64,000 nt of DNA from Candidatus Eiseniibacteriota bacterium (GTDB lineage Bacteria > Eisenbacteria > RBG-16-71-46 > CAIMUX01), in the NCBI GenBank assembly GCA_903844735.1, contig CAIMUX010000080.1:18820-82819 (forward strand), read 5' to 3'. Shown in pieces: positions 1 to 64,000 of this stretch; the stretch's first letter is position 1, and each line of letters opens with the position of its first letter. Under the pieces are notes generated by a model. It made no database searches, was not told the DNA's origin, and saw only the letters and a program-made list of their open reading frames with translations. The position numbers and the translations under genes were made by a program.

Positions 1-2
1 GT

Positions 3-929
3 GGGCCAAGCCTGGCTCCGGGCGACGCGCTGCGAGTCCTGCGCGAGATCCGAGAGCGGTACGATCCCCGCACCATCACCGTGGCCCTATCCGGCGGAGA
101 ACCTCTGTGTTATCCGGAGCTCTTCTCGCTGGGACGCGCAATCACCGACCTCGAGTTCCCGTGGGGCATGGTGACCAACGGCTATGGCTGGACCCCCACC
201 AAGGTCTTGCAAGCCCGCGCTGCGGGGATGCAGTCGATTTCGGTCAGCCTTGACGGGCTTGAGGCGGAGCACGACTGGCTGCGCGGGCGCACCGGGTCAT
301 TCCGACGGGCGGTCGACGCCATTTCGATGTTGCTCCGCGATCCGTCCCGGCAGGCGATGGATGTCGTCACGTGCGTACACCCGCGCAATCTGCCTGTTCT
401 CGAGAAGCTGCAAGGACTCCTGCGGGCGCTGGGCGTGCGGGACTGGCGACTCTTCACTATTTCGCCGATCGGTCGGGCGGCGCGCGATCCCGAGCTTCTC
501 CTCGATCCGCCGCAGTTCCGGGAGCTTCTGGCGACAATCGAGCGCCTGCGGGACCGCGACGGCATCCACGTCAATTTCTCGGAATCCGGCTACCTGGGTC
601 CCCGGTACGAGTGCCGGGTGCGCGACACGGCCTACTTCTGCCGGGCCGGAATCACGGTTGCGGGAATCATGGCCAACGGCGACATCCTCGCCTGTCCCAA
701 CATCGATCGGAGCCTTCGGCAGGGAAACATCGCCGTCGACTCGTTTGTGGAAACCTGGGAGACGCGCTACCAGCCGTTTCGCGAGCGATCCTGGATGCGC
801 ACCGGCGACTGCGTGTCCTGTGGCGAGTGGTCGCACTGTCAGGGGAACTCACTCCACCTGTGGGATCCCGAGGCGCGTCGGACACGACTGTGCCACTACC
901 GGGCCTACGGGTTGCTCGAACAGGGATAA
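3..929 (+). CDS. Radical SAM/SPASM-domain protein, 5'-truncated by the window edge
   Basis: Frame is open from base 3. Contains SGGEP, VTNG, SVSLDG and HDWLRG radical SAM motifs, and SPASM cysteines (CRAG...GDILACP, CxxCxxxxxCxG). The CxxxCxxC motif lies upstream of the window. Confidence 0.85.
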   Translation, partial: GPSLAPGDALRVLREIRERYDPRTITVALSGGEPLCYPELFSLGRAITDLEFPWGMVTNGYGWTPTKVLQARAAGMQSISVSLDGLEAEHDWLRGRTGSFRRAVDAISMLLRDPSRQAMDVVTCVHPRNLPVLEKLQGLLRALGVRDWRLFTISPIGRAARDPELLLDPPQFRELLATIERLRDRDGIHVNFSESGYLGPRYECRVRDTAYFCRAGITVAGIMANGDILACPNIDRSLRQGNIAVDSFVETWETRYQPFRERSWMRTGDCVSCGEWSHCQGNSLHLWDPEARRTRLCHYRAYGLLEQG

Positions 930-1090
930 GAGGCGGCGGCCCGCCCGTCGCTATCACGGCGGACATGGACTCATCCGAGGCCGACATGCGACACGCCGTA
1001 CGGTGATGGTTTCAGCAAGGAAGAACTGCATGCGCTGTTCACAGAGAGCGGGCTGGTGGGGGCGGACAGCTTCGTGTCTCCCGGATCCGG

Positions 1091-2110
1091 CTAGTCCGGC
1101 CGCCGCTCGACCGTCGGATTCCTGCCGGGCGTCCACGTCCGGCTGGCTCCGTTGGCCCACTCAGTACGCTGGCCACCGTCGCGATAGGTCGTTCGTTTGT
1201 CTCCGTTGGAGAAGAGGTAGGTTTCCGTCCCGTCGGCTTGGGTCGATCTTCGGTCGCCGCTCGGGTAGCTGACCTGCTCCGTGCCATCGGTCGCTTGGAC
1301 CACGCGGCTCCCGTCGGCGTATCGGATTTCTTCTCTACCATCGGGCCCCGTGATTCTCTCGTACCCATCCCGGGGCGCGGACCTGAACTTCCGCCTGCCG
1401 TCCGGATAGCGGACCTCCTGGGCGCCACTTTGGTAGGCGAGCTCGCGCCGGCCGTCGGGGAAGAATCGGTACTGTCCGTCGCGCGCTTCCCGCTGCACGA
1501 TCCGAGGGGGATACCAGGCGGCCTCGGCCTCCACGAGGCGGTAGTTGCTCGCGGAGTCGAAGATCTCGCGGTCTCCCCAGACCCAGAGGAACTCCCGCCT
1601 CCCATCGCGTGAAGAGACCACTCGGTCGCCCAGCGCCCCCACGTACACGAACGAGCCGTCCATGCGGCGATGGCCAAACGTGTACGGAACCCATAGACAC
1701 GTGTCGGGGCCACCGTTCCGCAGGATGGCGCTCCATCGCAAGAGGTCCGGCTCCCGGAACATGGCTGCCCGTTGCGTGGAGTCGTCGTCCTCCAGCAGTT
1801 TGAAGTCGAGGGTCTCATATCCCAAAGAGGCCCCCTTGCCGTAGATCCTGGTTACCAGATGAAACGTGTCGACGAAGTGAAACGAGCGGAGCGGGTCGGA
1901 GGGGAGCCCGCCGACATCGGCATAGTAGGTCTCGATGAAGGCGTGACGACCGCCTCGGCCGAGCCTTCCCCAACCGCAGTCCGGAGGCACGACACAGCCC
2001 ATCCGGCGCGCGGAGAGAGTCGGATGTTTGCGTTCATCCATCCACCGCTCTTGTTCCCCCCTCGCGCGGTCTCGCAATCTTGGTGCCTTGCCGGATCCGC
2101 CCGCTCCCAC
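1091..2110 (-). CDS. Hypothetical protein with C-terminal (Y/F)(P/A)(D/N)G beta-hairpin repeats (Tcp10_C/G-box-like); start uncertain
   Basis: 339-aa ORF ending in about 12 repeats such as FFPDG, RYPDG, RYADG, SYPSG, LFSNG, TYRDG, EWANG. Confidence 0.6.
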   Translation of the reverse strand: MGAGGSGKAPRLRDRARGEQERWMDERKHPTLSARRMGCVVPPDCGWGRLGRGGRHAFIETYYADVGGLPSDPLRSFHFVDTFHLVTRIYGKGASLGYETLDFKLLEDDDSTQRAAMFREPDLLRWSAILRNGGPDTCLWVPYTFGHRRMDGSFVYVGALGDRVVSSRDGRREFLWVWGDREIFDSASNYRLVEAEAAWYPPRIVQREARDGQYRFFPDGRRELAYQSGAQEVRYPDGRRKFRSAPRDGYERITGPDGREEIRYADGSRVVQATDGTEQVSYPSGDRRSTQADGTETYLFSNGDKRTTYRDGGQRTEWANGASRTWTPGRNPTVERRPD

Positions 2111-2311
2111 TGGTTCTTGCGTCCGGCGAGGCGACCGTCAACCACGATCCCGCTCCCCGTCCCGGTCCCGACGAACAACCCAAAGACGACGCGTGATCAC
2201 GCGGCAGCGCCTTCCACCGTGCTTCTTGGGGGGGGTCTCCGAGAGGGCGGATCTGTCAAGTGAGGGTGTGATCCAAGCGCGTGAAACCATCGGCCTCGGC
2301 GGCTGAAAAGG

Positions 2312-3550
2312 TTACGCCCTCGAAAACAACAGGACGCTGTTCTGACCACCGAAGCCGAAAGAGTTGGACACGGCCGCTTTGACCTTCACCTTTCTGGCCT
2401 CGTTCGGAACAATGTCCAGATCGCAATCTGGATCCAATGCTTGGTAGTTGATCGTCGGCGGGAGAACGCCGTAGTAGATCGAAAGGACTGTGGCTGCCGC
2501 TTCAATCCCGCCGGCGGCCCCGAGCGTGTGGCCGATCATGGATTTGGTCGAACTGATCGGTATTTGATAGGCGCTGCTACCAAAACACCTCTTGATGGCA
2601 ATCGTTTCTGTTTTGTCGTTCACTCTTGTCGAGGTTCCGTGCGCATTGATATAGCCGATATCCGATCCTTTGACACCGGATCCATCGATGGCATTTTCTA
2701 TCGCTCGGGCGGCCCAGATTCCTTCCGGTTCTGGAATTGCGATGCTATAAGCGTCTGACGTCATGCCGAAACCCGACAGGACCGCCAGGGGCTCGGCACC
2801 GCGCTTTCTTGCGCTTTCGTACTTTTCCAGGACGAGCACGCCGGAACCTTCCCCAATTACGAAACCGTCCCTTCCGGCGTCGAAAGGTCTTGAAGCGGTT
2901 TCAGGGTCGTCATTCCTCGAGGTCAGCACCCCCATGCAAGCATACGCGTCTACGACCAACGGTGTGATCGTGGACTCCGAACCTCCGGCCAGCATGATGT
3001 CGGCCTGCCCCAGTCTGAGCATACCCATCGCGATGCCGATGGCATGAGAACCGGAGGAGCATGCGGTCGCGACGCCGATATTCGGGCCGTGGATTCCAAG
3101 ATCGATTGCGATATTCGCCGAAGACATATTGGGTATGATCTTGGGAACAGCAAACGGTTTGCAGAATCCCGGTCCTTTCTCTAAGAATACTTTGTGTTGG
3201 GACTCGATGTCCTCATAGTCTCCGGCGGCCGAACCTATGACACAACCGATCCGTGCCGAATTCTCTCTATCCAGTTGTATACCCGCGTCCGCTATTGCCT
3301 GAAAGGCCGCGCAAACCGCCAACTGGGAAAACCGCCCCATCCTGCCCGCCCTCTTGCCCGTCACATATTTCAGCGGGTCGAAGTTCTTGACTTCGGAAGC
3401 GACCTGGCATTTCTGCCCGGCTGGATCAAAGGCACGAATCGTGTCGGCACCGGAAACCCCGCTGGTCAGAGCTTCCCAGAACTCTTTCCGATTCTGGCCA
3501 ATAGAGGTATAGACACCGATTCCAGTAACAACAATGTCTTCCGGTTTCAT
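2312..3550 (-). CDS. fabF: Beta-ketoacyl-ACP synthase II
   Basis: VVTGIG N-terminus, catalytic TACSSG, HGTST, KSMIGHTLGAAG and SNSFGFGG motifs. Confidence 0.93.
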   Translation of the reverse strand: MKPEDIVVTGIGVYTSIGQNRKEFWEALTSGVSGADTIRAFDPAGQKCQVASEVKNFDPLKYVTGKRAGRMGRFSQLAVCAAFQAIADAGIQLDRENSARIGCVIGSAAGDYEDIESQHKVFLEKGPGFCKPFAVPKIIPNMSSANIAIDLGIHGPNIGVATACSSGSHAIGIAMGMLRLGQADIMLAGGSESTITPLVVDAYACMGVLTSRNDDPETASRPFDAGRDGFVIGEGSGVLVLEKYESARKRGAEPLAVLSGFGMTSDAYSIAIPEPEGIWAARAIENAIDGSGVKGSDIGYINAHGTSTRVNDKTETIAIKRCFGSSAYQIPISSTKSMIGHTLGAAGGIEAAATVLSIYYGVLPPTINYQALDPDCDLDIVPNEARKVKVKAAVSNSFGFGGQNSVLLFSRA

Positions 3551-3611
3551 GGTCTAATCATCCCCCGAGAATGACCCGGCATGTGCAGGACATGGTCGAA
3601 CTCTGCTCGCC

Positions 3612-4679
3612 TCACAACCACCTGTTCAGGCGGTACCAGTTCAGGGTCCCTTCGAGCCCGCGCGCCAAGGAATAGCGCGGGGCGAACCCCCACTCCCGAC
3701 GGGCCTTTTCCGGCAGACAGACCCAATGTGCCTGCCAGAGGTCCTCGACCTTGGCCCGGCTGAAGACGGCCGGGTTGCGGGCGATTGCCCCCCAGGCTTC
3801 CCCCAGGGAAGCTACCAACTTCGCCGCGAAGTGCGACACCCGTACCGTCCGCACCTGGGCCGCCATCAACTGGGCGGCCAGTTCACCCACCTCGTTCCAG
3901 GAGTACTCATCGCCGTCGGAGACGTAGTAGGTCCCGCGCGCACCGACCTCCGCGGCCTTGAGTGCTGCGTCGACTAAGTCCTCGACATGGATGAGGCTGA
4001 AACGCGTCGTCGTCCCGCGGGGCATCGGCAGGATGCCGTGGTGAATCCAGCGAAAGAGGACGATCAGCCCCTCGTCTCGCGGACCGTAGACGACAGGAGG
4101 GCGTAGAATGACGTATCGAAACCGGGTGTGAGCGTCGGCCACCTCTCGCAGCGCGATCTCCCCCTGTAGCTTGCTGCGTCCGTAGGGAGTCACCGGGGTC
4201 GGTGGATCGCCCTCGGTCCGCACGGGTGCGGGGTCGCGCTCCACTGGGATCCCCGGCCCCCCGGCCGCCATGCTGCTGCAATAGACGAAAAAGGCGCCCG
4301 GCACGGCGCGCTCGGCCACCGCCTCGGCGAGATTGCGCGTCCCCTGGGCGTTTGCCTCCATGAACTCGGAGGAACTGAGCGCCCGTGTCAGGCCACCGAA
4401 GTGGAAGACCCCGCGCACGCCCACGCAGGCCCCAGCCAGCGAAGCCTTGTCGCGGATGTCGCCATAGGCGTACTCGACCGGCTGCCCCTCCAACCATCGC
4501 AGGCTGCTGGACTTGCGGAGGAGGAGCCGCACCCGCCAGCCGCGTTGCACCAGCCTCTCCACGAGGTGCGAGCCGACGAAGCCGGTCCCGCCAGTGACGA
4601 GAACTCGCCCCGGCTTGGCGAAGAGGTCGTCCTGCTTGCCGGTGGCGCCCGGCGTGATGCGGGTATCCGGGATCGACAT
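3612..4679 (-). CDS. NAD-dependent epimerase/dehydratase (extended SDR), possible ketosphinganine/ceramide reductase
   Basis: TGGTGFVG Rossmann motif, YGRSK (YxxxK) and RPPVVYGP; lies directly downstream of the spt-like gene. Confidence 0.85.
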   Translation of the reverse strand: MSIPDTRITPGATGKQDDLFAKPGRVLVTGGTGFVGSHLVERLVQRGWRVRLLLRKSSSLRWLEGQPVEYAYGDIRDKASLAGACVGVRGVFHFGGLTRALSSSEFMEANAQGTRNLAEAVAERAVPGAFFVYCSSMAAGGPGIPVERDPAPVRTEGDPPTPVTPYGRSKLQGEIALREVADAHTRFRYVILRPPVVYGPRDEGLIVLFRWIHHGILPMPRGTTTRFSLIHVEDLVDAALKAAEVGARGTYYVSDGDEYSWNEVGELAAQLMAAQVRTVRVSHFAAKLVASLGEAWGAIARNPAVFSRAKVEDLWQAHWVCLPEKARREWGFAPRYSLARGLEGTLNWYRLNRWL

Positions 4680-4698
4680 GGTTCCCCCGGTTACCCGG

Positions 4699-5946
4699 TT
4701 AGATGAGGCCGACCTGACGACCTGCCCGGCCGAAGATCTCCAGGGCCTCGTCGATCAAAGCGGCGGTGTGTGTGGCCATGAGGCTGGTGCGAATGCGCGC
4801 GCTATTCTCCGGCACCGCAGGCGCGATCACCGGGTTGGTGAAGATTCCCATCTCGAAGAGAACCTTCCAAAAGAAGAAGGTGCGCACGTTGTCTCCCACG
4901 ATGATGGGGATGATAGGGGTAACAGAGAGCCCGGTATCGAATCCGAGCGATTGCAGCCCGGCCTTCAGCCGATCGGCGTTGCGCCACAACCGTTCCCGCC
5001 GGTCCGGCTCGCTCTTCAAGATGCGCAGGCACTCCCGCACCGTGGCCACCGCGTAGGGGGGCATGGAGGCGCTGAAGATCATGGTGCGGGCCATGTGCTT
5101 GATGTAGTGGATGACATTCTCGTCAGCCGCGGCCACCCCTCCGATGGAGGCGAACGACTTGCTGAACGTCCCCATCAGGAGGTCGGATTGAGGGGTCAGG
5201 CCGAAGTGCTCGTGCACACCCGCCCCGGTGGCGCCGATGACACCCATGGAGTGCGCTTCATCGATGAGGATGCGGCCCCCGAAACGGTGCACCAGAGGCA
5301 CAAGGTGCGGCAGGTCGGCCAGATCGCCCTCCATGCTGAAGATACCGTCGACGACAATGAGCAGGCCGGCGACCGGGTGCTCGCGCCGCGCCCGCTCCAG
5401 CACGCGTTCGAGGTGCGTCATGTCGTTGTGGTTGTACCGATACACCCTCGCCTGGGAAAGGATGGCGCCGTCGACGATGCAAGCGTGGTCAAGCTTGTCG
5501 ATGATGATGACATCGCCCCGTCCGGCCAGCGAGGAAATGATGCCGAGGTTGGTCTGGAAGCCGGTGGAGAAGACCAGGGCCGCCTCCTTCCCCAGGAAAC
5601 CGGCCAGCTCCGCCTCGAGCTTCTCGTGGATGTCGAGGGTGCCGTTGAGGAAGCGGCTCCCGGTGCACCCGGTGCCGTACCGGCGGGCCGCCTTTTGCGC
5701 CGCTTCCATCACCCTCGGGTCGTGCGTCAGTCCGAGGTAGTTGTTCGAGCCGAGCATGATCTTCCGCCGGCCCTCGACGTGGACCTCGGTTCCCTCCGAT
5801 CCCATGATGGGAACGAAGTAGGGATACAGCCCGGCCGCCTGGGCCTCGCGGGCCCGGGTGAAGCGGCGACACTTCTCGAAGAGATCTTCGGGGGCGGCGG
5901 TCGGATCGGGCACCACCTGCCCGCCCCTGGGCTGTCTGACTCCCAT
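4699..5946 (-). CDS. spt: PLP-dependent alpha-oxoamine synthase, serine palmitoyltransferase-like
   Basis: GLYPYF, MLGSNNYLGL, GCTGSRFLNGT, DEAHS and the PLP lysine in GTFSKS, typical of bacterial Spt. Start chosen at ATG 5946 after an AAGGGA RBS. Confidence 0.75.
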   Translation of the reverse strand: MGVRQPRGGQVVPDPTAAPEDLFEKCRRFTRAREAQAAGLYPYFVPIMGSEGTEVHVEGRRKIMLGSNNYLGLTHDPRVMEAAQKAARRYGTGCTGSRFLNGTLDIHEKLEAELAGFLGKEAALVFSTGFQTNLGIISSLAGRGDVIIIDKLDHACIVDGAILSQARVYRYNHNDMTHLERVLERARREHPVAGLLIVVDGIFSMEGDLADLPHLVPLVHRFGGRILIDEAHSMGVIGATGAGVHEHFGLTPQSDLLMGTFSKSFASIGGVAAADENVIHYIKHMARTMIFSASMPPYAVATVRECLRILKSEPDRRERLWRNADRLKAGLQSLGFDTGLSVTPIIPIIVGDNVRTFFFWKVLFEMGIFTNPVIAPAVPENSARIRTSLMATHTAALIDEALEIFGRAGRQVGLI

Positions 5947-5980
5947 GCCTATCCCTTCTTTCTGGTTGAATCGTCGCGTC

Positions 5981-6009
5981 ATGCTAGGGTCCGAGCCCCG
6001 GTGAGTCAA
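5981..6009 (-). promoter_or_regulatory. Putative sigma70 promoter for the spt operon
   Basis: TTGACT-17 bp-TAGCAT on the minus strand, 35 bp upstream of the start codon. Confidence 0.5.
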
Positions 6010-6024
6010 GGCTGCGCGGTCCGT

Positions 6025-6123
6025 CTGAGATTCGGAGGGAACGAACACGAATGGCTTCGGACTTCGGGCTTCTGAATCCTGACTTCTGTCTGGGCCGCAG
6101 GGCATCGAGCCGTTTCTGGGGGC
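6025..6123 (+). repeat. CTGAG-family heptamer-repeat element (partial copy)
   Basis: 6025-6045 is identical to the reverse complement of 59999-60019. Heptamers GCTTCGG/ACTTCGG/GCTTCTG follow, then AGCCGTTTCTGG, which is also shared with the 59.9-kb copy. Confidence 0.75.
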
Positions 6124-6212
6124 CATGCGGATGGGGTGGTATCCTGTTTTCGGTCCCGGAGCCGCAGATTCGTCCCCGAGCCGGCCGCCGTCTCCTAACA
6201 GGAGCAGACCGC

Positions 6213-9200
6213 ATGCCGAAGCCCTGGCCCCTCATACTGACTCTTCTTCTGACGATCAGCGCCGGCCTCCGCCTCTTTGCCATCGACGTCGCCCGGGCCG
6301 TGGAGGACGCCGACGCCGACTGGCAGCCCGGCCTTAACGCCCCGGGAATGGACGGAAGGGCGATGGCTTTCTGTGAGTACCGCGGCGATCTGGTGATCGG
6401 CGGTTCGTTCCACACGATCGGCTCGCAGGTCATCGAACATGTCGCCCGCTGGGACGGCACGGCGTGGCGCGCGTGTGGCGCCGGGGTGAACGGCGCCGTG
6501 AGTCAACTGACCGTTCAGGGAGACAGACTGCTGGCCGCCGGGGATTTCACGGAGGCCGGGGGGGCGCCGGCGAACCACATCGCCTCTTGGGACGGGGCTG
6601 CCTGGCGTCCCCTAGGGGATGGAGTCGGTGGAACGCCACAGGCCTTGGCCGTTTATCGGGACACACTGTTCGTAGGCGGCTCGTTCAGCCGCGCGGGCCA
6701 CCTTGCGGTGAGGGGCATCGCACGGTGGGACGGGGAGACATGGCACGACGGGCTCGCCTTGGCTCCCGAAGGGCCGGACATCGCTATCACGAACCTGGCC
6801 GTCGCGGGTGGACACCTGGTCGCAACCTGGCAGGAAGTTCCCTCGGGCGATCCTGACGACGTTCCTGTGTTCGCTGAACCGCATCCGGTGCTCTGGAGCG
6901 GCAAGGGCTGGGACTCTATCTCCTACGGCCTCCGCAGCTATCCGGACCACCTGGCGGTCCTCGGCGACAGTTTGTATGCCGCCGGATACCACTCTCTTGA
7001 CGCGGAGGGGCTCCCGCCGGCCGGGTACTACGTCACTCGCTGGACTGGCACGGAGTGGCTGCCCCTCGGCCGCGAGTGGGGGGGCGATCCGGGCATCCCG
7101 GTTGGGCACGCCGGCAATCTCTACCTGGCTCGCCGGGGCGCTCTCTACCAGTGGACGGGCACGGAATGGATCGTCGCGTCGCGGCCCCAATCTGCCAACT
7201 TCGACGTGCTCTTCTCGGGAAGCGACGGCCTCTATTCCGGCGGCGCCTGGGTCGTGGACGGCCTCGGAACCGACACCCGGACAGCGCGCGGGCTCGCTCG
7301 CTGGGACGGCACTGCGTGGCTGGGGGTGGGCGACCAGGCGGGAGGCGGCCTCAACCTCTGGCAGGGCACACCGCAGGTGATCCTCGCGGCCGCCGGCGAC
7401 GGATTCAGCGCCGCCGGAACCTTCCTACGGGTCGGCGATCTCCAGGCTTTCGGCCTGGCCCAGTGGGATGGGTCGTCCTGGTGGCTGCTACCCGACGGTG
7501 CTGGCCCGTTTCGAGCAAACGCCTTCTTTGATCTCGGTGGGCGCCTCACGGCGGTCGCGGACGAACTCTTCGGCACCGGATGCTGGGTCCGCACCCTCGA
7601 AGATTCCCGGTGGAAAGACCTTGCCTGGTTCCAGGGGCGGGTGCTCTCCATCACGCCGTGGCGGGAACATCTCGTCGTCGGCGGCGATTTCGCCCCCGAA
7701 CACATCCAGGTCGCCCCGCAGGTGATCATCGACCCCGATATCGTGCTGCAATCGCTGGGTGGTGGGCTCAACGGGACCGTCCGCGCAACCTGCCCACTCG
7801 AAGCGTCCGTGGTCGCCTCCGGAGATTTCAGTGCCACCACCGACGGCCGGGTTCAACTCCGGAATGTCGGTCTTTGGGACGGCTCGACCTGGCAGCCGCT
7901 GGGTGATGGGCTCCCGACCTCCGCCATCACGCTCGAACCGTTCGCGGGCGGTGTTGCCGCAGCCTTGGGCGACGGCGTGCTTCACTGGAACGGGGCCGCC
8001 TGGGTGAGGCTGGGGGATATCTTCGACGGACCCGTCCTGGCGCTCGCCGTGTTCGAAGGTGAGCTGATAGCGGGCGGCGCATTCGCGCACGCTGAGGGCG
8101 TGCGTCTGGGCGGACTGGCGCGCTGGCGAGATGGCCGGTGGCAGCCGATCGGCTCCGGGATGAACGGTGATGTCCAGGACCTGCTCGTGAACGGCGAAGA
8201 ATTCTGGGCAAGCGGCGCCTTCACCGCGGCCGGGAGCGTTCCCTCGTCCGGCATCGCGAACTGGCGGGAGTTGCGCGCCGGAGTCGAGAGCTTCTACGCC
8301 CATGTGCTGCAGGATTCGGTGACTCTCTCGTGGCGCGATCCGGAGAGCTCCACCCACCGGTCCACCGTGGTGCGCTGGTCGCCCTACCGGTATCCCGCCG
8401 ACCCACAGGACGGTACTCCACTGCCCTTCGGTGGGGATGGACTGTTCCCGGCCTCCTCCGGCACCGTGCATTCATTCCGCCTCGCGTTACCGCTCGATGG
8501 CGGGCGCGCGCTCTACAGCGTCTTTGCGATCCATGCCGACGGACGCTCCTCGGCGCCGGGGCACGCACGTGTGCGGATGCCGGACCGGACACCTCCGGCG
8601 ATCCTCCTGCGGATTCAGCGACTCGCGGACGGTGCGCCCCGGCTGGCCATTGCCGTGCGTTGCAGCGAGCCACTCGTTCCGACAGGAGTGGCGGTCAGGC
8701 TTGGCTCGACGATCGTGCAGATGGCACGGGGAGACGACACCGGTACGCTCTGGACCGGGACGGCGACAGTTGTTGCTCCTAGTTCGAGCCTCCTCACCGT
8801 CTGCGTCCACGACTCGTCTGGCAACGAGACCTGCGCGGAACGGGGCGTAGCCGTGGCCATCGGTCGTCCGTTTAAGGCCGGGCGTTGCCTGGTCCCCGAC
8901 GGGAGCTTGCTCGTCGAGTGGTCCGCGGACACGTTCGCGTCGGAAGGTCTGGTGACTGTGATCTGCCGGGAGTCCGTCCCTCCGGCCTTCGAGGTGATAG
9001 CACACGAAATGCCGTTCACACCCCTCATCCTGTCGTTCCGCTTCCGCCCTGACGACTCAGGAAACGACGACCCTCGGCGTCTCGGTGTTCTCACGCCCAA
9101 CGGCTCTGTACAAGGCGGGGTTTACGACCGCGATTCCGGACGGTTAGTCCTCCGCGCACCCTCTCCGGGCATCTATCAGCTCGTCTGGGCCCCGGAGGAA

Positions 9201-9671
9201 CTGAGCACCCTCGCCGATCCGCGCTTCCTCGTCGTCGCACCACCCGCCCCGAACCCTTTCCGTAGCGGGACATCGATCCGACTCGACCTGCTGGCGCGCC
9301 GACGGGTGCGCGTCACGGTACACGATGTCGGGGGACGCACCGTGGCCGTACTCTTCGACGGCCTGGCGGGTCCGGGCGAGGAGACGATTCGGTGGGATGG
9401 GCGCCGGCGAGAGAACGCGAACGCGTCAGGCGCCGAGTGCGGGACCGCCGGACTCGCCCGATTCCCTAGCCTCGGGCTCTCTGACGCCGGGCTCTCCGGT
9501 GCCGGGCGGTCTGACGTCGGGCCCACCGCCCCCGGGTCACCTGGCGTCGGTTTCGCCGGGACCGGGATCAATGGCGCCGGCAACGGGCGCGCCCTTCCCT
9601 CCGGGGTCTACTTCGCCCGCGTGCAGACCGACTTCACGACCCGGACGGTGCGATTGGTCAAAGTGCGCTGA
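6213..9671 (+). CDS. Large secreted beta-propeller repeat protein with Ig-like domains and a C-terminal FlgD-Ig/T9SS-like sorting domain
   Basis: AGGAG RBS and signal peptide; about 11 W(D/T)GxxW repeats; C-terminus PNPF...HDVGGRTV...WDG...PSGVYFARV. Confidence 0.8.
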   Translation: MPKPWPLILTLLLTISAGLRLFAIDVARAVEDADADWQPGLNAPGMDGRAMAFCEYRGDLVIGGSFHTIGSQVIEHVARWDGTAWRACGAGVNGAVSQLTVQGDRLLAAGDFTEAGGAPANHIASWDGAAWRPLGDGVGGTPQALAVYRDTLFVGGSFSRAGHLAVRGIARWDGETWHDGLALAPEGPDIAITNLAVAGGHLVATWQEVPSGDPDDVPVFAEPHPVLWSGKGWDSISYGLRSYPDHLAVLGDSLYAAGYHSLDAEGLPPAGYYVTRWTGTEWLPLGREWGGDPGIPVGHAGNLYLARRGALYQWTGTEWIVASRPQSANFDVLFSGSDGLYSGGAWVVDGLGTDTRTARGLARWDGTAWLGVGDQAGGGLNLWQGTPQVILAAAGDGFSAAGTFLRVGDLQAFGLAQWDGSSWWLLPDGAGPFRANAFFDLGGRLTAVADELFGTGCWVRTLEDSRWKDLAWFQGRVLSITPWREHLVVGGDFAPEHIQVAPQVIIDPDIVLQSLGGGLNGTVRATCPLEASVVASGDFSATTDGRVQLRNVGLWDGSTWQPLGDGLPTSAITLEPFAGGVAAALGDGVLHWNGAAWVRLGDIFDGPVLALAVFEGELIAGGAFAHAEGVRLGGLARWRDGRWQPIGSGMNGDVQDLLVNGEEFWASGAFTAAGSVPSSGIANWRELRAGVESFYAHVLQDSVTLSWRDPESSTHRSTVVRWSPYRYPADPQDGTPLPFGGDGLFPASSGTVHSFRLALPLDGGRALYSVFAIHADGRSSAPGHARVRMPDRTPPAILLRIQRLADGAPRLAIAVRCSEPLVPTGVAVRLGSTIVQMARGDDTGTLWTGTATVVAPSSSLLTVCVHDSSGNETCAERGVAVAIGRPFKAGRCLVPDGSLLVEWSADTFASEGLVTVICRESVPPAFEVIAHEMPFTPLILSFRFRPDDSGNDDPRRLGVLTPNGSVQGGVYDRDSGRLVLRAPSPGIYQLVWAPEELSTLADPRFLVVAPPAPNPFRSGTSIRLDLLARRRVRVTVHDVGGRTVAVLFDGLAGPGEETIRWDGRRRENANASGAECGTAGLARFPSLGLSDAGLSGAGRSDVGPTAPGSPGVGFAGTGINGAGNGRALPSGVYFARVQTDFTTRTVRLVKVR

Positions 9672-9795
9672 CCGGGAATGACGCCTCAGTCCAGCGCTCT
9701 GACCCACAACGGCAAGAATCACCGCTGCGCTGATCAGCCCGCTCCGCTATCCTGTGCCCGGCCCGCCCGCGGGATACCAGTTGGAGGAATGTCTC

Positions 9796-11328
9796 ATGAT
9801 GGATCGTCCTCTTCACCGGCGCGAATTTCTCGGCGTCCTCGGGGGCGCCGCCGCGACCGGTGCCGTGTTCCTGTTGCCCGAACCGCTGGGCGACCTGTTT
9901 CGGCCGGGCAAGGCCGAGGCTGCCCTGCGCGGAATGTCGTTCCCCGTGAACGAGCCGATGGCCGGACGCATCCTGGCCGCTGCCCGCGCGCGGGGGGCGG
10001 ACTTTGCCGATCTGTACTGCGAGACGCGTGTCGTCACGCGGATCACCCTCGCCGACGGCCGCATCGAATCTTGCGAGCAGGGGGTCTACGCCGGCACCGG
10101 CGTGCGCGCGATGGACGACGACCGCACCGGCTACGCCTTCGCCGACTCGTTCGAGGAAGCGCCCCTCCTCTCGGCCGCGCGCGACGCGGCCGCCATCGCC
10201 TCCACGGGTGGCTGGGGGCGCTCCGCCTTCTCCTTCCGGCGCCCGTCACCCGGCTCCATCGTCCGAGTGCGGCGCCCGTTCGATGAGGTTTCGGTGGAGG
10301 AGCGGATTTCCTGGTTACGCCGCATCGATGCCACGGCCCGCGCCGCCGACCCGTCGATCCAGGTGGTGAACCTTGAATACAACGACGAGATGCAACGTTT
10401 CCTCGTGGCCACCACCGACGGCGCGTGGGCAGAGGACCTGCTGCCCAACATGTACCTTCGGATTAATGTGGTGGCGCTGAAGAACGGCCACCGCGGTCTG
10501 GGCAACGAAAGGATCAGCTTCCGAATGGGTGCGGAGCAGATGGACGGCGACGCCCCGGAGAGGGGAGCGCGCGAAGCGGCCCGGATGGCCATCGCGATGT
10601 GTGAGGCCGGCGACTCCCCGGCGGGTGAGATGCCCGTGGTTCTCGGCGCCGGCGGCGGAGTGCTGTTCCATGAGGCCGTAGGGCATGGGCTCGAGGCCGA
10701 CGCCGTCTGCCGCGGCACCTCCATGTTCGCGGGGAGGATCGGAGAGAAGGTCGCCTCCGATCGCGTGTCGGTCATCGATGCCGGCTCCCTGCCGAACCTG
10801 CGCGGTTCGTACAACTACGACGACGAGGGGCAGCCTCCACAGCGAAGCGTACTCATCGAGAACGGAATCCTGCGCGGCTTCATGAACGACCGCACGACAG
10901 CTCGACGGCTCAAGGTTCCGCGCACCGGCAACGGGCGGCGTCAGTCGTATCGTTTCCCACCGATCCCGCGGATGAGCAACACGTTCCTCGCCGAGGGTAC
11001 CGACACCGTGGAGGAGATCATCCAGAGCACCAGAAGTGGCATCTACGCACGCGTCCTGGGGGGCGGCGAGGTCGACACCACCACCGGCAACTTCACCTTC
11101 GGGATCCTCGAAGCCTACCGGATCGAGAGCGGAAAGGTGGGCGCTCCTGTGCGGGGCGCCACCCTGGTCGGCAACGGGCCGGAAACAATGAAGCGCATCG
11201 ACCGCGTGGCCGCGGACCAGAAGTTCTGGAACGGTACCTGCGGCAAGGGACAGTGGGTGCCCGTGACATCGGGCGCGCCGACGCTGCGCATTTCGGCGAT
11301 GACCGTGGGCGGCTCGGGACAAGCGTGA
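9796..11328 (+). CDS. tldD: TldD metalloprotease with an N-terminal twin-arginine signal
   Basis: HEAVGH (HExxxH) motif, GNGRRQSY, PRMSNT, GTCGK and PTLRI; N-terminus HRREFLG plus a hydrophobic stretch and AEA. Confidence 0.9.
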   Translation: MMDRPLHRREFLGVLGGAAATGAVFLLPEPLGDLFRPGKAEAALRGMSFPVNEPMAGRILAAARARGADFADLYCETRVVTRITLADGRIESCEQGVYAGTGVRAMDDDRTGYAFADSFEEAPLLSAARDAAAIASTGGWGRSAFSFRRPSPGSIVRVRRPFDEVSVEERISWLRRIDATARAADPSIQVVNLEYNDEMQRFLVATTDGAWAEDLLPNMYLRINVVALKNGHRGLGNERISFRMGAEQMDGDAPERGAREAARMAIAMCEAGDSPAGEMPVVLGAGGGVLFHEAVGHGLEADAVCRGTSMFAGRIGEKVASDRVSVIDAGSLPNLRGSYNYDDEGQPPQRSVLIENGILRGFMNDRTTARRLKVPRTGNGRRQSYRFPPIPRMSNTFLAEGTDTVEEIIQSTRSGIYARVLGGGEVDTTTGNFTFGILEAYRIESGKVGAPVRGATLVGNGPETMKRIDRVAADQKFWNGTCGKGQWVPVTSGAPTLRISAMTVGGSGQA

Positions 11329-11338
11329 GGAGGATGCA

Positions 11339-12814
11339 ATGAGCGGACAGCACCAAACCTGGAAGCGCCCCCACGGTGACGCCGCCGATCCGAGAACGAC
11401 CGGCGCGCTTGCGGCGGATCGCACACGCGCGGACATCGGGGGCCGTGACCCTCAAGCAACTCTCAACGCCGCGCTTTCGGTCCTGCGGGCCCAGGGAGCG
11501 CAGGGGGATGCCTTTCTTGAAAGCCGCCGCACGCTCGACCTCCGCGTTCGCGACGGAAAGCAGGATTCCATCACCCGCTCCGAGGTCCGCGGCCTGGCTG
11601 TGCGGGCCATGATGAACGGCCAGCTCGGCTTCTGCCACACCGGCAAGGCGACCCCATCGGGGGCTGCGGAGGCCGCGCGGCAGGCTTGCGATCTCGCGCG
11701 GGCAGCCTCCCCGCGCGACGACCTCGTCCTCGCCGAACCGGCGGGACCGGGCGACGGCAGCGACGAGGGGTTGGCATTGCAGCGCTGCGACGATTCGCTC
11801 GACGCTATGTCGATCGAAGAGAAGCTCGATTTCATTCGCCGGTGTGAATCGGCCGGTCGCGGCTTCGATCCGAAGATCAAACGCACCGATGGAGCAAGCT
11901 GGAACGAGGGGCTGTCCGCCAACTGGACCGCCAACACCAGCGGGCTCTTCCGTCACTACCGCGCCAGCTTCCTCTCGGCAAACCTCGGAGTGATCGCCGA
12001 GGAGAAAGGTGAGATGCAGCCGGGAGAGGTCGGCTGGGAGGGTGTTCGGCGGGCCGACCTTCCTTCCCCCGACGTCCTGGGGCGACGCGCCGGCGAGCGC
12101 GCCGTGCGCCTCCTGGGCGGCGCCCCGGTGGCCACCGGCCGCTTCCCGATCATCTTCAGCCCCGAGGCCGGGTGGGCTCTTCTCGTGTACCTCGCGAGTG
12201 CACTGAACGGGAACAGTCTTGCGCAACGCCGGAGCTGGCTCTCATCCATGCTGGAAGGCGGCGCCCAGCCGATCATCGGAAGTTCCTTGGTGACCGTTCG
12301 GGACGCCGGCCGCCTGCCGCAGGGACCGGGCCGCGCTCCCTACGACGGCGAGGGGGTGGACACCCGCTCAAACGTCCTGCTCGATAAGGGCCGGGTGACG
12401 GGCGTACTGTGTGACCTCGCCTCAGCGAAGCGACTCGGTCGAATCTCCACCGGAAACGCCAACCGCAACGGCTATGAAGCTCTGCCCCAGATCGGCGCGC
12501 ACAACCTGTATCTCGAACCGGGAACAACCACCGCCGAGCAGGTCGTGGCCGGCGTCGAGCGTGGCCTCTGGGTCTGGGGCCTCACCGGCTGGTGGATCGG
12601 GCTCGACCCGGGCAATGACCAGTTCTCCAGTGCGGCCTTCGGGCTCTGGATCGAGAACGGAAAGCCGGTGCGCCCGGTATCGCGCGTCACCATCGCAGGC
12701 AAGCTGCCGGAGATCCTCGGCGCCGTGGACATGGTGGCCAACGACCTCACCTGGGACCACAGCACGAGGACACCAACCTTCCGCGTGAGGGAGATGGCGC
12801 TGTCAGGCACCTAG
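11339..12814 (+). CDS. pmbA: TldE/PmbA family protein
   Basis: PYDGEG, STGNA, FSSAAFG and VTIAGKL motifs; no HExxxH; follows tldD. Confidence 0.88.
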   Translation: MSGQHQTWKRPHGDAADPRTTGALAADRTRADIGGRDPQATLNAALSVLRAQGAQGDAFLESRRTLDLRVRDGKQDSITRSEVRGLAVRAMMNGQLGFCHTGKATPSGAAEAARQACDLARAASPRDDLVLAEPAGPGDGSDEGLALQRCDDSLDAMSIEEKLDFIRRCESAGRGFDPKIKRTDGASWNEGLSANWTANTSGLFRHYRASFLSANLGVIAEEKGEMQPGEVGWEGVRRADLPSPDVLGRRAGERAVRLLGGAPVATGRFPIIFSPEAGWALLVYLASALNGNSLAQRRSWLSSMLEGGAQPIIGSSLVTVRDAGRLPQGPGRAPYDGEGVDTRSNVLLDKGRVTGVLCDLASAKRLGRISTGNANRNGYEALPQIGAHNLYLEPGTTTAEQVVAGVERGLWVWGLTGWWIGLDPGNDQFSSAAFGLWIENGKPVRPVSRVTIAGKLPEILGAVDMVANDLTWDHSTRTPTFRVREMALSGT

Positions 12815-12850
12815 CGACCGATCCCGATTCGTCGATATGCTTGGGGGCTC

Positions 12851-14323
12851 ATGAGGCCTTTTCGTTCACTGAGGGTGCGACTCGGCCCGGTCGGCCTGAT
12901 CGCCCTTTTCGCGGCCGTTCTCGTGGGCCACGTTGTGCCTTCATCATGGCTGGTTTCTTCGGCTTGGGCCGAGGCGGGACTCTCGGCACCGCCGGCCGGC
13001 CCGGCCTCACCGGGTCCGGCCGTGCCCGTCCACCCATCCACGACGCACGCTCTCGGCGCCACGCTGCCGATCGGCTGGATCACCCCCTTCGCGTTGATGC
13101 TCCTCTCCGTCGCTATCCTGCCCCTGGCGGCGGGGCGCTGGTGGGAACGACTCGGAAGCAAGACGATGGTGGCGGCCGTGCTGGCTGCGCCGGTGGCCGG
13201 CTTCTTCCTCGCGCGCCAACCCCACGACTTGGTCTTGGTGGCGAAGGACTACGTCGCCTTCATCGCCCTGCTCGGCAGCCTCTTCGTGATCGCGGGCGGA
13301 ATCCTCATCCGGGGCGATCTGCGCGCCACGCCGGCCGTGAACACCGCCTTTCTTGCCATCGGTGCCGTGCTGGCCAACCTCATCGGGACCACCGGAGCGA
13401 GCATGCTCCTCATTCGGCTGGTGCTGGAAACCAACTCCGAGCGCAAGCAGATCTCGCACGTCCCGATCTTCTTCATCTTCCTGGTAAGCAATATCGGCGG
13501 CTGCCTGACGCCCCTGGGCGACCCGCCCCTTTTCCTCGGGTACCTCCAAGGGGTGCCGTTTTCCTGGACGCTGAGCCTCTTCCCAGAGTGGGCCTTCATG
13601 GTGATTTCGCTGCTGGCGATCTTCTACTTCGTGGACCTTTGGGCCGTGCGCCACGAGACCATGGCCGCTCTCCGCCGAGACCGAGAGCGGATTCGACCTT
13701 TGCGCATAACCGGGGCGCACAACTTCATCTTCCTGCTCGGCGTGCTGCTGACCGTGCTCCTGGTGCGCGCCGAGATGCCGCGTGTGCTCCTGATGCTGGC
13801 CATGGGGGTCGCCAGTTACATCGCCACCAAGCGAGAGATCCACCGCGGGAACCATTTCTCGTTCTACCCGATCAGCGAGGTGGCCATCGTCTTCGCCGGC
13901 ATCTTCGTCACCATGATACCGGCACTCCTCATTCTCGAAGCGCGCGGGGCGAGCTTGGGGATCGATAAGCCTTGGCAGTTTTTCTGGCTTACGGGCGGGC
14001 TCTCCTCGTTTCTCGACAACGCCCCGACGTATCTGACCTTTACGCGACTAGCACTCGGCGTGTCGGGCCTCACCCCGGAACCGTCTGCACCGCTCTCGGT
14101 ACTCGTCCACCACGAGACGGGGGCGGCGCTTTTGCGCGCCATCGGCCTCGGGGCTGTCTTCATGGGGGCGAGCACCTACATTGGGAACGGCCCGAACTTC
14201 ATGGTCAAAGCGATCGTCGAACACCGGAAGGTCCGGATGCCCAGTTTCTTCGGGTACATGCTGTGGTCGGTCGGGATCCTCGTGCCGCTCTTCCTTCTCG
14301 TCACGGTCATCTTTCTGCTCTAG
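12851..14323 (+). CDS. Putative Na+/H+ antiporter (IT superfamily membrane protein)
   Basis: Polytopic; GTTGASMLLIR, SNIGGCLTPLGDPPLFLG, SSFLDNAPTY and TYIGNGPNFMVK motifs. Confidence 0.85.
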   Translation: MRPFRSLRVRLGPVGLIALFAAVLVGHVVPSSWLVSSAWAEAGLSAPPAGPASPGPAVPVHPSTTHALGATLPIGWITPFALMLLSVAILPLAAGRWWERLGSKTMVAAVLAAPVAGFFLARQPHDLVLVAKDYVAFIALLGSLFVIAGGILIRGDLRATPAVNTAFLAIGAVLANLIGTTGASMLLIRLVLETNSERKQISHVPIFFIFLVSNIGGCLTPLGDPPLFLGYLQGVPFSWTLSLFPEWAFMVISLLAIFYFVDLWAVRHETMAALRRDRERIRPLRITGAHNFIFLLGVLLTVLLVRAEMPRVLLMLAMGVASYIATKREIHRGNHFSFYPISEVAIVFAGIFVTMIPALLILEARGASLGIDKPWQFFWLTGGLSSFLDNAPTYLTFTRLALGVSGLTPEPSAPLSVLVHHETGAALLRAIGLGAVFMGASTYIGNGPNFMVKAIVEHRKVRMPSFFGYMLWSVGILVPLFLLVTVIFLL

Positions 14324-14366
14324 AGTATTCCAGGTGGCTCATCGTCGCGGAAATGCGAGGAGTTCG

Positions 14367-15212
14367 ATGGAGTGGTACTACCTGAAGGACGGAAAGACCA
14401 TGGGGCCGGTGCCCGAGGGGTCGATCCGGGCCTGGCTCGAGTCCGGGTTCCTCGTGCCGGAGGACCTGCTCTGGCGAGCCGGGATGACGGGGTGGCTCCC
14501 GGTTGTTGAGTTGACCGAGTTCGGCGGATCTGGAGGAACGGAACACGCCGGGGGCCCGGCGGACGAGAGCCTGGCAAGCAGCGCCCACGCGAGCGGGCCG
14601 CCCAAGGGAAGCCCGGAAGGCCCTGATGGCGTGTCCCCCGCGATCGGCGGTTCCGGTGGCGCTCCCTCCTCTATCGGCGGCCCCCACGGCACGCCTTCCT
14701 CCGTCGGCGGCCCGGGCAACGGGTATGCCGACTCCGGACGCGGTCATTCCGGCGCATCCCCCTGGGGCCGCCCGCCCGCCGAGTGGCCCGAGGCGCCCGC
14801 AACGTATGCCAACATCTGGGCACGGGCAGGCGCTGCCGCTGTCGATCTGATGCTCCTCGTTGCGGCGGTGCTCGTGGCCTTCCGGCCCGAACTGCCGACC
14901 ACTGGCAACTTTGAGGACATGGCCAAGCTCAACCCGGCCATTACCCCGGTCTTCATGGCAGTCGCTTGGCTCTATTTCGGGCTGATGGAAGGCTCGGCGC
15001 TCCAGGCGTCCCTGGGAAAGCTCGCGTTCGGGCTCAAGGTTACCGACCTCGACGGCAACAGGTTGCTGCCTGGTCGCGCGCTGGTACGTGGGCTTCTCAA
15101 GGTCGTGCTGATGGAGATCACGGCGTTCTTGAGTTTCCTGCCCGCGGCATTCAACTCCCGCCGGCAGGCGCTGCATGACATGGTGGCGGGGTCGACGGTC
15201 TTGGTCCGATAA
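14367..15212 (+). CDS. GYF_2 domain + RDD family membrane protein
   Basis: GAGGAG RBS; WYY...GPV...LWRAGMTGW (GYF_2); G/P/S-rich linker with 10-aa repeats; RAGAAAVD...SLGK...RQALHD (RDD). Confidence 0.85.
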   Translation: MEWYYLKDGKTMGPVPEGSIRAWLESGFLVPEDLLWRAGMTGWLPVVELTEFGGSGGTEHAGGPADESLASSAHASGPPKGSPEGPDGVSPAIGGSGGAPSSIGGPHGTPSSVGGPGNGYADSGRGHSGASPWGRPPAEWPEAPATYANIWARAGAAAVDLMLLVAAVLVAFRPELPTTGNFEDMAKLNPAITPVFMAVAWLYFGLMEGSALQASLGKLAFGLKVTDLDGNRLLPGRALVRGLLKVVLMEITAFLSFLPAAFNSRRQALHDMVAGSTVLVR

Positions 15213-15232
15213 CGATCATCCGTCCTTCACGC

Positions 15233-15547
15233 GTAACTCCGGTAGACAGAATTCCGGAAGAAGAGCGAGCCCGGGCGCTCACCGCCACGCCTCGCACGAC
15301 GATTACGAGCCGGGGCCCGCCGGTGTGTCTTTGCGCGCATCCGACCACGTGCTCGGATACGGAGCCCGCCGGAAACCGGAACAGCCCGCACACCCGCCCA
15401 CTGTGCGTGAACCCGGGCCACTCGCATCGGGCCACACTGGAGAGATGCTGGCCGAGGCCGTTGCTAACTAATACGTTAGACAGAATTCAGGCGTCAGAAT
15501 TCAGAATGGCCGCGCACCGAAAGACTTCTGCACACCTGAGTCGTCAC
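15233..15547. mobile_element. 315-bp MITE with GTAAC...GTCAC termini and an 8-bp target duplication (IS66-like ends)
   Basis: CTTCACGC at 15225-15232 and 15548-15555 flanks imperfect inverted termini; internal CAGAATT heptamers. Confidence 0.75.
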
Positions 15548-15575
15548 CTTCACGCTGGGACTCGCCCGGTCCCCG

Positions 15576-16724
15576 CTACCCCTCCACCCTCCGGTGCCTC
15601 CTCACCACCAACCAGACGAGAAACGGCGCGCCCAGCGCAGAGGTGACGGCTCCCACCGGCAATTCCAGCGGCGCCGCCACCGTCCGCGCCAGAGTATCCG
15701 CCACCACCGTGAGAATCGCCCCGAGCAGTGCCGATCCGGGCAAGACATAGCGATGATCCGCTGTCCGAAGAAAGCCGCGCGCGAGGTGCGGCACCATGAG
15801 CCCGACGAAGCCGACCACACCGCACGCCGCCACCGATGCCGCCGCCAGCAAGGACGAAAGGATGAGGATCCACCGCCGCACCGCACGGACCGGGCAGCCG
15901 AGGCTTTGCGCCACGTCATCTCCCCAAAGAAGAAGATTGAGGTCGCGTCCAAGCCACAGCGATCCCGCGCCGCCCACAACCAACGCACCGAGGAGCACCC
16001 ACACCTTTGACCACTCAGCGGCGGAGAAGGTCCCGAGCATCCACATCAGTGCCGCCTGGATCCCGTCGCGGCTGAAAACCAAGAAGACAGAGGTCAGGGC
16101 CGAGAAGACCGCCCCTACGGCAATGCCGATGAGCAGCAGCCCTTCCGATTGCAGAAATCGGATCCGGCGCGCCAGGGCGTAGACAAGAACCACCGAACCG
16201 ATCCCGCCGCCGAACGCCGCCAGGGCCACGAGATCAAACGGTCCACGGCGAAAGGTGAACCCCAGCGTCATCGCCGCGACGGCCGTCAACCCGGCACCCG
16301 AGCTCACGCCAACGACATAAGGCCCCGCCATCGGGTTCTGGAAAAAAGCCTGCAGAAGCGTGCCGCTCAGCGCCAGCGCCGCCCCCGCAAGCGCACCGAG
16401 AACCACGCGCGGGAGCCGCAACTCAAGCAGGATGTGATCGGTGGGATCCGCCGAGGCGGGGTGAAAAAGCGACGCAAAGAGCCGCCCCGGTGCGATACGC
16501 GCGGCCCCCACAAGGAGCGCCGCAATCGCGACCACCACGAGGAGCACCACCAGCAGGAAGAGGCGCGGGAACGGGGCCCCCCGGGGACGGGAAGCCTCCG
16601 CGTGCCCTTGGAGCCGCTGGCGGGCGGCGGCGATCGGGGTCCCGCGGACCGTGGCGCCGTCGACCATGGCCGGGTCGGCCGGGGATCCGACGGTCCCGCG
16701 GTCTTTCCCCCGCCCCGTGCTCAC
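15576..16724 (-). CDS. FecCD/BtuC family ABC permease
   Basis: LRLPR, QNPMAGPYVVGVSSGA, GFVGLMVPH and ELPVG motifs; GTG start overlaps the upstream stop (GTGA). Confidence 0.9.
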   Translation of the reverse strand: MSTGRGKDRGTVGSPADPAMVDGATVRGTPIAAARQRLQGHAEASRPRGAPFPRLFLLVVLLVVVAIAALLVGAARIAPGRLFASLFHPASADPTDHILLELRLPRVVLGALAGAALALSGTLLQAFFQNPMAGPYVVGVSSGAGLTAVAAMTLGFTFRRGPFDLVALAAFGGGIGSVVLVYALARRIRFLQSEGLLLIGIAVGAVFSALTSVFLVFSRDGIQAALMWMLGTFSAAEWSKVWVLLGALVVGGAGSLWLGRDLNLLLWGDDVAQSLGCPVRAVRRWILILSSLLAAASVAACGVVGFVGLMVPHLARGFLRTADHRYVLPGSALLGAILTVVADTLARTVAAPLELPVGAVTSALGAPFLVWLVVRRHRRVEG

Positions 16725-17839
16725 CGCGTTCCCGCCGTCCGAACGATCCCGGCAGGATCCGCCACCACCGGACACGCCCGATCCGGATGCAGACACGCCG
16801 CCAGCTCCCCGAGCACCCCGACCAATCTCGGCCCCGGCCGCTGCAGGCGCGCGGCCGGGATCCAGCAGATGCGCCTCTCGCGCAGCGCCGCCAGGCCCGA
16901 CCAGCCAGGCTTGGCCATCAACTCCTTGTAGGCGCGCGCCGGATCCTGATCCCCGGGAAGGGCGAGAAGCAGGAAGCGCGGCTGGTCAAGGATGATCCGC
17001 TCCAGCGACATCTGGGGCCACCCCGGAAGTGCTCCGGCGAGGTTCACACCCCCGGCCATACGCATCAGATCGTCAATGTGCGAGCCGGCACCGGCGGTCC
17101 AAGTCGGGAACTCGGGATCGGCGTAGTAGACCGTCGGCCGTTCCGCTGGTGGGATCGCTGAGGCCCATGACTCGTACGCTGCGAGGGCACCGCGAAACCA
17201 GGCCACGACCGAGTCGGCGCGGGCCGGATCGTCGGGACACGACACGGCGGCCACCGTCTCCATCATCTCCCCGACCCCACGCAAGCCTGTGCGATCGTCG
17301 AATGCGAACACCGGCAAGCCCAGCCGCCCCAGTTGCCCGAGGAGCGGCCGGGGATTGCCGCGCACCGCAAGCACCAGATCGGGTCGCTGTACAAGGATCA
17401 CCTCCGGTGAAGGGTCCACGATGCCGCCCACGACCGGCCGACGCTGGGCTGCCGGTGGATAGTCACAGAATCTGGTCACGCCGACAATGCGGCTCGAATC
17501 GACGCCAAGGACGAAGAGGATCTCGGTGACGCTGGGCGAGAGCGAAACAATGCGCCGGGGGCACGGCCCGGCGGACAGCGTGTCACCCAGCACATCGACG
17601 ATGGCCTGGCGAGAACCAGCCAGTCCGGCACCGACAAGCAAGGCCATGGCCTGGGGCGGCGGTTGTACAAGCAGGAACAATAACGCCCCCATGGCAGCTC
17701 GGTGCGGTCGCCTCGGCAGCGGCAGACGTGTCCAGCCCAGACGGGGCGTCACGGGACCGCCCGCCCCTACCGGCCGGGGAGTCGCGGGACTGTCCACCCG
17801 AAGCGCCCGGATGGTTCGGGCGATGCTCGATCGGCTCAC
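16721..17839 (-). CDS. Helical-backbone substrate-binding protein (BtuF/cobalamin-type); start uncertain
   Basis: RIVSLSPSVTE, GVTRFCDYP and RPGPRL motifs; GTGA overlap with the ATPase stop. Confidence 0.85.
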   Translation of the reverse strand: MSRSSIARTIRALRVDSPATPRPVGAGGPVTPRLGWTRLPLPRRPHRAAMGALLFLLVQPPPQAMALLVGAGLAGSRQAIVDVLGDTLSAGPCPRRIVSLSPSVTEILFVLGVDSSRIVGVTRFCDYPPAAQRRPVVGGIVDPSPEVILVQRPDLVLAVRGNPRPLLGQLGRLGLPVFAFDDRTGLRGVGEMMETVAAVSCPDDPARADSVVAWFRGALAAYESWASAIPPAERPTVYYADPEFPTWTAGAGSHIDDLMRMAGGVNLAGALPGWPQMSLERIILDQPRFLLLALPGDQDPARAYKELMAKPGWSGLAALRERRICWIPAARLQRPGPRLVGVLGELAACLHPDRACPVVADPAGIVRTAGTR

Positions 17840-18747
17840 GCCCCCCCTCCATCTCCCAACCCGTCCGCCTCGAATCGCCAACTGACACGCGGGCGTCCTG
17901 TCTCTGGATCGACCTGGACGCGCAACGGCGTCCGAAAGACGGACTCGAGGTTTGCCGAGGTCAACACTTGGGCAGGCGCCCCCTGGGCGATAACCCGCCC
18001 GCGATCCATGAGGACCAGTCTGTCGCAGAAGGCTGCGTGGAGTTCGATGTGGTGGTCTGCCACGATCGCTCCGACCCCGCGTTCCCGACAAAGGGACCTG
18101 ATCAGCTCGTAAATTCTCCTCTGGTATCCAAGGTCGAGGCTCGTGACCGGCTCATCGAGAAGAAGAACCCTGGCGTCCTGGGCGAGGGCCCGGCCGAGGA
18201 GAGCGCGCTGCCACTCGCCCCCGCTCAAGGTGCCTACCGCCCGATTGCGCAGTGTCGAAAGACCGACGCTCTCCAGCGCCTTCGCCACGACGTTTTGGTC
18301 CTCGGGCCGCTCCCGCCACGCCCGTCCGTGATGTGGATGCCTCCCCAGGGAGATCATCTCGCTAACTGTCCATTCAAACGGGGTTTCCGAGCGCTGGGGA
18401 ACCCAAGCCAAACATCGCGCCCTCGCTTCCGGAGACACCTTCTCCACTCGTTGTCCACAGATGTAGACAACTCCTCGCTGGGGTGTCGCCAATCCAGCCA
18501 TCAGTCGCAGATATGTCGACTTTCCGGCGCCGTTGGGACCGAGCAAACCAACGAGCTCCCCCGGCCAAACATCCAGCTTGTCGACATAGAGGAAGGTCGC
18601 GTGGCCGAACCCGAACTCGATTCCCTTGGCGCTGAGCAGAGGAGTCGCCGGGCTCTGGACGATGTCGTCACAATGCGCCGCAGGCGAGGGGGTTGTGCCT
18701 GATTCCAGCGGCATCCGCAGGACGCGGGTTGAAGGTTTCCTCCGCAT
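17836..18747 (-). CDS. ABC transporter ATP-binding protein (FepC/BtuD-type); start uncertain
   Basis: GPNGAGKS, LSGGEWQR and LLLDEP motifs. Confidence 0.9.
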   Translation of the reverse strand: MRRKPSTRVLRMPLESGTTPSPAAHCDDIVQSPATPLLSAKGIEFGFGHATFLYVDKLDVWPGELVGLLGPNGAGKSTYLRLMAGLATPQRGVVYICGQRVEKVSPEARARCLAWVPQRSETPFEWTVSEMISLGRHPHHGRAWRERPEDQNVVAKALESVGLSTLRNRAVGTLSGGEWQRALLGRALAQDARVLLLDEPVTSLDLGYQRRIYELIRSLCRERGVGAIVADHHIELHAAFCDRLVLMDRGRVIAQGAPAQVLTSANLESVFRTPLRVQVDPETGRPRVSWRFEADGLGDGGGA

Positions 18748-18764
18748 GGTGTAAACTAGAATCT

Positions 18765-19235
18765 ATGACGCAATCGGAAGCCACCATGCAGCGGTTCGGG
18801 GGCGATCGCAGACGGTGCCCGACGCCGGCCCTGAGCCGCTACACCTTCCTGGGTGGGCGGCGGCGCGGCCCTCGCCGAACGGCTGATCCCCAGTCTATTT
18901 ACGTCGACAGAGTTGGCTGGAGCCTGGCCTCGGTCCTCATCGTAATCTTCGTTTTCCATGTTCTCGACGCCTTGTTCACCCTGGCGCACATCGCTCGTGG
19001 AGGCGCCGAACTGAACCCGCTCATGGGTTTCTTCCTCAAGCAGGGCTCGGGAGCGTTTCTGACGGCGAAGCTCAGCATCGCGGGCCTGGGACTCCTCTTT
19101 CTTGGGTTCCACGGCCGCTTCCCCTTGGTTCGCAAGGGGATCGCCACGCTCTTCGTCCTCTATGCCTGCGTGGTCTGCTATCACGTCATCCTGATCTGGC
19201 AGACCGGTGTTCCGATCTGGCCAGCCCGCGGCTGA
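18765..19235 (+). CDS. DUF5658-like small membrane protein
   Basis: DRR/RRxxxRR N-terminus, DALFTL, ELNPLM and three hydrophobic segments. Confidence 0.7.
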   Translation: MTQSEATMQRFGGDRRRCPTPALSRYTFLGGRRRGPRRTADPQSIYVDRVGWSLASVLIVIFVFHVLDALFTLAHIARGGAELNPLMGFFLKQGSGAFLTAKLSIAGLGLLFLGFHGRFPLVRKGIATLFVLYACVVCYHVILIWQTGVPIWPARG

Positions 19236-19317
19236 CCTCTTCCAGCCGAACGGCGCGCTCCCTAGGCCAGCGGCCATCCTCGCCATCTCGCGACGAGCGG
19301 CTCGAACCGCGCGTGCG

Positions 19318-19881
19318 CTAGAACTTCACCTTGGGAGCCTGCGCCGCACCCTCCTGCGCCTCGAAAAGGCTTGCGCCCTTGAAGCCAAGCATCCCCCCGA
19401 AGAGCACGGTGGGGAAGCTGCGAAGCTGGATGTTGTAGTCCCGGGCGATCTCGTTGTAGCGACGACGTTCCACCGCGATGCGGTTCTCCGTCCCGGCCAG
19501 CTCGTCCTGAAGCCGTAGGAACGTCTGATCGGCCTTCAGGTTAGGGTACTGCTCCACGACCACGAGCAGCCGCGAGAGAGCGCCGGAAAGCTGGTCGTTG
19601 GCGGCCATTTTCTCGCTCACCGAGCCGGCCCCGGCCACCCGCGAACGCGCCTGGATCACCGCCTCCAGCGTCTCACGCTCGTGGGACGCGTACCCTTTGA
19701 CCGTCTCGACCAAATTCGGGATGAGGTCCATCCGGCGTTGGAGCTGATTCTCCACTTGCGCCCAGGCCGCCTTCACCCCTTCGTCCCCTCTCACGAGGCG
19801 GTTATAGGTCTTGAAGCCGAAAATGGCGACAACAAGGACAAGGCCGATGAGAGCGGCCGCGAAACAGCCGAGTTTTTTCAT
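19318..19881 (-). CDS. lemA: LemA family protein
   Basis: WAQVENQLQRRMDLIPNLVETVKGY, YPNLKA and ENRIAVERRRYN motifs. Confidence 0.93.
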   Translation of the reverse strand: MKKLGCFAAALIGLVLVVAIFGFKTYNRLVRGDEGVKAAWAQVENQLQRRMDLIPNLVETVKGYASHERETLEAVIQARSRVAGAGSVSEKMAANDQLSGALSRLLVVVEQYPNLKADQTFLRLQDELAGTENRIAVERRRYNEIARDYNIQLRSFPTVLFGGMLGFKGASLFEAQEGAAQAPKVKF

Positions 19882-20032
19882 TTGGTTTCTCCCCTGGATA
19901 TGGCTAACAACAGAGACGGCGACCGGCCGGCACACGCAGGGCGACACCGGGAGTGCCGACGGGTCGCGTCAGGCTGACAACAGCGCCGCGTGGGCACCGA
20001 AGTCCCGCGGCACCGCTGAGATTGACGATCTC

Positions 20033-20746
20033 TCACCACCGATCAACTTCCTCGGAGAGGCGACGCAAGGTCTCCAGCACTTGGTCAAACCGCGCGGTGA
20101 TCAGGCCGCGCGCGGGAGTCGAGCGAGAGAGCCGCATGGCGTGCAGCTCGGGGAGCAGATTCGGTGGCAAGGCCAGCAGGTCCGCGCTTGCCTTCCACGC
20201 AGGCTCGCCCTGGGCCTGCCACGGTCCACCCTTCAGGTAGAGCAGCCCGCGAAAAATCGCCAGTAGCGACGGCCAGCCGCGATCAAGGGCCTGCTTCAGG
20301 CGCTTCGGCGCACCCTCACACTCGATGTAAGCCTGGCGGAAGAGAATCAACTTCGAGCGAATCTCCCGCTCGCACTGAAGCCGGATGTGCTCTTGCTGGA
20401 ACGAGATGCCGGCCAGAGGGTCGTCTCCATAGAGCACCCGGTACTGTGCCGTCATGGAAAGAAACTCCAGTGGCCACGAGTCGAGAGCGCTAGCAATGAA
20501 AATCGGTCGCACAACCAGCGGCACAGAGATCCGACGCTTCCGCCACTTGCCCGCCAGTGTCGCGAGCCGCTCCAGAAGTGCCAAGTCAACTGGATCGGCC
20601 ACAAGGAGAAAATTGTAATCGGAGACGCCCGGGCGGAACTGCGGCCCCAGGGCGCTGCCATGAGCCACCACGGAAAGGAGCGGCGCCCCTGCGCGTCCCC
20701 GGACCTCCTCGACGAATCCGGCAAAGACCCTGTCGTGGTCTGCCAT
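20033..20746 (-). CDS. Nucleotidyltransferase-fold protein in a LemA/TPM operon
   Basis: HGS...SDYNFL, DSWPLEFL and LQCEREIR motifs; GGAGG RBS. Confidence 0.7.
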   Translation of the reverse strand: MADHDRVFAGFVEEVRGRAGAPLLSVVAHGSALGPQFRPGVSDYNFLLVADPVDLALLERLATLAGKWRKRRISVPLVVRPIFIASALDSWPLEFLSMTAQYRVLYGDDPLAGISFQQEHIRLQCEREIRSKLILFRQAYIECEGAPKRLKQALDRGWPSLLAIFRGLLYLKGGPWQAQGEPAWKASADLLALPPNLLPELHAMRLSRSTPARGLITARFDQVLETLRRLSEEVDRW

Positions 20747-20821
20747 CCTCACGTACCTCCATCGTGCGGCTCATGGAATCCCTTGGCTCCCGCCTTCTGG
20801 GCCTGCGGTCGGAATCTGCGC

Positions 20822-21718
20822 TCAGAACCCGCGCCCGGCACCGCCCCCTCCACTCCCCCCACCTCCAAAGCCCCCGAACCCGCCGCCGCCCCCGCCACCA
20901 AAGCTTCCACCGCCGAAGCCGCCGAAGCCCCCGAAGCTCCCGCCCATGAAGCCTCCCTGGCCGCGGTAGCGCCGCCGATTCAGCAGCGACGACAGGATGA
21001 TCATGACCAGAATGACAAGCGGCTGGAGCCTGGTTCGGCCCGACTTGAGCGGCGCTCGCCGTCCGCTGTAACCTCCCGCCGCGAGCAACGCATCAAGCTG
21101 TGCCGGATCCTCGCCCATCTCCGAGAGAATCGGTCGCAGACAGGCCCGCGCCGCCGAGGCGATGGCCTGGGCCGGTTGGGCAAGCAGGAGAGGCACAACA
21201 TCGTCGTCCAGTATCTGGCCGATGCGGCCGTCGTTCAGCACACCCTCCAACCCATAGCCCACTTCGATCCAGGCGAAACTCTTCCCCGCCCCTCGGGCCA
21301 GATAGAAGAGAAGCAGGCCTCGGTTCGTCGTCTTGTTGCCGACCTTCCAGGTCTCGAACAGCCGGTTAGCGTAGTCACGAGGTTCCTCGTCACCGATGTC
21401 GGTCATGGTGACGATACTCATCTGGACGCCAAACCTCGCGTCGGCCGCCGTGAAGAAGGACTCCAGGCGCTCGCGCTCGGACTCCGACAGCACACCGGCG
21501 AAATCGTTCACGAAGCCGGTCGGACGCGGGTATTCCGGTGCACCCGCCGCAACCGGCCCAACCCACGAAAGGATGAGCCCTGCCAGGGCGGCCACGAGGA
21601 GGAGGCGTGTCCGCGCCCTGGCCGGCAGCCCTCGCCCGCGAGCCGGCATGCGCCCCGGCAGTCCTCTCCAAATGCCGTCGGGTCTCACGCCTGCGTCCCT
21701 CGATACCTTGCCTGACAT
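20822..21718 (-). CDS. TPM-domain (YgcG-like) protein; start uncertain
   Basis: VNDFAGVLS, IEVGYGLEG and a glycine-rich GGFGGGGSGGGGA tail. Confidence 0.88.
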   Translation of the reverse strand: MSGKVSRDAGVRPDGIWRGLPGRMPARGRGLPARARTRLLLVAALAGLILSWVGPVAAGAPEYPRPTGFVNDFAGVLSESERERLESFFTAADARFGVQMSIVTMTDIGDEEPRDYANRLFETWKVGNKTTNRGLLLFYLARGAGKSFAWIEVGYGLEGVLNDGRIGQILDDDVVPLLLAQPAQAIASAARACLRPILSEMGEDPAQLDALLAAGGYSGRRAPLKSGRTRLQPLVILVMIILSSLLNRRRYRGQGGFMGGSFGGFGGFGGGSFGGGGGGGFGGFGGGGSGGGGAGRGF

Positions 21719-22041
21719 GGATAGAATCTGGCACACGGCCCCATCCTGTGTCAGCAAATTCGGCGTCCCGCCGGGGACTCTCTTGCCTCCGACCCGGATC
21801 CGGCACTCATCCGCGCCACGACTCATTGTCCCTCCCTTGTTCGGCGCCCGGCCGGGGCTAGAGTCGAACACCGGGAAAGTTGTGGCCGCCGATCGCCCGC
21901 ATCCGGGCTATGCTCCGGCGAAGCGGCTGTGTTCCCCTGGAATCGTCCCCCGGACAGGTCCACAGCGAGGGACAAGGCCGGTTCATCCGCGGTGGGGCGG
22001 CGCGCGCTCCGGCCACCCCAGGGAAAATGAAGGAGTTGGTC

Positions 22042-22812
22042 ATGCCGGTCGTTCCCACTCCGGGAGAAGTCGTCATCCGCCGGCAGATAGAGAACCCGCG
22101 CGCCTGCCTCATCGTTTCGGGTGATTTCGGCGACTTGCTCGCCGGTTGGTGGCATCACGCTTCTCTCTGGGGGGGTGAGCCGGACGGCTTGGCGTCCGTC
22201 CTCATGCGGCAGGGACTAGCCGCGGCGGTACTGCACCTGTCGAACCGCCCGCGCAACGAGACTGTCGCGTGGACCCTGAACCTGAAGCAGCCGCCGACAA
22301 ACCTTTTTCTAACCGGCAGCTCGGTCGAGGGGACGATCACCGGCCGGGTCATCACCCAGGGCGTCCGGACCGAAGAGTCCAGCCGTCTCTTTGTGCAAGT
22401 CGTGAAACCACGAGGCGAACCACAGACAAGCCGGCTGGACGTCGACGGGTTTGATGTCCTGGAGATCTTCGAGCAGTACTTCACCCGCTCTGAGCAGAAT
22501 CCGGCGCGTTTCTTCGCCATCGAGCAAGAGCGGTTTGCCGCGGTATTCGGCCTGCCCGGCGTTGACCCCGCCTGGCTGCACGGGCTGGCGGTCGGCGGGG
22601 CGCGGACGCTCCTGGACACGGCGGTGGCCCTTGACGAACGGTCGTTCCGTTTTGAGTGTGGCTGCTCCCCGGTGCGGATTGTTGAGGTCATGCGTTCCCT
22701 CTACGCGAAGGAGCCGAACGAACTCTTCCGCGATGAAACCCAGGTAGAAGTCTTCTGTCCCCGCTGTGGGCGACGCTGGTGGGTAGACCGGGAGCAATTC
22801 GATGCGGGTTGA
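22042..22812 (+). CDS. hslO: Hsp33 family redox-regulated chaperone
   Basis: AAGGAG RBS; YFTRSEQ plus CxC (CGC) and CxxC (CPRC) zinc ligands. Confidence 0.8.
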   Translation: MPVVPTPGEVVIRRQIENPRACLIVSGDFGDLLAGWWHHASLWGGEPDGLASVLMRQGLAAAVLHLSNRPRNETVAWTLNLKQPPTNLFLTGSSVEGTITGRVITQGVRTEESSRLFVQVVKPRGEPQTSRLDVDGFDVLEIFEQYFTRSEQNPARFFAIEQERFAAVFGLPGVDPAWLHGLAVGGARTLLDTAVALDERSFRFECGCSPVRIVEVMRSLYAKEPNELFRDETQVEVFCPRCGRRWWVDREQFDAG

Positions 22813-23590
22813 TAGCCTAGTTCTGGGTGGGTTGCGCTGCACGCTTGTGGGTGGCGGGGCCCCAACCCGTGCGGAAACGAACGACCGGGGCGGGCCACGA
22901 ACCGCCGCGGTCCTCCCATTTCCCCAACGCTTCGCCGTGGTCCTCTGTCACGGCTACGGTGCGCCCGGCGACGATCTCGTCTCCTTGGCCTCGGAGGTCA
23001 TTCGTGCGGCCCCAGAGCTCGACGCGCGCCTGCGCTTCGTATTCCCGGAGGCCCCGCTGGCCCTGTCGGCTGTTGGTCCTTGGGACTCCCGGGCCTGGTG
23101 GCCGTTGGACGAAAGCGTCCTCGACGCCGCGATCGCACGCGGCTCGCCCATCGAGACGGTGCGGGACGCGCCAGCCGAGCTGTCAGGGCTGCGCGAGACC
23201 ATGTATCGATTGCTCGGCGATCTTGAACACGCAGAGGGAGTCCCCGTTTCCCGCGTGGTGCTGGGCGGTTTCTCCCAGGGGGCAATGCTGGCCACCGACA
23301 TCGCGTTGCGCCTGCCCATCTCGCCCGCCGGGCTTGGTGTTTTCTCCGGCACCCTGCTCGACGCGAACGAATGGGCACTCCTGGCGCCCGCCCGGCGGGG
23401 CATGCCCACCCTCGTGTGCCACGGGCGGCAGGACCCCCTACTGTCGTTTAGAACAGCCGAGGCGCTGCGCGAATTGCTCGCGCGTGCCGGTGTCGCTGTG
23501 GAGTTCGTCCCTTTCGATGGCCCGCACACGATCTCACCCGAGGGGTTCACGGCATTCGTTGCGTTTCTGCGGGCGATCCTGGGGCCCTGA
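22802..23590 (+). CDS. Phospholipase/carboxylesterase (alpha/beta hydrolase)
   Basis: HGYGA, GFSQG nucleophile motif, HGRQDP and GPH. Confidence 0.88.
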   Translation: MRVDSLVLGGLRCTLVGGGAPTRAETNDRGGPRTAAVLPFPQRFAVVLCHGYGAPGDDLVSLASEVIRAAPELDARLRFVFPEAPLALSAVGPWDSRAWWPLDESVLDAAIARGSPIETVRDAPAELSGLRETMYRLLGDLEHAEGVPVSRVVLGGFSQGAMLATDIALRLPISPAGLGVFSGTLLDANEWALLAPARRGMPTLVCHGRQDPLLSFRTAEALRELLARAGVAVEFVPFDGPHTISPEGFTAFVAFLRAILGP

Positions 23591-23991
23591 CGGATCTCCC
23601 GGAAAGGATGGTCTCGCGTGTCGTACCCGGCAAGCGCTTCGAGTGCATCCATCTACTTTCTGATCTACTCGTTTGTTGAGGGCACGATGTCCAGAAGGTA
23701 CGTCCCGCGTGGTCCGAAAATGACCTTGATGTCGCCCCCAAGCCCGGCGACACTCGCCCGCGGCTAACTCGGAGTCGGTCGAGGGGCGTCCGGAGGCGAT
23801 GCAATGTTCTCCTGCCTGCAGAACTCGGTGAGTCTCGGCGATGTCTTGCGTGGCCCACAGATCGCGAAAATTCTCCTGGTGCCATGCCTCGCCGGATGGG
23901 ACTGGTGACACTGTCCGTGGGGCTGCTCGCCTTGCGCGGCGGCTTCTCCGTGTCAGCCCCATTTCGTGGCGTCCTGCGCGAGGGAGCGATC

Positions 23992-24996
23992 ATGCACCGC
24001 GCACTGCGCCCCCATCGATCCGGCTGGTCGTTGCTGCTGCTGCTGCTGCTGGCGCTGGCCGCGAGCGCCCTGGCCGGCGCCGGCCCGGGCCCGTTGCCGC
24101 GGCGACCCGCCGCATCTGCCGCCGACCCGCCAACTCCGGCGGCCGACCCCACCACGGATCGCGCCGACAGGACGGACGACGCCCTGCCCGTGCCCCCCTC
24201 CGGCGTGCGTGATCCGCTCCTCGAGCTGCTGTTCACGATCGCGGAAAACGATTCGCTGGGTACCTGGGACGGAGCGGCGCTCGCGCGCTACGCGGCGGCA
24301 TCAGGGCGGCGCAGTCGGCTGCCAGTGGACGACATTGTGCGGATCGTGAGGCGCCCGGCCACGATCGTCGAAGCGGAGCTCCGGCACGGCGCGCGCGTCA
24401 CGCGCGTGTGGGAACTCGAGTTGACGCACGCGCTGCGGATGCCGCTGCCCTGGGCATTCCTCGGCTATCACCCCGGCACGGTCGCCGCGGCCCGCACCTT
24501 CGTTTTCAGCGAGTGGCGTCTGGGGGATCGGGCTCTCCAGGTCGTCGTCGATGACCGCCCGGCCACGATCGCCCTGGCGGATGTCTGCGTGCTACGCCTG
24601 GACGCGGGGTGGTTCATGCTGGACGTCGATGCCTGGATCGACGCGTTGCTCGGCGGACTGCTTGACGACTACTGGGTCTGCGGCTACGTCTTCGGGAAGC
24701 ACGGGGGCCGGCCGATCGAGGTTTCGCTGCTGGTAAAGCGAGACGGGGCATCCGATTACGGCCAGTTCGATCTCGGTCTCGATCGTATCGTGGCGCATCC
24801 GGAGGCTGTGGCCCGCGAGCTGAATCTCCTGGCCCGGCCCTGGGTCGCCCCGCCGCCCGGATCGAAACGCGTACCGTGGCGCGTCGAGACCTGGGTGGAC
24901 GCGGCGCCGGAAGACGGCCGCCAGCCGTGGACGCCGGGGCCGCTCGACACCGAACAGAACCCGAAGGGCCGCAGTAACGACTCCGGTAGTCAATAG
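23992..24996 (+). CDS. Hypothetical secreted protein
   Basis: Signal peptide (LLLLLLLALAASALA), Pro-rich linker and an unrecognised globular domain; the stop codon lies inside the adjacent repeat element. Confidence 0.6.
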   Translation: MHRALRPHRSGWSLLLLLLLALAASALAGAGPGPLPRRPAASAADPPTPAADPTTDRADRTDDALPVPPSGVRDPLLELLFTIAENDSLGTWDGAALARYAAASGRRSRLPVDDIVRIVRRPATIVEAELRHGARVTRVWELELTHALRMPLPWAFLGYHPGTVAAARTFVFSEWRLGDRALQVVVDDRPATIALADVCVLRLDAGWFMLDVDAWIDALLGGLLDDYWVCGYVFGKHGGRPIEVSLLVKRDGASDYGQFDLGLDRIVAHPEAVARELNLLARPWVAPPPGSKRVPWRVETWVDAAPEDGRQPWTPGPLDTEQNPKGRSNDSGSQ

Positions 24997-25150
24997 TCAG
25001 TAGTCAGTAGACAGTAATCAGTAATCAGAATTCAGGAGCCTGGCGCCAGAACTCACGAGTCAGAATGAGAACACTCCTGGACGAGACTTGAGGACTTGGC
25101 GGTAAGGCAACAGGCCCGCCCGTTTGTGCTTGGGGCAGCACGAGCGTCAC
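24974..25150. mobile_element. GTAAC-family heptamer MITE (degenerate copy)
   Basis: Starts GTAACGACTCCGGTAG, then TAGTCAG/TAATCAG heptamer tandem; 25058-25135 resembles the reverse complement of about 42000-42080; ends CGTCAC. Confidence 0.65.
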
Positions 25151-25178
25151 AAAGGCCGTCGCGATGCCCGCCTCATCC

Positions 25179-28100
25179 CTATCGCTTCACCCCCAACCGC
25201 ACCCCGCACCCCTTCTCGATTTCCAGCCCGGCATCCAGATCCGCCCCGTCGCACCCCTCGCGCAGCCCATGCGCCAGGGTCTCTTCGGCAATATACTTCC
25301 CAAAGGTCGAAATCACGGCCCGGACCCGTTCGTCGGCGGTGTCGTACAAGACCGTGATCCGGTCCTCAACGTTGTAACCGGCCTGCTTGCGCAGATCCTG
25401 CACCGCACGGATCATCTCGCGGGCGTACCCCTCGCGGAGCAGCTCCTCCGTGATAGCCGTGTCGATCACCACGAGAAGGTTCCGATCCCCGGCCACCGTG
25501 AGCCCGGCGCGCCCGGCGTACCGCAACTCGAACTCCCCTGGCACCAGCGTGTGACCGGCGATCTCGATGGTGCCCTCTTCGCTCTGCACCCACGCCCCGT
25601 CCTTCGCCGCTTTCGAGACATCTTTGATCGCGGCGCCAAGCTTGGTGCCCAGGACCGGGAAGTTGAGCTTCAGCTCGCGCGTGACCAAGGCTTCGGTGTC
25701 GCCACCCACCAGGACCTGCTTGATGTTCAACTCCTGGCCAACCTGAACGAGGAGATCGTCGTCGAGGTCGGGGGCGATGCCACCAAAGTCAAGAATCCAC
25801 ATCCGGCCCAGCGGCTGGCGAACCTTGATCTGCACCTTCTCGCGCGCGGCCCGGCCGAGGCTAACCGAGATGAGGACCCGCGCCATACGCGCGCTCAACG
25901 CTTCGTCCACGAGTTCCCGCCGCACCTCGGGATACGGCCGCAGGTGCACACTTTCGGGCCACCCGTCCGCATCTCCCGTCTCGCTGGTCCGCTCCGCCTC
26001 ACCCCGGGGGCTCGAGACCCTAGTCCCTGCCCTGGATCCCCCCCGAAGCGTCCCGGTCAGATTGCGGTAGATCTCCTCGGCCAGAAACGGCACCACCGGC
26101 GCCAACATCTCACTGAAGGTGACCAGCACATGAAAGAGCGTCCGGTACGCAAACTTCTTGTCCTCATCGGCGGTCGACTTCCAGAACCGACGGCGCGAGC
26201 GCCGGAGATACCAGGTGGAAAGCGCCTCCAGGAACGCGTCGGCGGCCCGCAGCGAGCCGGCCACGTCATATTCCTCCAGCCCCCGCGTGAAGATCTCCAG
26301 CGTCCGGTGAAGGTCGGAAAGGATCCAGCGGTCGAGCGGATTGGGGCTCTGCGAGAGCGTCTCCTCCACCTGCGCCTCCGCCGGATCGAACCCATCCAGC
26401 AGAGCATAGGTCACGAAGAATCCGTAGACGTTCCAGAGGGTGATGAGCCGGCGCCGGATGTCGTCAGCGGCGTGGTAACCGAAGCGAAGGTTGTTGTTCG
26501 GGTTGAAGGCGCAATAGAGCCAGCGCATGACGTCCGCGCCCATCTTCTCAACCGCCTCGGCCAACTCGAGGGCATTCCCCGCCGACTTGTGCATCGGCTT
26601 GCCCTTCTCGTCGAAGACCTTCTCATAGGAGAAGACGGCCTTGTACGGGGCGCGCCCTTCCAGCGTCACCGCGGTGAACATCATGGCGTAGAACCAGAGC
26701 CTCACCTGCTCGCGCATCTCCAGCACGAGCTCACAGGGGAACCATTTTTCCCAATAGGCCCGATCCTCGAAGTACTTCAGAGTGGAGAACCCGACGATCC
26801 CCGCGTCCAGCCAGCAATCGCCGACATCGAAGATGCGCTTCGCCTCGGCCCCACAGTGCACGCAGCGGATCCGCACTTCGTCGATCCAGGGCCGGTGCAA
26901 CTCGGGCAGTCCGTCCACGACGGCCGGGTCGAGGGCGCGCGCGCGCAGTTCGGCGCGGCTCTTGATCACGGTGAGGTGTCGCTGTGGACAAAAGTAGAAC
27001 GGCAGGGGCAGTCCCCAGTAGCGCTTCCGGGAGATGCACCAGTCTCCCATGTTGTTGTACCAGTCCTGGGTTCGCTTTCCCACCGACTCGGGGATCCAGC
27101 GCACGGTCTCCGCCGCCGCCTTCATCTGCGGACGGATCTCCGTCGAGGAAAGGAACCACTCATTCTCGACGCGAAAGACCAACTTCTCCTTGCAGCGCCA
27201 GCAGAACGGGTAGCGGTGCCGGTAGGTTTCCTGCCGGAACAGGACATCCTTCTCCTTTAGGCTGGCCAGGATCGGCTTCTCCACGTCGTGGACATCCATG
27301 CCCGTCAGCCAGCCGAAACCCTCCACGTAGAGTCCATAGCCGTCGAGCGGGGCGATGACCTTCAGCCCGTGTGTCTTTCCCAGTTCGTTGTCCTCGGCGC
27401 CGCACCCGGGTGCGATGTGGACGATTCCCGATCCGTCGGTTTCGCCGACCGCACTCCACGGGACAACGCGGTGGTCCATTCCTGCCGCCACCGGCAATTC
27501 GTCGAATGGGCCGTCGTAGGCCCAACCCACCATCTCGCTTCCCTTCAGCGTGCCCTGTTCCTCGGCTCCCCTCTTGAAGATCATCGGGTAGGTGCCGGCG
27601 CTGAGATAGTAGACGTGCCCTTCGTGGCGCACCCGCAGGTAGTCGAGATCGGGGTTGACCGCCGCCGCCACATTGCTGGTCAGCGTCCATGGCGTCGTCG
27701 TCCACACCAGAAGAGACTCCCCCGGCCGGTCCTTCAAGGGGAAGCGTAGAAAGACAGAGGTGTCGGCCACTTCCTCGTAGCCATCGGTCAGCTCGTGCTG
27801 GGAAAGCGAGGTCCCGCAGCGGGTGCACCATGGCATCGCCTGGTGCCCCTCGTACAACCAGCCCCTCTCGTGGCAGATCCCGAGAAAGTGCCAGATGTAC
27901 TCGATGTTGGTGTCGCTCATCGTGTAATAAGAGTCGTCCCAGCGCATCCACTGGCCGAGACGGAGCGATTGCCGGATCATGACGCTGCTATACTTGTCCA
28001 CGCGGGCACGGCAGGCGCGGGAAAACTTATCCAGGCCGTACTGCTCAATGTCCCGCTTGCTGTTGAAGCCGAGCTCCCGCTCCGTCTCCACCTCAAGCCA

Positions 28101-28379
28101 CAGGCCCTGGCAGTCGAATCCGTTCTGCCAGCGCTGGTCGAACCCGCGCATTGCCCTGTATCGCTGGAAGACGTCCTTGTAGGTGCGGCCCCAGGCGTGG
28201 TGCACACCCATCGGATTATTCGCCGTGATCGGCCCGTCGATAAACGACCAGGGTGCCCGTCCGGCATTGCGTTGCACCTGTTGCTCGAAGATGCGCCCAG
28301 ACCGCCAGAATTCGAGGATGCGGTGCTCCAACTCGATGAAGTCCTGCTTGGCGTTAACCGGGGCGAACGCTGGCTCCAC
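25179..28379 (-). CDS. ileS: Isoleucine--tRNA ligase (type 2)
   Basis: DGPITAN...GVHH, WTTTPWTL, GIVHIAPG, DWCISRKRYWG and PMHKS (KMSKS variant). Confidence 0.95.
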   Translation of the reverse strand: MEPAFAPVNAKQDFIELEHRILEFWRSGRIFEQQVQRNAGRAPWSFIDGPITANNPMGVHHAWGRTYKDVFQRYRAMRGFDQRWQNGFDCQGLWLEVETERELGFNSKRDIEQYGLDKFSRACRARVDKYSSVMIRQSLRLGQWMRWDDSYYTMSDTNIEYIWHFLGICHERGWLYEGHQAMPWCTRCGTSLSQHELTDGYEEVADTSVFLRFPLKDRPGESLLVWTTTPWTLTSNVAAAVNPDLDYLRVRHEGHVYYLSAGTYPMIFKRGAEEQGTLKGSEMVGWAYDGPFDELPVAAGMDHRVVPWSAVGETDGSGIVHIAPGCGAEDNELGKTHGLKVIAPLDGYGLYVEGFGWLTGMDVHDVEKPILASLKEKDVLFRQETYRHRYPFCWRCKEKLVFRVENEWFLSSTEIRPQMKAAAETVRWIPESVGKRTQDWYNNMGDWCISRKRYWGLPLPFYFCPQRHLTVIKSRAELRARALDPAVVDGLPELHRPWIDEVRIRCVHCGAEAKRIFDVGDCWLDAGIVGFSTLKYFEDRAYWEKWFPCELVLEMREQVRLWFYAMMFTAVTLEGRAPYKAVFSYEKVFDEKGKPMHKSAGNALELAEAVEKMGADVMRWLYCAFNPNNNLRFGYHAADDIRRRLITLWNVYGFFVTYALLDGFDPAEAQVEETLSQSPNPLDRWILSDLHRTLEIFTRGLEEYDVAGSLRAADAFLEALSTWYLRRSRRRFWKSTADEDKKFAYRTLFHVLVTFSEMLAPVVPFLAEEIYRNLTGTLRGGSRAGTRVSSPRGEAERTSETGDADGWPESVHLRPYPEVRRELVDEALSARMARVLISVSLGRAAREKVQIKVRQPLGRMWILDFGGIAPDLDDDLLVQVGQELNIKQVLVGGDTEALVTRELKLNFPVLGTKLGAAIKDVSKAAKDGAWVQSEEGTIEIAGHTLVPGEFELRYAGRAGLTVAGDRNLLVVIDTAITEELLREGYAREMIRAVQDLRKQAGYNVEDRITVLYDTADERVRAVISTFGKYIAEETLAHGLREGCDGADLDAGLEIEKGCGVRLGVKR

Positions 28380-28544
28380 TCTGTTACTCCTCTAGACTCA
28401 GGCTCCGCTCGTGCGCTTCCTCGGGATCGCCCTCGGCCTGATCCTCGTCGGCGGTCAGGATCTGTCGCCCTTGCCTAGTCCTGGTTGCTCGACTTGGTCC
28501 TTGGTCTTCCGGCCGGGGCACTCTCCCCGACATCGTAATCAGGT

Positions 28545-31261
28545 CTAGTCGCCGCCCTCGCCGTCGTCTTCGGATTCGTCTTCGAACTCGTCCGCGGATT
28601 CCTCATCCTCGCTCTCGTCGTCCGCCGACTCGTCCCCGTCGTCCCCCTCGGCCTCTTCTTCTCCGAGCTCGGCGTCCTCGATCTCCGGCGGCTCCCCGGC
28701 AGGCCGCTCCTCGTCGCGCTCCGCGCTCGCATCCGCACCACCCGCGACGACACCCGCCGGAGGCGCCTCGCCGGCCTCCGCCGCGGGACCGACGCCCGGC
28801 ACCTCCTGCGGCAGGCGCGTCACGTCCCGGACATAGTCGTCGTCGCCGAGCTGGATCAGCTTGACCCCTTGCGTGGCCCGGCTCAGCACCGACACGGTGT
28901 TGATCTTGAGCCGGATGATGATCCCACCGGAGCTCATCACCATGAGCTCATCGGAGTCGGTAACAACAAGCAGAGCCACGATCGGACCGTTGCGCTCGGA
29001 CGCGCGGATGGTAAGCACCCCTTGCCCGCCCCGGCGGGTCACGCGGTACTCCTCGATCTGGCTGCGCTTGCCGAATCCCCGGTGCGTCACGACCAACAGG
29101 TGTTCCGCCGGGTCCCGCACCGCCACCATGCCGATCGCGGCGTCCTCGGGACCCTGGAGCCGCACGCCACGCACGCCCGCCGCGGAGCGGCCCATGGGGC
29201 GGACGTCGATCTCGGGAAAGCGAATGGCCCGGCCGCGCCGGGTGGCAATGATTACTTCCCAGCCCGGCTCAAGTTGTCGGGCGCCGATCAGCGCGTCTCC
29301 TTCCTTCAGCTCAAGGGCCACAATCCCTTTTCGCCGCGGGTGGCTGAAGCGGGAAAGGCGGATCTTCTTGATCAGTCCCCGCTGCGTGGCCAGCATCAGA
29401 AAGCGGTCCTCGCGGAACTCGCGCACCGGCAGGTAGGCCGTGATCCGCTCTTCCCTCTGCGCCCCAATGAGATTGAGGAGGGATCGCCCCTTCGCTGTCC
29501 GCCCGCCCTCCGGAATCTCGTGGACCTTCAGCCAGTAGGCCCGCCCTCGATCGGTGAACAGCAGCAGGTACGTGTGCGTCGAGGCGACAAAGAGGTGTTC
29601 GACGAAGTCGTCCTCCTTGGTCGTCGCGCCCCGCAGGCCCCGGCCCCCTCGCCCCTGGCTCCGGTACTCATTCACCCGCGTCCGCCGGATGTAGCCAGCG
29701 TGCGTGATGGTGATGATCATCTCCTCCTCAGGGATCAGGTCTTCGATGTCGAACCCCGCCTCCCCCTCAAGGATGCCGATCTCTGTCCGGCGGGCGTCCC
29801 CGAAACGCTCCTTCAGCGCCAGCATGTCGCCGCGGATCAGACCCAGCACGCGGCCTCGGTCGGCGAGAATCTCCCGCAGTTCGGCGATGCGCGCCACGAC
29901 CTGGGCATACTCCTGGTCGATCTTCTTCCGCTCGAGGCCGGTCAGCCGTTGCAGCCGCATCTCGAGAATCGCCTCGGCCTGCTTCTCAGAGAGGCCGAAC
30001 GTCCGCTGCAGTCCCTGCCGCGCCGCCTCCGGGTCGGGGCTGTGGCGGATCAGGGTGATCACGGCATCCAACTCGTCCAGCGCCCGGCGCAGCCCCTCGA
30101 GAATGTGAGCCCGCGCCTCCGCCTGGGCCAGCTCGAAACGACTTCGCCGGACGATCACCTCGAGTCGATGGTCGAGGAACGCCTGCAGCATTCCCCGCAG
30201 GCCGAAGACCACGGGCCGATTGTCCTTCAAGGCCAGGAGGTTTGCCCCGAACGTTGTCTGCATCTGGGTGTGTTTGTATAGTTGGTTCAGGACCACCCGC
30301 GGCTGGGCGTCTCGCCTCAACTCGATGACCACCCGCATGCCGCGCCGATCCGACTCGTCGCGGAGGTCGGAGATGCCGGTGATTTGTCCCGCCTTCACCA
30401 GACCGGCGATCTTCTCGATCATCGCCGCCTTGTTCACCTGATACGGAATCTCGGTGACGATGATGGCGTCCTTGCCGTTCTTTAGGGTATCGATCTCGGC
30501 CCGCGCACGCACAACAATGAGCCCCCGTCCGGTGGAGTAGGCGTCGCGAACTCCCTGCCGCCCGAGGATGATCCCTCCGGTCGGAAAGTCGGGGCCCGGC
30601 AGGAACCGCATCAGCTCCTCTACCGTGGCCTCGGGGGTGTCAATGAGGTGGACGAGGGCGTCAATCGTCTCACCCAGGTTGTGCGGCGGGATATTGGTCG
30701 CCATCCCGACGGCAATGCCTGTGGCTCCATTCACGAGAAGGTTAGGAAAGTTCGCGGGCAGGACAACCGGTTCCTCTCGCGTCTCGTCATAGTTGGGCCG
30801 GAAGTCGACGGTTTCCTTCTCCAGGTCGAGAAGCAACTCCTCCGCCACCGGATTCATGCGCGCCTCTGTGTAGCGCTCGGCCGCGGCGGCGTCGCCGTCC
30901 ACCGAACCGAAGTTACCCTGGCCTTCGATGAGCGGGTAGCGCAGCGAGAAGTCCTGGACCAGTCGCACCATGGTGTCGTAGACCGTGACGGTTCCGTGCG
31001 GGTGGTAATTGCCGGTGACGTCTCCGGTGATCTTGGCCGATTTCCGGTATGGTCGGTCGTGATAGAGAGAGAGATCGTTCATGGCGACGAGGATCCGGCG
31101 CTGCACCGGCTTCAGTCCGTCGCGAACATCGGGCAGCGCCCGGGAAACGATGACGCTCATCGAGTAGTCGATGTACGAAGACTTCATCTCGTCCTCGATG
31201 AGCACCGGGAGGATCCTCCCCGCGGGCCTGTCTGCTCCGGGCTTGTCCATATCCTCACTCA

Positions 31262-31262
<1 letters not shown>
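28545..31262 (-). CDS. gyrA: DNA gyrase subunit A
   Basis: [17 protein letters not shown] catalytic Tyr, QGRGGRG GyrA-box and an acidic tail. Confidence 0.97.
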
Positions 31263-33178
<1,916 letters not shown>

Positions 33179-33517
33179 TCATGGTTCCGGGTTCGGGGTG
33201 AACCGGATGCTGTCGATGGTGCTGCCGGGTGCAACCTCCCTCAGTCGCTCCAGCATCTTCGGTATAAGAAAGGAGAGGTGGTGCTGCAGCACCGCGTTCT
33301 CCACATACACCCAGAGGGTTCTCCCCTGGACCCGCAGCGGCTGCGTGCTCGCGGCCAGCGACTCGCCCACAACCTCGCGCCAGCGGGGAAAGGCGCGGTA
33401 GTTCCTCACCCCGGTCTCAAGGTCTCTGCCGCGCAGTACGGCCTGGAGGATTCCCGAAATGTGGTCCATGCCCGGCACGGGTGCCGACTCAATTCGCCGC
33501 GACCGTCTCGCCGCCAC
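33179..33517 (-). CDS. DUF721/DciA family protein
   Basis: WREVVG...LWVYVEN pattern; canonical position between dnaN and gyrB. Confidence 0.8.
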   Translation of the reverse strand: MAARRSRRIESAPVPGMDHISGILQAVLRGRDLETGVRNYRAFPRWREVVGESLAASTQPLRVQGRTLWVYVENAVLQHHLSFLIPKMLERLREVAPGSTIDSIRFTPNPEP

Positions 33518-34634
33518 GGGCGGGCTCGTCCTGCAGTCGCAGGGGCATGACGAGACAGAGCAGGTCCGGCTTGCCCTCGAGCGGGGTTGGCTCGAAGATG
33601 CTGGCTGCTCCCGACTCCTTGAAAGAGATCCGCACGCGGTCGGTCGTCATGGTTTTGAGCAAATCGAGGAGATAACCCCCGTTGAACCCGGTGCGGAATT
33701 GTGGCCCCTCGTAGTCGGCCGACACCGCCTCACTGGCCTCCCCGACATCATGCGCTTCGGCGGCCAGGCCCAGTCGGCCTGAATCGATGGTGACCTTCAC
33801 CATCCGGGTGGCTGACTCACTGAAAACTGTGACCCTCCGCAGAGCTGCCGCCAGAACCTCGCGGTCAAGATCCGCATGACTGTCGCATCCGCTCGGGATC
33901 GCCTGCTGATAGGGCGGGAACGGGCCATCCAGGAGGCGCGTGTACAGCCTCGTGCTACCCAAGTTGAACAGACAGTATCGCTTGTTCGCGGAAATCGATA
34001 CGGATTCCTGGGCCTCTGACAACAGCCGTTGCAAGACGGCCAGCGTCTTGGTCGGAACCAGAACATCGGCCCATGCCGGGTAGTCTGCGGCGTGAAATGC
34101 CATGGCCAGGCGATGGCCGTTCGTCGCTACGAACCGGAGATCGCCGCCAACCACATGCACAAAGACGGCAGTCTGCTCGGGTCGAGTGTAATCCGTACTT
34201 GCGGCATAGGCCGTCTGGGCGACCAATCGGGCAAGAACCGAACTGGAGACGGCGAAGATCTTCTCTTCATTCAGCTCCGGCAGGGGTGGAAATTCCTGCG
34301 GATCGGGTCCCACAATCCTAAAACGTCCGTTGCCACAATGAATGCTGATACCGCTGGCTGTGGATGAAATCTCGACGACGTCTCCGGGCAATTCCCGCAC
34401 TACCTCGAGAAGTCTCCGAGCGGGTATGGCGGCAATCCCTGGTTGCTCCACCGACGCGTGCAAGGAAGTGACGAGGAAGGCGTCGAGATCCGTCCCGGTG
34501 AACCTGAGCTCGCCGTTTTCGGTCGCTTCCACCAAGATCGAGGTCAGGTGCTGCGCCGCAGTCTTCGTGGGCACAACACCCGCGACCAACTGCAGACTCC
34601 TGTACAGCTCACTCTGAACCAGCGAGAACTTCAT
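33489..34634 (-). CDS. dnaN: DNA polymerase III beta clamp
   Basis: GTDLD, ATNGHRLA, GPFPPY, GFNGGYL and LVMPLR motifs; GGAGG RBS before ATG 34634. Confidence 0.95.
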   Translation of the reverse strand: MKFSLVQSELYRSLQLVAGVVPTKTAAQHLTSILVEATENGELRFTGTDLDAFLVTSLHASVEQPGIAAIPARRLLEVVRELPGDVVEISSTASGISIHCGNGRFRIVGPDPQEFPPLPELNEEKIFAVSSSVLARLVAQTAYAASTDYTRPEQTAVFVHVVGGDLRFVATNGHRLAMAFHAADYPAWADVLVPTKTLAVLQRLLSEAQESVSISANKRYCLFNLGSTRLYTRLLDGPFPPYQQAIPSGCDSHADLDREVLAAALRRVTVFSESATRMVKVTIDSGRLGLAAEAHDVGEASEAVSADYEGPQFRTGFNGGYLLDLLKTMTTDRVRISFKESGAASIFEPTPLEGKPDLLCLVMPLRLQDEPARGGETVAAN

Positions 34635-34920
34635 GACCCCTCCCGGCACCATGCAGGCGCACCCTTCGGCAATCATCACCCGGACCGCAATCCTCACGGC
34701 CCAGGGTCCTGCCCCTGATTTCTTTCTTCCGCAACCCGAAGACACCGTCCCGGAGACACCGGGGATGCGACTGGGAGGACTCTCCGACGCTGGCGCGTCG
34801 GTGGTCCCAGAGAGCACGTTCGGTGCTCGCCTAGAATAGGAAAGACCCTCTCCGAAGTAAAGTCGAAAGGCGGGGCAGGAGGTCGAGTGGATCGGCGTGG
34901 GATCCAGCGACTAGACGCGC

Positions 34921-35136
34921 TAGAAGATTCTTCTACCAGAGATAGATAGCAAGAGAGTCGTAGTAGTAGGTGTGTGGATAGCGTTGACACTGTTGGGAGC
35001 GTTCGCGAGGGTGGGGGGGCGTAGGGAGTTGGGTCTCTCCCGCCGTGGTGAAGATTCGGGGAGGGTCGGAGCGGATATCCACAATCCGGGCGTCGTCCTC
35101 GGCCTCCACATCGCAACCCCAGGAGGATGTGGAGAG
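34921..35136. other. oriC unwinding region: A/T-richer tract, DnaA-trios and DnaA boxes
   Basis: TAG-TAG-TAG (34961-34969), then GTG and box TGTGGATAG (34973-34981); further box ATATCCACA (35075-35083). Confidence 0.75.
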
Positions 35137-35174
35137 GTGGCCAGGAACGATCCAAGCAACAGGATGGTCGAGGA

Positions 35175-36557
35175 CTACCTATTTTGTTCGAGGTTCGTTG
35201 TGAGATCCTTTCGGATCCGGTCGAGAGTGGAGGCAAAGGCGGGATCACGGGAGGCCTTCTCGGCAATCCGGGCGCAAGCATACAGCACCGTGCTGTGGTC
35301 CCTGTTGCCAAAGCGACGGCCGATCTCGACGAGCGTGAGGGGGGTCGCTTGTTTGGTCAGGTACATGGCAACCTGGCGCGCGAGGGCGACCGAACTTGTG
35401 CGGCGCCTCCCGCGGAGCGACTCTGGCTGCAACTCGAAATGAACAGCCACAACCTTTTGTATATCAGCGACATCCGGGATTCGCTGCTGTTGCCCCCGGA
35501 TGTAGTCGCCCAGCACTTCCCGGGCCAGGTCGACGGTGATGTCACTCCCCGTCAAGGAGCCAAGAGCAGAGAGCCTGACGAGCGAACCCTCCAACTCCCT
35601 AATGTTGGAGCGGATGTTCTCGGCGATGAAAAAAAACACCGCGTCGGGAATAGCCACCTGCGAACGCTCCGCCTTTCGGCGCAGAATAGCGACCCGCGTT
35701 TCCAGATCGGGGGGTTGGATATCCGTGACCAACCCCCAGTTGAACCGGGAGATCAAGCGCTCCTCCAAGTCCGGGATGTCTTTGGGAGCCCGGTCGCTGG
35801 TGACAACGACCTGCTTATTAGCGTCGTAGAGGCTGTTGAAAGTATGGAAGAACTCCTCTTGGGTGGATTCCTTCCCAGACATGAACTGAATGTCGTCGAT
35901 AAGCAGCAGGTCCAGATTCCGATATCGTTCCCGGAATTCCAGGGTATGGCCGCGCTGGATCGATTCGATCATCTCGTTCATGAACTTCTCTGACGAGACA
36001 TAGAAGACCTTCGCCGCCGCGTTGCGCTGTCTCACCTCGAAGCCAATTGCTTGCATGATATGAGTCTTGCCCAGGCCGACCCCACCGTGGATGAAGAGCG
36101 GGTTGTAAACCCGGGCTGGATCCTGGGCGACCGCGCGGCATGCGGCCGCGGTGAACTCATTTCCGCGCCCGACGACGAAGGTGTCGAACGTGAACTGGGA
36201 TTTGAGGTTCGTGGATGTTAAAACCGGCCCGGCGCGAGCGGACTCAGGAGCCGGCAGGTACTCCTCGCCGCGGACATTGGCACGGGAGAACTTGGAGTCG
36301 TAGCCATCAGCCACCGAAAATCGAATCTCTGGCGCCCGGCCAAAGTGAGCGGAGACCGCCGCCCTCAGTGTTGGGAGGTTATGCTCCTCGAACCAGTCCA
36401 CGAAGAACGGATTAGGGACCTCCAGCACGATTTTCTCCGCAGTGACCTCCAGGGGCAAGATCGGACGAAACCACGTGGCGTACTTCTGCTCAGAAACGGT
36501 ATTCCGCAGAACATCGAGGATCCGGGCCCATGCCTCAGCGGCCGCCGACTCATGCAA
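35175..36557 (-). CDS. dnaA: Chromosomal replication initiator
   Basis: YNPLFIHGGVGLGKTH, LLIDDIQF, QEEFFHTFN and RDHSTV motifs; TTG start. Confidence 0.97.
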   Translation of the reverse strand: MHESAAAEAWARILDVLRNTVSEQKYATWFRPILPLEVTAEKIVLEVPNPFFVDWFEEHNLPTLRAAVSAHFGRAPEIRFSVADGYDSKFSRANVRGEEYLPAPESARAGPVLTSTNLKSQFTFDTFVVGRGNEFTAAACRAVAQDPARVYNPLFIHGGVGLGKTHIMQAIGFEVRQRNAAAKVFYVSSEKFMNEMIESIQRGHTLEFRERYRNLDLLLIDDIQFMSGKESTQEEFFHTFNSLYDANKQVVVTSDRAPKDIPDLEERLISRFNWGLVTDIQPPDLETRVAILRRKAERSQVAIPDAVFFFIAENIRSNIRELEGSLVRLSALGSLTGSDITVDLAREVLGDYIRGQQQRIPDVADIQKVVAVHFELQPESLRGRRRTSSVALARQVAMYLTKQATPLTLVEIGRRFGNRDHSTVLYACARIAEKASRDPAFASTLDRIRKDLTTNLEQNR

Positions 36558-36591
36558 AGCTCAAGCCCCTTCAACGCGAGTGCGCATAAAC

Positions 36592-36862
36592 TTATTCACA
36601 AAACTGTCCACACAGGCCCCATCGCGGGGAATTGGCCCTTGGGGCTTTCGGATGCCACGGAGGCGGGGAGAAGTTTGAGCTCCGGGACCTCCGTCCACCA
36701 AGCAGGGCGAACACAAGCACATGCAGTGCATTCGGTTGCGACAACACCGATGAGGTTCTCCACAGGAAGGCCCAACATTTCCCCGGAAAATCGGGAGACC
36801 GCCGCGGTTGATGCGGTCCCTTGCATCCTCAGCGCGGGGCCAAGCGGCGCAAGTTATTCACA
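36592..36862. promoter_or_regulatory. DnaA boxes upstream of dnaA
   Basis: TTATTCACA (36592 and 36854), CTGTCCACA (36604) and TTCTCCACA (36756). Confidence 0.75.
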
Positions 36863-37128
36863 GCCAACCGCGAGATCCGAAAACGGTGCGGATCCTAGCA
36901 TGAACCCCCGACGCAGACAATGGGATTCTGCCGCCCGGCGAAGTTTCCTTAACTCGCTGTGGGACAAGAGGATTCGGTGGCTTGTGCCTTTGGGGAAGAG
37001 GAGAGGCAAGATCGCTGGGGTTTGGGCGGCATCCGGTGGGATTTCCAGGGTTCGGGCGCGGTACCCGGAGCACCGAGGGTGACGCCCACCACACAGGGCA
37101 TCGTGGGAGGGGCGCCGGAATTGTGCTG

Positions 37129-37157
37129 TTGACCCCGCCGGGAGCATCCGCTAGCTT
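37129..37157 (+). promoter_or_regulatory. Putative sigma70 promoter of the rpmH operon
   Basis: TTGACC-17 bp-TAGCTT. Confidence 0.5.
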
Positions 37158-37228
37158 CATCAAGTATCCGAAGGTCGGGCTGAGCTGGCAGCCGCCGACT
37201 TGGCCAAGGAATGGAGACGAGGAGATCC

Positions 37229-37366
37229 ATGAAGAGGACATTTCAGCCGCACAACCGCCGCAAACTCAAGGTCCACGGCTTCCGCAAACGCATGAGCACC
37301 GCCAATGGACGCAAGGTCCTGAAGAACCGCCGGGCCAAGGGGCGGAAGCGGCTCGTGGTTTCGTGA
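37229..37366 (+). CDS. rpmH: 50S ribosomal protein L34 (absent from the ORF track)
   Basis: Hand translation gives [45 protein letters not shown]; GAGGAG RBS. Confidence 0.97.
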
Positions 37367-37377
37367 CGTGAACCGGG

Positions 37378-37758
37378 GTGAGCCCCAGCGAAGTCCTCAT
37401 CAGGAAAGCCGATTTCCAGAGGATCCACAGTGAAGGTCGGGCGCTGCGGGGGCCGGACGTGGTGGTCGTGTACACCAGGACCGACCGGCCGGTGTATAGG
37501 TATGCTGTCGTGGCGAGCCGCAAGGTCGGGTCGGCAGTGCGCAGAAACCGGGCTAAGCGGGTTCTGCGGGAAGCCCAGCGGCAACTGTTTGGCGGGGCGG
37601 ATCTCGCCGGGATCGATATCCTGCTGATCGCAAAAAGCGGGGCGGTTGCCCAAACCAGCCGAGCCCTGCGGGATCAAGTCGAGTCCCTTCTGCTTCGCGA
37701 TGGAGTTCTCTCCGGGGGATCGCCGACCCGGCCGGGGGAGAGTCGAGATTTTTCCTGA
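37378..37758 (+). CDS. rnpA: Ribonuclease P protein component
   Basis: [19 protein letters not shown] (RNR motif). Confidence 0.93.
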
Positions 37759-37777
37759 ACAGTACCGCACGGGCGCG

Positions 37778-38083
37778 ATGGGACCGACGAGCGTGTTCTT
37801 GACCGCCACCATCGCTCTGTACAGGCGGTTCGTGTCGCCTGTCTTGCCGCCGACGTGCCGTTTCACACCGACATGCTCAGCCTTTGCGCTCGAGGCGATC
37901 CGTGAGCACGGAGCGTGGCGGGGTTCCGGCCTGGCGATCCGCCGGATCCTGCGTTGCCACCCGTGGCATCTCGGCGGAAAGGATCCTGTGCCGCCGCGGG
38001 AAAGAAGGGTAGGGGAAAGGCCTGATGGACCGAAGGACGATCATCGCGTTTGCCATGATGGCAGGCGCGCTGCTGCTGTATAG
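37778..38083 (+). CDS. yidD: Membrane protein insertion efficiency factor
   Basis: CRFTPTCS...RILRCHPW...DPVP. Confidence 0.92.
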
Positions 38084-39728
38084 TTCCCTGTTCCCGAGCA
38101 AACAGCAGGCGCCGCCGGCGCGCCCTGCCCCGATCGTCAGCGAGACGGGCACGGCGCCCGCGGTGCCGCGAGTGGGCGCGGCTTCCCGAGCAGCCGCGAC
38201 GGGGGCCCAGGGACAGCCCGACGGGCGAGTCTTCGGGACGGCCCGCGCGGGCCCGGACTCCCAGTCCCGGGTCTTTGATCTTCCGGACTATCGCGCGGTC
38301 ATCGACCCTGTCGGTGGACGCATCACCTCCTGGGTTCTAAAGAGATTCACCGATGCGGCGGAACAGCCCGCCGACATCGTTCCATCGGCAGGCCCCGGCC
38401 TCTTGGAGGTGGACATCCTGACCGGGGGAGAGGATCTGGACCTATCGAGAACCGCCTTCGACGTGGCCCCACGCGCGGAGGGGGCACCCCGGGGCCTGAC
38501 CCTTACGTCCCGGGACACCACCGGCGCCACCGTTCGTCTGGACTACGAGTTTCCGGGCAGTGGGAGCTACTCGACGCGCCTGCGCGTTTTCGTGAGTGGA
38601 GCGGCCGGCGACAACCGGGCCTCCTTTCTGCGCCTTGCATTTCCTCAGGGGGTAGCCCATCTCGAGAGGGATCCCAAGCTCGACCGGCTGGCCGCGGCCG
38701 GAGTGGCCCTGATCGGAACCCGCACGGTCAAGCACGCCTTTGGGGGCAAGCAGGGCTTCGGGTTCGGATCTGGCGGGGGAGACAAAGGCTGGAGTGAGGA
38801 TGCCGAGGGGGTCGTCCACTGGGCAGGGGTCCGGTCGAAGTACTTCCTGGCGGCGATCATGCCCCGGAATGCGGAATCGGGACAGCCGGGCGTGGATGCC
38901 CATGTGGGGATTCGCCGCGGGGCCGGCGAGAACCACATCCGGACCGAAGTTCTCCTTCCTCTCAACCTGAGCGGCCCGACCGAATATGTGGTCGATCTTT
39001 ACGCGGGCCCCATGGACTACGCCGAGCTTGCGCGGTTCAAGGTCGGTCTCGAAAAGGCCCGGGATCTCGGTTGGCGCTGGGTCGTCCCGGTCAGCAAGCT
39101 CCTCATCAAGTTCTTCCAGATGGTACACAGCGTGGTGCCCAACTACGGGCTCTGCATCATTATCCTCTCGATTCTCGTCAAGGTTGTCTTCTACCCCCTT
39201 TCCCGGAAGAGCGTGGAGAGCATGCGGGACATGCAGCGGCTCAAGCCCGAGATGGAGCGGCTCAACGAGAAGTTCAAGGACGATCCCCAGAAGAAGAACC
39301 AGGCAACCCTTGAGCTCTACAAGAAACACAAGGTGAACCCACTGGGGGGGTGTCTGCCCATTGTCGTGCAGATGCCGGTCTTTATCGCCCTGTACAACGT
39401 GCTCAGCTCGGCGGTCGAACTGCGCAAGGCGCCGTTCGGCCTGTGGATCGGAGACCTTTCCGCACCGGACAGGGTCGGGGCCGTTGCCGGTCTTCCCATC
39501 CACATCATGCCCCTGATCATGGCCGGGACCATGGTCTGGCAGCAGAAGCTGACCCCCACCGACCCGCGACAGGCCGCCATGGCCTACATCATGCCGGTCG
39601 TCATGACCGTGTTTTTCTACGCCATGCCGTCAGGGCTGGTCCTCTACTGGACCGTGACGAACCTCATGGCGATCGGCCAACAGATCTGGATCAACCGAAG
39701 CGTGGTGCAACCCACGGTCGCCGCCTGA
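38025..39728 (+). CDS. yidC: Membrane protein insertase
   Basis: [26 protein letters not shown] and GLVLYW motifs. Confidence 0.96.
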
Positions 39729-39751
39729 AGCGCGGCACGGAGACAAGAAGG

Positions 39752-41176
39752 ATGAACAGAGAGAGATTTCGCCGGGCCACAGGCCCACTGTCAGTCGAGA
39801 TCGCAGGAAAGACCGTTGACGAAGCCATTCAGGCGGCACTTGGTCGCCTGCGCGCCCGCCGGGACGAGGTGGAGGTCGAGGTCTTACAGGAAGGCCGCGG
39901 TGGCCTCTTCGGCATAGGCTCTCGCGAGGCGCGAGTCCGGGTGAGGCGGCATGACAAGTCCGAACCAAGGGCGGATGGAAGAACCGAGCGCCGGCCACCG
40001 ATCTCGACCGGAGAATCCCCCGCCCGTCGGGGCGCGCCAAGCGGTCGTCGCGCGAGCGAAGACATCGACAGGCTCGAACGCGAGGTCGAAAAGCACCGCA
40101 CAGCACGCGGGGCTGCTCCTCGGGAGACCCGGGCCACACCGGCGGCGTCCGAGGCCCGCGCACCCGCCCAGAGTAGTGCTCCCCGGCGCCGCGAACCGGC
40201 GGCCGGCCCGCCGGATGTCCGGCTGCCTGCGCCCCGCGGAGATTCGGGAGGCCCCCGTCGGCGGAGCGGAGGCGGCGGTCGACCACCGGCCGGGGGGCGA
40301 TCCGAAGAGCGGCCGATCCCGTTGCCACGAGCGGCTGTGACGCGCTCGACCCCGCCGATGGTCGAGCCCTCGGTGCAGCCATCCTCCCCGACAACCGTGG
40401 AGCCGGCGATCCTGGCCGACTTCACGCTGGGCGTCTTGACGCGCATGGGCTACGCAGCCCGGGTGGAGGCCTCGTACGCGGATGATGCCTACGAGGTGAG
40501 GATCGACGCGGGCGAGCACAATGACATCCTCATCGGGAAGAAGGGCGAGACCATCGATGCCCTGCAGCATGTCTTGGCCAAGATGGCCAGCCGAGGCCTG
40601 GAAGAGCTTCTCCGCGTACGCGTCGACATCGCCGAGTACCGGCAGAAGCGGAGCTCTGAGCTGTCAGAGCGGGCGCTCGAAATGGCGCAGCAGGTCGTGG
40701 AGAACGGCCGTGAGATCATCACCGAGCCTCTGTCTGCGGCGGAGCGCCGGTCGATTCACCGGGCGCTTTCGGATCATCCCGAAGTCACAACCCAGAGTCT
40801 CGGTGACGGCCAGGTCAAGCCCGTCTGGATCGGCCTGAAGAGCTCGATGCCGGCCAAGCCGGAGGTCGCCCCCATCGTTGTGCATCGCGGCGGATCGTCC
40901 CGCCCGGCCCCATCTCGGGGGTATCCAGACGACGGCGCCCGGGAGGGCCGGATCGAACCGGCAGCTCCATCCACGCCGGGGCCCACCACGGTGCGTGCGC
41001 CCGCCGCGACGCCTGCTGCTACGCCCGCAGCGCCCGCGGCCCCCAGCGCCCCGGCCCCGCGGCCGCTCCCTGCTCCCAGGGAGGACTCTTCCGGAAACAA
41101 AGACAAGCCCGCGGTCATTGAGCAGGCGCCCGAGTGGGGCCGACGGCCGAAGCCTGCAAAGGGGCGTCGGAAGTGA
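39752..41176 (+). CDS. jag: Jag/KhpB RNA-binding protein (Jag_N, KH, R3H) with long disordered linkers
   Basis: GKTVDEAI...GLFGIG, LIGKKGETIDALQ and ERRSIH motifs. Confidence 0.9.
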   Translation: MNRERFRRATGPLSVEIAGKTVDEAIQAALGRLRARRDEVEVEVLQEGRGGLFGIGSREARVRVRRHDKSEPRADGRTERRPPISTGESPARRGAPSGRRASEDIDRLEREVEKHRTARGAAPRETRATPAASEARAPAQSSAPRRREPAAGPPDVRLPAPRGDSGGPRRRSGGGGRPPAGGRSEERPIPLPRAAVTRSTPPMVEPSVQPSSPTTVEPAILADFTLGVLTRMGYAARVEASYADDAYEVRIDAGEHNDILIGKKGETIDALQHVLAKMASRGLEELLRVRVDIAEYRQKRSSELSERALEMAQQVVENGREIITEPLSAAERRSIHRALSDHPEVTTQSLGDGQVKPVWIGLKSSMPAKPEVAPIVVHRGGSSRPAPSRGYPDDGAREGRIEPAAPSTPGPTTVRAPAATPAATPAAPAAPSAPAPRPLPAPREDSSGNKDKPAVIEQAPEWGRRPKPAKGRRK

Positions 41177-41907
41177 GACAAAGGCGCCGGCGTCGGGGCA
41201 ACACCCCGACACGGCGGCAATTACCGGAGGAGCCACGCCGGGGGCGGGATTTCGAGCCGGACTTGGCGTGGCTTCTCGCGGTCATTGAGCCCTATTCCAT
41301 TCCCATGGAAGCCCGGGCCCCGGCCCGGCTCCGGGTCTTTGCGCAGGAACTGCTCGCCCGCAGCGATCGTCTCAACCTTCTCTCTCACGCGGATGCACCC
41401 CAAGTGATCCGCAAGCATGTGGCCGCATCGTTGGGCGTGTTCCTGGTTGCACACCCCACCGAGGGCGAGGAATGGATCGACGTTGGAACCGGCGCTGGCT
41501 TCCCGGGGCTAGTGCTAAAGATCGCCGAGCCGGGCTTGCGTATCACGCTGCTCGATTCCGCCCGCAAGCGCTGTCTGTTTCTGGAGAGCGTGGTGCGCAG
41601 CCTGGACTTGGGGCGTGTTCCGGTGATGCCACTACGGGTCGAGAACTTGGTGGCTCGAGGCGAAGACCTGGGGCGGTTTGCGGTCCTCACCGCACGCGCT
41701 GTGACATCGCTCGTGGAGACAGTGCGGGGCTTTGGCCCGCTCGTCATGCCCGGGGGGCGGATCGTGACATTCAAAGGACCAGGGTGGCCCGACGAGATCA
41801 AGGCGCTCGAGGCGGCGGGATTGATGGGGCGGGGTGGCGCCTCGCTCGACTCGGTGACCCGAATCCCATGGGTCGCCGGCCACATCGTGACCCTGCGGAA
41901 GTCGTAA
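41173..41907 (+). CDS. rsmG: 16S rRNA m7G527 methyltransferase
   Basis: DVGTGAGFPG, TARAV and FKG motifs; GTGA overlap with the jag stop. Confidence 0.92.
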   Translation: MRQRRRRRGNTPTRRQLPEEPRRGRDFEPDLAWLLAVIEPYSIPMEARAPARLRVFAQELLARSDRLNLLSHADAPQVIRKHVAASLGVFLVAHPTEGEEWIDVGTGAGFPGLVLKIAEPGLRITLLDSARKRCLFLESVVRSLDLGRVPVMPLRVENLVARGEDLGRFAVLTARAVTSLVETVRGFGPLVMPGGRIVTFKGPGWPDEIKALEAAGLMGRGGASLDSVTRIPWVAGHIVTLRKS

Positions 41908-42113
41908 CGACTCGGGTAGACAGGATTCAGAAGTCAGAACTCAATCGGGGCCTGTGCACGGGCCTTCAACAGCACGCGGACCGTTTCAGGCAATGGGCCC
42001 GGCCAGAAACAAACCGGTGGGACATTTGCCACGTCACCAAGCCCGCGAATCTCATCGAGGAACGTCCTCATTCTGACCCCTGGATTCCGATTTCTGACTA
42101 TCCGGGTAGTCAC
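41904..42113. mobile_element. 210-bp GTAAC-family heptamer MITE
   Basis: Termini GTAACGACTCGGGTAGACAG and the reverse-complement GTGACTACCCGGATAGTCAG match at 15/20 positions; CAGAAGT-type heptamers in inverted orientation at both ends. Confidence 0.7.
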
Positions 42114-42351
42114 CGGGCGCCTTTGCTTCCCACGGCCGCAGCCGGAATGAGTCGGGCCACCCCCGCCGTTGCGGGTGGCGACGGGGCGATCGGGCTCCAT
42201 CGCGGGCGCCCGCGGCGCCGGATTCGCGCAATGATCCATAATTGCCCCCCAGCCCTGCCAGCCCAAGCGCCCGTCCGCAGATGCGACCAAAACTCTCCTA
42301 TGCGACAGAACAAATTGCTAAAATGAGAGATATAGCCTTTTCCAAACCCAA

Positions 42352-42367
42352 GGTTCCACGTGGAACT
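42352..42367. promoter_or_regulatory. parS site upstream of parA
   Basis: GGTTCCACGTGGAACT, with perfect palindromic core GTTCCACGTGGAAC. Confidence 0.88.
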
Positions 42368-42373
42368 TTCGAG

Positions 42374-42403
42374 TTGACCTTCCATCTGGGGTGATGCTAG
42401 CGT
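42374..42403 (+). promoter_or_regulatory. Putative parAB promoter
   Basis: TTGACC-18 bp-TAGCGT with TG at the extended -10 position. Confidence 0.4.
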
Positions 42404-42519
42404 CCGGGAGGGCGCGGATGAATCGGCGGGTGGCGGCAAGCGGGGTGGGCCCGACCGCGCGACGTACAGCGGCGGAACCCGATGGAGAACATGGAGTTCT
42501 GGGGAGGGTGAGTCGCACG

Positions 42520-43281
42520 ATGGGGCGTGTCATTGCGATAGCGAATCAGAAGGGTGGCGTCGGGAAGACCACGACCGTCGTGAATCTGGGCGCCTCTATC
42601 GCGAAGAGCGGCCTCCGGGTGCTCCTGCTGGATCTGGACCCGCAGTCCAACGCCACCTCAGGCGTTGGTGTCTCGGGGGTCAGCCCCGATGATTCGACCT
42701 ACCCAATTCTGGTCATGGGTCACCCCGTGGCGCCGATCATTCGGCGGACATCGTGCGAGCGGCTCGATTTGGCTCCAGCTACCCCGGAGTTGGCGGCGGC
42801 GGAGCTGGAGTTGGTGGACCAAGAGGGCCGGGAGCTTCATCTCCGCAGTGCCCTGGAACATGTTCGCAACGAATACGACTATGTCCTGATCGACTGTCCC
42901 CCGTCGCTCGGCCTGCTGACCATAAATGCTCTGGTGGCAGCAGATTCGGTCTTGATTCCGCTGCAGTGTGAGTACTACGCGCTGGAAGGACTGGGCCACC
43001 TCATGGACACGGTTCGGCGAGTGCGGGAGCGGCTGAACCCCTGCCTCGATGTGGAGGGCGTTCTCCTGACCATGTTCGATGGCAGACTGAACCTGTCCAT
43101 GCAAGTGGCGGAAGAGGCGCGGCGGCACTTCGGCGGAAAAGTGTATGCCACCATGATACCGAGAAATGTGCGGATCGGAGAGGCGCCCAGCTTCGGCAGG
43201 CCGGTCGTAGCCTATGACCCTGCCTGCGTCGGCGCAGTTAGCTATGAGAACTTGGCAAGGGAGATTCTCGCAAATGGCTAA
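42520..43281 (+). CDS. parA: ParA/Soj partition ATPase
   Basis: NQKGGVGKTT, DLDPQ, IDCPPSLG and QCEYYALEG motifs. Confidence 0.96.
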   Translation: MGRVIAIANQKGGVGKTTTVVNLGASIAKSGLRVLLLDLDPQSNATSGVGVSGVSPDDSTYPILVMGHPVAPIIRRTSCERLDLAPATPELAAAELELVDQEGRELHLRSALEHVRNEYDYVLIDCPPSLGLLTINALVAADSVLIPLQCEYYALEGLGHLMDTVRRVRERLNPCLDVEGVLLTMFDGRLNLSMQVAEEARRHFGGKVYATMIPRNVRIGEAPSFGRPVVAYDPACVGAVSYENLAREILANG

Positions 43282-44146
43282 GAAGGTTTTGGGGAGAGGG
43301 TTGGACGTGCTGATCCCGAGGGCCACGTCGGGGGCGGAGCCGCGTCGAGGCGACGTCGTCCAAAGCGTGCCCACCGCGAAGGTTCGCCCGAACCCCCGAC
43401 AACCGCGCCGGCAATTTAATGACGAACGATTGGCCGAGCTGGCCCATTCGATCCGGGAGAAGGGGATTATCGAGCCGCTCATCGTCCGGCAAGCGGAGGG
43501 TGACGAGTTCGAGCTCATTGCCGGGGAGCGACGTCTGCGCGCGGCACAATTGGCCGGACTCGAAGAGGTTCCAGTGCTGCTTCGGAGGTCGGCAGATCGA
43601 GAGAGCCTGGAGATCGCCCTAATCGAGAACCTCCAACGCGAGGACCTCAATCCGGTCGATGAAGCGCGGGCCTATCTCCGCTTATCCGAGGAGTTCGGGC
43701 GGACCCATGCCGAGATTTCCCAGGAGGTTGGCAAGGACCGCACGACCGTCACGAATTTGCTACGGATACTGCGACTGCCCCAGGGCGTGCTGAGCGACGT
43801 TTCACGTGGAACGTTGTCTGTTGGGCACGCGCGGGTTCTTCTCGGTGTGGAAGATCCGGGGCGCCAGGCGGATCTGGCCCGGCGCATGGTTGCGGAGGGC
43901 TGGAATGTCCGCCAGGCCGAGCGTTTTGTTTCTCAGATCAACAGGCCTGCGAAAACCCGGGGCAGCAAGTCGGGCACCCCAAGCCGGGGCGGGGATGTGG
44001 TTCGGATTGAAAAGGCGCTTCGGTATGCATTGGGAGCGGAGGTCCACCTCGACCACGGGGTGAGCGGCGGACGGATCGAAATCCGTTACGAGAGCGACGA
44101 AGAGCTAGAGCGGATTCTGGAAGTGCTTGGGATACAGATTCACTGA
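43274..44146 (+). CDS. parB: ParB/Spo0J partition protein
   Basis: LGRGL, IAGERRLRA, ENLQREDL and HTH motifs. Confidence 0.96.
   Translation: MAKKVLGRGLDVLIPRATSGAEPRRGDVVQSVPTAKVRPNPRQPRRQFNDERLAELAHSIREKGIIEPLIVRQAEGDEFELIAGERRLRAAQLAGLEEVPVLLRRSADRESLEIALIENLQREDLNPVDEARAYLRLSEEFGRTHAEISQEVGKDRTTVTNLLRILRLPQGVLSDVSRGTLSVGHARVLLGVEDPGRQADLARRMVAEGWNVRQAERFVSQINRPAKTRGSKSGTPSRGGDVVRIEKALRYALGAEVHLDHGVSGGRIEIRYESDEELERILEVLGIQIH
43798..43813. promoter_or_regulatory. parS site inside parB
   Basis: CGTTTCACGTGGAACG. Confidence 0.8.
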
Positions 44147-44172
44147 GCGATGACTGTGTTGGCACTAATCGA

Positions 44173-44721
44173 GTGGGCGGTTTTCCGGTCGCACCGGGGA
44201 GTCCGCAGCTAGTGTTCGGCTCCAAGTTGGGGCGAAAGGGACACGCAACGGCGCGGAATCACACGGTTTCCGTCCATGTTGCTTCATCCCGCAGCGGAAG
44301 AGCGTTCCAGTGGACGTTCTCCTGGTGGGCCGTTCGTGCCCTAATCGGAGCCGGGGGCGGGCTTGTTCTCGTGGTGGTGACAGGGATCTGTGGGCTCATT
44401 GGCTGGATCGACTCGACCGAACGGATGTGCCGCCTTCAGGCGGAAAATGACTCGTTGCGGGTTCAATTTCGCCGACTTGGGGAACTGGAGGCCAGTCTGG
44501 CCCGGATGTCGGAGTTGAATGAACAGATGCAGAAAATGTTTGGGGCGGGCTTACCCGCGGTTGAGACTAACGCGGATTCGTCGGCCGCGAACCACGGCGC
44601 GACCCATGGCGGGGACCGGAGAAGTCCGGGCGACAGCAGCGAACACCGAGCGGGAGGCAATGTGGCTCACCCTAGTCGTACCGGGAGTGGGCCACCCAGG
44701 TGGGAAACGGGATCTGACTAA
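44173..44721 (+). CDS. Membrane-anchored coiled-coil hypothetical protein; start uncertain
   Basis: One TM segment plus heptads (LQAENDSLR...LEASLARM); lies between parB and bactofilin. Confidence 0.55.
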   Translation: MGGFPVAPGSPQLVFGSKLGRKGHATARNHTVSVHVASSRSGRAFQWTFSWWAVRALIGAGGGLVLVVVTGICGLIGWIDSTERMCRLQAENDSLRVQFRRLGELEASLARMSELNEQMQKMFGAGLPAVETNADSSAANHGATHGGDRRSPGDSSEHRAGGNVAHPSRTGSGPPRWETGSD

Positions 44722-44762
44722 GTCTCGGGCGGCCGGGCTTGCCGGTGCCGAAGGAGGGTTCG

Positions 44763-45212
44763 ATGTTCGGAAAGAGAGACGAAACAGCCAGCGGAGACCG
44801 GCATGCCCATTCGATCCTTCAGGATGGGATGGTCGTTCAGGGGGTCGTGGATGCCAAAGGAGATGTCCGGCTGGACGGACATCTGGAGGGTAAACTTCAT
44901 GTGTCGGAGAGACTTACGGTTGGAGCCTCCGGGGTGCTGAACGCGGGCGTCGAGGCGGGTGAGGTCATCGTCATGGGAGCCATCGAAGGGACGATCCGAG
45001 CTCGCCGCCGCATCGAGCTTCGCAAGGGGGCCCGGGTCGTGGGGGACATCTCGGCGCCAATCCTGGTGATCGAAGAAGGTGTACATTTCCACGGGAACTG
45101 CAACATGCAACCAGGCGAGGCCCCATCGGCGGAGCCGGACCTCAAGACTCAGGCCTTGACCGTCGGTGAGGATCCCTTCGAGAAGAACAGGTATGAAAAG
45201 ATCTACCAGTAG
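44763..45212 (+). CDS. Bactofilin (polymer-forming cytoskeletal protein)
   Basis: AAGGAGG RBS; MFGK N-terminus; beta-helix VRLDGHLEG...VVGDI...IEEGVHFHGNC. Confidence 0.92.
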   Translation: MFGKRDETASGDRHAHSILQDGMVVQGVVDAKGDVRLDGHLEGKLHVSERLTVGASGVLNAGVEAGEVIVMGAIEGTIRARRRIELRKGARVVGDISAPILVIEEGVHFHGNCNMQPGEAPSAEPDLKTQALTVGEDPFEKNRYEKIYQ

Positions 45213-45332
45213 CCATCCTGGGTTCGCGGTGCCCGGACCAACGTGCCCATCATGACCCGAAACGCCCACAGCGCCTGGAGTCATCCTTTGGGATTGCCCG
45301 GTGCGGCAGTGGGCGTGGCGTGGGTGGCGAGT

Positions 45333-45477
45333 TGTGGATCGCGATGTGGATAACCCGCGGGCAGGAACACCGGAATCTGGGATGCCACGGGCATAACGCA
45401 GTAACCGACTGTGGGACAGGCGACTATAGTCATCTGCCATGTGGAGTTTCAGGCACATGCTATGTTGATAGTTCACA
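45333..45477. promoter_or_regulatory. DnaA-box cluster outside oriC
   Basis: Perfect TGTGGATAA (45345-45353), TGTGGATCG (45333), TGTGGAGTT (45440), TGTTGATAG (45463) and TAGTTCACA (45469). Confidence 0.6.
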
Positions 45478-45538
45478 AGAGGCGCAACACGCCCGCGCGG
45501 GGCCGTGAGATCGGCTGTCTCCCTTGTGGGCTTTCTGT

Positions 45539-45567
45539 TTGACACGTATCTGGGGCTGCTCTAACTT
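45539..45567 (+). promoter_or_regulatory. Putative sigma70 promoter
   Basis: TTGACA-17 bp-TAACTT upstream of the lipoprotein gene. Confidence 0.55.
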
Positions 45568-45624
45568 CAATGCGGGCTCGGTGCTCGGGGGGTGTGGTTA
45601 GTTTCCAAGAGGGGGTCAGATCCG

Positions 45625-47448
45625 ATGCGGCGGCTGTTTTTCGTCCTATTTGTCCTAGCCTCTCCTCTCCTCTGGAGCTGCTCCGAGAACGATACGCCGG
45701 CGGTTGTGGACCAGAGCGAGCCCGAGGTTCGCATCTGCTACCCCTATGACTCGGAGCCGACGACCTTCGTCGTTAACGATTCGATCAATGTCTACTTTGC
45801 TGCCCATGATCTGGGCCCGAACGGCCGCCAGGCTGAGCCGGCGAAGGTTGAGCTCTGGTTCTCCCGTCCCGGTACTCTCTCCGATACCACCGACCGCGTG
45901 TTGATCGGGATAGCGGGTAGGCCCATTTCCATCGACCAGGTGCCGGAGATGGACTCCAACCGGGTGGACTCCGTCCGGGCGATTGTCGAGCGCTCCCTGC
46001 CCGCGGGGTGGAGCTTGTACACGCGACCGTGGTTTACTGGGCCGACGCCTCTACCACCGATCGGCACACCGATCAACACGGGCACAGATGTGCAACTCTT
46101 TGCTGTCGCGTACGACGCGGCTGAAAATGTCGGGCGGACACCCGGTGTCGTTCGGGTTCACGTGACCAATTTCGGGGACGACATTGGACCACCCACGCCA
46201 CGCTTCACAGTCAACCCGCAATCGGGATCGACCGCCACCACGTTCGTCTTTGACGCATCCACGTCTACGGACCGGATCGACCGCGAGACCCACAAGATCA
46301 GTGTGAGATGGGATTTCGATGGTAATCCTGCGAACGGCTGGGACATCCCCTGGACCGCGAATGCCCGCGCCGACGAGAAGCAGAGTTGGCAGTATGCGGT
46401 GCCACGCACCTACCGCGCGACCCTGCAGGCCCACAATTCGTACCTCCCTGGCTCGGACAGCACGGTGACCCGCGACATCCTCGTGACATCGCTCGGGGGC
46501 TCTCCGCGACCGCCGGAGGAGAGCAACTACTGTGACATCCCCGCCGGAACCTATGTGATTGGTGACTCGATCTACGTTTCGGACGGCCAGACGTATCAGA
46601 CCGATGCCGTCGAGCGGCCGGTCCACGAGGTCGCATTCACCTCGACCTATCGGATCGAGAAGACGGAAGTCACAAACCGGCTCTATCTGGACTATCTACG
46701 TGCGGAACTGTATCCCGATACGGCGTCGATTGAGTACCGTGAAGGCGAGCGCCTCGTCTACTCATGGGATCCCGCGCACCCCGATGCACCGCGCGTGGTT
46801 TATTTTGACCCCAGCCTCTCCGAAATTTACTACAGCCTGGACAGCCGGACCTTCGCCATCAGGCAGGGTTACGAGGATCATCCGGTCACCGGCGTGACTT
46901 GGTTTGGCGCCAGCGCCTACGCCTTGGCGTACGGGTTGCGTCTGCCTACCGAGGCGGAGTGGGAGGTCGCGGCGCGTGGCGCCAACGGGGCCTGGAGCTA
47001 TCCGTTTGTTGGCGGGACAGAGCTGACCCTGGCCGCGGGGCCATACCGGGTGAACTATTTCGGGAGTCGAAACGGGACCGATCCGTTCATCGGCGGCACG
47101 GGGCCCACGACGCCGCGGGGTTTCTACAACGGACAGGTCTACGAAGGTTTCCAGACCCTGGACACGCCGAGCGCATTCGGGACATACGACATGGCCGGCA
47201 ATGTCGCTGAATGGGTGGGCGATTGGCTCCCAGCCTCGCCTCCTTTCTATCCCGAGTATCTTGACTCCGATCCGCAGGGGGCGTCGTCGGGGACGCATCG
47301 AGTGGTTCGGGGAGGCAGCTACCTGTCCAGCCGCGCCGGAGTGCGTTGCACGGCCCGCAAGGGTTCGCTGCCCACGGAGTGCTTTGCATCTGTCGGGTTT
47401 CGGACTGCGTACATCCGCCCCGTGGCCGCGCCTCCGCTCGGGCGGTAG
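45625..47448 (+). CDS. Lipoprotein with Ig/PKD domains and a C-terminal FGE-sulfatase (SUMF1-like) domain
   Basis: Lipobox LWSC; WDFDG (PKD); TEVTN, RLPTEAEWE, DMAGNVAEW, RGGS and GFR motifs. Confidence 0.88.
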   Translation: MRRLFFVLFVLASPLLWSCSENDTPAVVDQSEPEVRICYPYDSEPTTFVVNDSINVYFAAHDLGPNGRQAEPAKVELWFSRPGTLSDTTDRVLIGIAGRPISIDQVPEMDSNRVDSVRAIVERSLPAGWSLYTRPWFTGPTPLPPIGTPINTGTDVQLFAVAYDAAENVGRTPGVVRVHVTNFGDDIGPPTPRFTVNPQSGSTATTFVFDASTSTDRIDRETHKISVRWDFDGNPANGWDIPWTANARADEKQSWQYAVPRTYRATLQAHNSYLPGSDSTVTRDILVTSLGGSPRPPEESNYCDIPAGTYVIGDSIYVSDGQTYQTDAVERPVHEVAFTSTYRIEKTEVTNRLYLDYLRAELYPDTASIEYREGERLVYSWDPAHPDAPRVVYFDPSLSEIYYSLDSRTFAIRQGYEDHPVTGVTWFGASAYALAYGLRLPTEAEWEVAARGANGAWSYPFVGGTELTLAAGPYRVNYFGSRNGTDPFIGGTGPTTPRGFYNGQVYEGFQTLDTPSAFGTYDMAGNVAEWVGDWLPASPPFYPEYLDSDPQGASSGTHRVVRGGSYLSSRAGVRCTARKGSLPTECFASVGFRTAYIRPVAAPPLGR

Positions 47449-47662
47449 GTCGCGCGGCCCATGTCTGGCGGGAGGCCGCCTCGATATCAAGGGATCGAGC
47501 GCCCCGGAACCGGTTGGCCGAAGACTGCCCCGAGGCTCGGACCGTTGTTGGGCGCAGCTCTTGTCTTCCTCTCCGGTTGCTTGAAGAAATCAGCAAGCTG
47601 TTGGACTCCTGGACGGCTCAAACCGCCGACACCGCTCACGCCACTTATACAGCCCGCACCGC

Positions 47663-50296
47663 TCACGCCGCTCGGAACCGCCCGGACTCGCCCTCCCAGG
47701 TCGTCAGTAGTTCTTCCAGCATGGGGGCGGGGACTGGTCGGCTGAAGTAGAATCCCTGGATCGCATCGCACTCCTCGTCGCGCAGGAAACTCAACAGCGG
47801 CAGGTTGTCGACCCCCTCGGCCACCACGCGCATTCGCAGTGTGTGCGCCATGGAGATGAGAGCGCGGGCGATGGCAGCGTCGCGCGGATCGCGGGTCGTC
47901 TTGCGGACGAAGGATCGGTCGATCTTGACCGTCTCGATGGGCAGTTCCCGCAAATGGTTGAGCGACGAATGGCCATGCCCGAAGTCATCGAGCGAGAGGC
48001 AGAGTCCCATCTCCTTGACCTCGATGATGGTGCTCCGGTGGTTGCGAATGGAACGGATCGCGACCTTTTCGTTGATCTCCAGGTCGAGCAGGCGGGGGTC
48101 GGCCCCGGTTTCCTCGAGAATTTCGCGAATCCTGGACGCCAGATCGGACTGTTGGAACTGGCGCAGGGAAACGTTCACCGCGATTTTCACCGGGGGTAGG
48201 CCCGCGCGTTTCCAGGCCACGAGGTCGAGGCAGGCCTGTCGAAACACGAACAGGTCGATCGGGACAATGAGACCGGTCTGCTCGGCGATGCGCAAGAACG
48301 ATAGCGGGAGCAGCAGTCCTCGCGTCGGGTGGCGCCAGCGGATGAGAGCCTCCACGCACTCGATGCGGTTGGAGGCAAGCGTGAGCTGTGGTTGGTAGTA
48401 GACGACGAACTCGCCGCTGCGGAGGGCGCGGTGCAACTCTCCCTCGATCCCCAGTCGTTCGGTGGCGCGGCGCGTCATGGCCGGCGTGAAGATCCGGAAA
48501 ACATCGCCGCCCAAGCTCTTGGCGCGGGACAGGGCGGTATCGGCGTGGTGAAGCAGGGCTTCCCCGTCGGTGCCGTCGACGGGATAGACGCTGGCGCCGA
48601 TGCTGGCGGTAGTGAAGATCTCACGTTGGTCCAGTTCATACGGGCGGGCGAGGTTGTCCAGGATCTTGCGCGCCACGCGGCCGACGTCCTCCACCAGGCG
48701 GATCTCGCCCAAGAGTATGACGAACTCATCGCCGCCGAGACGAACCACTGTGTCGCAGGCGCGCACAGAACGGACCAGCCGCTCGGCCACGCGGCGGAGA
48801 AAGCGGTCGCCAACTGCATGCCCCAGACTGTCGTTCACCACCCTGAAGCGGTCGATGTCCAGGAACAGGATCCCCAGCATGTGCCCCTGCCGACGCGAGC
48901 GCAGGATGGCCAGGTCGAACCGGTCTTGAAAGAGCAGTCGGTTGGGCAGGCCGGTCAGCGAGTCGTGGTACGCGAGGTGTGTGATCAGCTTTTCTGCCCG
49001 GCGGGTCTCCGTGACGTCACGCAGACTGGAGAGGAACCGCCGAACACCGCCGATCTCGATGATCTCGGCGCTGAATCGGCAGTCGCGTTCCTCGCCGGAC
49101 TTGGTCCGCACGACGAGCTCGACCTCCGAGAAGCTACCGTTCTGGAGGAGGGTGTCCCTCATCCGTTCACGCTCCTGGAGGCTTGGGAAGATCCCCAATT
49201 CCCAGGATGCCCGGCCGATCACCTCGTCGCGGGTGAAGCCGAGCTGGCGAGGGAAGGCGTCGTTGACCACAAGGTAACGGCCCTCCTCTACGGTGCTGAT
49301 CGCCAGGCAGAGGGAACTCGAGTTGAACGCCTTGGCGAAGGTCTCCTCGCTCTCTCGGAGAGCGGCAGTGCGTTGATCCACGCGCAACTCCAGTTCGTTG
49401 CGGGAGAGTCGCAGATCGGCTTCGGCCCGGTGGCGCTCCGCCACGAGGGAGGAGACCGCGAGGCCAGTGAAGGAGAGGACGGCGACAAACGCCTGTAGCT
49501 CGATGAGCGATCGGCTCTGGTCTGGCCCGCGAAACGGCCCGAGCCCGTGCAGGGTGCCGGTGATGGCGGCGGCTGAGAGAATGGCCAAAGGAGTCAAGAC
49601 CTTGCGGCGGTCAAGGTAGAAGGCGGCCCATACAACCAGCGCCAATAGAACGTGAGGAGCGATCTTGTGGGCGGGGGCCGACTCGCGGCTGAAGAACAGC
49701 AGCAGACCGAGGGGGATGGTGGCGACGAGCAGAAGGATGTCGCCGCGAAGGGACAGCCCTGACGGCCCACCCCGGAGCACCGCCTGCCAGGTCAGGACGA
49801 GTGGGGTCAGGATGAGAATGCTGGTCCAGTCGCCGAGCCACCAGCTGCACCAATTCTGTGCCGCCATGCCCGCCGGGACAAGGTGAACCAGTCCAAGGGC
49901 GGAGACTTCAACCGAGGCGGCGATCGCGCTTCCCAACGAGGAGACGGCACCGAACACGAAGACACTCTTCGCGGTGTGGAGCGGCTCGACCGGATCGCAG
50001 ATGCGGCGGAGAAGAGATTCCGCGATGACCACCTCGAGGGTGGAGCCGATTCCAATGGCGGCCGCGGCGTAGAGCGGGACCCCGGTGCTGAGGGCGACGA
50101 GCGACGCGCCCAGCCAGACCCCGGGCCAGACCGCGGGCCCGAGCATAAGGAGAACAGCCAAACTCAGCCCCGGCGGTGGCCAGAGTGGGGTCGTGTGGCC
50201 GCCGGTCGTCGCGAGGAGGAGACCGAGCTTCGCAGCAACGAAATAAGCCATTGCAAGCAGGCCGATTCTGGCCAGACGGATCTCGGCACCCCTCAT
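47663..50296 (-). CDS. MASE1-PAS-GGDEF-EAL c-di-GMP signalling protein
   Basis: MASE1 TM region (LWPP, WWLGD), PAS domain, intact GGDEF, EAL, DDFG and KIDRSF motifs. Confidence 0.93.
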   Translation of the reverse strand: MRGAEIRLARIGLLAMAYFVAAKLGLLLATTGGHTTPLWPPPGLSLAVLLMLGPAVWPGVWLGASLVALSTGVPLYAAAAIGIGSTLEVVIAESLLRRICDPVEPLHTAKSVFVFGAVSSLGSAIAASVEVSALGLVHLVPAGMAAQNWCSWWLGDWTSILILTPLVLTWQAVLRGGPSGLSLRGDILLLVATIPLGLLLFFSRESAPAHKIAPHVLLALVVWAAFYLDRRKVLTPLAILSAAAITGTLHGLGPFRGPDQSRSLIELQAFVAVLSFTGLAVSSLVAERHRAEADLRLSRNELELRVDQRTAALRESEETFAKAFNSSSLCLAISTVEEGRYLVVNDAFPRQLGFTRDEVIGRASWELGIFPSLQERERMRDTLLQNGSFSEVELVVRTKSGEERDCRFSAEIIEIGGVRRFLSSLRDVTETRRAEKLITHLAYHDSLTGLPNRLLFQDRFDLAILRSRRQGHMLGILFLDIDRFRVVNDSLGHAVGDRFLRRVAERLVRSVRACDTVVRLGGDEFVILLGEIRLVEDVGRVARKILDNLARPYELDQREIFTTASIGASVYPVDGTDGEALLHHADTALSRAKSLGGDVFRIFTPAMTRRATERLGIEGELHRALRSGEFVVYYQPQLTLASNRIECVEALIRWRHPTRGLLLPLSFLRIAEQTGLIVPIDLFVFRQACLDLVAWKRAGLPPVKIAVNVSLRQFQQSDLASRIREILEETGADPRLLDLEINEKVAIRSIRNHRSTIIEVKEMGLCLSLDDFGHGHSSLNHLRELPIETVKIDRSFVRKTTRDPRDAAIARALISMAHTLRMRVVAEGVDNLPLLSFLRDEECDAIQGFYFSRPVPAPMLEELLTTWEGESGRFRAA

Positions 50297-50546
50297 GCGG
50301 CGACTCCCCCCCGTCTCTGGTGCTCGGAGCGTGATCAACCTACATTGCTCTCACTAGGCTTTCGGCCACCCGGAGTGCGAGGTGAAGAAATCTTGGAATT
50401 GTGACCGGTCCACGCCTCCGCCTATGATGAAGAAAGTGGCCTCAGATGTGGTTTCCGTGCGCCGAGAGACGCGGACGACCAAGGATAGACGATGCTGCCG
50501 GCTCGCCACGGAGCCAGCGGGGGGGGGCACGGGAAGGAGATGCCTG

Positions 50547-51797
50547 GTGACAGACCGATCGAATTTCCGCCGACAGGCGCCCGTCCGAGCGGTAGATCCT
50601 CCCCGCCTGTTCCTGCTCTTCGCCGTCCATCTCGTCTTGGCCGCGGTCGCGGTGTCGGCCAGACCTGCAAGCGCGCAGGGCTCCGCCCTGGTCGGAATCC
50701 CGGACTCGTCCGCGGTCGAGGCTCAGAACCTCCGGGCGATTGACACCCCGAACGATCGCGGCGAGAGCGTGAACCTCTCGTGGGAGCCGGCCGCGATAGA
50801 AGCGAAGGATCCCGCGGCGGTCTTTGGCTACGTCATCGAGCGTGCTGAGTCCACGGACGGGCCGTTCCGTGAAGTGGGGCGCGTTGTCGCCGGGACCCGG
50901 GAATTCGTCGAAGCCGACAGCCTCCGGGACGGGGTTGCCTACTTCTACCGGGTGCGCACCGAGCGGCCCGGCGGGGTCCTGAGCGGCGTGGCTGCGATCG
51001 CCGGGCCGGTGATCTCGAAGGGACAGCTCTTCGACAAGCGCAAGACGGTCACCTGCATCGCCACCGTCCTGTTCTGCCTCACTGTCGTCTGGCTGATCCA
51101 GCACGCGCGTCGGGGCAAGGCGATGTATATCCGACCGATCCCCGGGCTCTCGGCCGTGGACGAGGCGATAGGGCGCGCTACCGAGATGGGGCGGCCCATA
51201 CTCTTCGTCCCCGGGCTCGGGGGCTCCAGTGACGTCGCCACGCTGGCAGCCTTCACGCTTCTGGGGCGGGTCGGGCTCAAGACCGCCGAGTACCAGTCGT
51301 CGCTCATTGTTCCCTGCTACGACCCGATCGTCATGACCATCGCCCAGGAAATCGTGAAGTCGTCCTACCTGGGTGCGGGACGTCCGGAGATGTACCGGCA
51401 GGACGACGTCTTCTTTGTTACCCAGGACCAGTTCAGTTACACCGCGGCGGTCAACGGCATCATGTTGCGCGAGCGTCCGGCCACGAACTTCTACATCGGA
51501 AAGTTCTATGCCGAGAGCCTGGTGCTGGCCGAGACAGGCAACCTCGCCGGGTCGATCCAGATTGCGGGGACCGACGAGATCACCCAGATCCCTTTCTTCG
51601 TGGCAGCGTGCGACTACACCCTCATCGGCGAGGAGCTGTATGCGTCGAGCGCCTATCTTTCGCAGGAGCCACCGCTGCTCGGGACCCTCAAGGCCCAAGA
51701 CTACGCCAAAGCTGTGACGGTACTCGTGTTGATCCTCGGGGTCATTGCGGCACTTCTACACCATGACTGGTTCGTCAAACTGTTCCTCGTCGAGTAG
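50547..51797 (+). CDS. Cassette 1 gene A: signal peptide + FN3-like domain + TM + DUF6754-like domain
   Basis: AAGGAG RBS before GTG; LSWE...YFYRVRT (FN3); IRPIPGLSAVDEAIGRATEMG...LIGEELYA. Confidence 0.8.
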   Translation: MTDRSNFRRQAPVRAVDPPRLFLLFAVHLVLAAVAVSARPASAQGSALVGIPDSSAVEAQNLRAIDTPNDRGESVNLSWEPAAIEAKDPAAVFGYVIERAESTDGPFREVGRVVAGTREFVEADSLRDGVAYFYRVRTERPGGVLSGVAAIAGPVISKGQLFDKRKTVTCIATVLFCLTVVWLIQHARRGKAMYIRPIPGLSAVDEAIGRATEMGRPILFVPGLGGSSDVATLAAFTLLGRVGLKTAEYQSSLIVPCYDPIVMTIAQEIVKSSYLGAGRPEMYRQDDVFFVTQDQFSYTAAVNGIMLRERPATNFYIGKFYAESLVLAETGNLAGSIQIAGTDEITQIPFFVAACDYTLIGEELYASSAYLSQEPPLLGTLKAQDYAKAVTVLVLILGVIAALLHHDWFVKLFLVE

Positions 51798-51806
51798 GGA
51801 GAAAGC

Positions 51807-52421
51807 ATGCAGCGATTGCTGCCCCGCATCATCACCTTCGTCTGTGGGATGTTCCTGGCCATCCAGTACTTCATTCCGCACAAGAGCTCTGAGAAGGTCT
51901 ACGAGACATCCATCGACTGGTTGATCATCGTGGGCGTCTTCGCCATCGTGCTTGGGATCCTCAGCCTGGTGACCGTCAACCTGGAGAAGATCCGGCGAAA
52001 GAGCGCGGGGTATCGGCACGCCTGGGTTCTCCTGGCCGGCCTGGTCTTTATGGTCGTGGCCGGGATCGTGACCGGGACGGGGCAGGACGGCCTCTTCCTG
52101 CGACTGGGGTATAACGCGATCCTAAACCCGATCACCGCGACGATGTTCGCGTTGCTGGCGTTCTACATCGCCTCGGCGGCGTACCGGGCTTTCCGCGCCC
52201 GCTCCGTCCTGGCCACCATTCTGCTGCTCTCGGCGATCATCGTGATGCTCGGGCGGGTGCCCGCGGGCGAGGTGATCCCGGGAATCCCGTGGCTGACCGA
52301 CTGGTTGATCAACGTTCCGAACATGGCAGCCAAGCGGGCGATCACCATCGGCCTCGGCCTGGGCGGGAGCGCGACGGCGCTCAAGATCGTGCTGGGCATC
52401 GAAGCCCCGCACCTTCGCTAG
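51807..52421 (+). CDS. Cassette 1 gene B: uncharacterised polytopic membrane protein
   Basis: About six hydrophobic segments; TMFALLAFYIASAAYRAFR; paralog at 62729. Confidence 0.8.
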   Translation: MQRLLPRIITFVCGMFLAIQYFIPHKSSEKVYETSIDWLIIVGVFAIVLGILSLVTVNLEKIRRKSAGYRHAWVLLAGLVFMVVAGIVTGTGQDGLFLRLGYNAILNPITATMFALLAFYIASAAYRAFRARSVLATILLLSAIIVMLGRVPAGEVIPGIPWLTDWLINVPNMAAKRAITIGLGLGGSATALKIVLGIEAPHLR

Positions 52422-52430
52422 GAGGATGCC

Positions 52431-53258
52431 GTGGCCCGCTTCAATATTCTCGAGCTCGACCGGCGCTTCATCTTCCTGATGATCTTTCTGTCGGTTCTGA
52501 CGCCGCTCTTCTTGCCGGCACCGAAGACTGTCAAGGTCTCTCCCGAGGTCAAGAAGGTCTACGACCGGATCGAGGCGCTCCCGGCCGGGTGCATCGTCAT
52601 GCTCGCCTGCGAGTACGACCCGTCGATGAGTGCGGAGATGTCGCCAGTGAACATGGTGGTGCTCCGGCAGTGCTTTCGCAAAAACCTCAGGGTGCTCACC
52701 ACCTGTCTGATGTCCAACGGGGTCTCCCTGGTGGAGAGCGAGATCAACCTTGTGGCTGCTGAGTACGACAAGAAGAACGGGGTCGACTATGTCTACCTCG
52801 GCTACAAGCCCTATCCAGCCGCGATCATCCTCGCCATGGGAGAGGATTTCCGGCTGGCCTTCCCCAGCGATTTCTACAACACTCGCCTCGACGACATCCC
52901 CATGATGAAGGGCGTGAAGAACTACCAGGACGTCTCGTTGGTCCTCGCCATCACCTCCACCAGCGGCATCGACTATTGGATCACTTACGGACAGGGTAGG
53001 TATCGCTTCCCTCTGGCGGCCGCCGCGAGCGCGGTGATGGCGCCCAATTACTACAACTACCTTGACTCGGGACAGCTCTTCGGACTCATCGGAGGCCTGC
53101 GCGGGGCGGCCGAGTATGAGCAACTGGCAAAGAAACCGGCCGCGGCCACCAAAGGCATGTTGGTGCAGTCGGTATCCCACTTGTTGATCGTCGGATTGAT
53201 CGTTCTCGGCAACGTCTCGTTCTTCGTCGCTCGCCGCCGCCGCCGCGGCCAGGAGTAG
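52431..53258 (+). CDS. Cassette 1 gene C: uncharacterised protein with two TM anchors and a soluble alpha/beta domain
   Basis: DRR+TM, YDP, GQLFGLIGGLRGAAEYE, C-terminal TM followed by RRRRR; paralog at 63359. Confidence 0.8.
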   Translation: MARFNILELDRRFIFLMIFLSVLTPLFLPAPKTVKVSPEVKKVYDRIEALPAGCIVMLACEYDPSMSAEMSPVNMVVLRQCFRKNLRVLTTCLMSNGVSLVESEINLVAAEYDKKNGVDYVYLGYKPYPAAIILAMGEDFRLAFPSDFYNTRLDDIPMMKGVKNYQDVSLVLAITSTSGIDYWITYGQGRYRFPLAAAASAVMAPNYYNYLDSGQLFGLIGGLRGAAEYEQLAKKPAAATKGMLVQSVSHLLIVGLIVLGNVSFFVARRRRRGQE

Positions 53259-53260
53259 TC

Positions 53261-53932
53261 ATGGATCCCGTCGAGATGCTCCTCCGCACGCTGGCCGTCT
53301 TCTTCACCATGGCCATCTTCTCCTTCCTCTGGAAGGACAACATGATCTACAAGTTCGCGGAGCACCTCGTAGTGGGGATCTCCATGGGGTACTGGTGTGT
53401 GATCCTCTACCAGACATCGTTCCTCTCCAAGATGTGGGGGCCGTTGACGCGGACGCTGGCCGGGCACCCCGAAGGGATGCCCGACCGACTCGTCTTTGTG
53501 CCGATCGCGCTGGGGCTCCTGCTATTCACTCGGTTCTTCCCGAAAATCTCGTGGCTGGCGCGCATCCCGATGGCGTTCATTCTCGGCGTAGGCTCTGGGG
53601 TGGCAATTCCTTTGGGGATCCAGGCCTCGGTGATCCAACAGATCCATCCCACGATGGCGGCGTTCCAACCGGCAACCTGGACCGGCGTCGGCTCGTGGTT
53701 CAACGCAATTCTGGTGCTGATGGGCGTGGTCTGCGGGCTAGCCTACTTCTTCTTCTCGGCGAAGCACACCGGGATCCTGGGCGGGATGTCGAAGATAGGG
53801 ATCTGGGTGCTCATGATCGGGTTCGGCGCCAGCTTCGGGTACACCGTGATGAGCAGGATCAGCCTGCTCTATGGCCGGGTGAACTACCTGGTGTTCGAGT
53901 GGGCAGGGCCGCTGGTGAGGGGACTGTTCTAG
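53261..53932 (+). CDS. Cassette 1 gene D: uncharacterised polytopic membrane protein
   Basis: SFLWKDN..YKFAEH and LMIGFGASFGYTVMSR motifs; starts 2 bp after the gene C stop. Confidence 0.8.
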   Translation: MDPVEMLLRTLAVFFTMAIFSFLWKDNMIYKFAEHLVVGISMGYWCVILYQTSFLSKMWGPLTRTLAGHPEGMPDRLVFVPIALGLLLFTRFFPKISWLARIPMAFILGVGSGVAIPLGIQASVIQQIHPTMAAFQPATWTGVGSWFNAILVLMGVVCGLAYFFFSAKHTGILGGMSKIGIWVLMIGFGASFGYTVMSRISLLYGRVNYLVFEWAGPLVRGLF

Positions 53933-53940
53933 CCGACCAT

Positions 53941-54714
53941 TCAACCCTTTCGGCTCACCACTGTCGCACCGGCCTGGCAGGTCGGCATCAGCACCATTTC
54001 CGCGACATTCATGTGGGCCGGACGGGTGATGGCGTAGACGACGGCATCCGCGACGTCATCTGGGGTCAATGGTGTGAGCCCCAGATAGACGCTCTTTGCC
54101 CTGGATTCGTCACCGTGGAACCGGACAAGGGAGAACTCGGTCTCCACCATGCCGGGGTCGACGGTCGTAACGCGAATTTCGGTGCCGTTCAAGTCGAGGA
54201 GCATCCCTTTTGAGATCGCCCGCTCCGCGAACTTTGATGCGCAGTAGACACTCCCTCCGGGGTACACCTCGCGGCCCGCGACGGAGCCGATGTTCACGAC
54301 ATGCCCGCGGTTTCGCACCACCATGCCGGGGATGACGGCACGGCTCACATAGAGCAGTCCCTTCACGTTCGTGTCGAGCATCTCCTCCCAGTCTTGGAGC
54401 AGTCCCTCGTGGAACTTGTTAAGTCCACGGGAGAGACCGGCGTTGTTGACGAGGATGTCGATGGCCGCCCACTCCGGCGGCAAGGCACGCACCATCGCCT
54501 CTACGTCCGGCTGCCTGCGGACATCGAGGGAAGAGGTCAGCACATCGAGGCCATGGGCGGCGCGGATCTCTTCGGCGAGAACGTCGACGCGGTCCAGGCG
54601 CCGAGCGGCGAGGAGGAGGCGGGCCCCTTCGACGGCGAGCGCGCGGGCGATGGAGCGGCCGATGCCGCTGCTGGCTCCGGTGACGAATGCCGTGCGGCCG
54701 TCGAGACGCTTCAT
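53941..54714 (-). CDS. Classical SDR oxidoreductase (YdfG-like)
   Basis: TGASSGIG, NNAG, YCASK and PGMVETEFS motifs. Confidence 0.9.
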   Translation of the reverse strand: MKRLDGRTAFVTGASSGIGRSIARALAVEGARLLLAARRLDRVDVLAEEIRAAHGLDVLTSSLDVRRQPDVEAMVRALPPEWAAIDILVNNAGLSRGLNKFHEGLLQDWEEMLDTNVKGLLYVSRAVIPGMVVRNRGHVVNIGSVAGREVYPGGSVYCASKFAERAISKGMLLDLNGTEIRVTTVDPGMVETEFSLVRFHGDESRAKSVYLGLTPLTPDDVADAVVYAITRPAHMNVAEMVLMPTCQAGATVVSRKG

Positions 54715-54816
54715 GAACGGAACTCCTGTCTTTGGCGCCGTCAGATCCCGGCGGAGAGTGCGACGCGAGGCTGTCTGCTTCGTGATGGTTCCTGTCAGTC
54801 GTGGCGGATCCGGCGA

Positions 54817-56361
54817 TCAAGGCGGGTCGAGCGGTCCGCGGGCGCGAGCCCGGCCATCCAGCAGGGTGAAGGGGAGAACATCCTGACGCCGCTGCCGATC
54901 CTCAGAAGCAAGGACGTCCAGCAACGAGCGCTGATCCCACGTTTCTCGCAATCCACGCGTGACATCGAAGACCAGCGTGTCGACCGTGGCCGCGGCGCTG
55001 GCGGCATGGGCGTCGAGCGGAGTGCCGACCCGACCGCCCCGAGCTGGACTGCCGGAGGCGGGGCCGCCAACCGAGGAACCGGAGGAAGCGGCGGCGTGGC
55101 TCCCACCGGGATCACGGCCTCCAGCGGCCATGCCGCCGGGCGGTCCCGTGAGGCTGGCGTAGACATCGAACACGCTGATCTTTTCCGGGTTGCGTGCCGG
55201 GACCAGGATCATCTCGCGGCGACCGGTGGCGACCTGGTGAAGCACACCGCCGTCGACCAGTGTTTCGGCCACGGTGCGCACGAGGCGCAGCGGTAGTCTC
55301 AGCCGGCGCGCCAGGTTGGTCAGCTCCGGCGGGTCGAGCTCATCGCGGTAGCAGCGAACGGCCTCGAGCGCGACATGCATGCCGGCACGGAAGCGCTCCT
55401 CCAGTCCTGCCTTGGCGGCGCCGACCTCCAGCCGGAAATCCTGCGCCGCCTCGCGGGCGAACGCGAGCTGCGCGCCAAAGAGTACCACCAGCCAACTGAC
55501 ATAAACCCAGATGAGAAAAAACGGGACCGCAGCCAGGGCGCCGTAAAGGGTGCCATAGTGAACAGCGGTGCGCATGTAGGCGCCATACCCGAGCTTCAGG
55601 ATCTCCCAGAGCGTGCCCGCCACCAACCCGGCGGGCAGTGAGGCGCGCAGGCTAACCCGCACATTGGGCAGAATCGTGTATACCAGCGTGAAAGCGATGC
55701 CGGTGAGGAGCGCGGGCGCCAGTTGAAAGACGACGCCGAGGAGTGTCTCGAATCCGGTCGGGAAGGAAGCCAGCCAGTTCTGGAGCGCGAGAGTCTCGAG
55801 GCTGGCGGTGGCCGAGAGCGAGAGGCCGATGAGGATGGGCCCGAACACCACCAGGGTGGTGTAGATGGAAAACCGCTGGAAGAGCGAACGGCCGCGGTGT
55901 ACCCCCCAGATGTCGTTGAATGCCTGTTCCAGCGAGCCGAGCAGCCCGACGACAGCTCCGGCGAGCACCAGGATGGAGACCTCCCGGAAGGCCCCTCGAT
56001 CGGCCGCCGCGAAGAAGGACCGCAGCCACTCCTGCACTTGGCCCTGACTCCCCGGGGCCAAATTGACGACCAGGAAGTCCTCGACCTGCTGCCGCAGTCC
56101 TTCAAGGGCACCAAAGGCACGGAAGACCGAGAGAGCCAGGACGAGGACCGGCCCCAGGGTGAGGAGCGTCGTGAAGGTCATGGCCGAGGCGCGCAACTGG
56201 ATGCGTCCACGCGCCAGGCCGGTGGCGAAGATCACCGTCACTCGGAGCTGCCGGAAGGCCCATCGTTGCAGTCGCGAGACCGCCAAGATGTCGGGCTCCC
56301 AGATGCGGTGACGCAGGAGGTCGGTCGCATGTCTGCGCCAAGTGTGGATTCGTGCGTTCAT
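54817..56361 (-). CDS. YihY/BrkB family membrane protein with a C-terminal winged-helix (Rrf2-like) domain
   Basis: ASAMTFTTLL, EQAFNDIW and YGALAAVPFFLIWVY motifs; C-terminal PARNPEKISVFDV. Confidence 0.87.
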   Translation of the reverse strand: MNARIHTWRRHATDLLRHRIWEPDILAVSRLQRWAFRQLRVTVIFATGLARGRIQLRASAMTFTTLLTLGPVLVLALSVFRAFGALEGLRQQVEDFLVVNLAPGSQGQVQEWLRSFFAAADRGAFREVSILVLAGAVVGLLGSLEQAFNDIWGVHRGRSLFQRFSIYTTLVVFGPILIGLSLSATASLETLALQNWLASFPTGFETLLGVVFQLAPALLTGIAFTLVYTILPNVRVSLRASLPAGLVAGTLWEILKLGYGAYMRTAVHYGTLYGALAAVPFFLIWVYVSWLVVLFGAQLAFAREAAQDFRLEVGAAKAGLEERFRAGMHVALEAVRCYRDELDPPELTNLARRLRLPLRLVRTVAETLVDGGVLHQVATGRREMILVPARNPEKISVFDVYASLTGPPGGMAAGGRDPGGSHAAASSGSSVGGPASGSPARGGRVGTPLDAHAASAAATVDTLVFDVTRGLRETWDQRSLLDVLASEDRQRRQDVLPFTLLDGRARARGPLDPP

Positions 56362-56484
56362 GAAGCCGCGATTCTAGCCGAAAGCCGAGCGCCGGGTCGA
56401 GCAGGGATGACGGGCGCGCGGGCAAGCCACACGGGAAGGGGCGGGTGGCGCCTCGTCGCCCGGCCCACAGCTCGGCGTCCTCCA

Positions 56485-56560
56485 GCCCGACGCCCGACGC
56501 CCGAAGTCCGAAGCCCGAAGTCCGAAGCCGGTCTTATTCCTTCCAAGCTCCGAACCTCAG
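56485..56560 (-). repeat. CTGAG-family heptamer-repeat element (partial copy)
   Basis: GCCCGAC x2 and GCCCGAA/GTCCGAA x4, ending in CTCCGAACCTCAG (reverse complement CTGAGGTTCGGAG). Confidence 0.7.
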
Positions 56561-56625
56561 GCCTCTTTGCGGTCCTTGCACCAACGCGATCCTCCCGTAG
56601 AATCTCGACAGGAGGTGTGCCGCCC

Positions 56626-58566
56626 ATGAGACGACTCTTTGCAACCACGGTCATCGTGATGGCCCTGGCCGGCTGTGGCGGTGACAAGCCGCTCATCAAG
56701 TTCGTCAACACGCCGCCGGAAGCGGCGCTCACTGCCGACCCGGACACCCTGGCCTTGGCAGACAGCTCGATTGTCACCTGCCTGGTCGGCGATCCCGACT
56801 CGGATGTCCTTACGTTTCGTTGGAGTGCCAGCGCCGGGCGCTTCATCCGGCGCGATCCGTCGATGTCACAGGTTTCCTGGATCGCCCCGGCCGTGGAAGG
56901 CGTGGACACCATCCGCGTCACGGTTTTCGACAACACCGACTCGGTCGAGGCTGTGGTGTGTGTGACGGTGGTCGGGCACACCGGCACGGTCCTCGGCGTC
57001 GTGAAAGATGGGACATCCGGAGAGGGCCTGGCCGGCGCGCGGCTCGAGATCGCCGGGCGAGTCGGAACCTCGGGCATCAAGGGCTTCTTCCGTCTCGAGC
57101 TTGTGCCGCCGGGTGTCGACACCCTCCATGCCACACGAGATGGGTACGAGCCATATGCCCAGCTCCTGCCCGTGCGGGAGGGAACGAACGAACTGGAAAT
57201 TCCGCTGCAGCGGGCCGCGCCCAGGGCGCGCCTTTTCGGCGAGGTGACCAATGGCCACGGTCAGGCCGTGGCCGGCGCCGTCTGCGGCGTGGGGGAGGAC
57301 GAAGTATCTACCGACGCCACGGGACAGTATGACTTTGCCGGGGTGCCGGTGGGTCTTCGGGTGCTGCGGGTTCGGGCTGATGGATTCTACCCGTTTCAGG
57401 ACACTGTGGATGTCCAGCAGCCGGAAGTCCGATTCGACATCGTCCTGCACGCGGCGCCGCCTGCTCCCCCCGAGGGACAGCTCACGGTGACGAAGCTTGC
57501 CGACTATCGGCTGCGGGTAAGCTGGGTCCCGCAAAATCCGTCCGCGGCGATCGCCGGCTTCAACCTCATCATGATTGCGAGCGGCGAGAGCCAGGGGTTG
57601 CCGGAGCCAGTTCCCGGCGGGCCGCTTCTTCGAAGCGGCGGCACTCGAGAGGTGATAGGAGCCGAGGACGGCCGGTACCGGTTCGCCGTGGCCGCCGTGA
57701 GGAGCGACGGGGTGGTGGGGGCGGCCACGCCTTACACCCCGATCGCCGTGCTCACACAGCCGAGCTCTCTGGTAAACGTGCCGGCGGGGCCGGTGATCAT
57801 GGGTTCCTATCCCGGTGACTATGGCAGCGAGGTGCATCCGGGAAACCCGATTCAGGTCCAGGCCTTCGCCATCGAAGCGCGTGAGGTGACCAATCGCCAG
57901 GTCGTGGCTTTCCTTGTAGAAGCGCTGGCGCAAGGCCTCGTGCAGGTAGGCGACCTCGCGGTGCGGGCCGGTGCGGATACGCTGCTCTTCTTCTCGGGGA
58001 GCCAGGTTGACCGCGACCCGCTCAACGACGGTTTCTCCGTGCCTCCGGGGTTGAAGGACTACCCGGTGACGGGCATCACCTGGTTCGGCGCCGACGCTTA
58101 TGCTCGCTGGTATGGGCGGCGGCTGCCGAAGGAATCTGAGTGGGAGAAGGCGGCACGCGGCACAGCCGATTCCACCGGTATCTACCCAGGGACCACGGTT
58201 GGCGTGGGAACGATGTATCCGTGGGGCAGGGCGCTGCCGTCCGTGGAGCGCGCCAACTGCCAAAGCCTCTTCGGTGGAAAGCGACCGGTCGGCTCTTTCC
58301 CTGACGGCGCGGCGCTGTGGTGGGGCACGCCGGTCTATGACCTCGCGGGGAATGTCTGGGAGTGGTGTGACGACTGGTTTGCGGCGTACGCCAACCCGCA
58401 CCAGCCTCCGGCAATCGGGTCGCGCAGAGTGGTGCGCGGCGGCGCCTGGGATGGCTCGGACGCGGAGATCCGGGTCGGCCACCGGTGGTTTGTCGCGCCC
58501 GCGCTGAAAAGCACCAAGATCGGTTTTCGGTGCGCTGCGGACCCGGCGAAGGATGCGCCGGGCTAG
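56626..58566 (+). CDS. Lipoprotein with Ig/carboxypeptidase-regulatory-like/FN3 domains and an FGE-sulfatase (SUMF1-like) domain
   Basis: GGAGG RBS; lipobox LAGC; EVTN, RLPKESEWEKAARG, DLAGNVWEW, RGGAW and GFRC motifs. Confidence 0.88.
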   Translation: MRRLFATTVIVMALAGCGGDKPLIKFVNTPPEAALTADPDTLALADSSIVTCLVGDPDSDVLTFRWSASAGRFIRRDPSMSQVSWIAPAVEGVDTIRVTVFDNTDSVEAVVCVTVVGHTGTVLGVVKDGTSGEGLAGARLEIAGRVGTSGIKGFFRLELVPPGVDTLHATRDGYEPYAQLLPVREGTNELEIPLQRAAPRARLFGEVTNGHGQAVAGAVCGVGEDEVSTDATGQYDFAGVPVGLRVLRVRADGFYPFQDTVDVQQPEVRFDIVLHAAPPAPPEGQLTVTKLADYRLRVSWVPQNPSAAIAGFNLIMIASGESQGLPEPVPGGPLLRSGGTREVIGAEDGRYRFAVAAVRSDGVVGAATPYTPIAVLTQPSSLVNVPAGPVIMGSYPGDYGSEVHPGNPIQVQAFAIEAREVTNRQVVAFLVEALAQGLVQVGDLAVRAGADTLLFFSGSQVDRDPLNDGFSVPPGLKDYPVTGITWFGADAYARWYGRRLPKESEWEKAARGTADSTGIYPGTTVGVGTMYPWGRALPSVERANCQSLFGGKRPVGSFPDGAALWWGTPVYDLAGNVWEWCDDWFAAYANPHQPPAIGSRRVVRGGAWDGSDAEIRVGHRWFVAPALKSTKIGFRCAADPAKDAPG

Positions 58567-59032
58567 GAAAGCGAGCGGATTCGATGTCGGAGCAGAGCGC
58601 CTGTGAATCATGCGGGTTTGGCCGCGCAGCGAATCGAAGGAGAAAAGTGTGAGGGTCCGGGGCTCCGGCGTTTGACTCAGTCGCGCGAAGCGGATGCTGA
58701 CCTCGGGGGCGGCGCCTTTCGATGTGTGCCCTGCTGCGTATCCCAGCCTGCCCCAGTGGAGGTGTCGATACCACGGACCCTCAGCTCGACCGAACGCGGA
58801 GCATTTGTCTCTCGCGTTCAGTCCCTAGATCGGTTCGGGCTGGGCATCACTTGAGCCTCCCGTGCGATGAAAACGAAGAGGATCCCGAGTGGCGAACGAA
58901 AGAAGCCGGGCTTGCGGTGAACGGCAGTGCATCGTGCGTGCGGGTCGTGCTGCATGCACGAAGGGTGGCTGCGCGCCGTCAGCCCGGAGTGGCGGATTCG
59001 GAGTCGTAGCAGAGCGGAAGGAACAATGCGGG

Positions 59033-59719
59033 TCAGCCCGCCACCGTCCCCCCGAGGTGCCGCCGCATCGTGGCCAGCGCCAGGGAGAGGTGCTTCTCCA
59101 ACCCGTCGATTGGCTCATCCGCGGGCTCGAAGATGACGAAGAGAAGCCCGGTGGTCGCTTCGGTAACTCTCGTGCGGGCGGAATCGGCCGAAGGGTTGCC
59201 GAAAGGACCGAGGCGGTCAAGGAGCGCGGGGCGTCCCTCTAGGTGGATCATCTCCTTGCCGATGCCGGGGTATTCCTCGGTCGCCGTCCCCAGCCGTAGA
59301 GTGACCACCGAGACGCCTGGATCGGGACGACCGTTCGCTTCGCTCGCGTCCACCGGGTGGACCTTGTCCGCGTCGTAGAGCCCCACCGGTCGCAGAATCG
59401 ACATCGAGGCCAGGTTCGCCGCGTCGACCGCTGTGTTAACGCGCGCGAGTCCCTTCCCCTGAAGGACACGCCGGACCAGCGCCTCCGATGAGGGACGCAC
59501 TTTGGAGGGGTCGAGCCCACAGGCGTGATACATCCGCCGTGCAGCGGAGAAGGCCGGCAAGGCCGCGGCCGGGTCCGGGTAGTGCGCCATCAACTCGCCG
59601 CCGCGGGTGGACAGCTCTTGCTGCAAGGCGTCCGATTTCGGGCGAACGGTCACACCCTGAAGCGCGAACCAGGTGGGGTGGATGCGGTCGGCCAACAGGT
59701 TCCGGATGATCCAGTGCAC
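59033..59719 (-). CDS. B3/B4-domain protein (stand-alone PheRS-beta-like editing domain)
   Basis: DPSKVRPSSEAL, VNTAVDAAN, GLYDAD and GPFGNPSADS motifs; AAGGAGG RBS before GTG. Confidence 0.87.
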   Translation of the reverse strand: MHWIIRNLLADRIHPTWFALQGVTVRPKSDALQQELSTRGGELMAHYPDPAAALPAFSAARRMYHACGLDPSKVRPSSEALVRRVLQGKGLARVNTAVDAANLASMSILRPVGLYDADKVHPVDASEANGRPDPGVSVVTLRLGTATEEYPGIGKEMIHLEGRPALLDRLGPFGNPSADSARTRVTEATTGLLFVIFEPADEPIDGLEKHLSLALATMRRHLGGTVAG

Positions 59720-59899
59720 GGGGCCTCCTTGGACGGGACGGTAGGATCTGACCTGGGTAGTTGTACGACCTTCCGCCGCCGTGGTCAACCCGCCAAGTCA
59801 ACCCAGCGAGAACTCCGGGCGCGCCGGCGGATGTCTCTCCCCACGGCGAGGACGGCCCGCCCACCGGCGGGGGGTATCTCCTTGCTGCAGACCACGCAT

Positions 59900-60019
59900 C
59901 TGAGATTCAGAGGCTTCGGACTTCAACTCTCGGCCACCAGAAACGGCTTGACGCTCTCCGGCCCGAAGCCCGAGGCCTGAAGCCCGATGCCAGTCAAATT
60001 CGTTCCCTCCGAATCTCAG
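59900..60019. mobile_element. 120-bp MITE-like element with CTGAGATTC(A/G)GAGG terminal inverted repeats
   Basis: 59900-59913 and 60006-60019 are inverted repeats with one mismatch; internal heptamers; homologous to 6025-6123. Confidence 0.7.
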
Positions 60020-60120
60020 CACGCGCACAAGCGGTGGTATCTCCGAGCCTGACCCGCTACGATGGGGCGTTCGCCGCAAAAACCGCGGCCGACGGTCGTT
60101 GGCAGATGCAGTGAAGGCAG

Positions 60121-60915
60121 ATGAACACTCTTACCGCCCAGAATCTCCACTGGTTTCTCTTCTCCGGGGCGGCCGCCGGCTTCTTCGGCTCGATTCTGGG
60201 CGTGGGCGGCGGGATCATTCTTGTCCCTCTTCTGGTGCTCGTTTTTCATATCCCGATGCACTTTGCGATCGGGACCAGCATCATGACGGTCATCGCTACG
60301 TCGAGCATGGCCGGGACGTTCAACCTGGAACGCGGTACCGTGAACATTCGGCTCGGGATGGTCCTCGAGGTGGCGACCGCCATCGGCGCGCTCTTCGGCG
60401 GGACGCTCGCCGGGCTCGTCCGGGGAGACGTCCTAACTGTGGTCTTCGGAGGCATACTCCCGCCCATCGCCTGGCTGATGTGGCGAAAAGGGAACGAACG
60501 GCGTCCGGCTGGACCGATCTCGGAAACCGACTACCAGATGCGCCGCCTGCCATTAGCGATGGGGATGTCGCTGGGCGCAGGGACGGTCTCCGGACTTCTT
60601 GGCATTGGTGGCGGGATCATCAAGGTTCCGGTCATGACAGTCTTTTGCGGCATTCCGGCGAAGATCGCCACGGCTACTTCGACGTTCATGATCGGTGTGA
60701 CCGCGGTGGCGAGCGCCTTCCTCTATTTCGGACGCGGGCAGGTTCGGCCCGCCATGACGGCAGTGGTGGTGTTGGGCGTGCTGGGGGGCAGCGCCACCGG
60801 CACCCAGGTGGCGAAGCGACTCCACAGCAACCATCTCATCAGGCTCTTCGCGGTTCTGTTGAGCCTTGCGGCGGTACAGATGGTGTATCGCGGCATCAAG
60901 GGGTTGACCCATTGA
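60121..60915 (+). CDS. TauE/SafE sulfite exporter family
   Basis: Two GxxGxGGG repeats, AIGTS and ATATS motifs. Confidence 0.9.
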   Translation: MNTLTAQNLHWFLFSGAAAGFFGSILGVGGGIILVPLLVLVFHIPMHFAIGTSIMTVIATSSMAGTFNLERGTVNIRLGMVLEVATAIGALFGGTLAGLVRGDVLTVVFGGILPPIAWLMWRKGNERRPAGPISETDYQMRRLPLAMGMSLGAGTVSGLLGIGGGIIKVPVMTVFCGIPAKIATATSTFMIGVTAVASAFLYFGRGQVRPAMTAVVVLGVLGGSATGTQVAKRLHSNHLIRLFAVLLSLAAVQMVYRGIKGLTH

Positions 60916-61307
60916 TGGAGAAGAAGAGCCTCCTCGACAGGATCTATCGCGAAGTCGACGCCCGGGCCAGCCAGGGAGACCACGCCGAGAAGCCGGCCCG
61001 CCGAGCCCTACTCACCGGGGTCTTCTTGAGTGCCGCGATGCTTGCGGTGGGTCTATGGATCGTGTGGATCCGGCAAGAGGCGCGGCCCAACGAGCCACCG
61101 GCGCTGTCGGAGATCACGCGCGGGCTTCAGCAGGGGCGCGGCACCTCTCTTCTCTACGCAGGTCTGCTGTTTCTCGCGGCCACGCCGATCCTGCGGGTGG
61201 TGGTGATGGTGGGCGTGTATCTCCGTCGCCGCGAACTCTTCATGGCTGCGGTCTCGATCATCGTTCTCGGGCTGCTGGCGGTCGGCGTGCTGATGGGGTC
61301 CGGGTGA
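60915..61307 (+). CDS. DUF1634-like membrane protein
   Basis: TGATG overlap with tauE; GLLFLAATPILRV motif; the usual partner of TauE genes. Confidence 0.8.
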   Translation: MEKKSLLDRIYREVDARASQGDHAEKPARRALLTGVFLSAAMLAVGLWIVWIRQEARPNEPPALSEITRGLQQGRGTSLLYAGLLFLAATPILRVVVMVGVYLRRRELFMAAVSIIVLGLLAVGVLMGSG

Positions 61308-61464
61308 GGGCGGCTCGACCGGCGGCTTGGTTGGCGGCGCCATTGGCAGATCGGTTCGTTGCCAGATGCGCTGTTTCGCGGGTATCCTATGTGGGGCCGG
61401 CGCGCCAGCGGGCGACGCGGGGACCGGGAGAAACGGCGGGAAGGTCACGACCGGGGGGGGGCCG

Positions 61465-62691
61465 ATGGGGGAGATAGTTGCGACGCTGACCGCCCGTCGT
61501 TCGTTCGTAGGTTCGCTCTGCTTTCTCGCAGTGCTGTCTCTGTTCCTCCTGCCGGCATCGGCCTGGGCTGTGGAGCCGGCCTTGGACCTCACCGTGAAGG
61601 ACAAGCCACTCGACGCGGGCGAGGTGCTCAAGATCGCATTCAGCCGCGCGTCCGGTGATTCCCTCGGCCGCACGGGGATCGTCCGTTACGAGCTGCTGCG
61701 GCAAGCCCCGGGCGAGGCGGTCTTCAAGGTTGCTCGCTCCTTTGCCGCCAGCCAGAGGCTCGGCCGGTTCACGTACGACGACACCGGGCTCAAGCCAGGG
61801 AAGCACTACCAGTACAAGGTCCGCACCGTCGGCGCTGATGGCTTTACCGCCGAAACCGCCCCCTGCCCACCCACAGCGCCGCGGCGGCAATGGTTCTTCA
61901 CCAACAAGCTCAATACCCTTGTGGCCACGGCGATCTTCTGCGCCTTTGTTCTCGGCTTCATCCACGCGGCACGCCGGGGGCGGCCGATGTTCATTCGCCG
62001 CATCGCCGGACTTGACGCCATCGACGAGGCGGTCGGCCGCTGCACCGAAATGGGCAAGCCGACGCTGTATGTTCCGGGTATCAGCACGATATCGGACGTG
62101 GCCACCATTGCCAGCCTGAACATTCTCGGGCAGGTGGCGAAGAAGATAGCCCAGTACCAGACTCGCATTCTCGTGCCCAATCGGGACCCCATCGTCTTCC
62201 CGGTGGCCCAGGACGTGGTGAAGGAAGCGTTCATCGAGGCCGGCTATCCCCACAACTACCGAAGTGATGACGTTTACTTTGTCACCAACGATCAGTTCGC
62301 CTACGCTGCCGCCGTCTGCGGCACCATGGTGCGCGAGAAGCCCGGGGCCAACCTCTTCCTCGGCATGTTCTACGCCGAATCGCTGGTGCTGGCGGAGACC
62401 GGCGCCTCGGTGGGGGCGATTCAGATCGCCGGCACCGACGCCATCTCGCAGTTGCCGTTCTTCGTGACCGCTTGCGACTACACCATCATCGGTGAGGAGC
62501 TCTACGCAGCCAGCGCCTACATCGGGCGTGAGCCGACGCTGTTGGGCACACTCAAGGGGCAGGACCTTTTCAAGATGGTCTGCCTCGGGGTCATCTGCCT
62601 GGGGGTTCTCCTCATGACACTCGGGGTGATTTTCCGGGGCAAGCCCTACGACGACATCCTTCAGCTCATCACCGTAAGGTCCGGGTCATGA
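61465..62691 (+). CDS. Cassette 2 gene A: signal peptide + FN3-like + TM + DUF6754-like domain
   Basis: Paralog of 50547: IRRIAGLDAIDEAVGRCTEMG...IIGEELYA. Confidence 0.8.
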   Translation: MGEIVATLTARRSFVGSLCFLAVLSLFLLPASAWAVEPALDLTVKDKPLDAGEVLKIAFSRASGDSLGRTGIVRYELLRQAPGEAVFKVARSFAASQRLGRFTYDDTGLKPGKHYQYKVRTVGADGFTAETAPCPPTAPRRQWFFTNKLNTLVATAIFCAFVLGFIHAARRGRPMFIRRIAGLDAIDEAVGRCTEMGKPTLYVPGISTISDVATIASLNILGQVAKKIAQYQTRILVPNRDPIVFPVAQDVVKEAFIEAGYPHNYRSDDVYFVTNDQFAYAAAVCGTMVREKPGANLFLGMFYAESLVLAETGASVGAIQIAGTDAISQLPFFVTACDYTIIGEELYAASAYIGREPTLLGTLKGQDLFKMVCLGVICLGVLLMTLGVIFRGKPYDDILQLITVRSGS

Positions 62692-62732
62692 CGGCGCGGC
62701 CGCAGTTCATCACCGAGAGGTCCGGGTCATGA
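62662..62732 (+). repeat. 30-bp direct repeat at the gene A/B junction
   Basis: 62662-62691 vs 62703-62732 differ at three positions. Confidence 0.8.
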
Positions 62733-63355
62733 AGACGCAGATCCCGCTCCTCATCTGCCTGGTGGCCGGGCTCTTCATGGGCTTGCAGTACTTCATCCCG
62801 GCGGCGTTGCCGGTCTACAACCGCGTGAACGACTACATCCAGGTGGTGACGGCGTTCTCGCTGGTGCTCGGGGTGGTCAACCTCATCCACCGACACATCG
62901 GGCGCATGCGGCCGAGCGGCCCACAGCGGCGGCGGCACAGGGACTGGCCATTTAGTCTCGCGGCGCTCGTCGGTCTGGTTGTCATGCTGTTTGCGGGGTT
63001 CGGGACCCAGCGCGGACCGATCTTCCAGTCGCTCTTCAACTCGATCCTCCTGCCGGTCCAATCGACGATGTTTGCGCTTCTGGCCTTCTACCTCGCGTCC
63101 GCGGCGTTCCGCGCCTTCCGCGTGCGCAGCGTGGACGCGGTGGTGCTGCTGGTGTCGGCGGTTGTGGTGATGGTTGGACGACTCGACGATGGCGGCGCCC
63201 TCGGGATTCCCTGGCTGTCACGGCAGATCCTCAACGGCCCGAACCTGGTGGCCAAGCGCGCCATCATCCTCGGGGTCGGACTCGGGATGGCCGCGACCGC
63301 TCTCAAGGTGGTGCTGGGGCTGGAACGGTCCTACCTCGGGTCGGGAAAGGAGTAG
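62729..63355 (+). CDS. Cassette 2 gene B membrane protein
   Basis: TMFALLAFYLASAAFRAFR and PNLVAKRAI motifs; paralog of 51807. Confidence 0.8.
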   Translation: MKTQIPLLICLVAGLFMGLQYFIPAALPVYNRVNDYIQVVTAFSLVLGVVNLIHRHIGRMRPSGPQRRRHRDWPFSLAALVGLVVMLFAGFGTQRGPIFQSLFNSILLPVQSTMFALLAFYLASAAFRAFRVRSVDAVVLLVSAVVVMVGRLDDGGALGIPWLSRQILNGPNLVAKRAIILGVGLGMAATALKVVLGLERSYLGSGKE

Positions 63356-63358
63356 GCC

Positions 63359-64000
63359 GTGACAACCGTTGACCTGCTCCAGAGGTTACTGGTCCTGGAC
63401 CGGAGAATCATCTACGCCCTGCTCCTGGTCTGCGCGGTGGTGCCGTTCTACATGAACTGGCCGCCGATCAAGATGGAGGTCTCGAAAGAGACCCAGGACG
63501 CCTACGACGCCATCGACGCCATTCCGCCCGACGGGAACCCGCTGGTGCTCTCCTTCGACTACGACCCGGCCTCCGCGGCGGAGCTGACGCCGATGGCCGA
63601 AGCTGTGCTCCGGCACTGCTTCGCCAAGAAGATCCGCGTGCTCGGGATCAGCCTGCAGTACAGCGGCCAGGGAGCCGGGATCGCCGCGGAGGTGATGCCG
63701 CGGATCGCGCGCGAGTTCGGCCGCGAGCAGAATGTCGACTGGGCGTTCATGGGCTTCCAGCCGAATGCCGTGGTCGCCATGCTCCAGATGGGCGAAGACT
63801 TCAAGAAGACGTTTCCGACCGACTACTACGGCACGGCCGTCGACAAGATAGCGCTCATGGAGAACATCCAGAACTACGACCAGGTGCCGGCCGTGCTCAC
63901 GCTGGCCGGGACCGCCGTGGCCGAGAGCTGGGTGACCTATCCCGGCATGCGCTACGGCGTGACGATCCTGACCGGCCTGACCGCCGTCTATGTCGCCGAC
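63359..64000 (+). CDS. Cassette 2 gene C, 3'-truncated by the window edge (not in the ORF track)
   Basis: AAGGAG RBS and GTG start; LDRRIIY...FDYDP...LRHCF...MGEDF, open to the window end; paralog of 52431. Confidence 0.8.
   Translation, partial: MTTVDLLQRLLVLDRRIIYALLLVCAVVPFYMNWPPIKMEVSKETQDAYDAIDAIPPDGNPLVLSFDYDPASAAELTPMAEAVLRHCFAKKIRVLGISLQYSGQGAGIAAEVMPRIAREFGREQNVDWAFMGFQPNAVVAMLQMGEDFKKTFPTDYYGTAVDKIALMENIQNYDQVPAVLTLAGTAVAESWVTYPGMRYGVTILTGLTAVYVAD

Follow-up and report, generated by a model that had tools for sequence, protein, structure and literature searches.

The window analysed here, 64,000 nucleotides of DNA, contains a run of four closely spaced genes for membrane proteins (A, B, C and D) and, further along, a second run in the same order (Table 1). 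In the first run the gaps are 9 bp (A1-B1), 9 bp (B1-C1) and 2 bp (C1-D1), as an earlier note on this DNA had claimed, and A1 starts with a GTG codon 7 nt downstream of GGAG. The second copy begins where that note had placed it; reading on past base 64000 completes C2 and adds an intact D2, and A2 and B2 are 37 bp apart. The shared motifs quoted earlier are found in both copies, and core identities between the copies are 56, 46, 36 and 40% for A, B, C and D, respectively. The genes lying between them (SDR, YihY, FGE-domain protein, B3/4 and TauE-DUF1634) are not recurrent among the commonest neighbours of the cassette.

Table 1. Genes of the two cassette copies in the window, and partner genes encoded elsewhere in the genome (G000)
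Feature	Position	Strand	Length	Description
A1	50547-51797	+	416 aa	PF20539 E 9e-118; signal peptide-like N-terminus, FN3-like outer segment, TM helix, DUF6754 Rossmann-like domain (predicted cytoplasmic), C-terminal TM helix
B1	51807-52421	+	204 aa	~6 TM helices, predicted N-in
C1	52431-53258	+	275 aa	TM anchor, Rossmann-like domain (predicted periplasmic), C-terminal TM helix
D1	53261-53932	+	223 aa	~6 TM helices, predicted N-out
A2	61465-62691	+	408 aa	Second-class paralogue of A; PF20539 E 3.5e-117, fn3 E 0.02
B2	62729-63355	+	208 aa	45% to B1 by tblastn
C2	63359-64201 (window ends at 64000)	+	280 aa	
D2	64198-64866 (beyond window end)		222 aa	Intact; from genome sequence past the window
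E and F	G000:C121:660-3730			Outside window
Fused divergent E-F	G000:C33:3923-6898			Outside window

Features of the four subunits

A1 and A2 score 392.5 and 390.5 bits against PF20539 (DUF6754; curated cut-off 27 bits), matching model positions 2-257 and 2-250, and both thus belong to this family as full-length members. No function is assigned to this family, which of the subunits takes in A alone; the partners B, C, D and (see below) E and F are not catalogued with it. Profile searches gave no Pfam or NCBIfam match above cut-off for B, C or D, and when profiles of A, B, C, D and E were run against the sequences of solved structures, nothing came back at useful E. The FN3 label given earlier to A proved weak: A1 has no match and that of A2 lies below cut-off. 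The C104 copy of A (261 aa) lacks the FN3-like segment, which is therefore dispensable.

A is the most conserved subunit, with 27 invariant columns (108 rows), and has a K/R cluster immediately after TM1. B has a conserved long helix that ends ASAxxRAFRAR, and in its relatives the loop after TM3 takes large inserted domains. Relatives of C number 5390 cluster representatives at E<=0.001. The first strand of C is followed by a conserved acidic motif, and the subunit also has the motif GAAEYE and, in its C-terminal TM helix, invariant His and Asn; Glu34 and Arg199 are invariant in D. The topologies of A-D are predictions from the positive-inside pattern, and they place conserved Arg residues of B and D towards the outer side. 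Outer domains vary across relatives (FN3-like, PQQ and WD40 propellers, FG-GAP, HEAT, CARDB), and periplasmic extensions on the membrane subunits reach ~1000 aa. Subunit B occurs in the cultured planctomycetes Planctomicrobium, Thalassoroseus and Rubinisphaera, and viral contigs held no relative of A. In the ESM Atlas, C led to unnamed clusters only and D to no usable named match, with no models.

Do predicted structures say more? For the two soluble domains, those of A and of C, the best fold match had Z 9.2 (rmsd 3.5, 140 aligned) in one case and Z 9.3 (rmsd 3.2, 130 aligned) in the other. The searches gave only tied Rossmann-type matches at Z ~7-9, RCK gating domains among them for both A and C; the soluble domains made up the matches listed, and the TM parts were barely covered. 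Because both soluble domains give only such generic matches, nothing in the fold says transporter. A C-D model (searched with PDB Foldseek, VIA and a viral library) and an A-B model had no match at E<=0.001; the latter was built on a single fusion, probably the product of a frameshift, with A represented by 11 rows and residues 194-236 at pLDDT <50. Complex prediction for B, C and D with A as partner scored 0.71, against 0.65 in a control with C replaced, and we gave this pair of values no weight for or against assembly.

Conservation of the cassette

The cassette had been described as present twice; counted genome-wide, there are five intact A-B-C-D cassettes. They belong to five different clades, in each case alongside relatives from other phyla, so the pair in the window is not a local duplication. 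The age implied by the earlier description, an old duplication, is correct, but neither window copy is the sister of the other: each groups with cassettes of other phyla.

A is followed by B, C and D in 132 of the 137 loci in which the A gene has room downstream; three exceptions have a second A or an A fragment first, one reads B-D-C and one has none. Natural fusions join C and D in five proteins and B and C in one, and a C-like domain is inserted into B in three. Four of the five C-D fusions carry one added TM helix between the halves, as the predicted topology (C-terminus of C inside, N-terminus of D outside) requires. Patristic distances among the four subunits correlate at 0.72-0.83 (137 cassettes). 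In multi-copy loci, the partner picked by B, C or D was that of A in 822-867 of 980 comparisons, which are not independent (446 expected). Gene order, the C-D and B-C fusions and this cassette-wise co-divergence, together with the lack of a family (for B, C and D), a solved relative or a paper, uphold the earlier claim of an undescribed conserved multi-subunit membrane system. To judge from these sequence comparisons, the four subunits likely assemble physically into one inner-membrane module.

A co-inherited pair encoded elsewhere

The cassette itself encodes no ATPase, as had been noted, but it is co-inherited with an actin-fold pair, E and F, encoded elsewhere. E is a GlmL-like protein that matches PF13941 at 3e-129 and keeps three actin-fold nucleotide motifs, which we take to be phosphate-1, phosphate-2 and adenosine, in 13 of 13 rows. 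By match and motifs its sequence is that of a PF13941 / actin-fold (ASKHA) family member, and E is predicted to hydrolyse ATP. In these respects it resembles GlmL/MutL and Or-4. It differs from them in its pairing with F, in ~120 more C-terminal residues and in its scores against the GlmL/Or-4 NCBIfam models (235/475, 226/600 and 178/204 bits), all below cut-off; the models used for E were PF13941, NF040745, NF040744 and TIGR01319. E also has weak Hydantoinase_A matches. F (375 residues) has weak matches to RnfC_N and NqrA_N, and to KOW, RraA and RNA polymerase beta' hybrid domains (the last three at E 0.05-0.4 in one search).

Is E simply a mutase accessory? One paper calls MutL/GlmL a chaperone reactivating glutamate mutase, citing diol dehydratase work (PMC4682846). 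We rejected E as an equivalog of GlmL or Or-4: its scores are below the cut-offs, and its neighbours are gcvTHP, H, G, F and A-D, not a B12-dependent mutase. The genome (96% complete) had no match to the glutamate mutase E subunit (PF06368), nor to lysine aminomutase alpha (PF09043), for which the control gave none either.

Among 566 genomes from three phyla, 181 have both A and F, 7 have one of the two and 378 have neither; the sample includes kin, which are not independent, so these counts overstate the number of events. Within the organism's own phylum (n = 101) the figures are 90 with both, one with A only and 10 with neither; in a Planctomycetota-centred set (n = 201), 52 with both, three with A only, two with F only and 144 with neither; in the third phylum (n = 264), 39, one (A only) and 224. 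In the Planctomycetota-centred set 54 of the A carriers (n = 55) have D, which no other genome has, and 53 have E, which is also present in two others. F is present in every one of 10 A carriers chosen from further lineages. Genomes with one half include G084, G160, G163 and G548 (A without F) and G278 (E and F without A or D), all of them MAGs. F is single-copy in most carriers and A has 1-9 copies, most A carriers of the planctomycete sample having one.

In many genomes the cassette ends an operon (gcvTHP)-H-G-E-F-A-B-C-D, and E or F lies <6 kb from A in 23 of 157 loci. Three layouts (E-F-A-B-C-D, A-B-C-D-E-F and convergent E-F/D-C-B-A) indicate that the linkage survives rearrangement. The genes that recur nearby are gcvTHP, which lies upstream of E-F, and, in one lineage, ppdK, which lies downstream. 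Divergent extra E-F pairs or fusions had no membrane neighbours in the loci read; an OPT transporter adjoins the fused E-F of this genome, an arrangement not conserved in the other loci read.

Proposed function and alternatives

Since the cassette is found almost only in genomes with E-F, the two together likely make up a new kind of ATP-driven membrane machine, and we consider a membrane module working with E-F very probable. Each cassette would encode four membrane proteins forming one inner-membrane module of ~16 TM helices, powered by a common cytoplasmic E-F pair in which E is the predicted ATP hydrolase. B and D would provide the translocation path, as conserved Arg, Glu, Asn and His in or at the membrane suggest; C would be a tethered periplasmic alpha/beta domain receiving the substrate, and E-F would dock on the highly conserved cytoplasmic domain of A. 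One energiser may gain different specificities from the variable outer domains and from having modules in up to nine copies. Within this mechanism the module would probably import a solute; we propose only tentatively that the E-F-linked module acts as an importer. More tentative still is a new class of primary active transporter, in which a single actin-fold E-F would energise interchangeable four-subunit modules with periplasmic capture domains; besides ABC and P-type importers this would make a third design, and one that much of the FCB and PVC candidate phyla would have had from their ancestors. Several observations weigh against the proposed E-F-driven importer: a neighbour survey gave no conserved substrate clue beside the cassettes, the soluble-domain folds are generic, GlmL and Or-4 (the nearest named relatives of E) are annotated as soluble B12 mutase accessories and not as transport ATPases, extra E-F pairs lack membrane neighbours, and a few genomes have one half only.

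Group II ECF transporters also serve several membrane modules with one common ATPase. The likeness to these and to shared-ATPase ABC importers is in logic only, E being an actin-fold and not an ABC protein. By family matches and co-inheritance the cassette does not fit an ABC/ECF importer: A-D have no ABC, EcfT or S-component match above cut-off, and the co-inherited partner is of the actin fold. No ABC ATPase was among the neighbours recurring at more than 6 loci. The source of one relative of B (P0375) names it 'ECF transporter S component', a label unsupported in this analysis. Rnf/Nqr complexes combine two oppositely oriented six-TM subunits of ~200 residues with an anchored subunit in the periplasm and a subunit with barrel-sandwich domains in the cytoplasm. 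B and D, six-TM proteins of similar length and opposite predicted orientation, anchored C and the weak RnfC_N/NqrA_N matches of F recall this anatomy. Homology was rejected on hhalign probabilities to RnfA/E of 0.3% (B) and 1.8% (D), with reversed controls at 0.1% and 1.0%. Two of 102 B rows match PF02508 weakly; no Fe-S or flavin motifs were seen, and the genome has no Rnf-Nqr match.

Relatives of the hydantoinase/oxoprolinase type activate a substrate with ATP. A trans-membrane enzyme system could be built in this way, E activating a substrate with ATP, A handling it in the cytoplasm, B and D passing or flipping a lipid-linked intermediate and C transferring it to an envelope polymer or protein. 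The Hydantoinase_A matches of E, the many invariant charged residues of A, the outward Arg residues of B and D and the acidic and GAAEYE motifs of C all fit; we nevertheless find this unlikely, as envelope or glycan biosynthesis genes are not recurrent beside cassettes and no enzyme fold stands out in the fold searches.

Somewhat less likely again is trans-membrane sensing, in which outer domains would bind ligands and A would switch the single E-F, whose KOW-like and barrel-sandwich domains would act on a cytoplasmic target such as the transcription or translation machinery. Many modules per E-F, variable outer domains, the KOW, RraA and beta' hybrid matches of F and the RCK domains among the tied folds point this way. 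Against it, those matches of F stay in the range given above, no regulators recur nearby, and the twelve conserved TM helices of B and D would exceed the needs of a signal relay.

We think it improbable that the cassette is a corrinoid (B12) uptake or unloading system in which E does what its relatives GlmL and Or-4 do. The only cobalamin riboswitch of the genome heads a TonB receptor - propeller protein - porin-like gene - A-B-C-D run on one strand (G000:C5), an arrangement also found in two other genera of the family. However, just 3 of the 42 sources scanned, all from one family and one paralogue class, have the riboswitch, which is thus not regularly upstream, and on this ground the cassette was not classed with riboswitch-controlled B12 uptake systems. 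In three sister-family genomes a stretch of 17-22 kb with unrelated genes separates the same riboswitch-receptor-propeller block from the cassette. The adjacency may therefore have arisen by collapse of synteny, and the cobalamin-riboswitch/btuB link of the three genera has that appearance. Further, the riboswitch is present in 101 of 101 genomes of the phylum, including 10 without A, and this window encodes a complete FecCD-type ABC importer.

Actin-fold proteins are coupled to inner-membrane proteins in PilM-PilNOP and MreB-MreCD. By analogy, E could be the actin-like cytoplasmic component of an envelope-spanning mechanical or scaffolding machine, to which the long periplasmic extensions of the membrane subunits would be suited. 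This is as improbable as the B12 reading: E comes from a different branch of the fold and scores with GlmL/Or-4, not with PilM, FtsA or MreB models, polytopic B and D have no counterpart in those systems, genes for pilins, secretins or division proteins are not among the recurrent neighbours, and the system is absent from 146 of 201 genomes searched of one phylum.

Finally, the earlier note had considered a secondary transporter; a self-contained, ion-driven form of it with two inverted homologous halves A-B and C-D is very improbable: the A and C models share the same order of secondary-structure elements, and A and C, like B and D, are predicted on opposite sides, but profile comparison gave best probabilities of 1-6% for A-C and <1% for B-D, near reversed controls, and the near-strict co-inheritance of the cassette with separately encoded E and F leaves it unsupported.

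An E-F-linked membrane module is thus the reading we prefer. The six-gene system occurs in 90% of one phylum, with a patchy distribution in many others, and we met no description of it in the main texts of the openly accessible literature searched, where DUF6754, PF20539 and PF13941 returned no paper. To our knowledge no GlmL-type actin-fold protein drives a transport or signalling machine, so the mechanism would be new whichever of the alternatives holds, and through it the large non-clostridial part of PF13941 would gain a role beyond mutase reactivation.

Cassette copies, distribution and descent

The four membrane genes of the first cassette (A1 to D1, A being the DUF6754 protein) and the second set lie where the earlier note placed them; reading past base 64000 on contig C80 gave the end of C2 and, next to it, an intact D2 (see table). 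The pair within 14 kb described in that note is indeed on this contig, but the whole genome has five complete A-B-C-D sets, as found by tblastn: C80 carries two, and C5, C49 and C104 have one apiece. The DUF6754 label for A was borne out by a match to PF20539, and the FN3 label proved weak, the segment concerned being variable between A proteins. Complete A proteins (188 ORFs) span 252 to 1012 residues. B, C and D gave no Pfam or NCBIfam match over cut-off, and nor did their relatives (102 of B, 146 of C and 100 of D) when scanned singly against the same collections. The nearest named relatives belong to Ca. Eisenbacteria, probably also the lineage of the host. On either side of cassette 1 is a secreted multi-domain protein with FGE-sulfatase-like domains.

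The window also holds a replication-origin region with dciA, dnaN, dnaA, rnpA, yidC and gidB and a GC-skew minimum near 34 kb; other genes there are, judging from their sequence, presumably ileS, gyrA, gyrB, parA and parB. The position immediately after dnaN, often occupied by recF, is taken by dciA.

PF20539 was found in 91 of 101 host-phylum genomes (90 over cut-off; 1-9 copies per genome); the 14 well-known control genomes all lacked it. The named genomes whose loci were retrieved belong to Eisenbacteria, Zixibacteria, Ignavibacteria, Cloacimonadota, WOR-3, Planctomycetota, Fermentibacteria, Coatesbacteria and Latescibacterota, and in these the cassettes are frequently arrayed as tandem pairs or triples. 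Gene order is conserved: B, C and D come after A in 132 of the 137 loci in which at least 3.2 kb lies downstream of A, the exceptions being three with another A or A fragment first, one B-D-C, and one without B, C and D. Viral contigs yielded no cassette relative. Downstream of tandem cassettes in Zixibacteria and Ignavibacteria there is a small basic unnamed protein together with pyruvate phosphate dikinase (18 loci, one of them tabulated).

Are the two copies in the window products of a local duplication? In trees of 137 cassettes (142 were found and 5 near-duplicates left out), each of this genome's five copies appears to belong to a clade of its own, closest to cassettes from other lineages. 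Copy 1 clusters with its own orthologues and next with Ignavibacteria and Zixibacteria, and copy 2 joins cassettes from Coatesbacteria and Zixibacteria. Among the five, the A proteins are pairwise 50-58% identical, and the B, C and D proteins 32-46%. The 'old duplication' proposed earlier is thus upheld as to age but not as a local event; judging from the separate clades, the pair is a case of ancient paralogy or separate acquisition. Distances in the A, B, C and D trees correlate (0.72-0.83), and in 980 comparisons between multi-copy loci, which share ancestry, B, C and D choose A's partner cassette 822-867 times (446 expected). The comparisons indicate that cassettes evolve as units.

Features and their coordinates
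Feature	Location	Strand	Remark
FecCD-type ABC importer	window 15579-18747	minus	complete
Replication-origin region	window 25182-44146
FGE-sulfatase-like proteins	window 45592-47448, 56323-58566
Cassette 1 (A1-D1)	window 50547-53932	plus
Cassette 2 (A2-C2, then D2)	window from 61465	plus	C2 ends at 64201
Riboswitch-receptor-propeller-porin-like block	L002 12380-17940 = C5:29379-34939	minus	directly upstream of C5 cassette
Divergent E-F fusion	C33:3923-6898
Second-F fragments	C119:121138-123959		broken, interrupted
H and G	L184 3731-5127, L061 1705-2545		between gcvPB and E
Small basic protein + pyruvate phosphate dikinase	L049 9776-10123		and 17 other loci

Subunit anatomy

Conservation, hydrophobicity and the positive-inside pattern suggest that A comprises an outer N-terminal domain, a transmembrane (TM) segment, a cytoplasmic domain and a second TM segment; B, six TM segments with the N-terminus inside; C, a periplasmic domain between two TM segments; and D, six TM segments with the N-terminus outside. 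Natural C-D fusions occur in five proteins, four of which add one linking TM helix, in agreement with this topology. One protein is a B-C fusion, one an A-B fusion (probably a frameshift artefact), and in three a C-like domain sits inside B. Large unrelated domains (WD40, FG-GAP, PQQ propeller, HEAT, CARDB) are tolerated at one B loop, one D loop, two C sites and the N-terminus of A. In cultured planctomycetes, subunit B (P0345, P0368, P0385) has a ~400-residue insertion in a predicted outer loop, with no Pfam match.

The AlphaFold2 model of a natural C-D fusion was confident (pLDDT 86.7, pTM 0.85) and that of the A-B fusion poorer (pLDDT 70.7, pTM 0.47). The modelled soluble domains of C and A are Rossmann-like with identical element order, and their fold matches were generic and tied (best Z 9.2 and 9.3). 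Foldseek searches with the two fusion models, which covered the TM parts only as part of these, returned nothing at E<=0.001, and sequence profiles detected no A-C or B-D homology.

The partner genes E and F

The neighbours that recur most often beside the cassette, at most 6 kb away in 23 of 157 loci, are E, a GlmL-like actin-fold protein (~605 aa, PF13941), and F, its ~375-residue partner. Among 20 loci chosen for reading operon layouts, the usual form was (gcvT-H-PA-PB)-H-G-E-F-A-B-C-D; A-B-C-D-E-F and E-F facing D-C-B-A were also seen. The small unnamed proteins H (two predicted TM helices) and G (~120 aa), present in many operons, are likely to be further components of the system. In this genome gcvTHP-H-G-E-F is on contig C121, which carries none of the five cassettes; C33 has a divergent E-F fusion. 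Divergent fusions or pairs of this kind (~860-1090 aa; the C33 gene and L211-L225) have no conserved neighbours; eight host-phylum genomes show them, all with at least four A copies. One piece of the second-F fragments on C119 is 87% identical to the intact C121 F.

All 13 rows of E retain the three actin-fold nucleotide motifs, and E scores under the GlmL and Or-4 cut-offs; glutamate mutase had no match in this genome. F gave weak matches to barrel-sandwich, RraA-like and KOW domains.

A and F are inherited together. In the host phylum (101 genomes, two A matches being partial) 90 have both, one A only and ten neither, the losses being scattered across five families. The phylum of a Planctomycetota genome (201 genomes) gave 52 with both, three with A only, two with F only and 144 with neither; there, of the 55 A carriers, 54 have D and 53 have E, and two further genomes match E. 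In a third phylum (264 genomes, one sub-cut-off A match left out) the figures were 39 both, one A only and 224 neither. The co-occurrence thus recurs in three phyla with patchy presence, the sum over 566 genomes, mostly MAGs whose kin are not independent, being 181 with both, seven with one and 378 with neither. F was also present in 10 of 10 hand-picked A carriers from other lineages. We consider it very probable that the cassette is functionally coupled to E-F.

Putative function

Gene order, fusions, co-divergence and co-inheritance are observed; for assembly, ATP use, direction and cargo we infer the following. E-F, a pair predicted to use ATP, would bind A at its conserved cytoplasmic domain and power a path formed by B and D, and C with the variable outer domains would select cargo. 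That this shared-energiser machine acts as an importer is our preferred but tentative reading. An enzyme or flippase is unlikely, and signalling, which the earlier note had also entertained, somewhat less likely again.

Corrinoid handling has one lead. The genome's only cobalamin riboswitch (94.6 bits) heads, on one strand, a TonB receptor, a propeller-like protein that has a FlgD Ig domain at its C-terminus (and which we take to be BtuG-like), a porin-like gene (592 aa, no Pfam match) and the C5 cassette, and this order is maintained in two other genera of the family (G052, G089). A terminator scan found no more than chance. We marked the lead down because a cobalamin riboswitch was present in only 3 of 42 scanned sources; because in three sister-family genomes unrelated genes separate the receptor block from the cassette, at a distance of 17-22 kb; because the riboswitch is in 101 of 101 host-phylum genomes with or without A (exactly one in 97); and because the window has its own FecCD-type importer (ATPase, binding protein, permease), at which no riboswitch was found. 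Corrinoid handling is accordingly improbable, as, to the same degree, is a mechanical scaffold. A self-contained secondary carrier is the least credible reading.

In the membership tests run, the cassette system fell outside ABC/ECF and Rnf/Nqr, and E outside GlmL; the TM core may still have a known fold. One paper calls MutL/GlmL a chaperone of a mutase (PMC4682846). Queries for DUF6754, PF20539 and PF13941, and by lineage, found no paper. We rate the cassette together with E-F as categorically new as a system, with a function that is putative.
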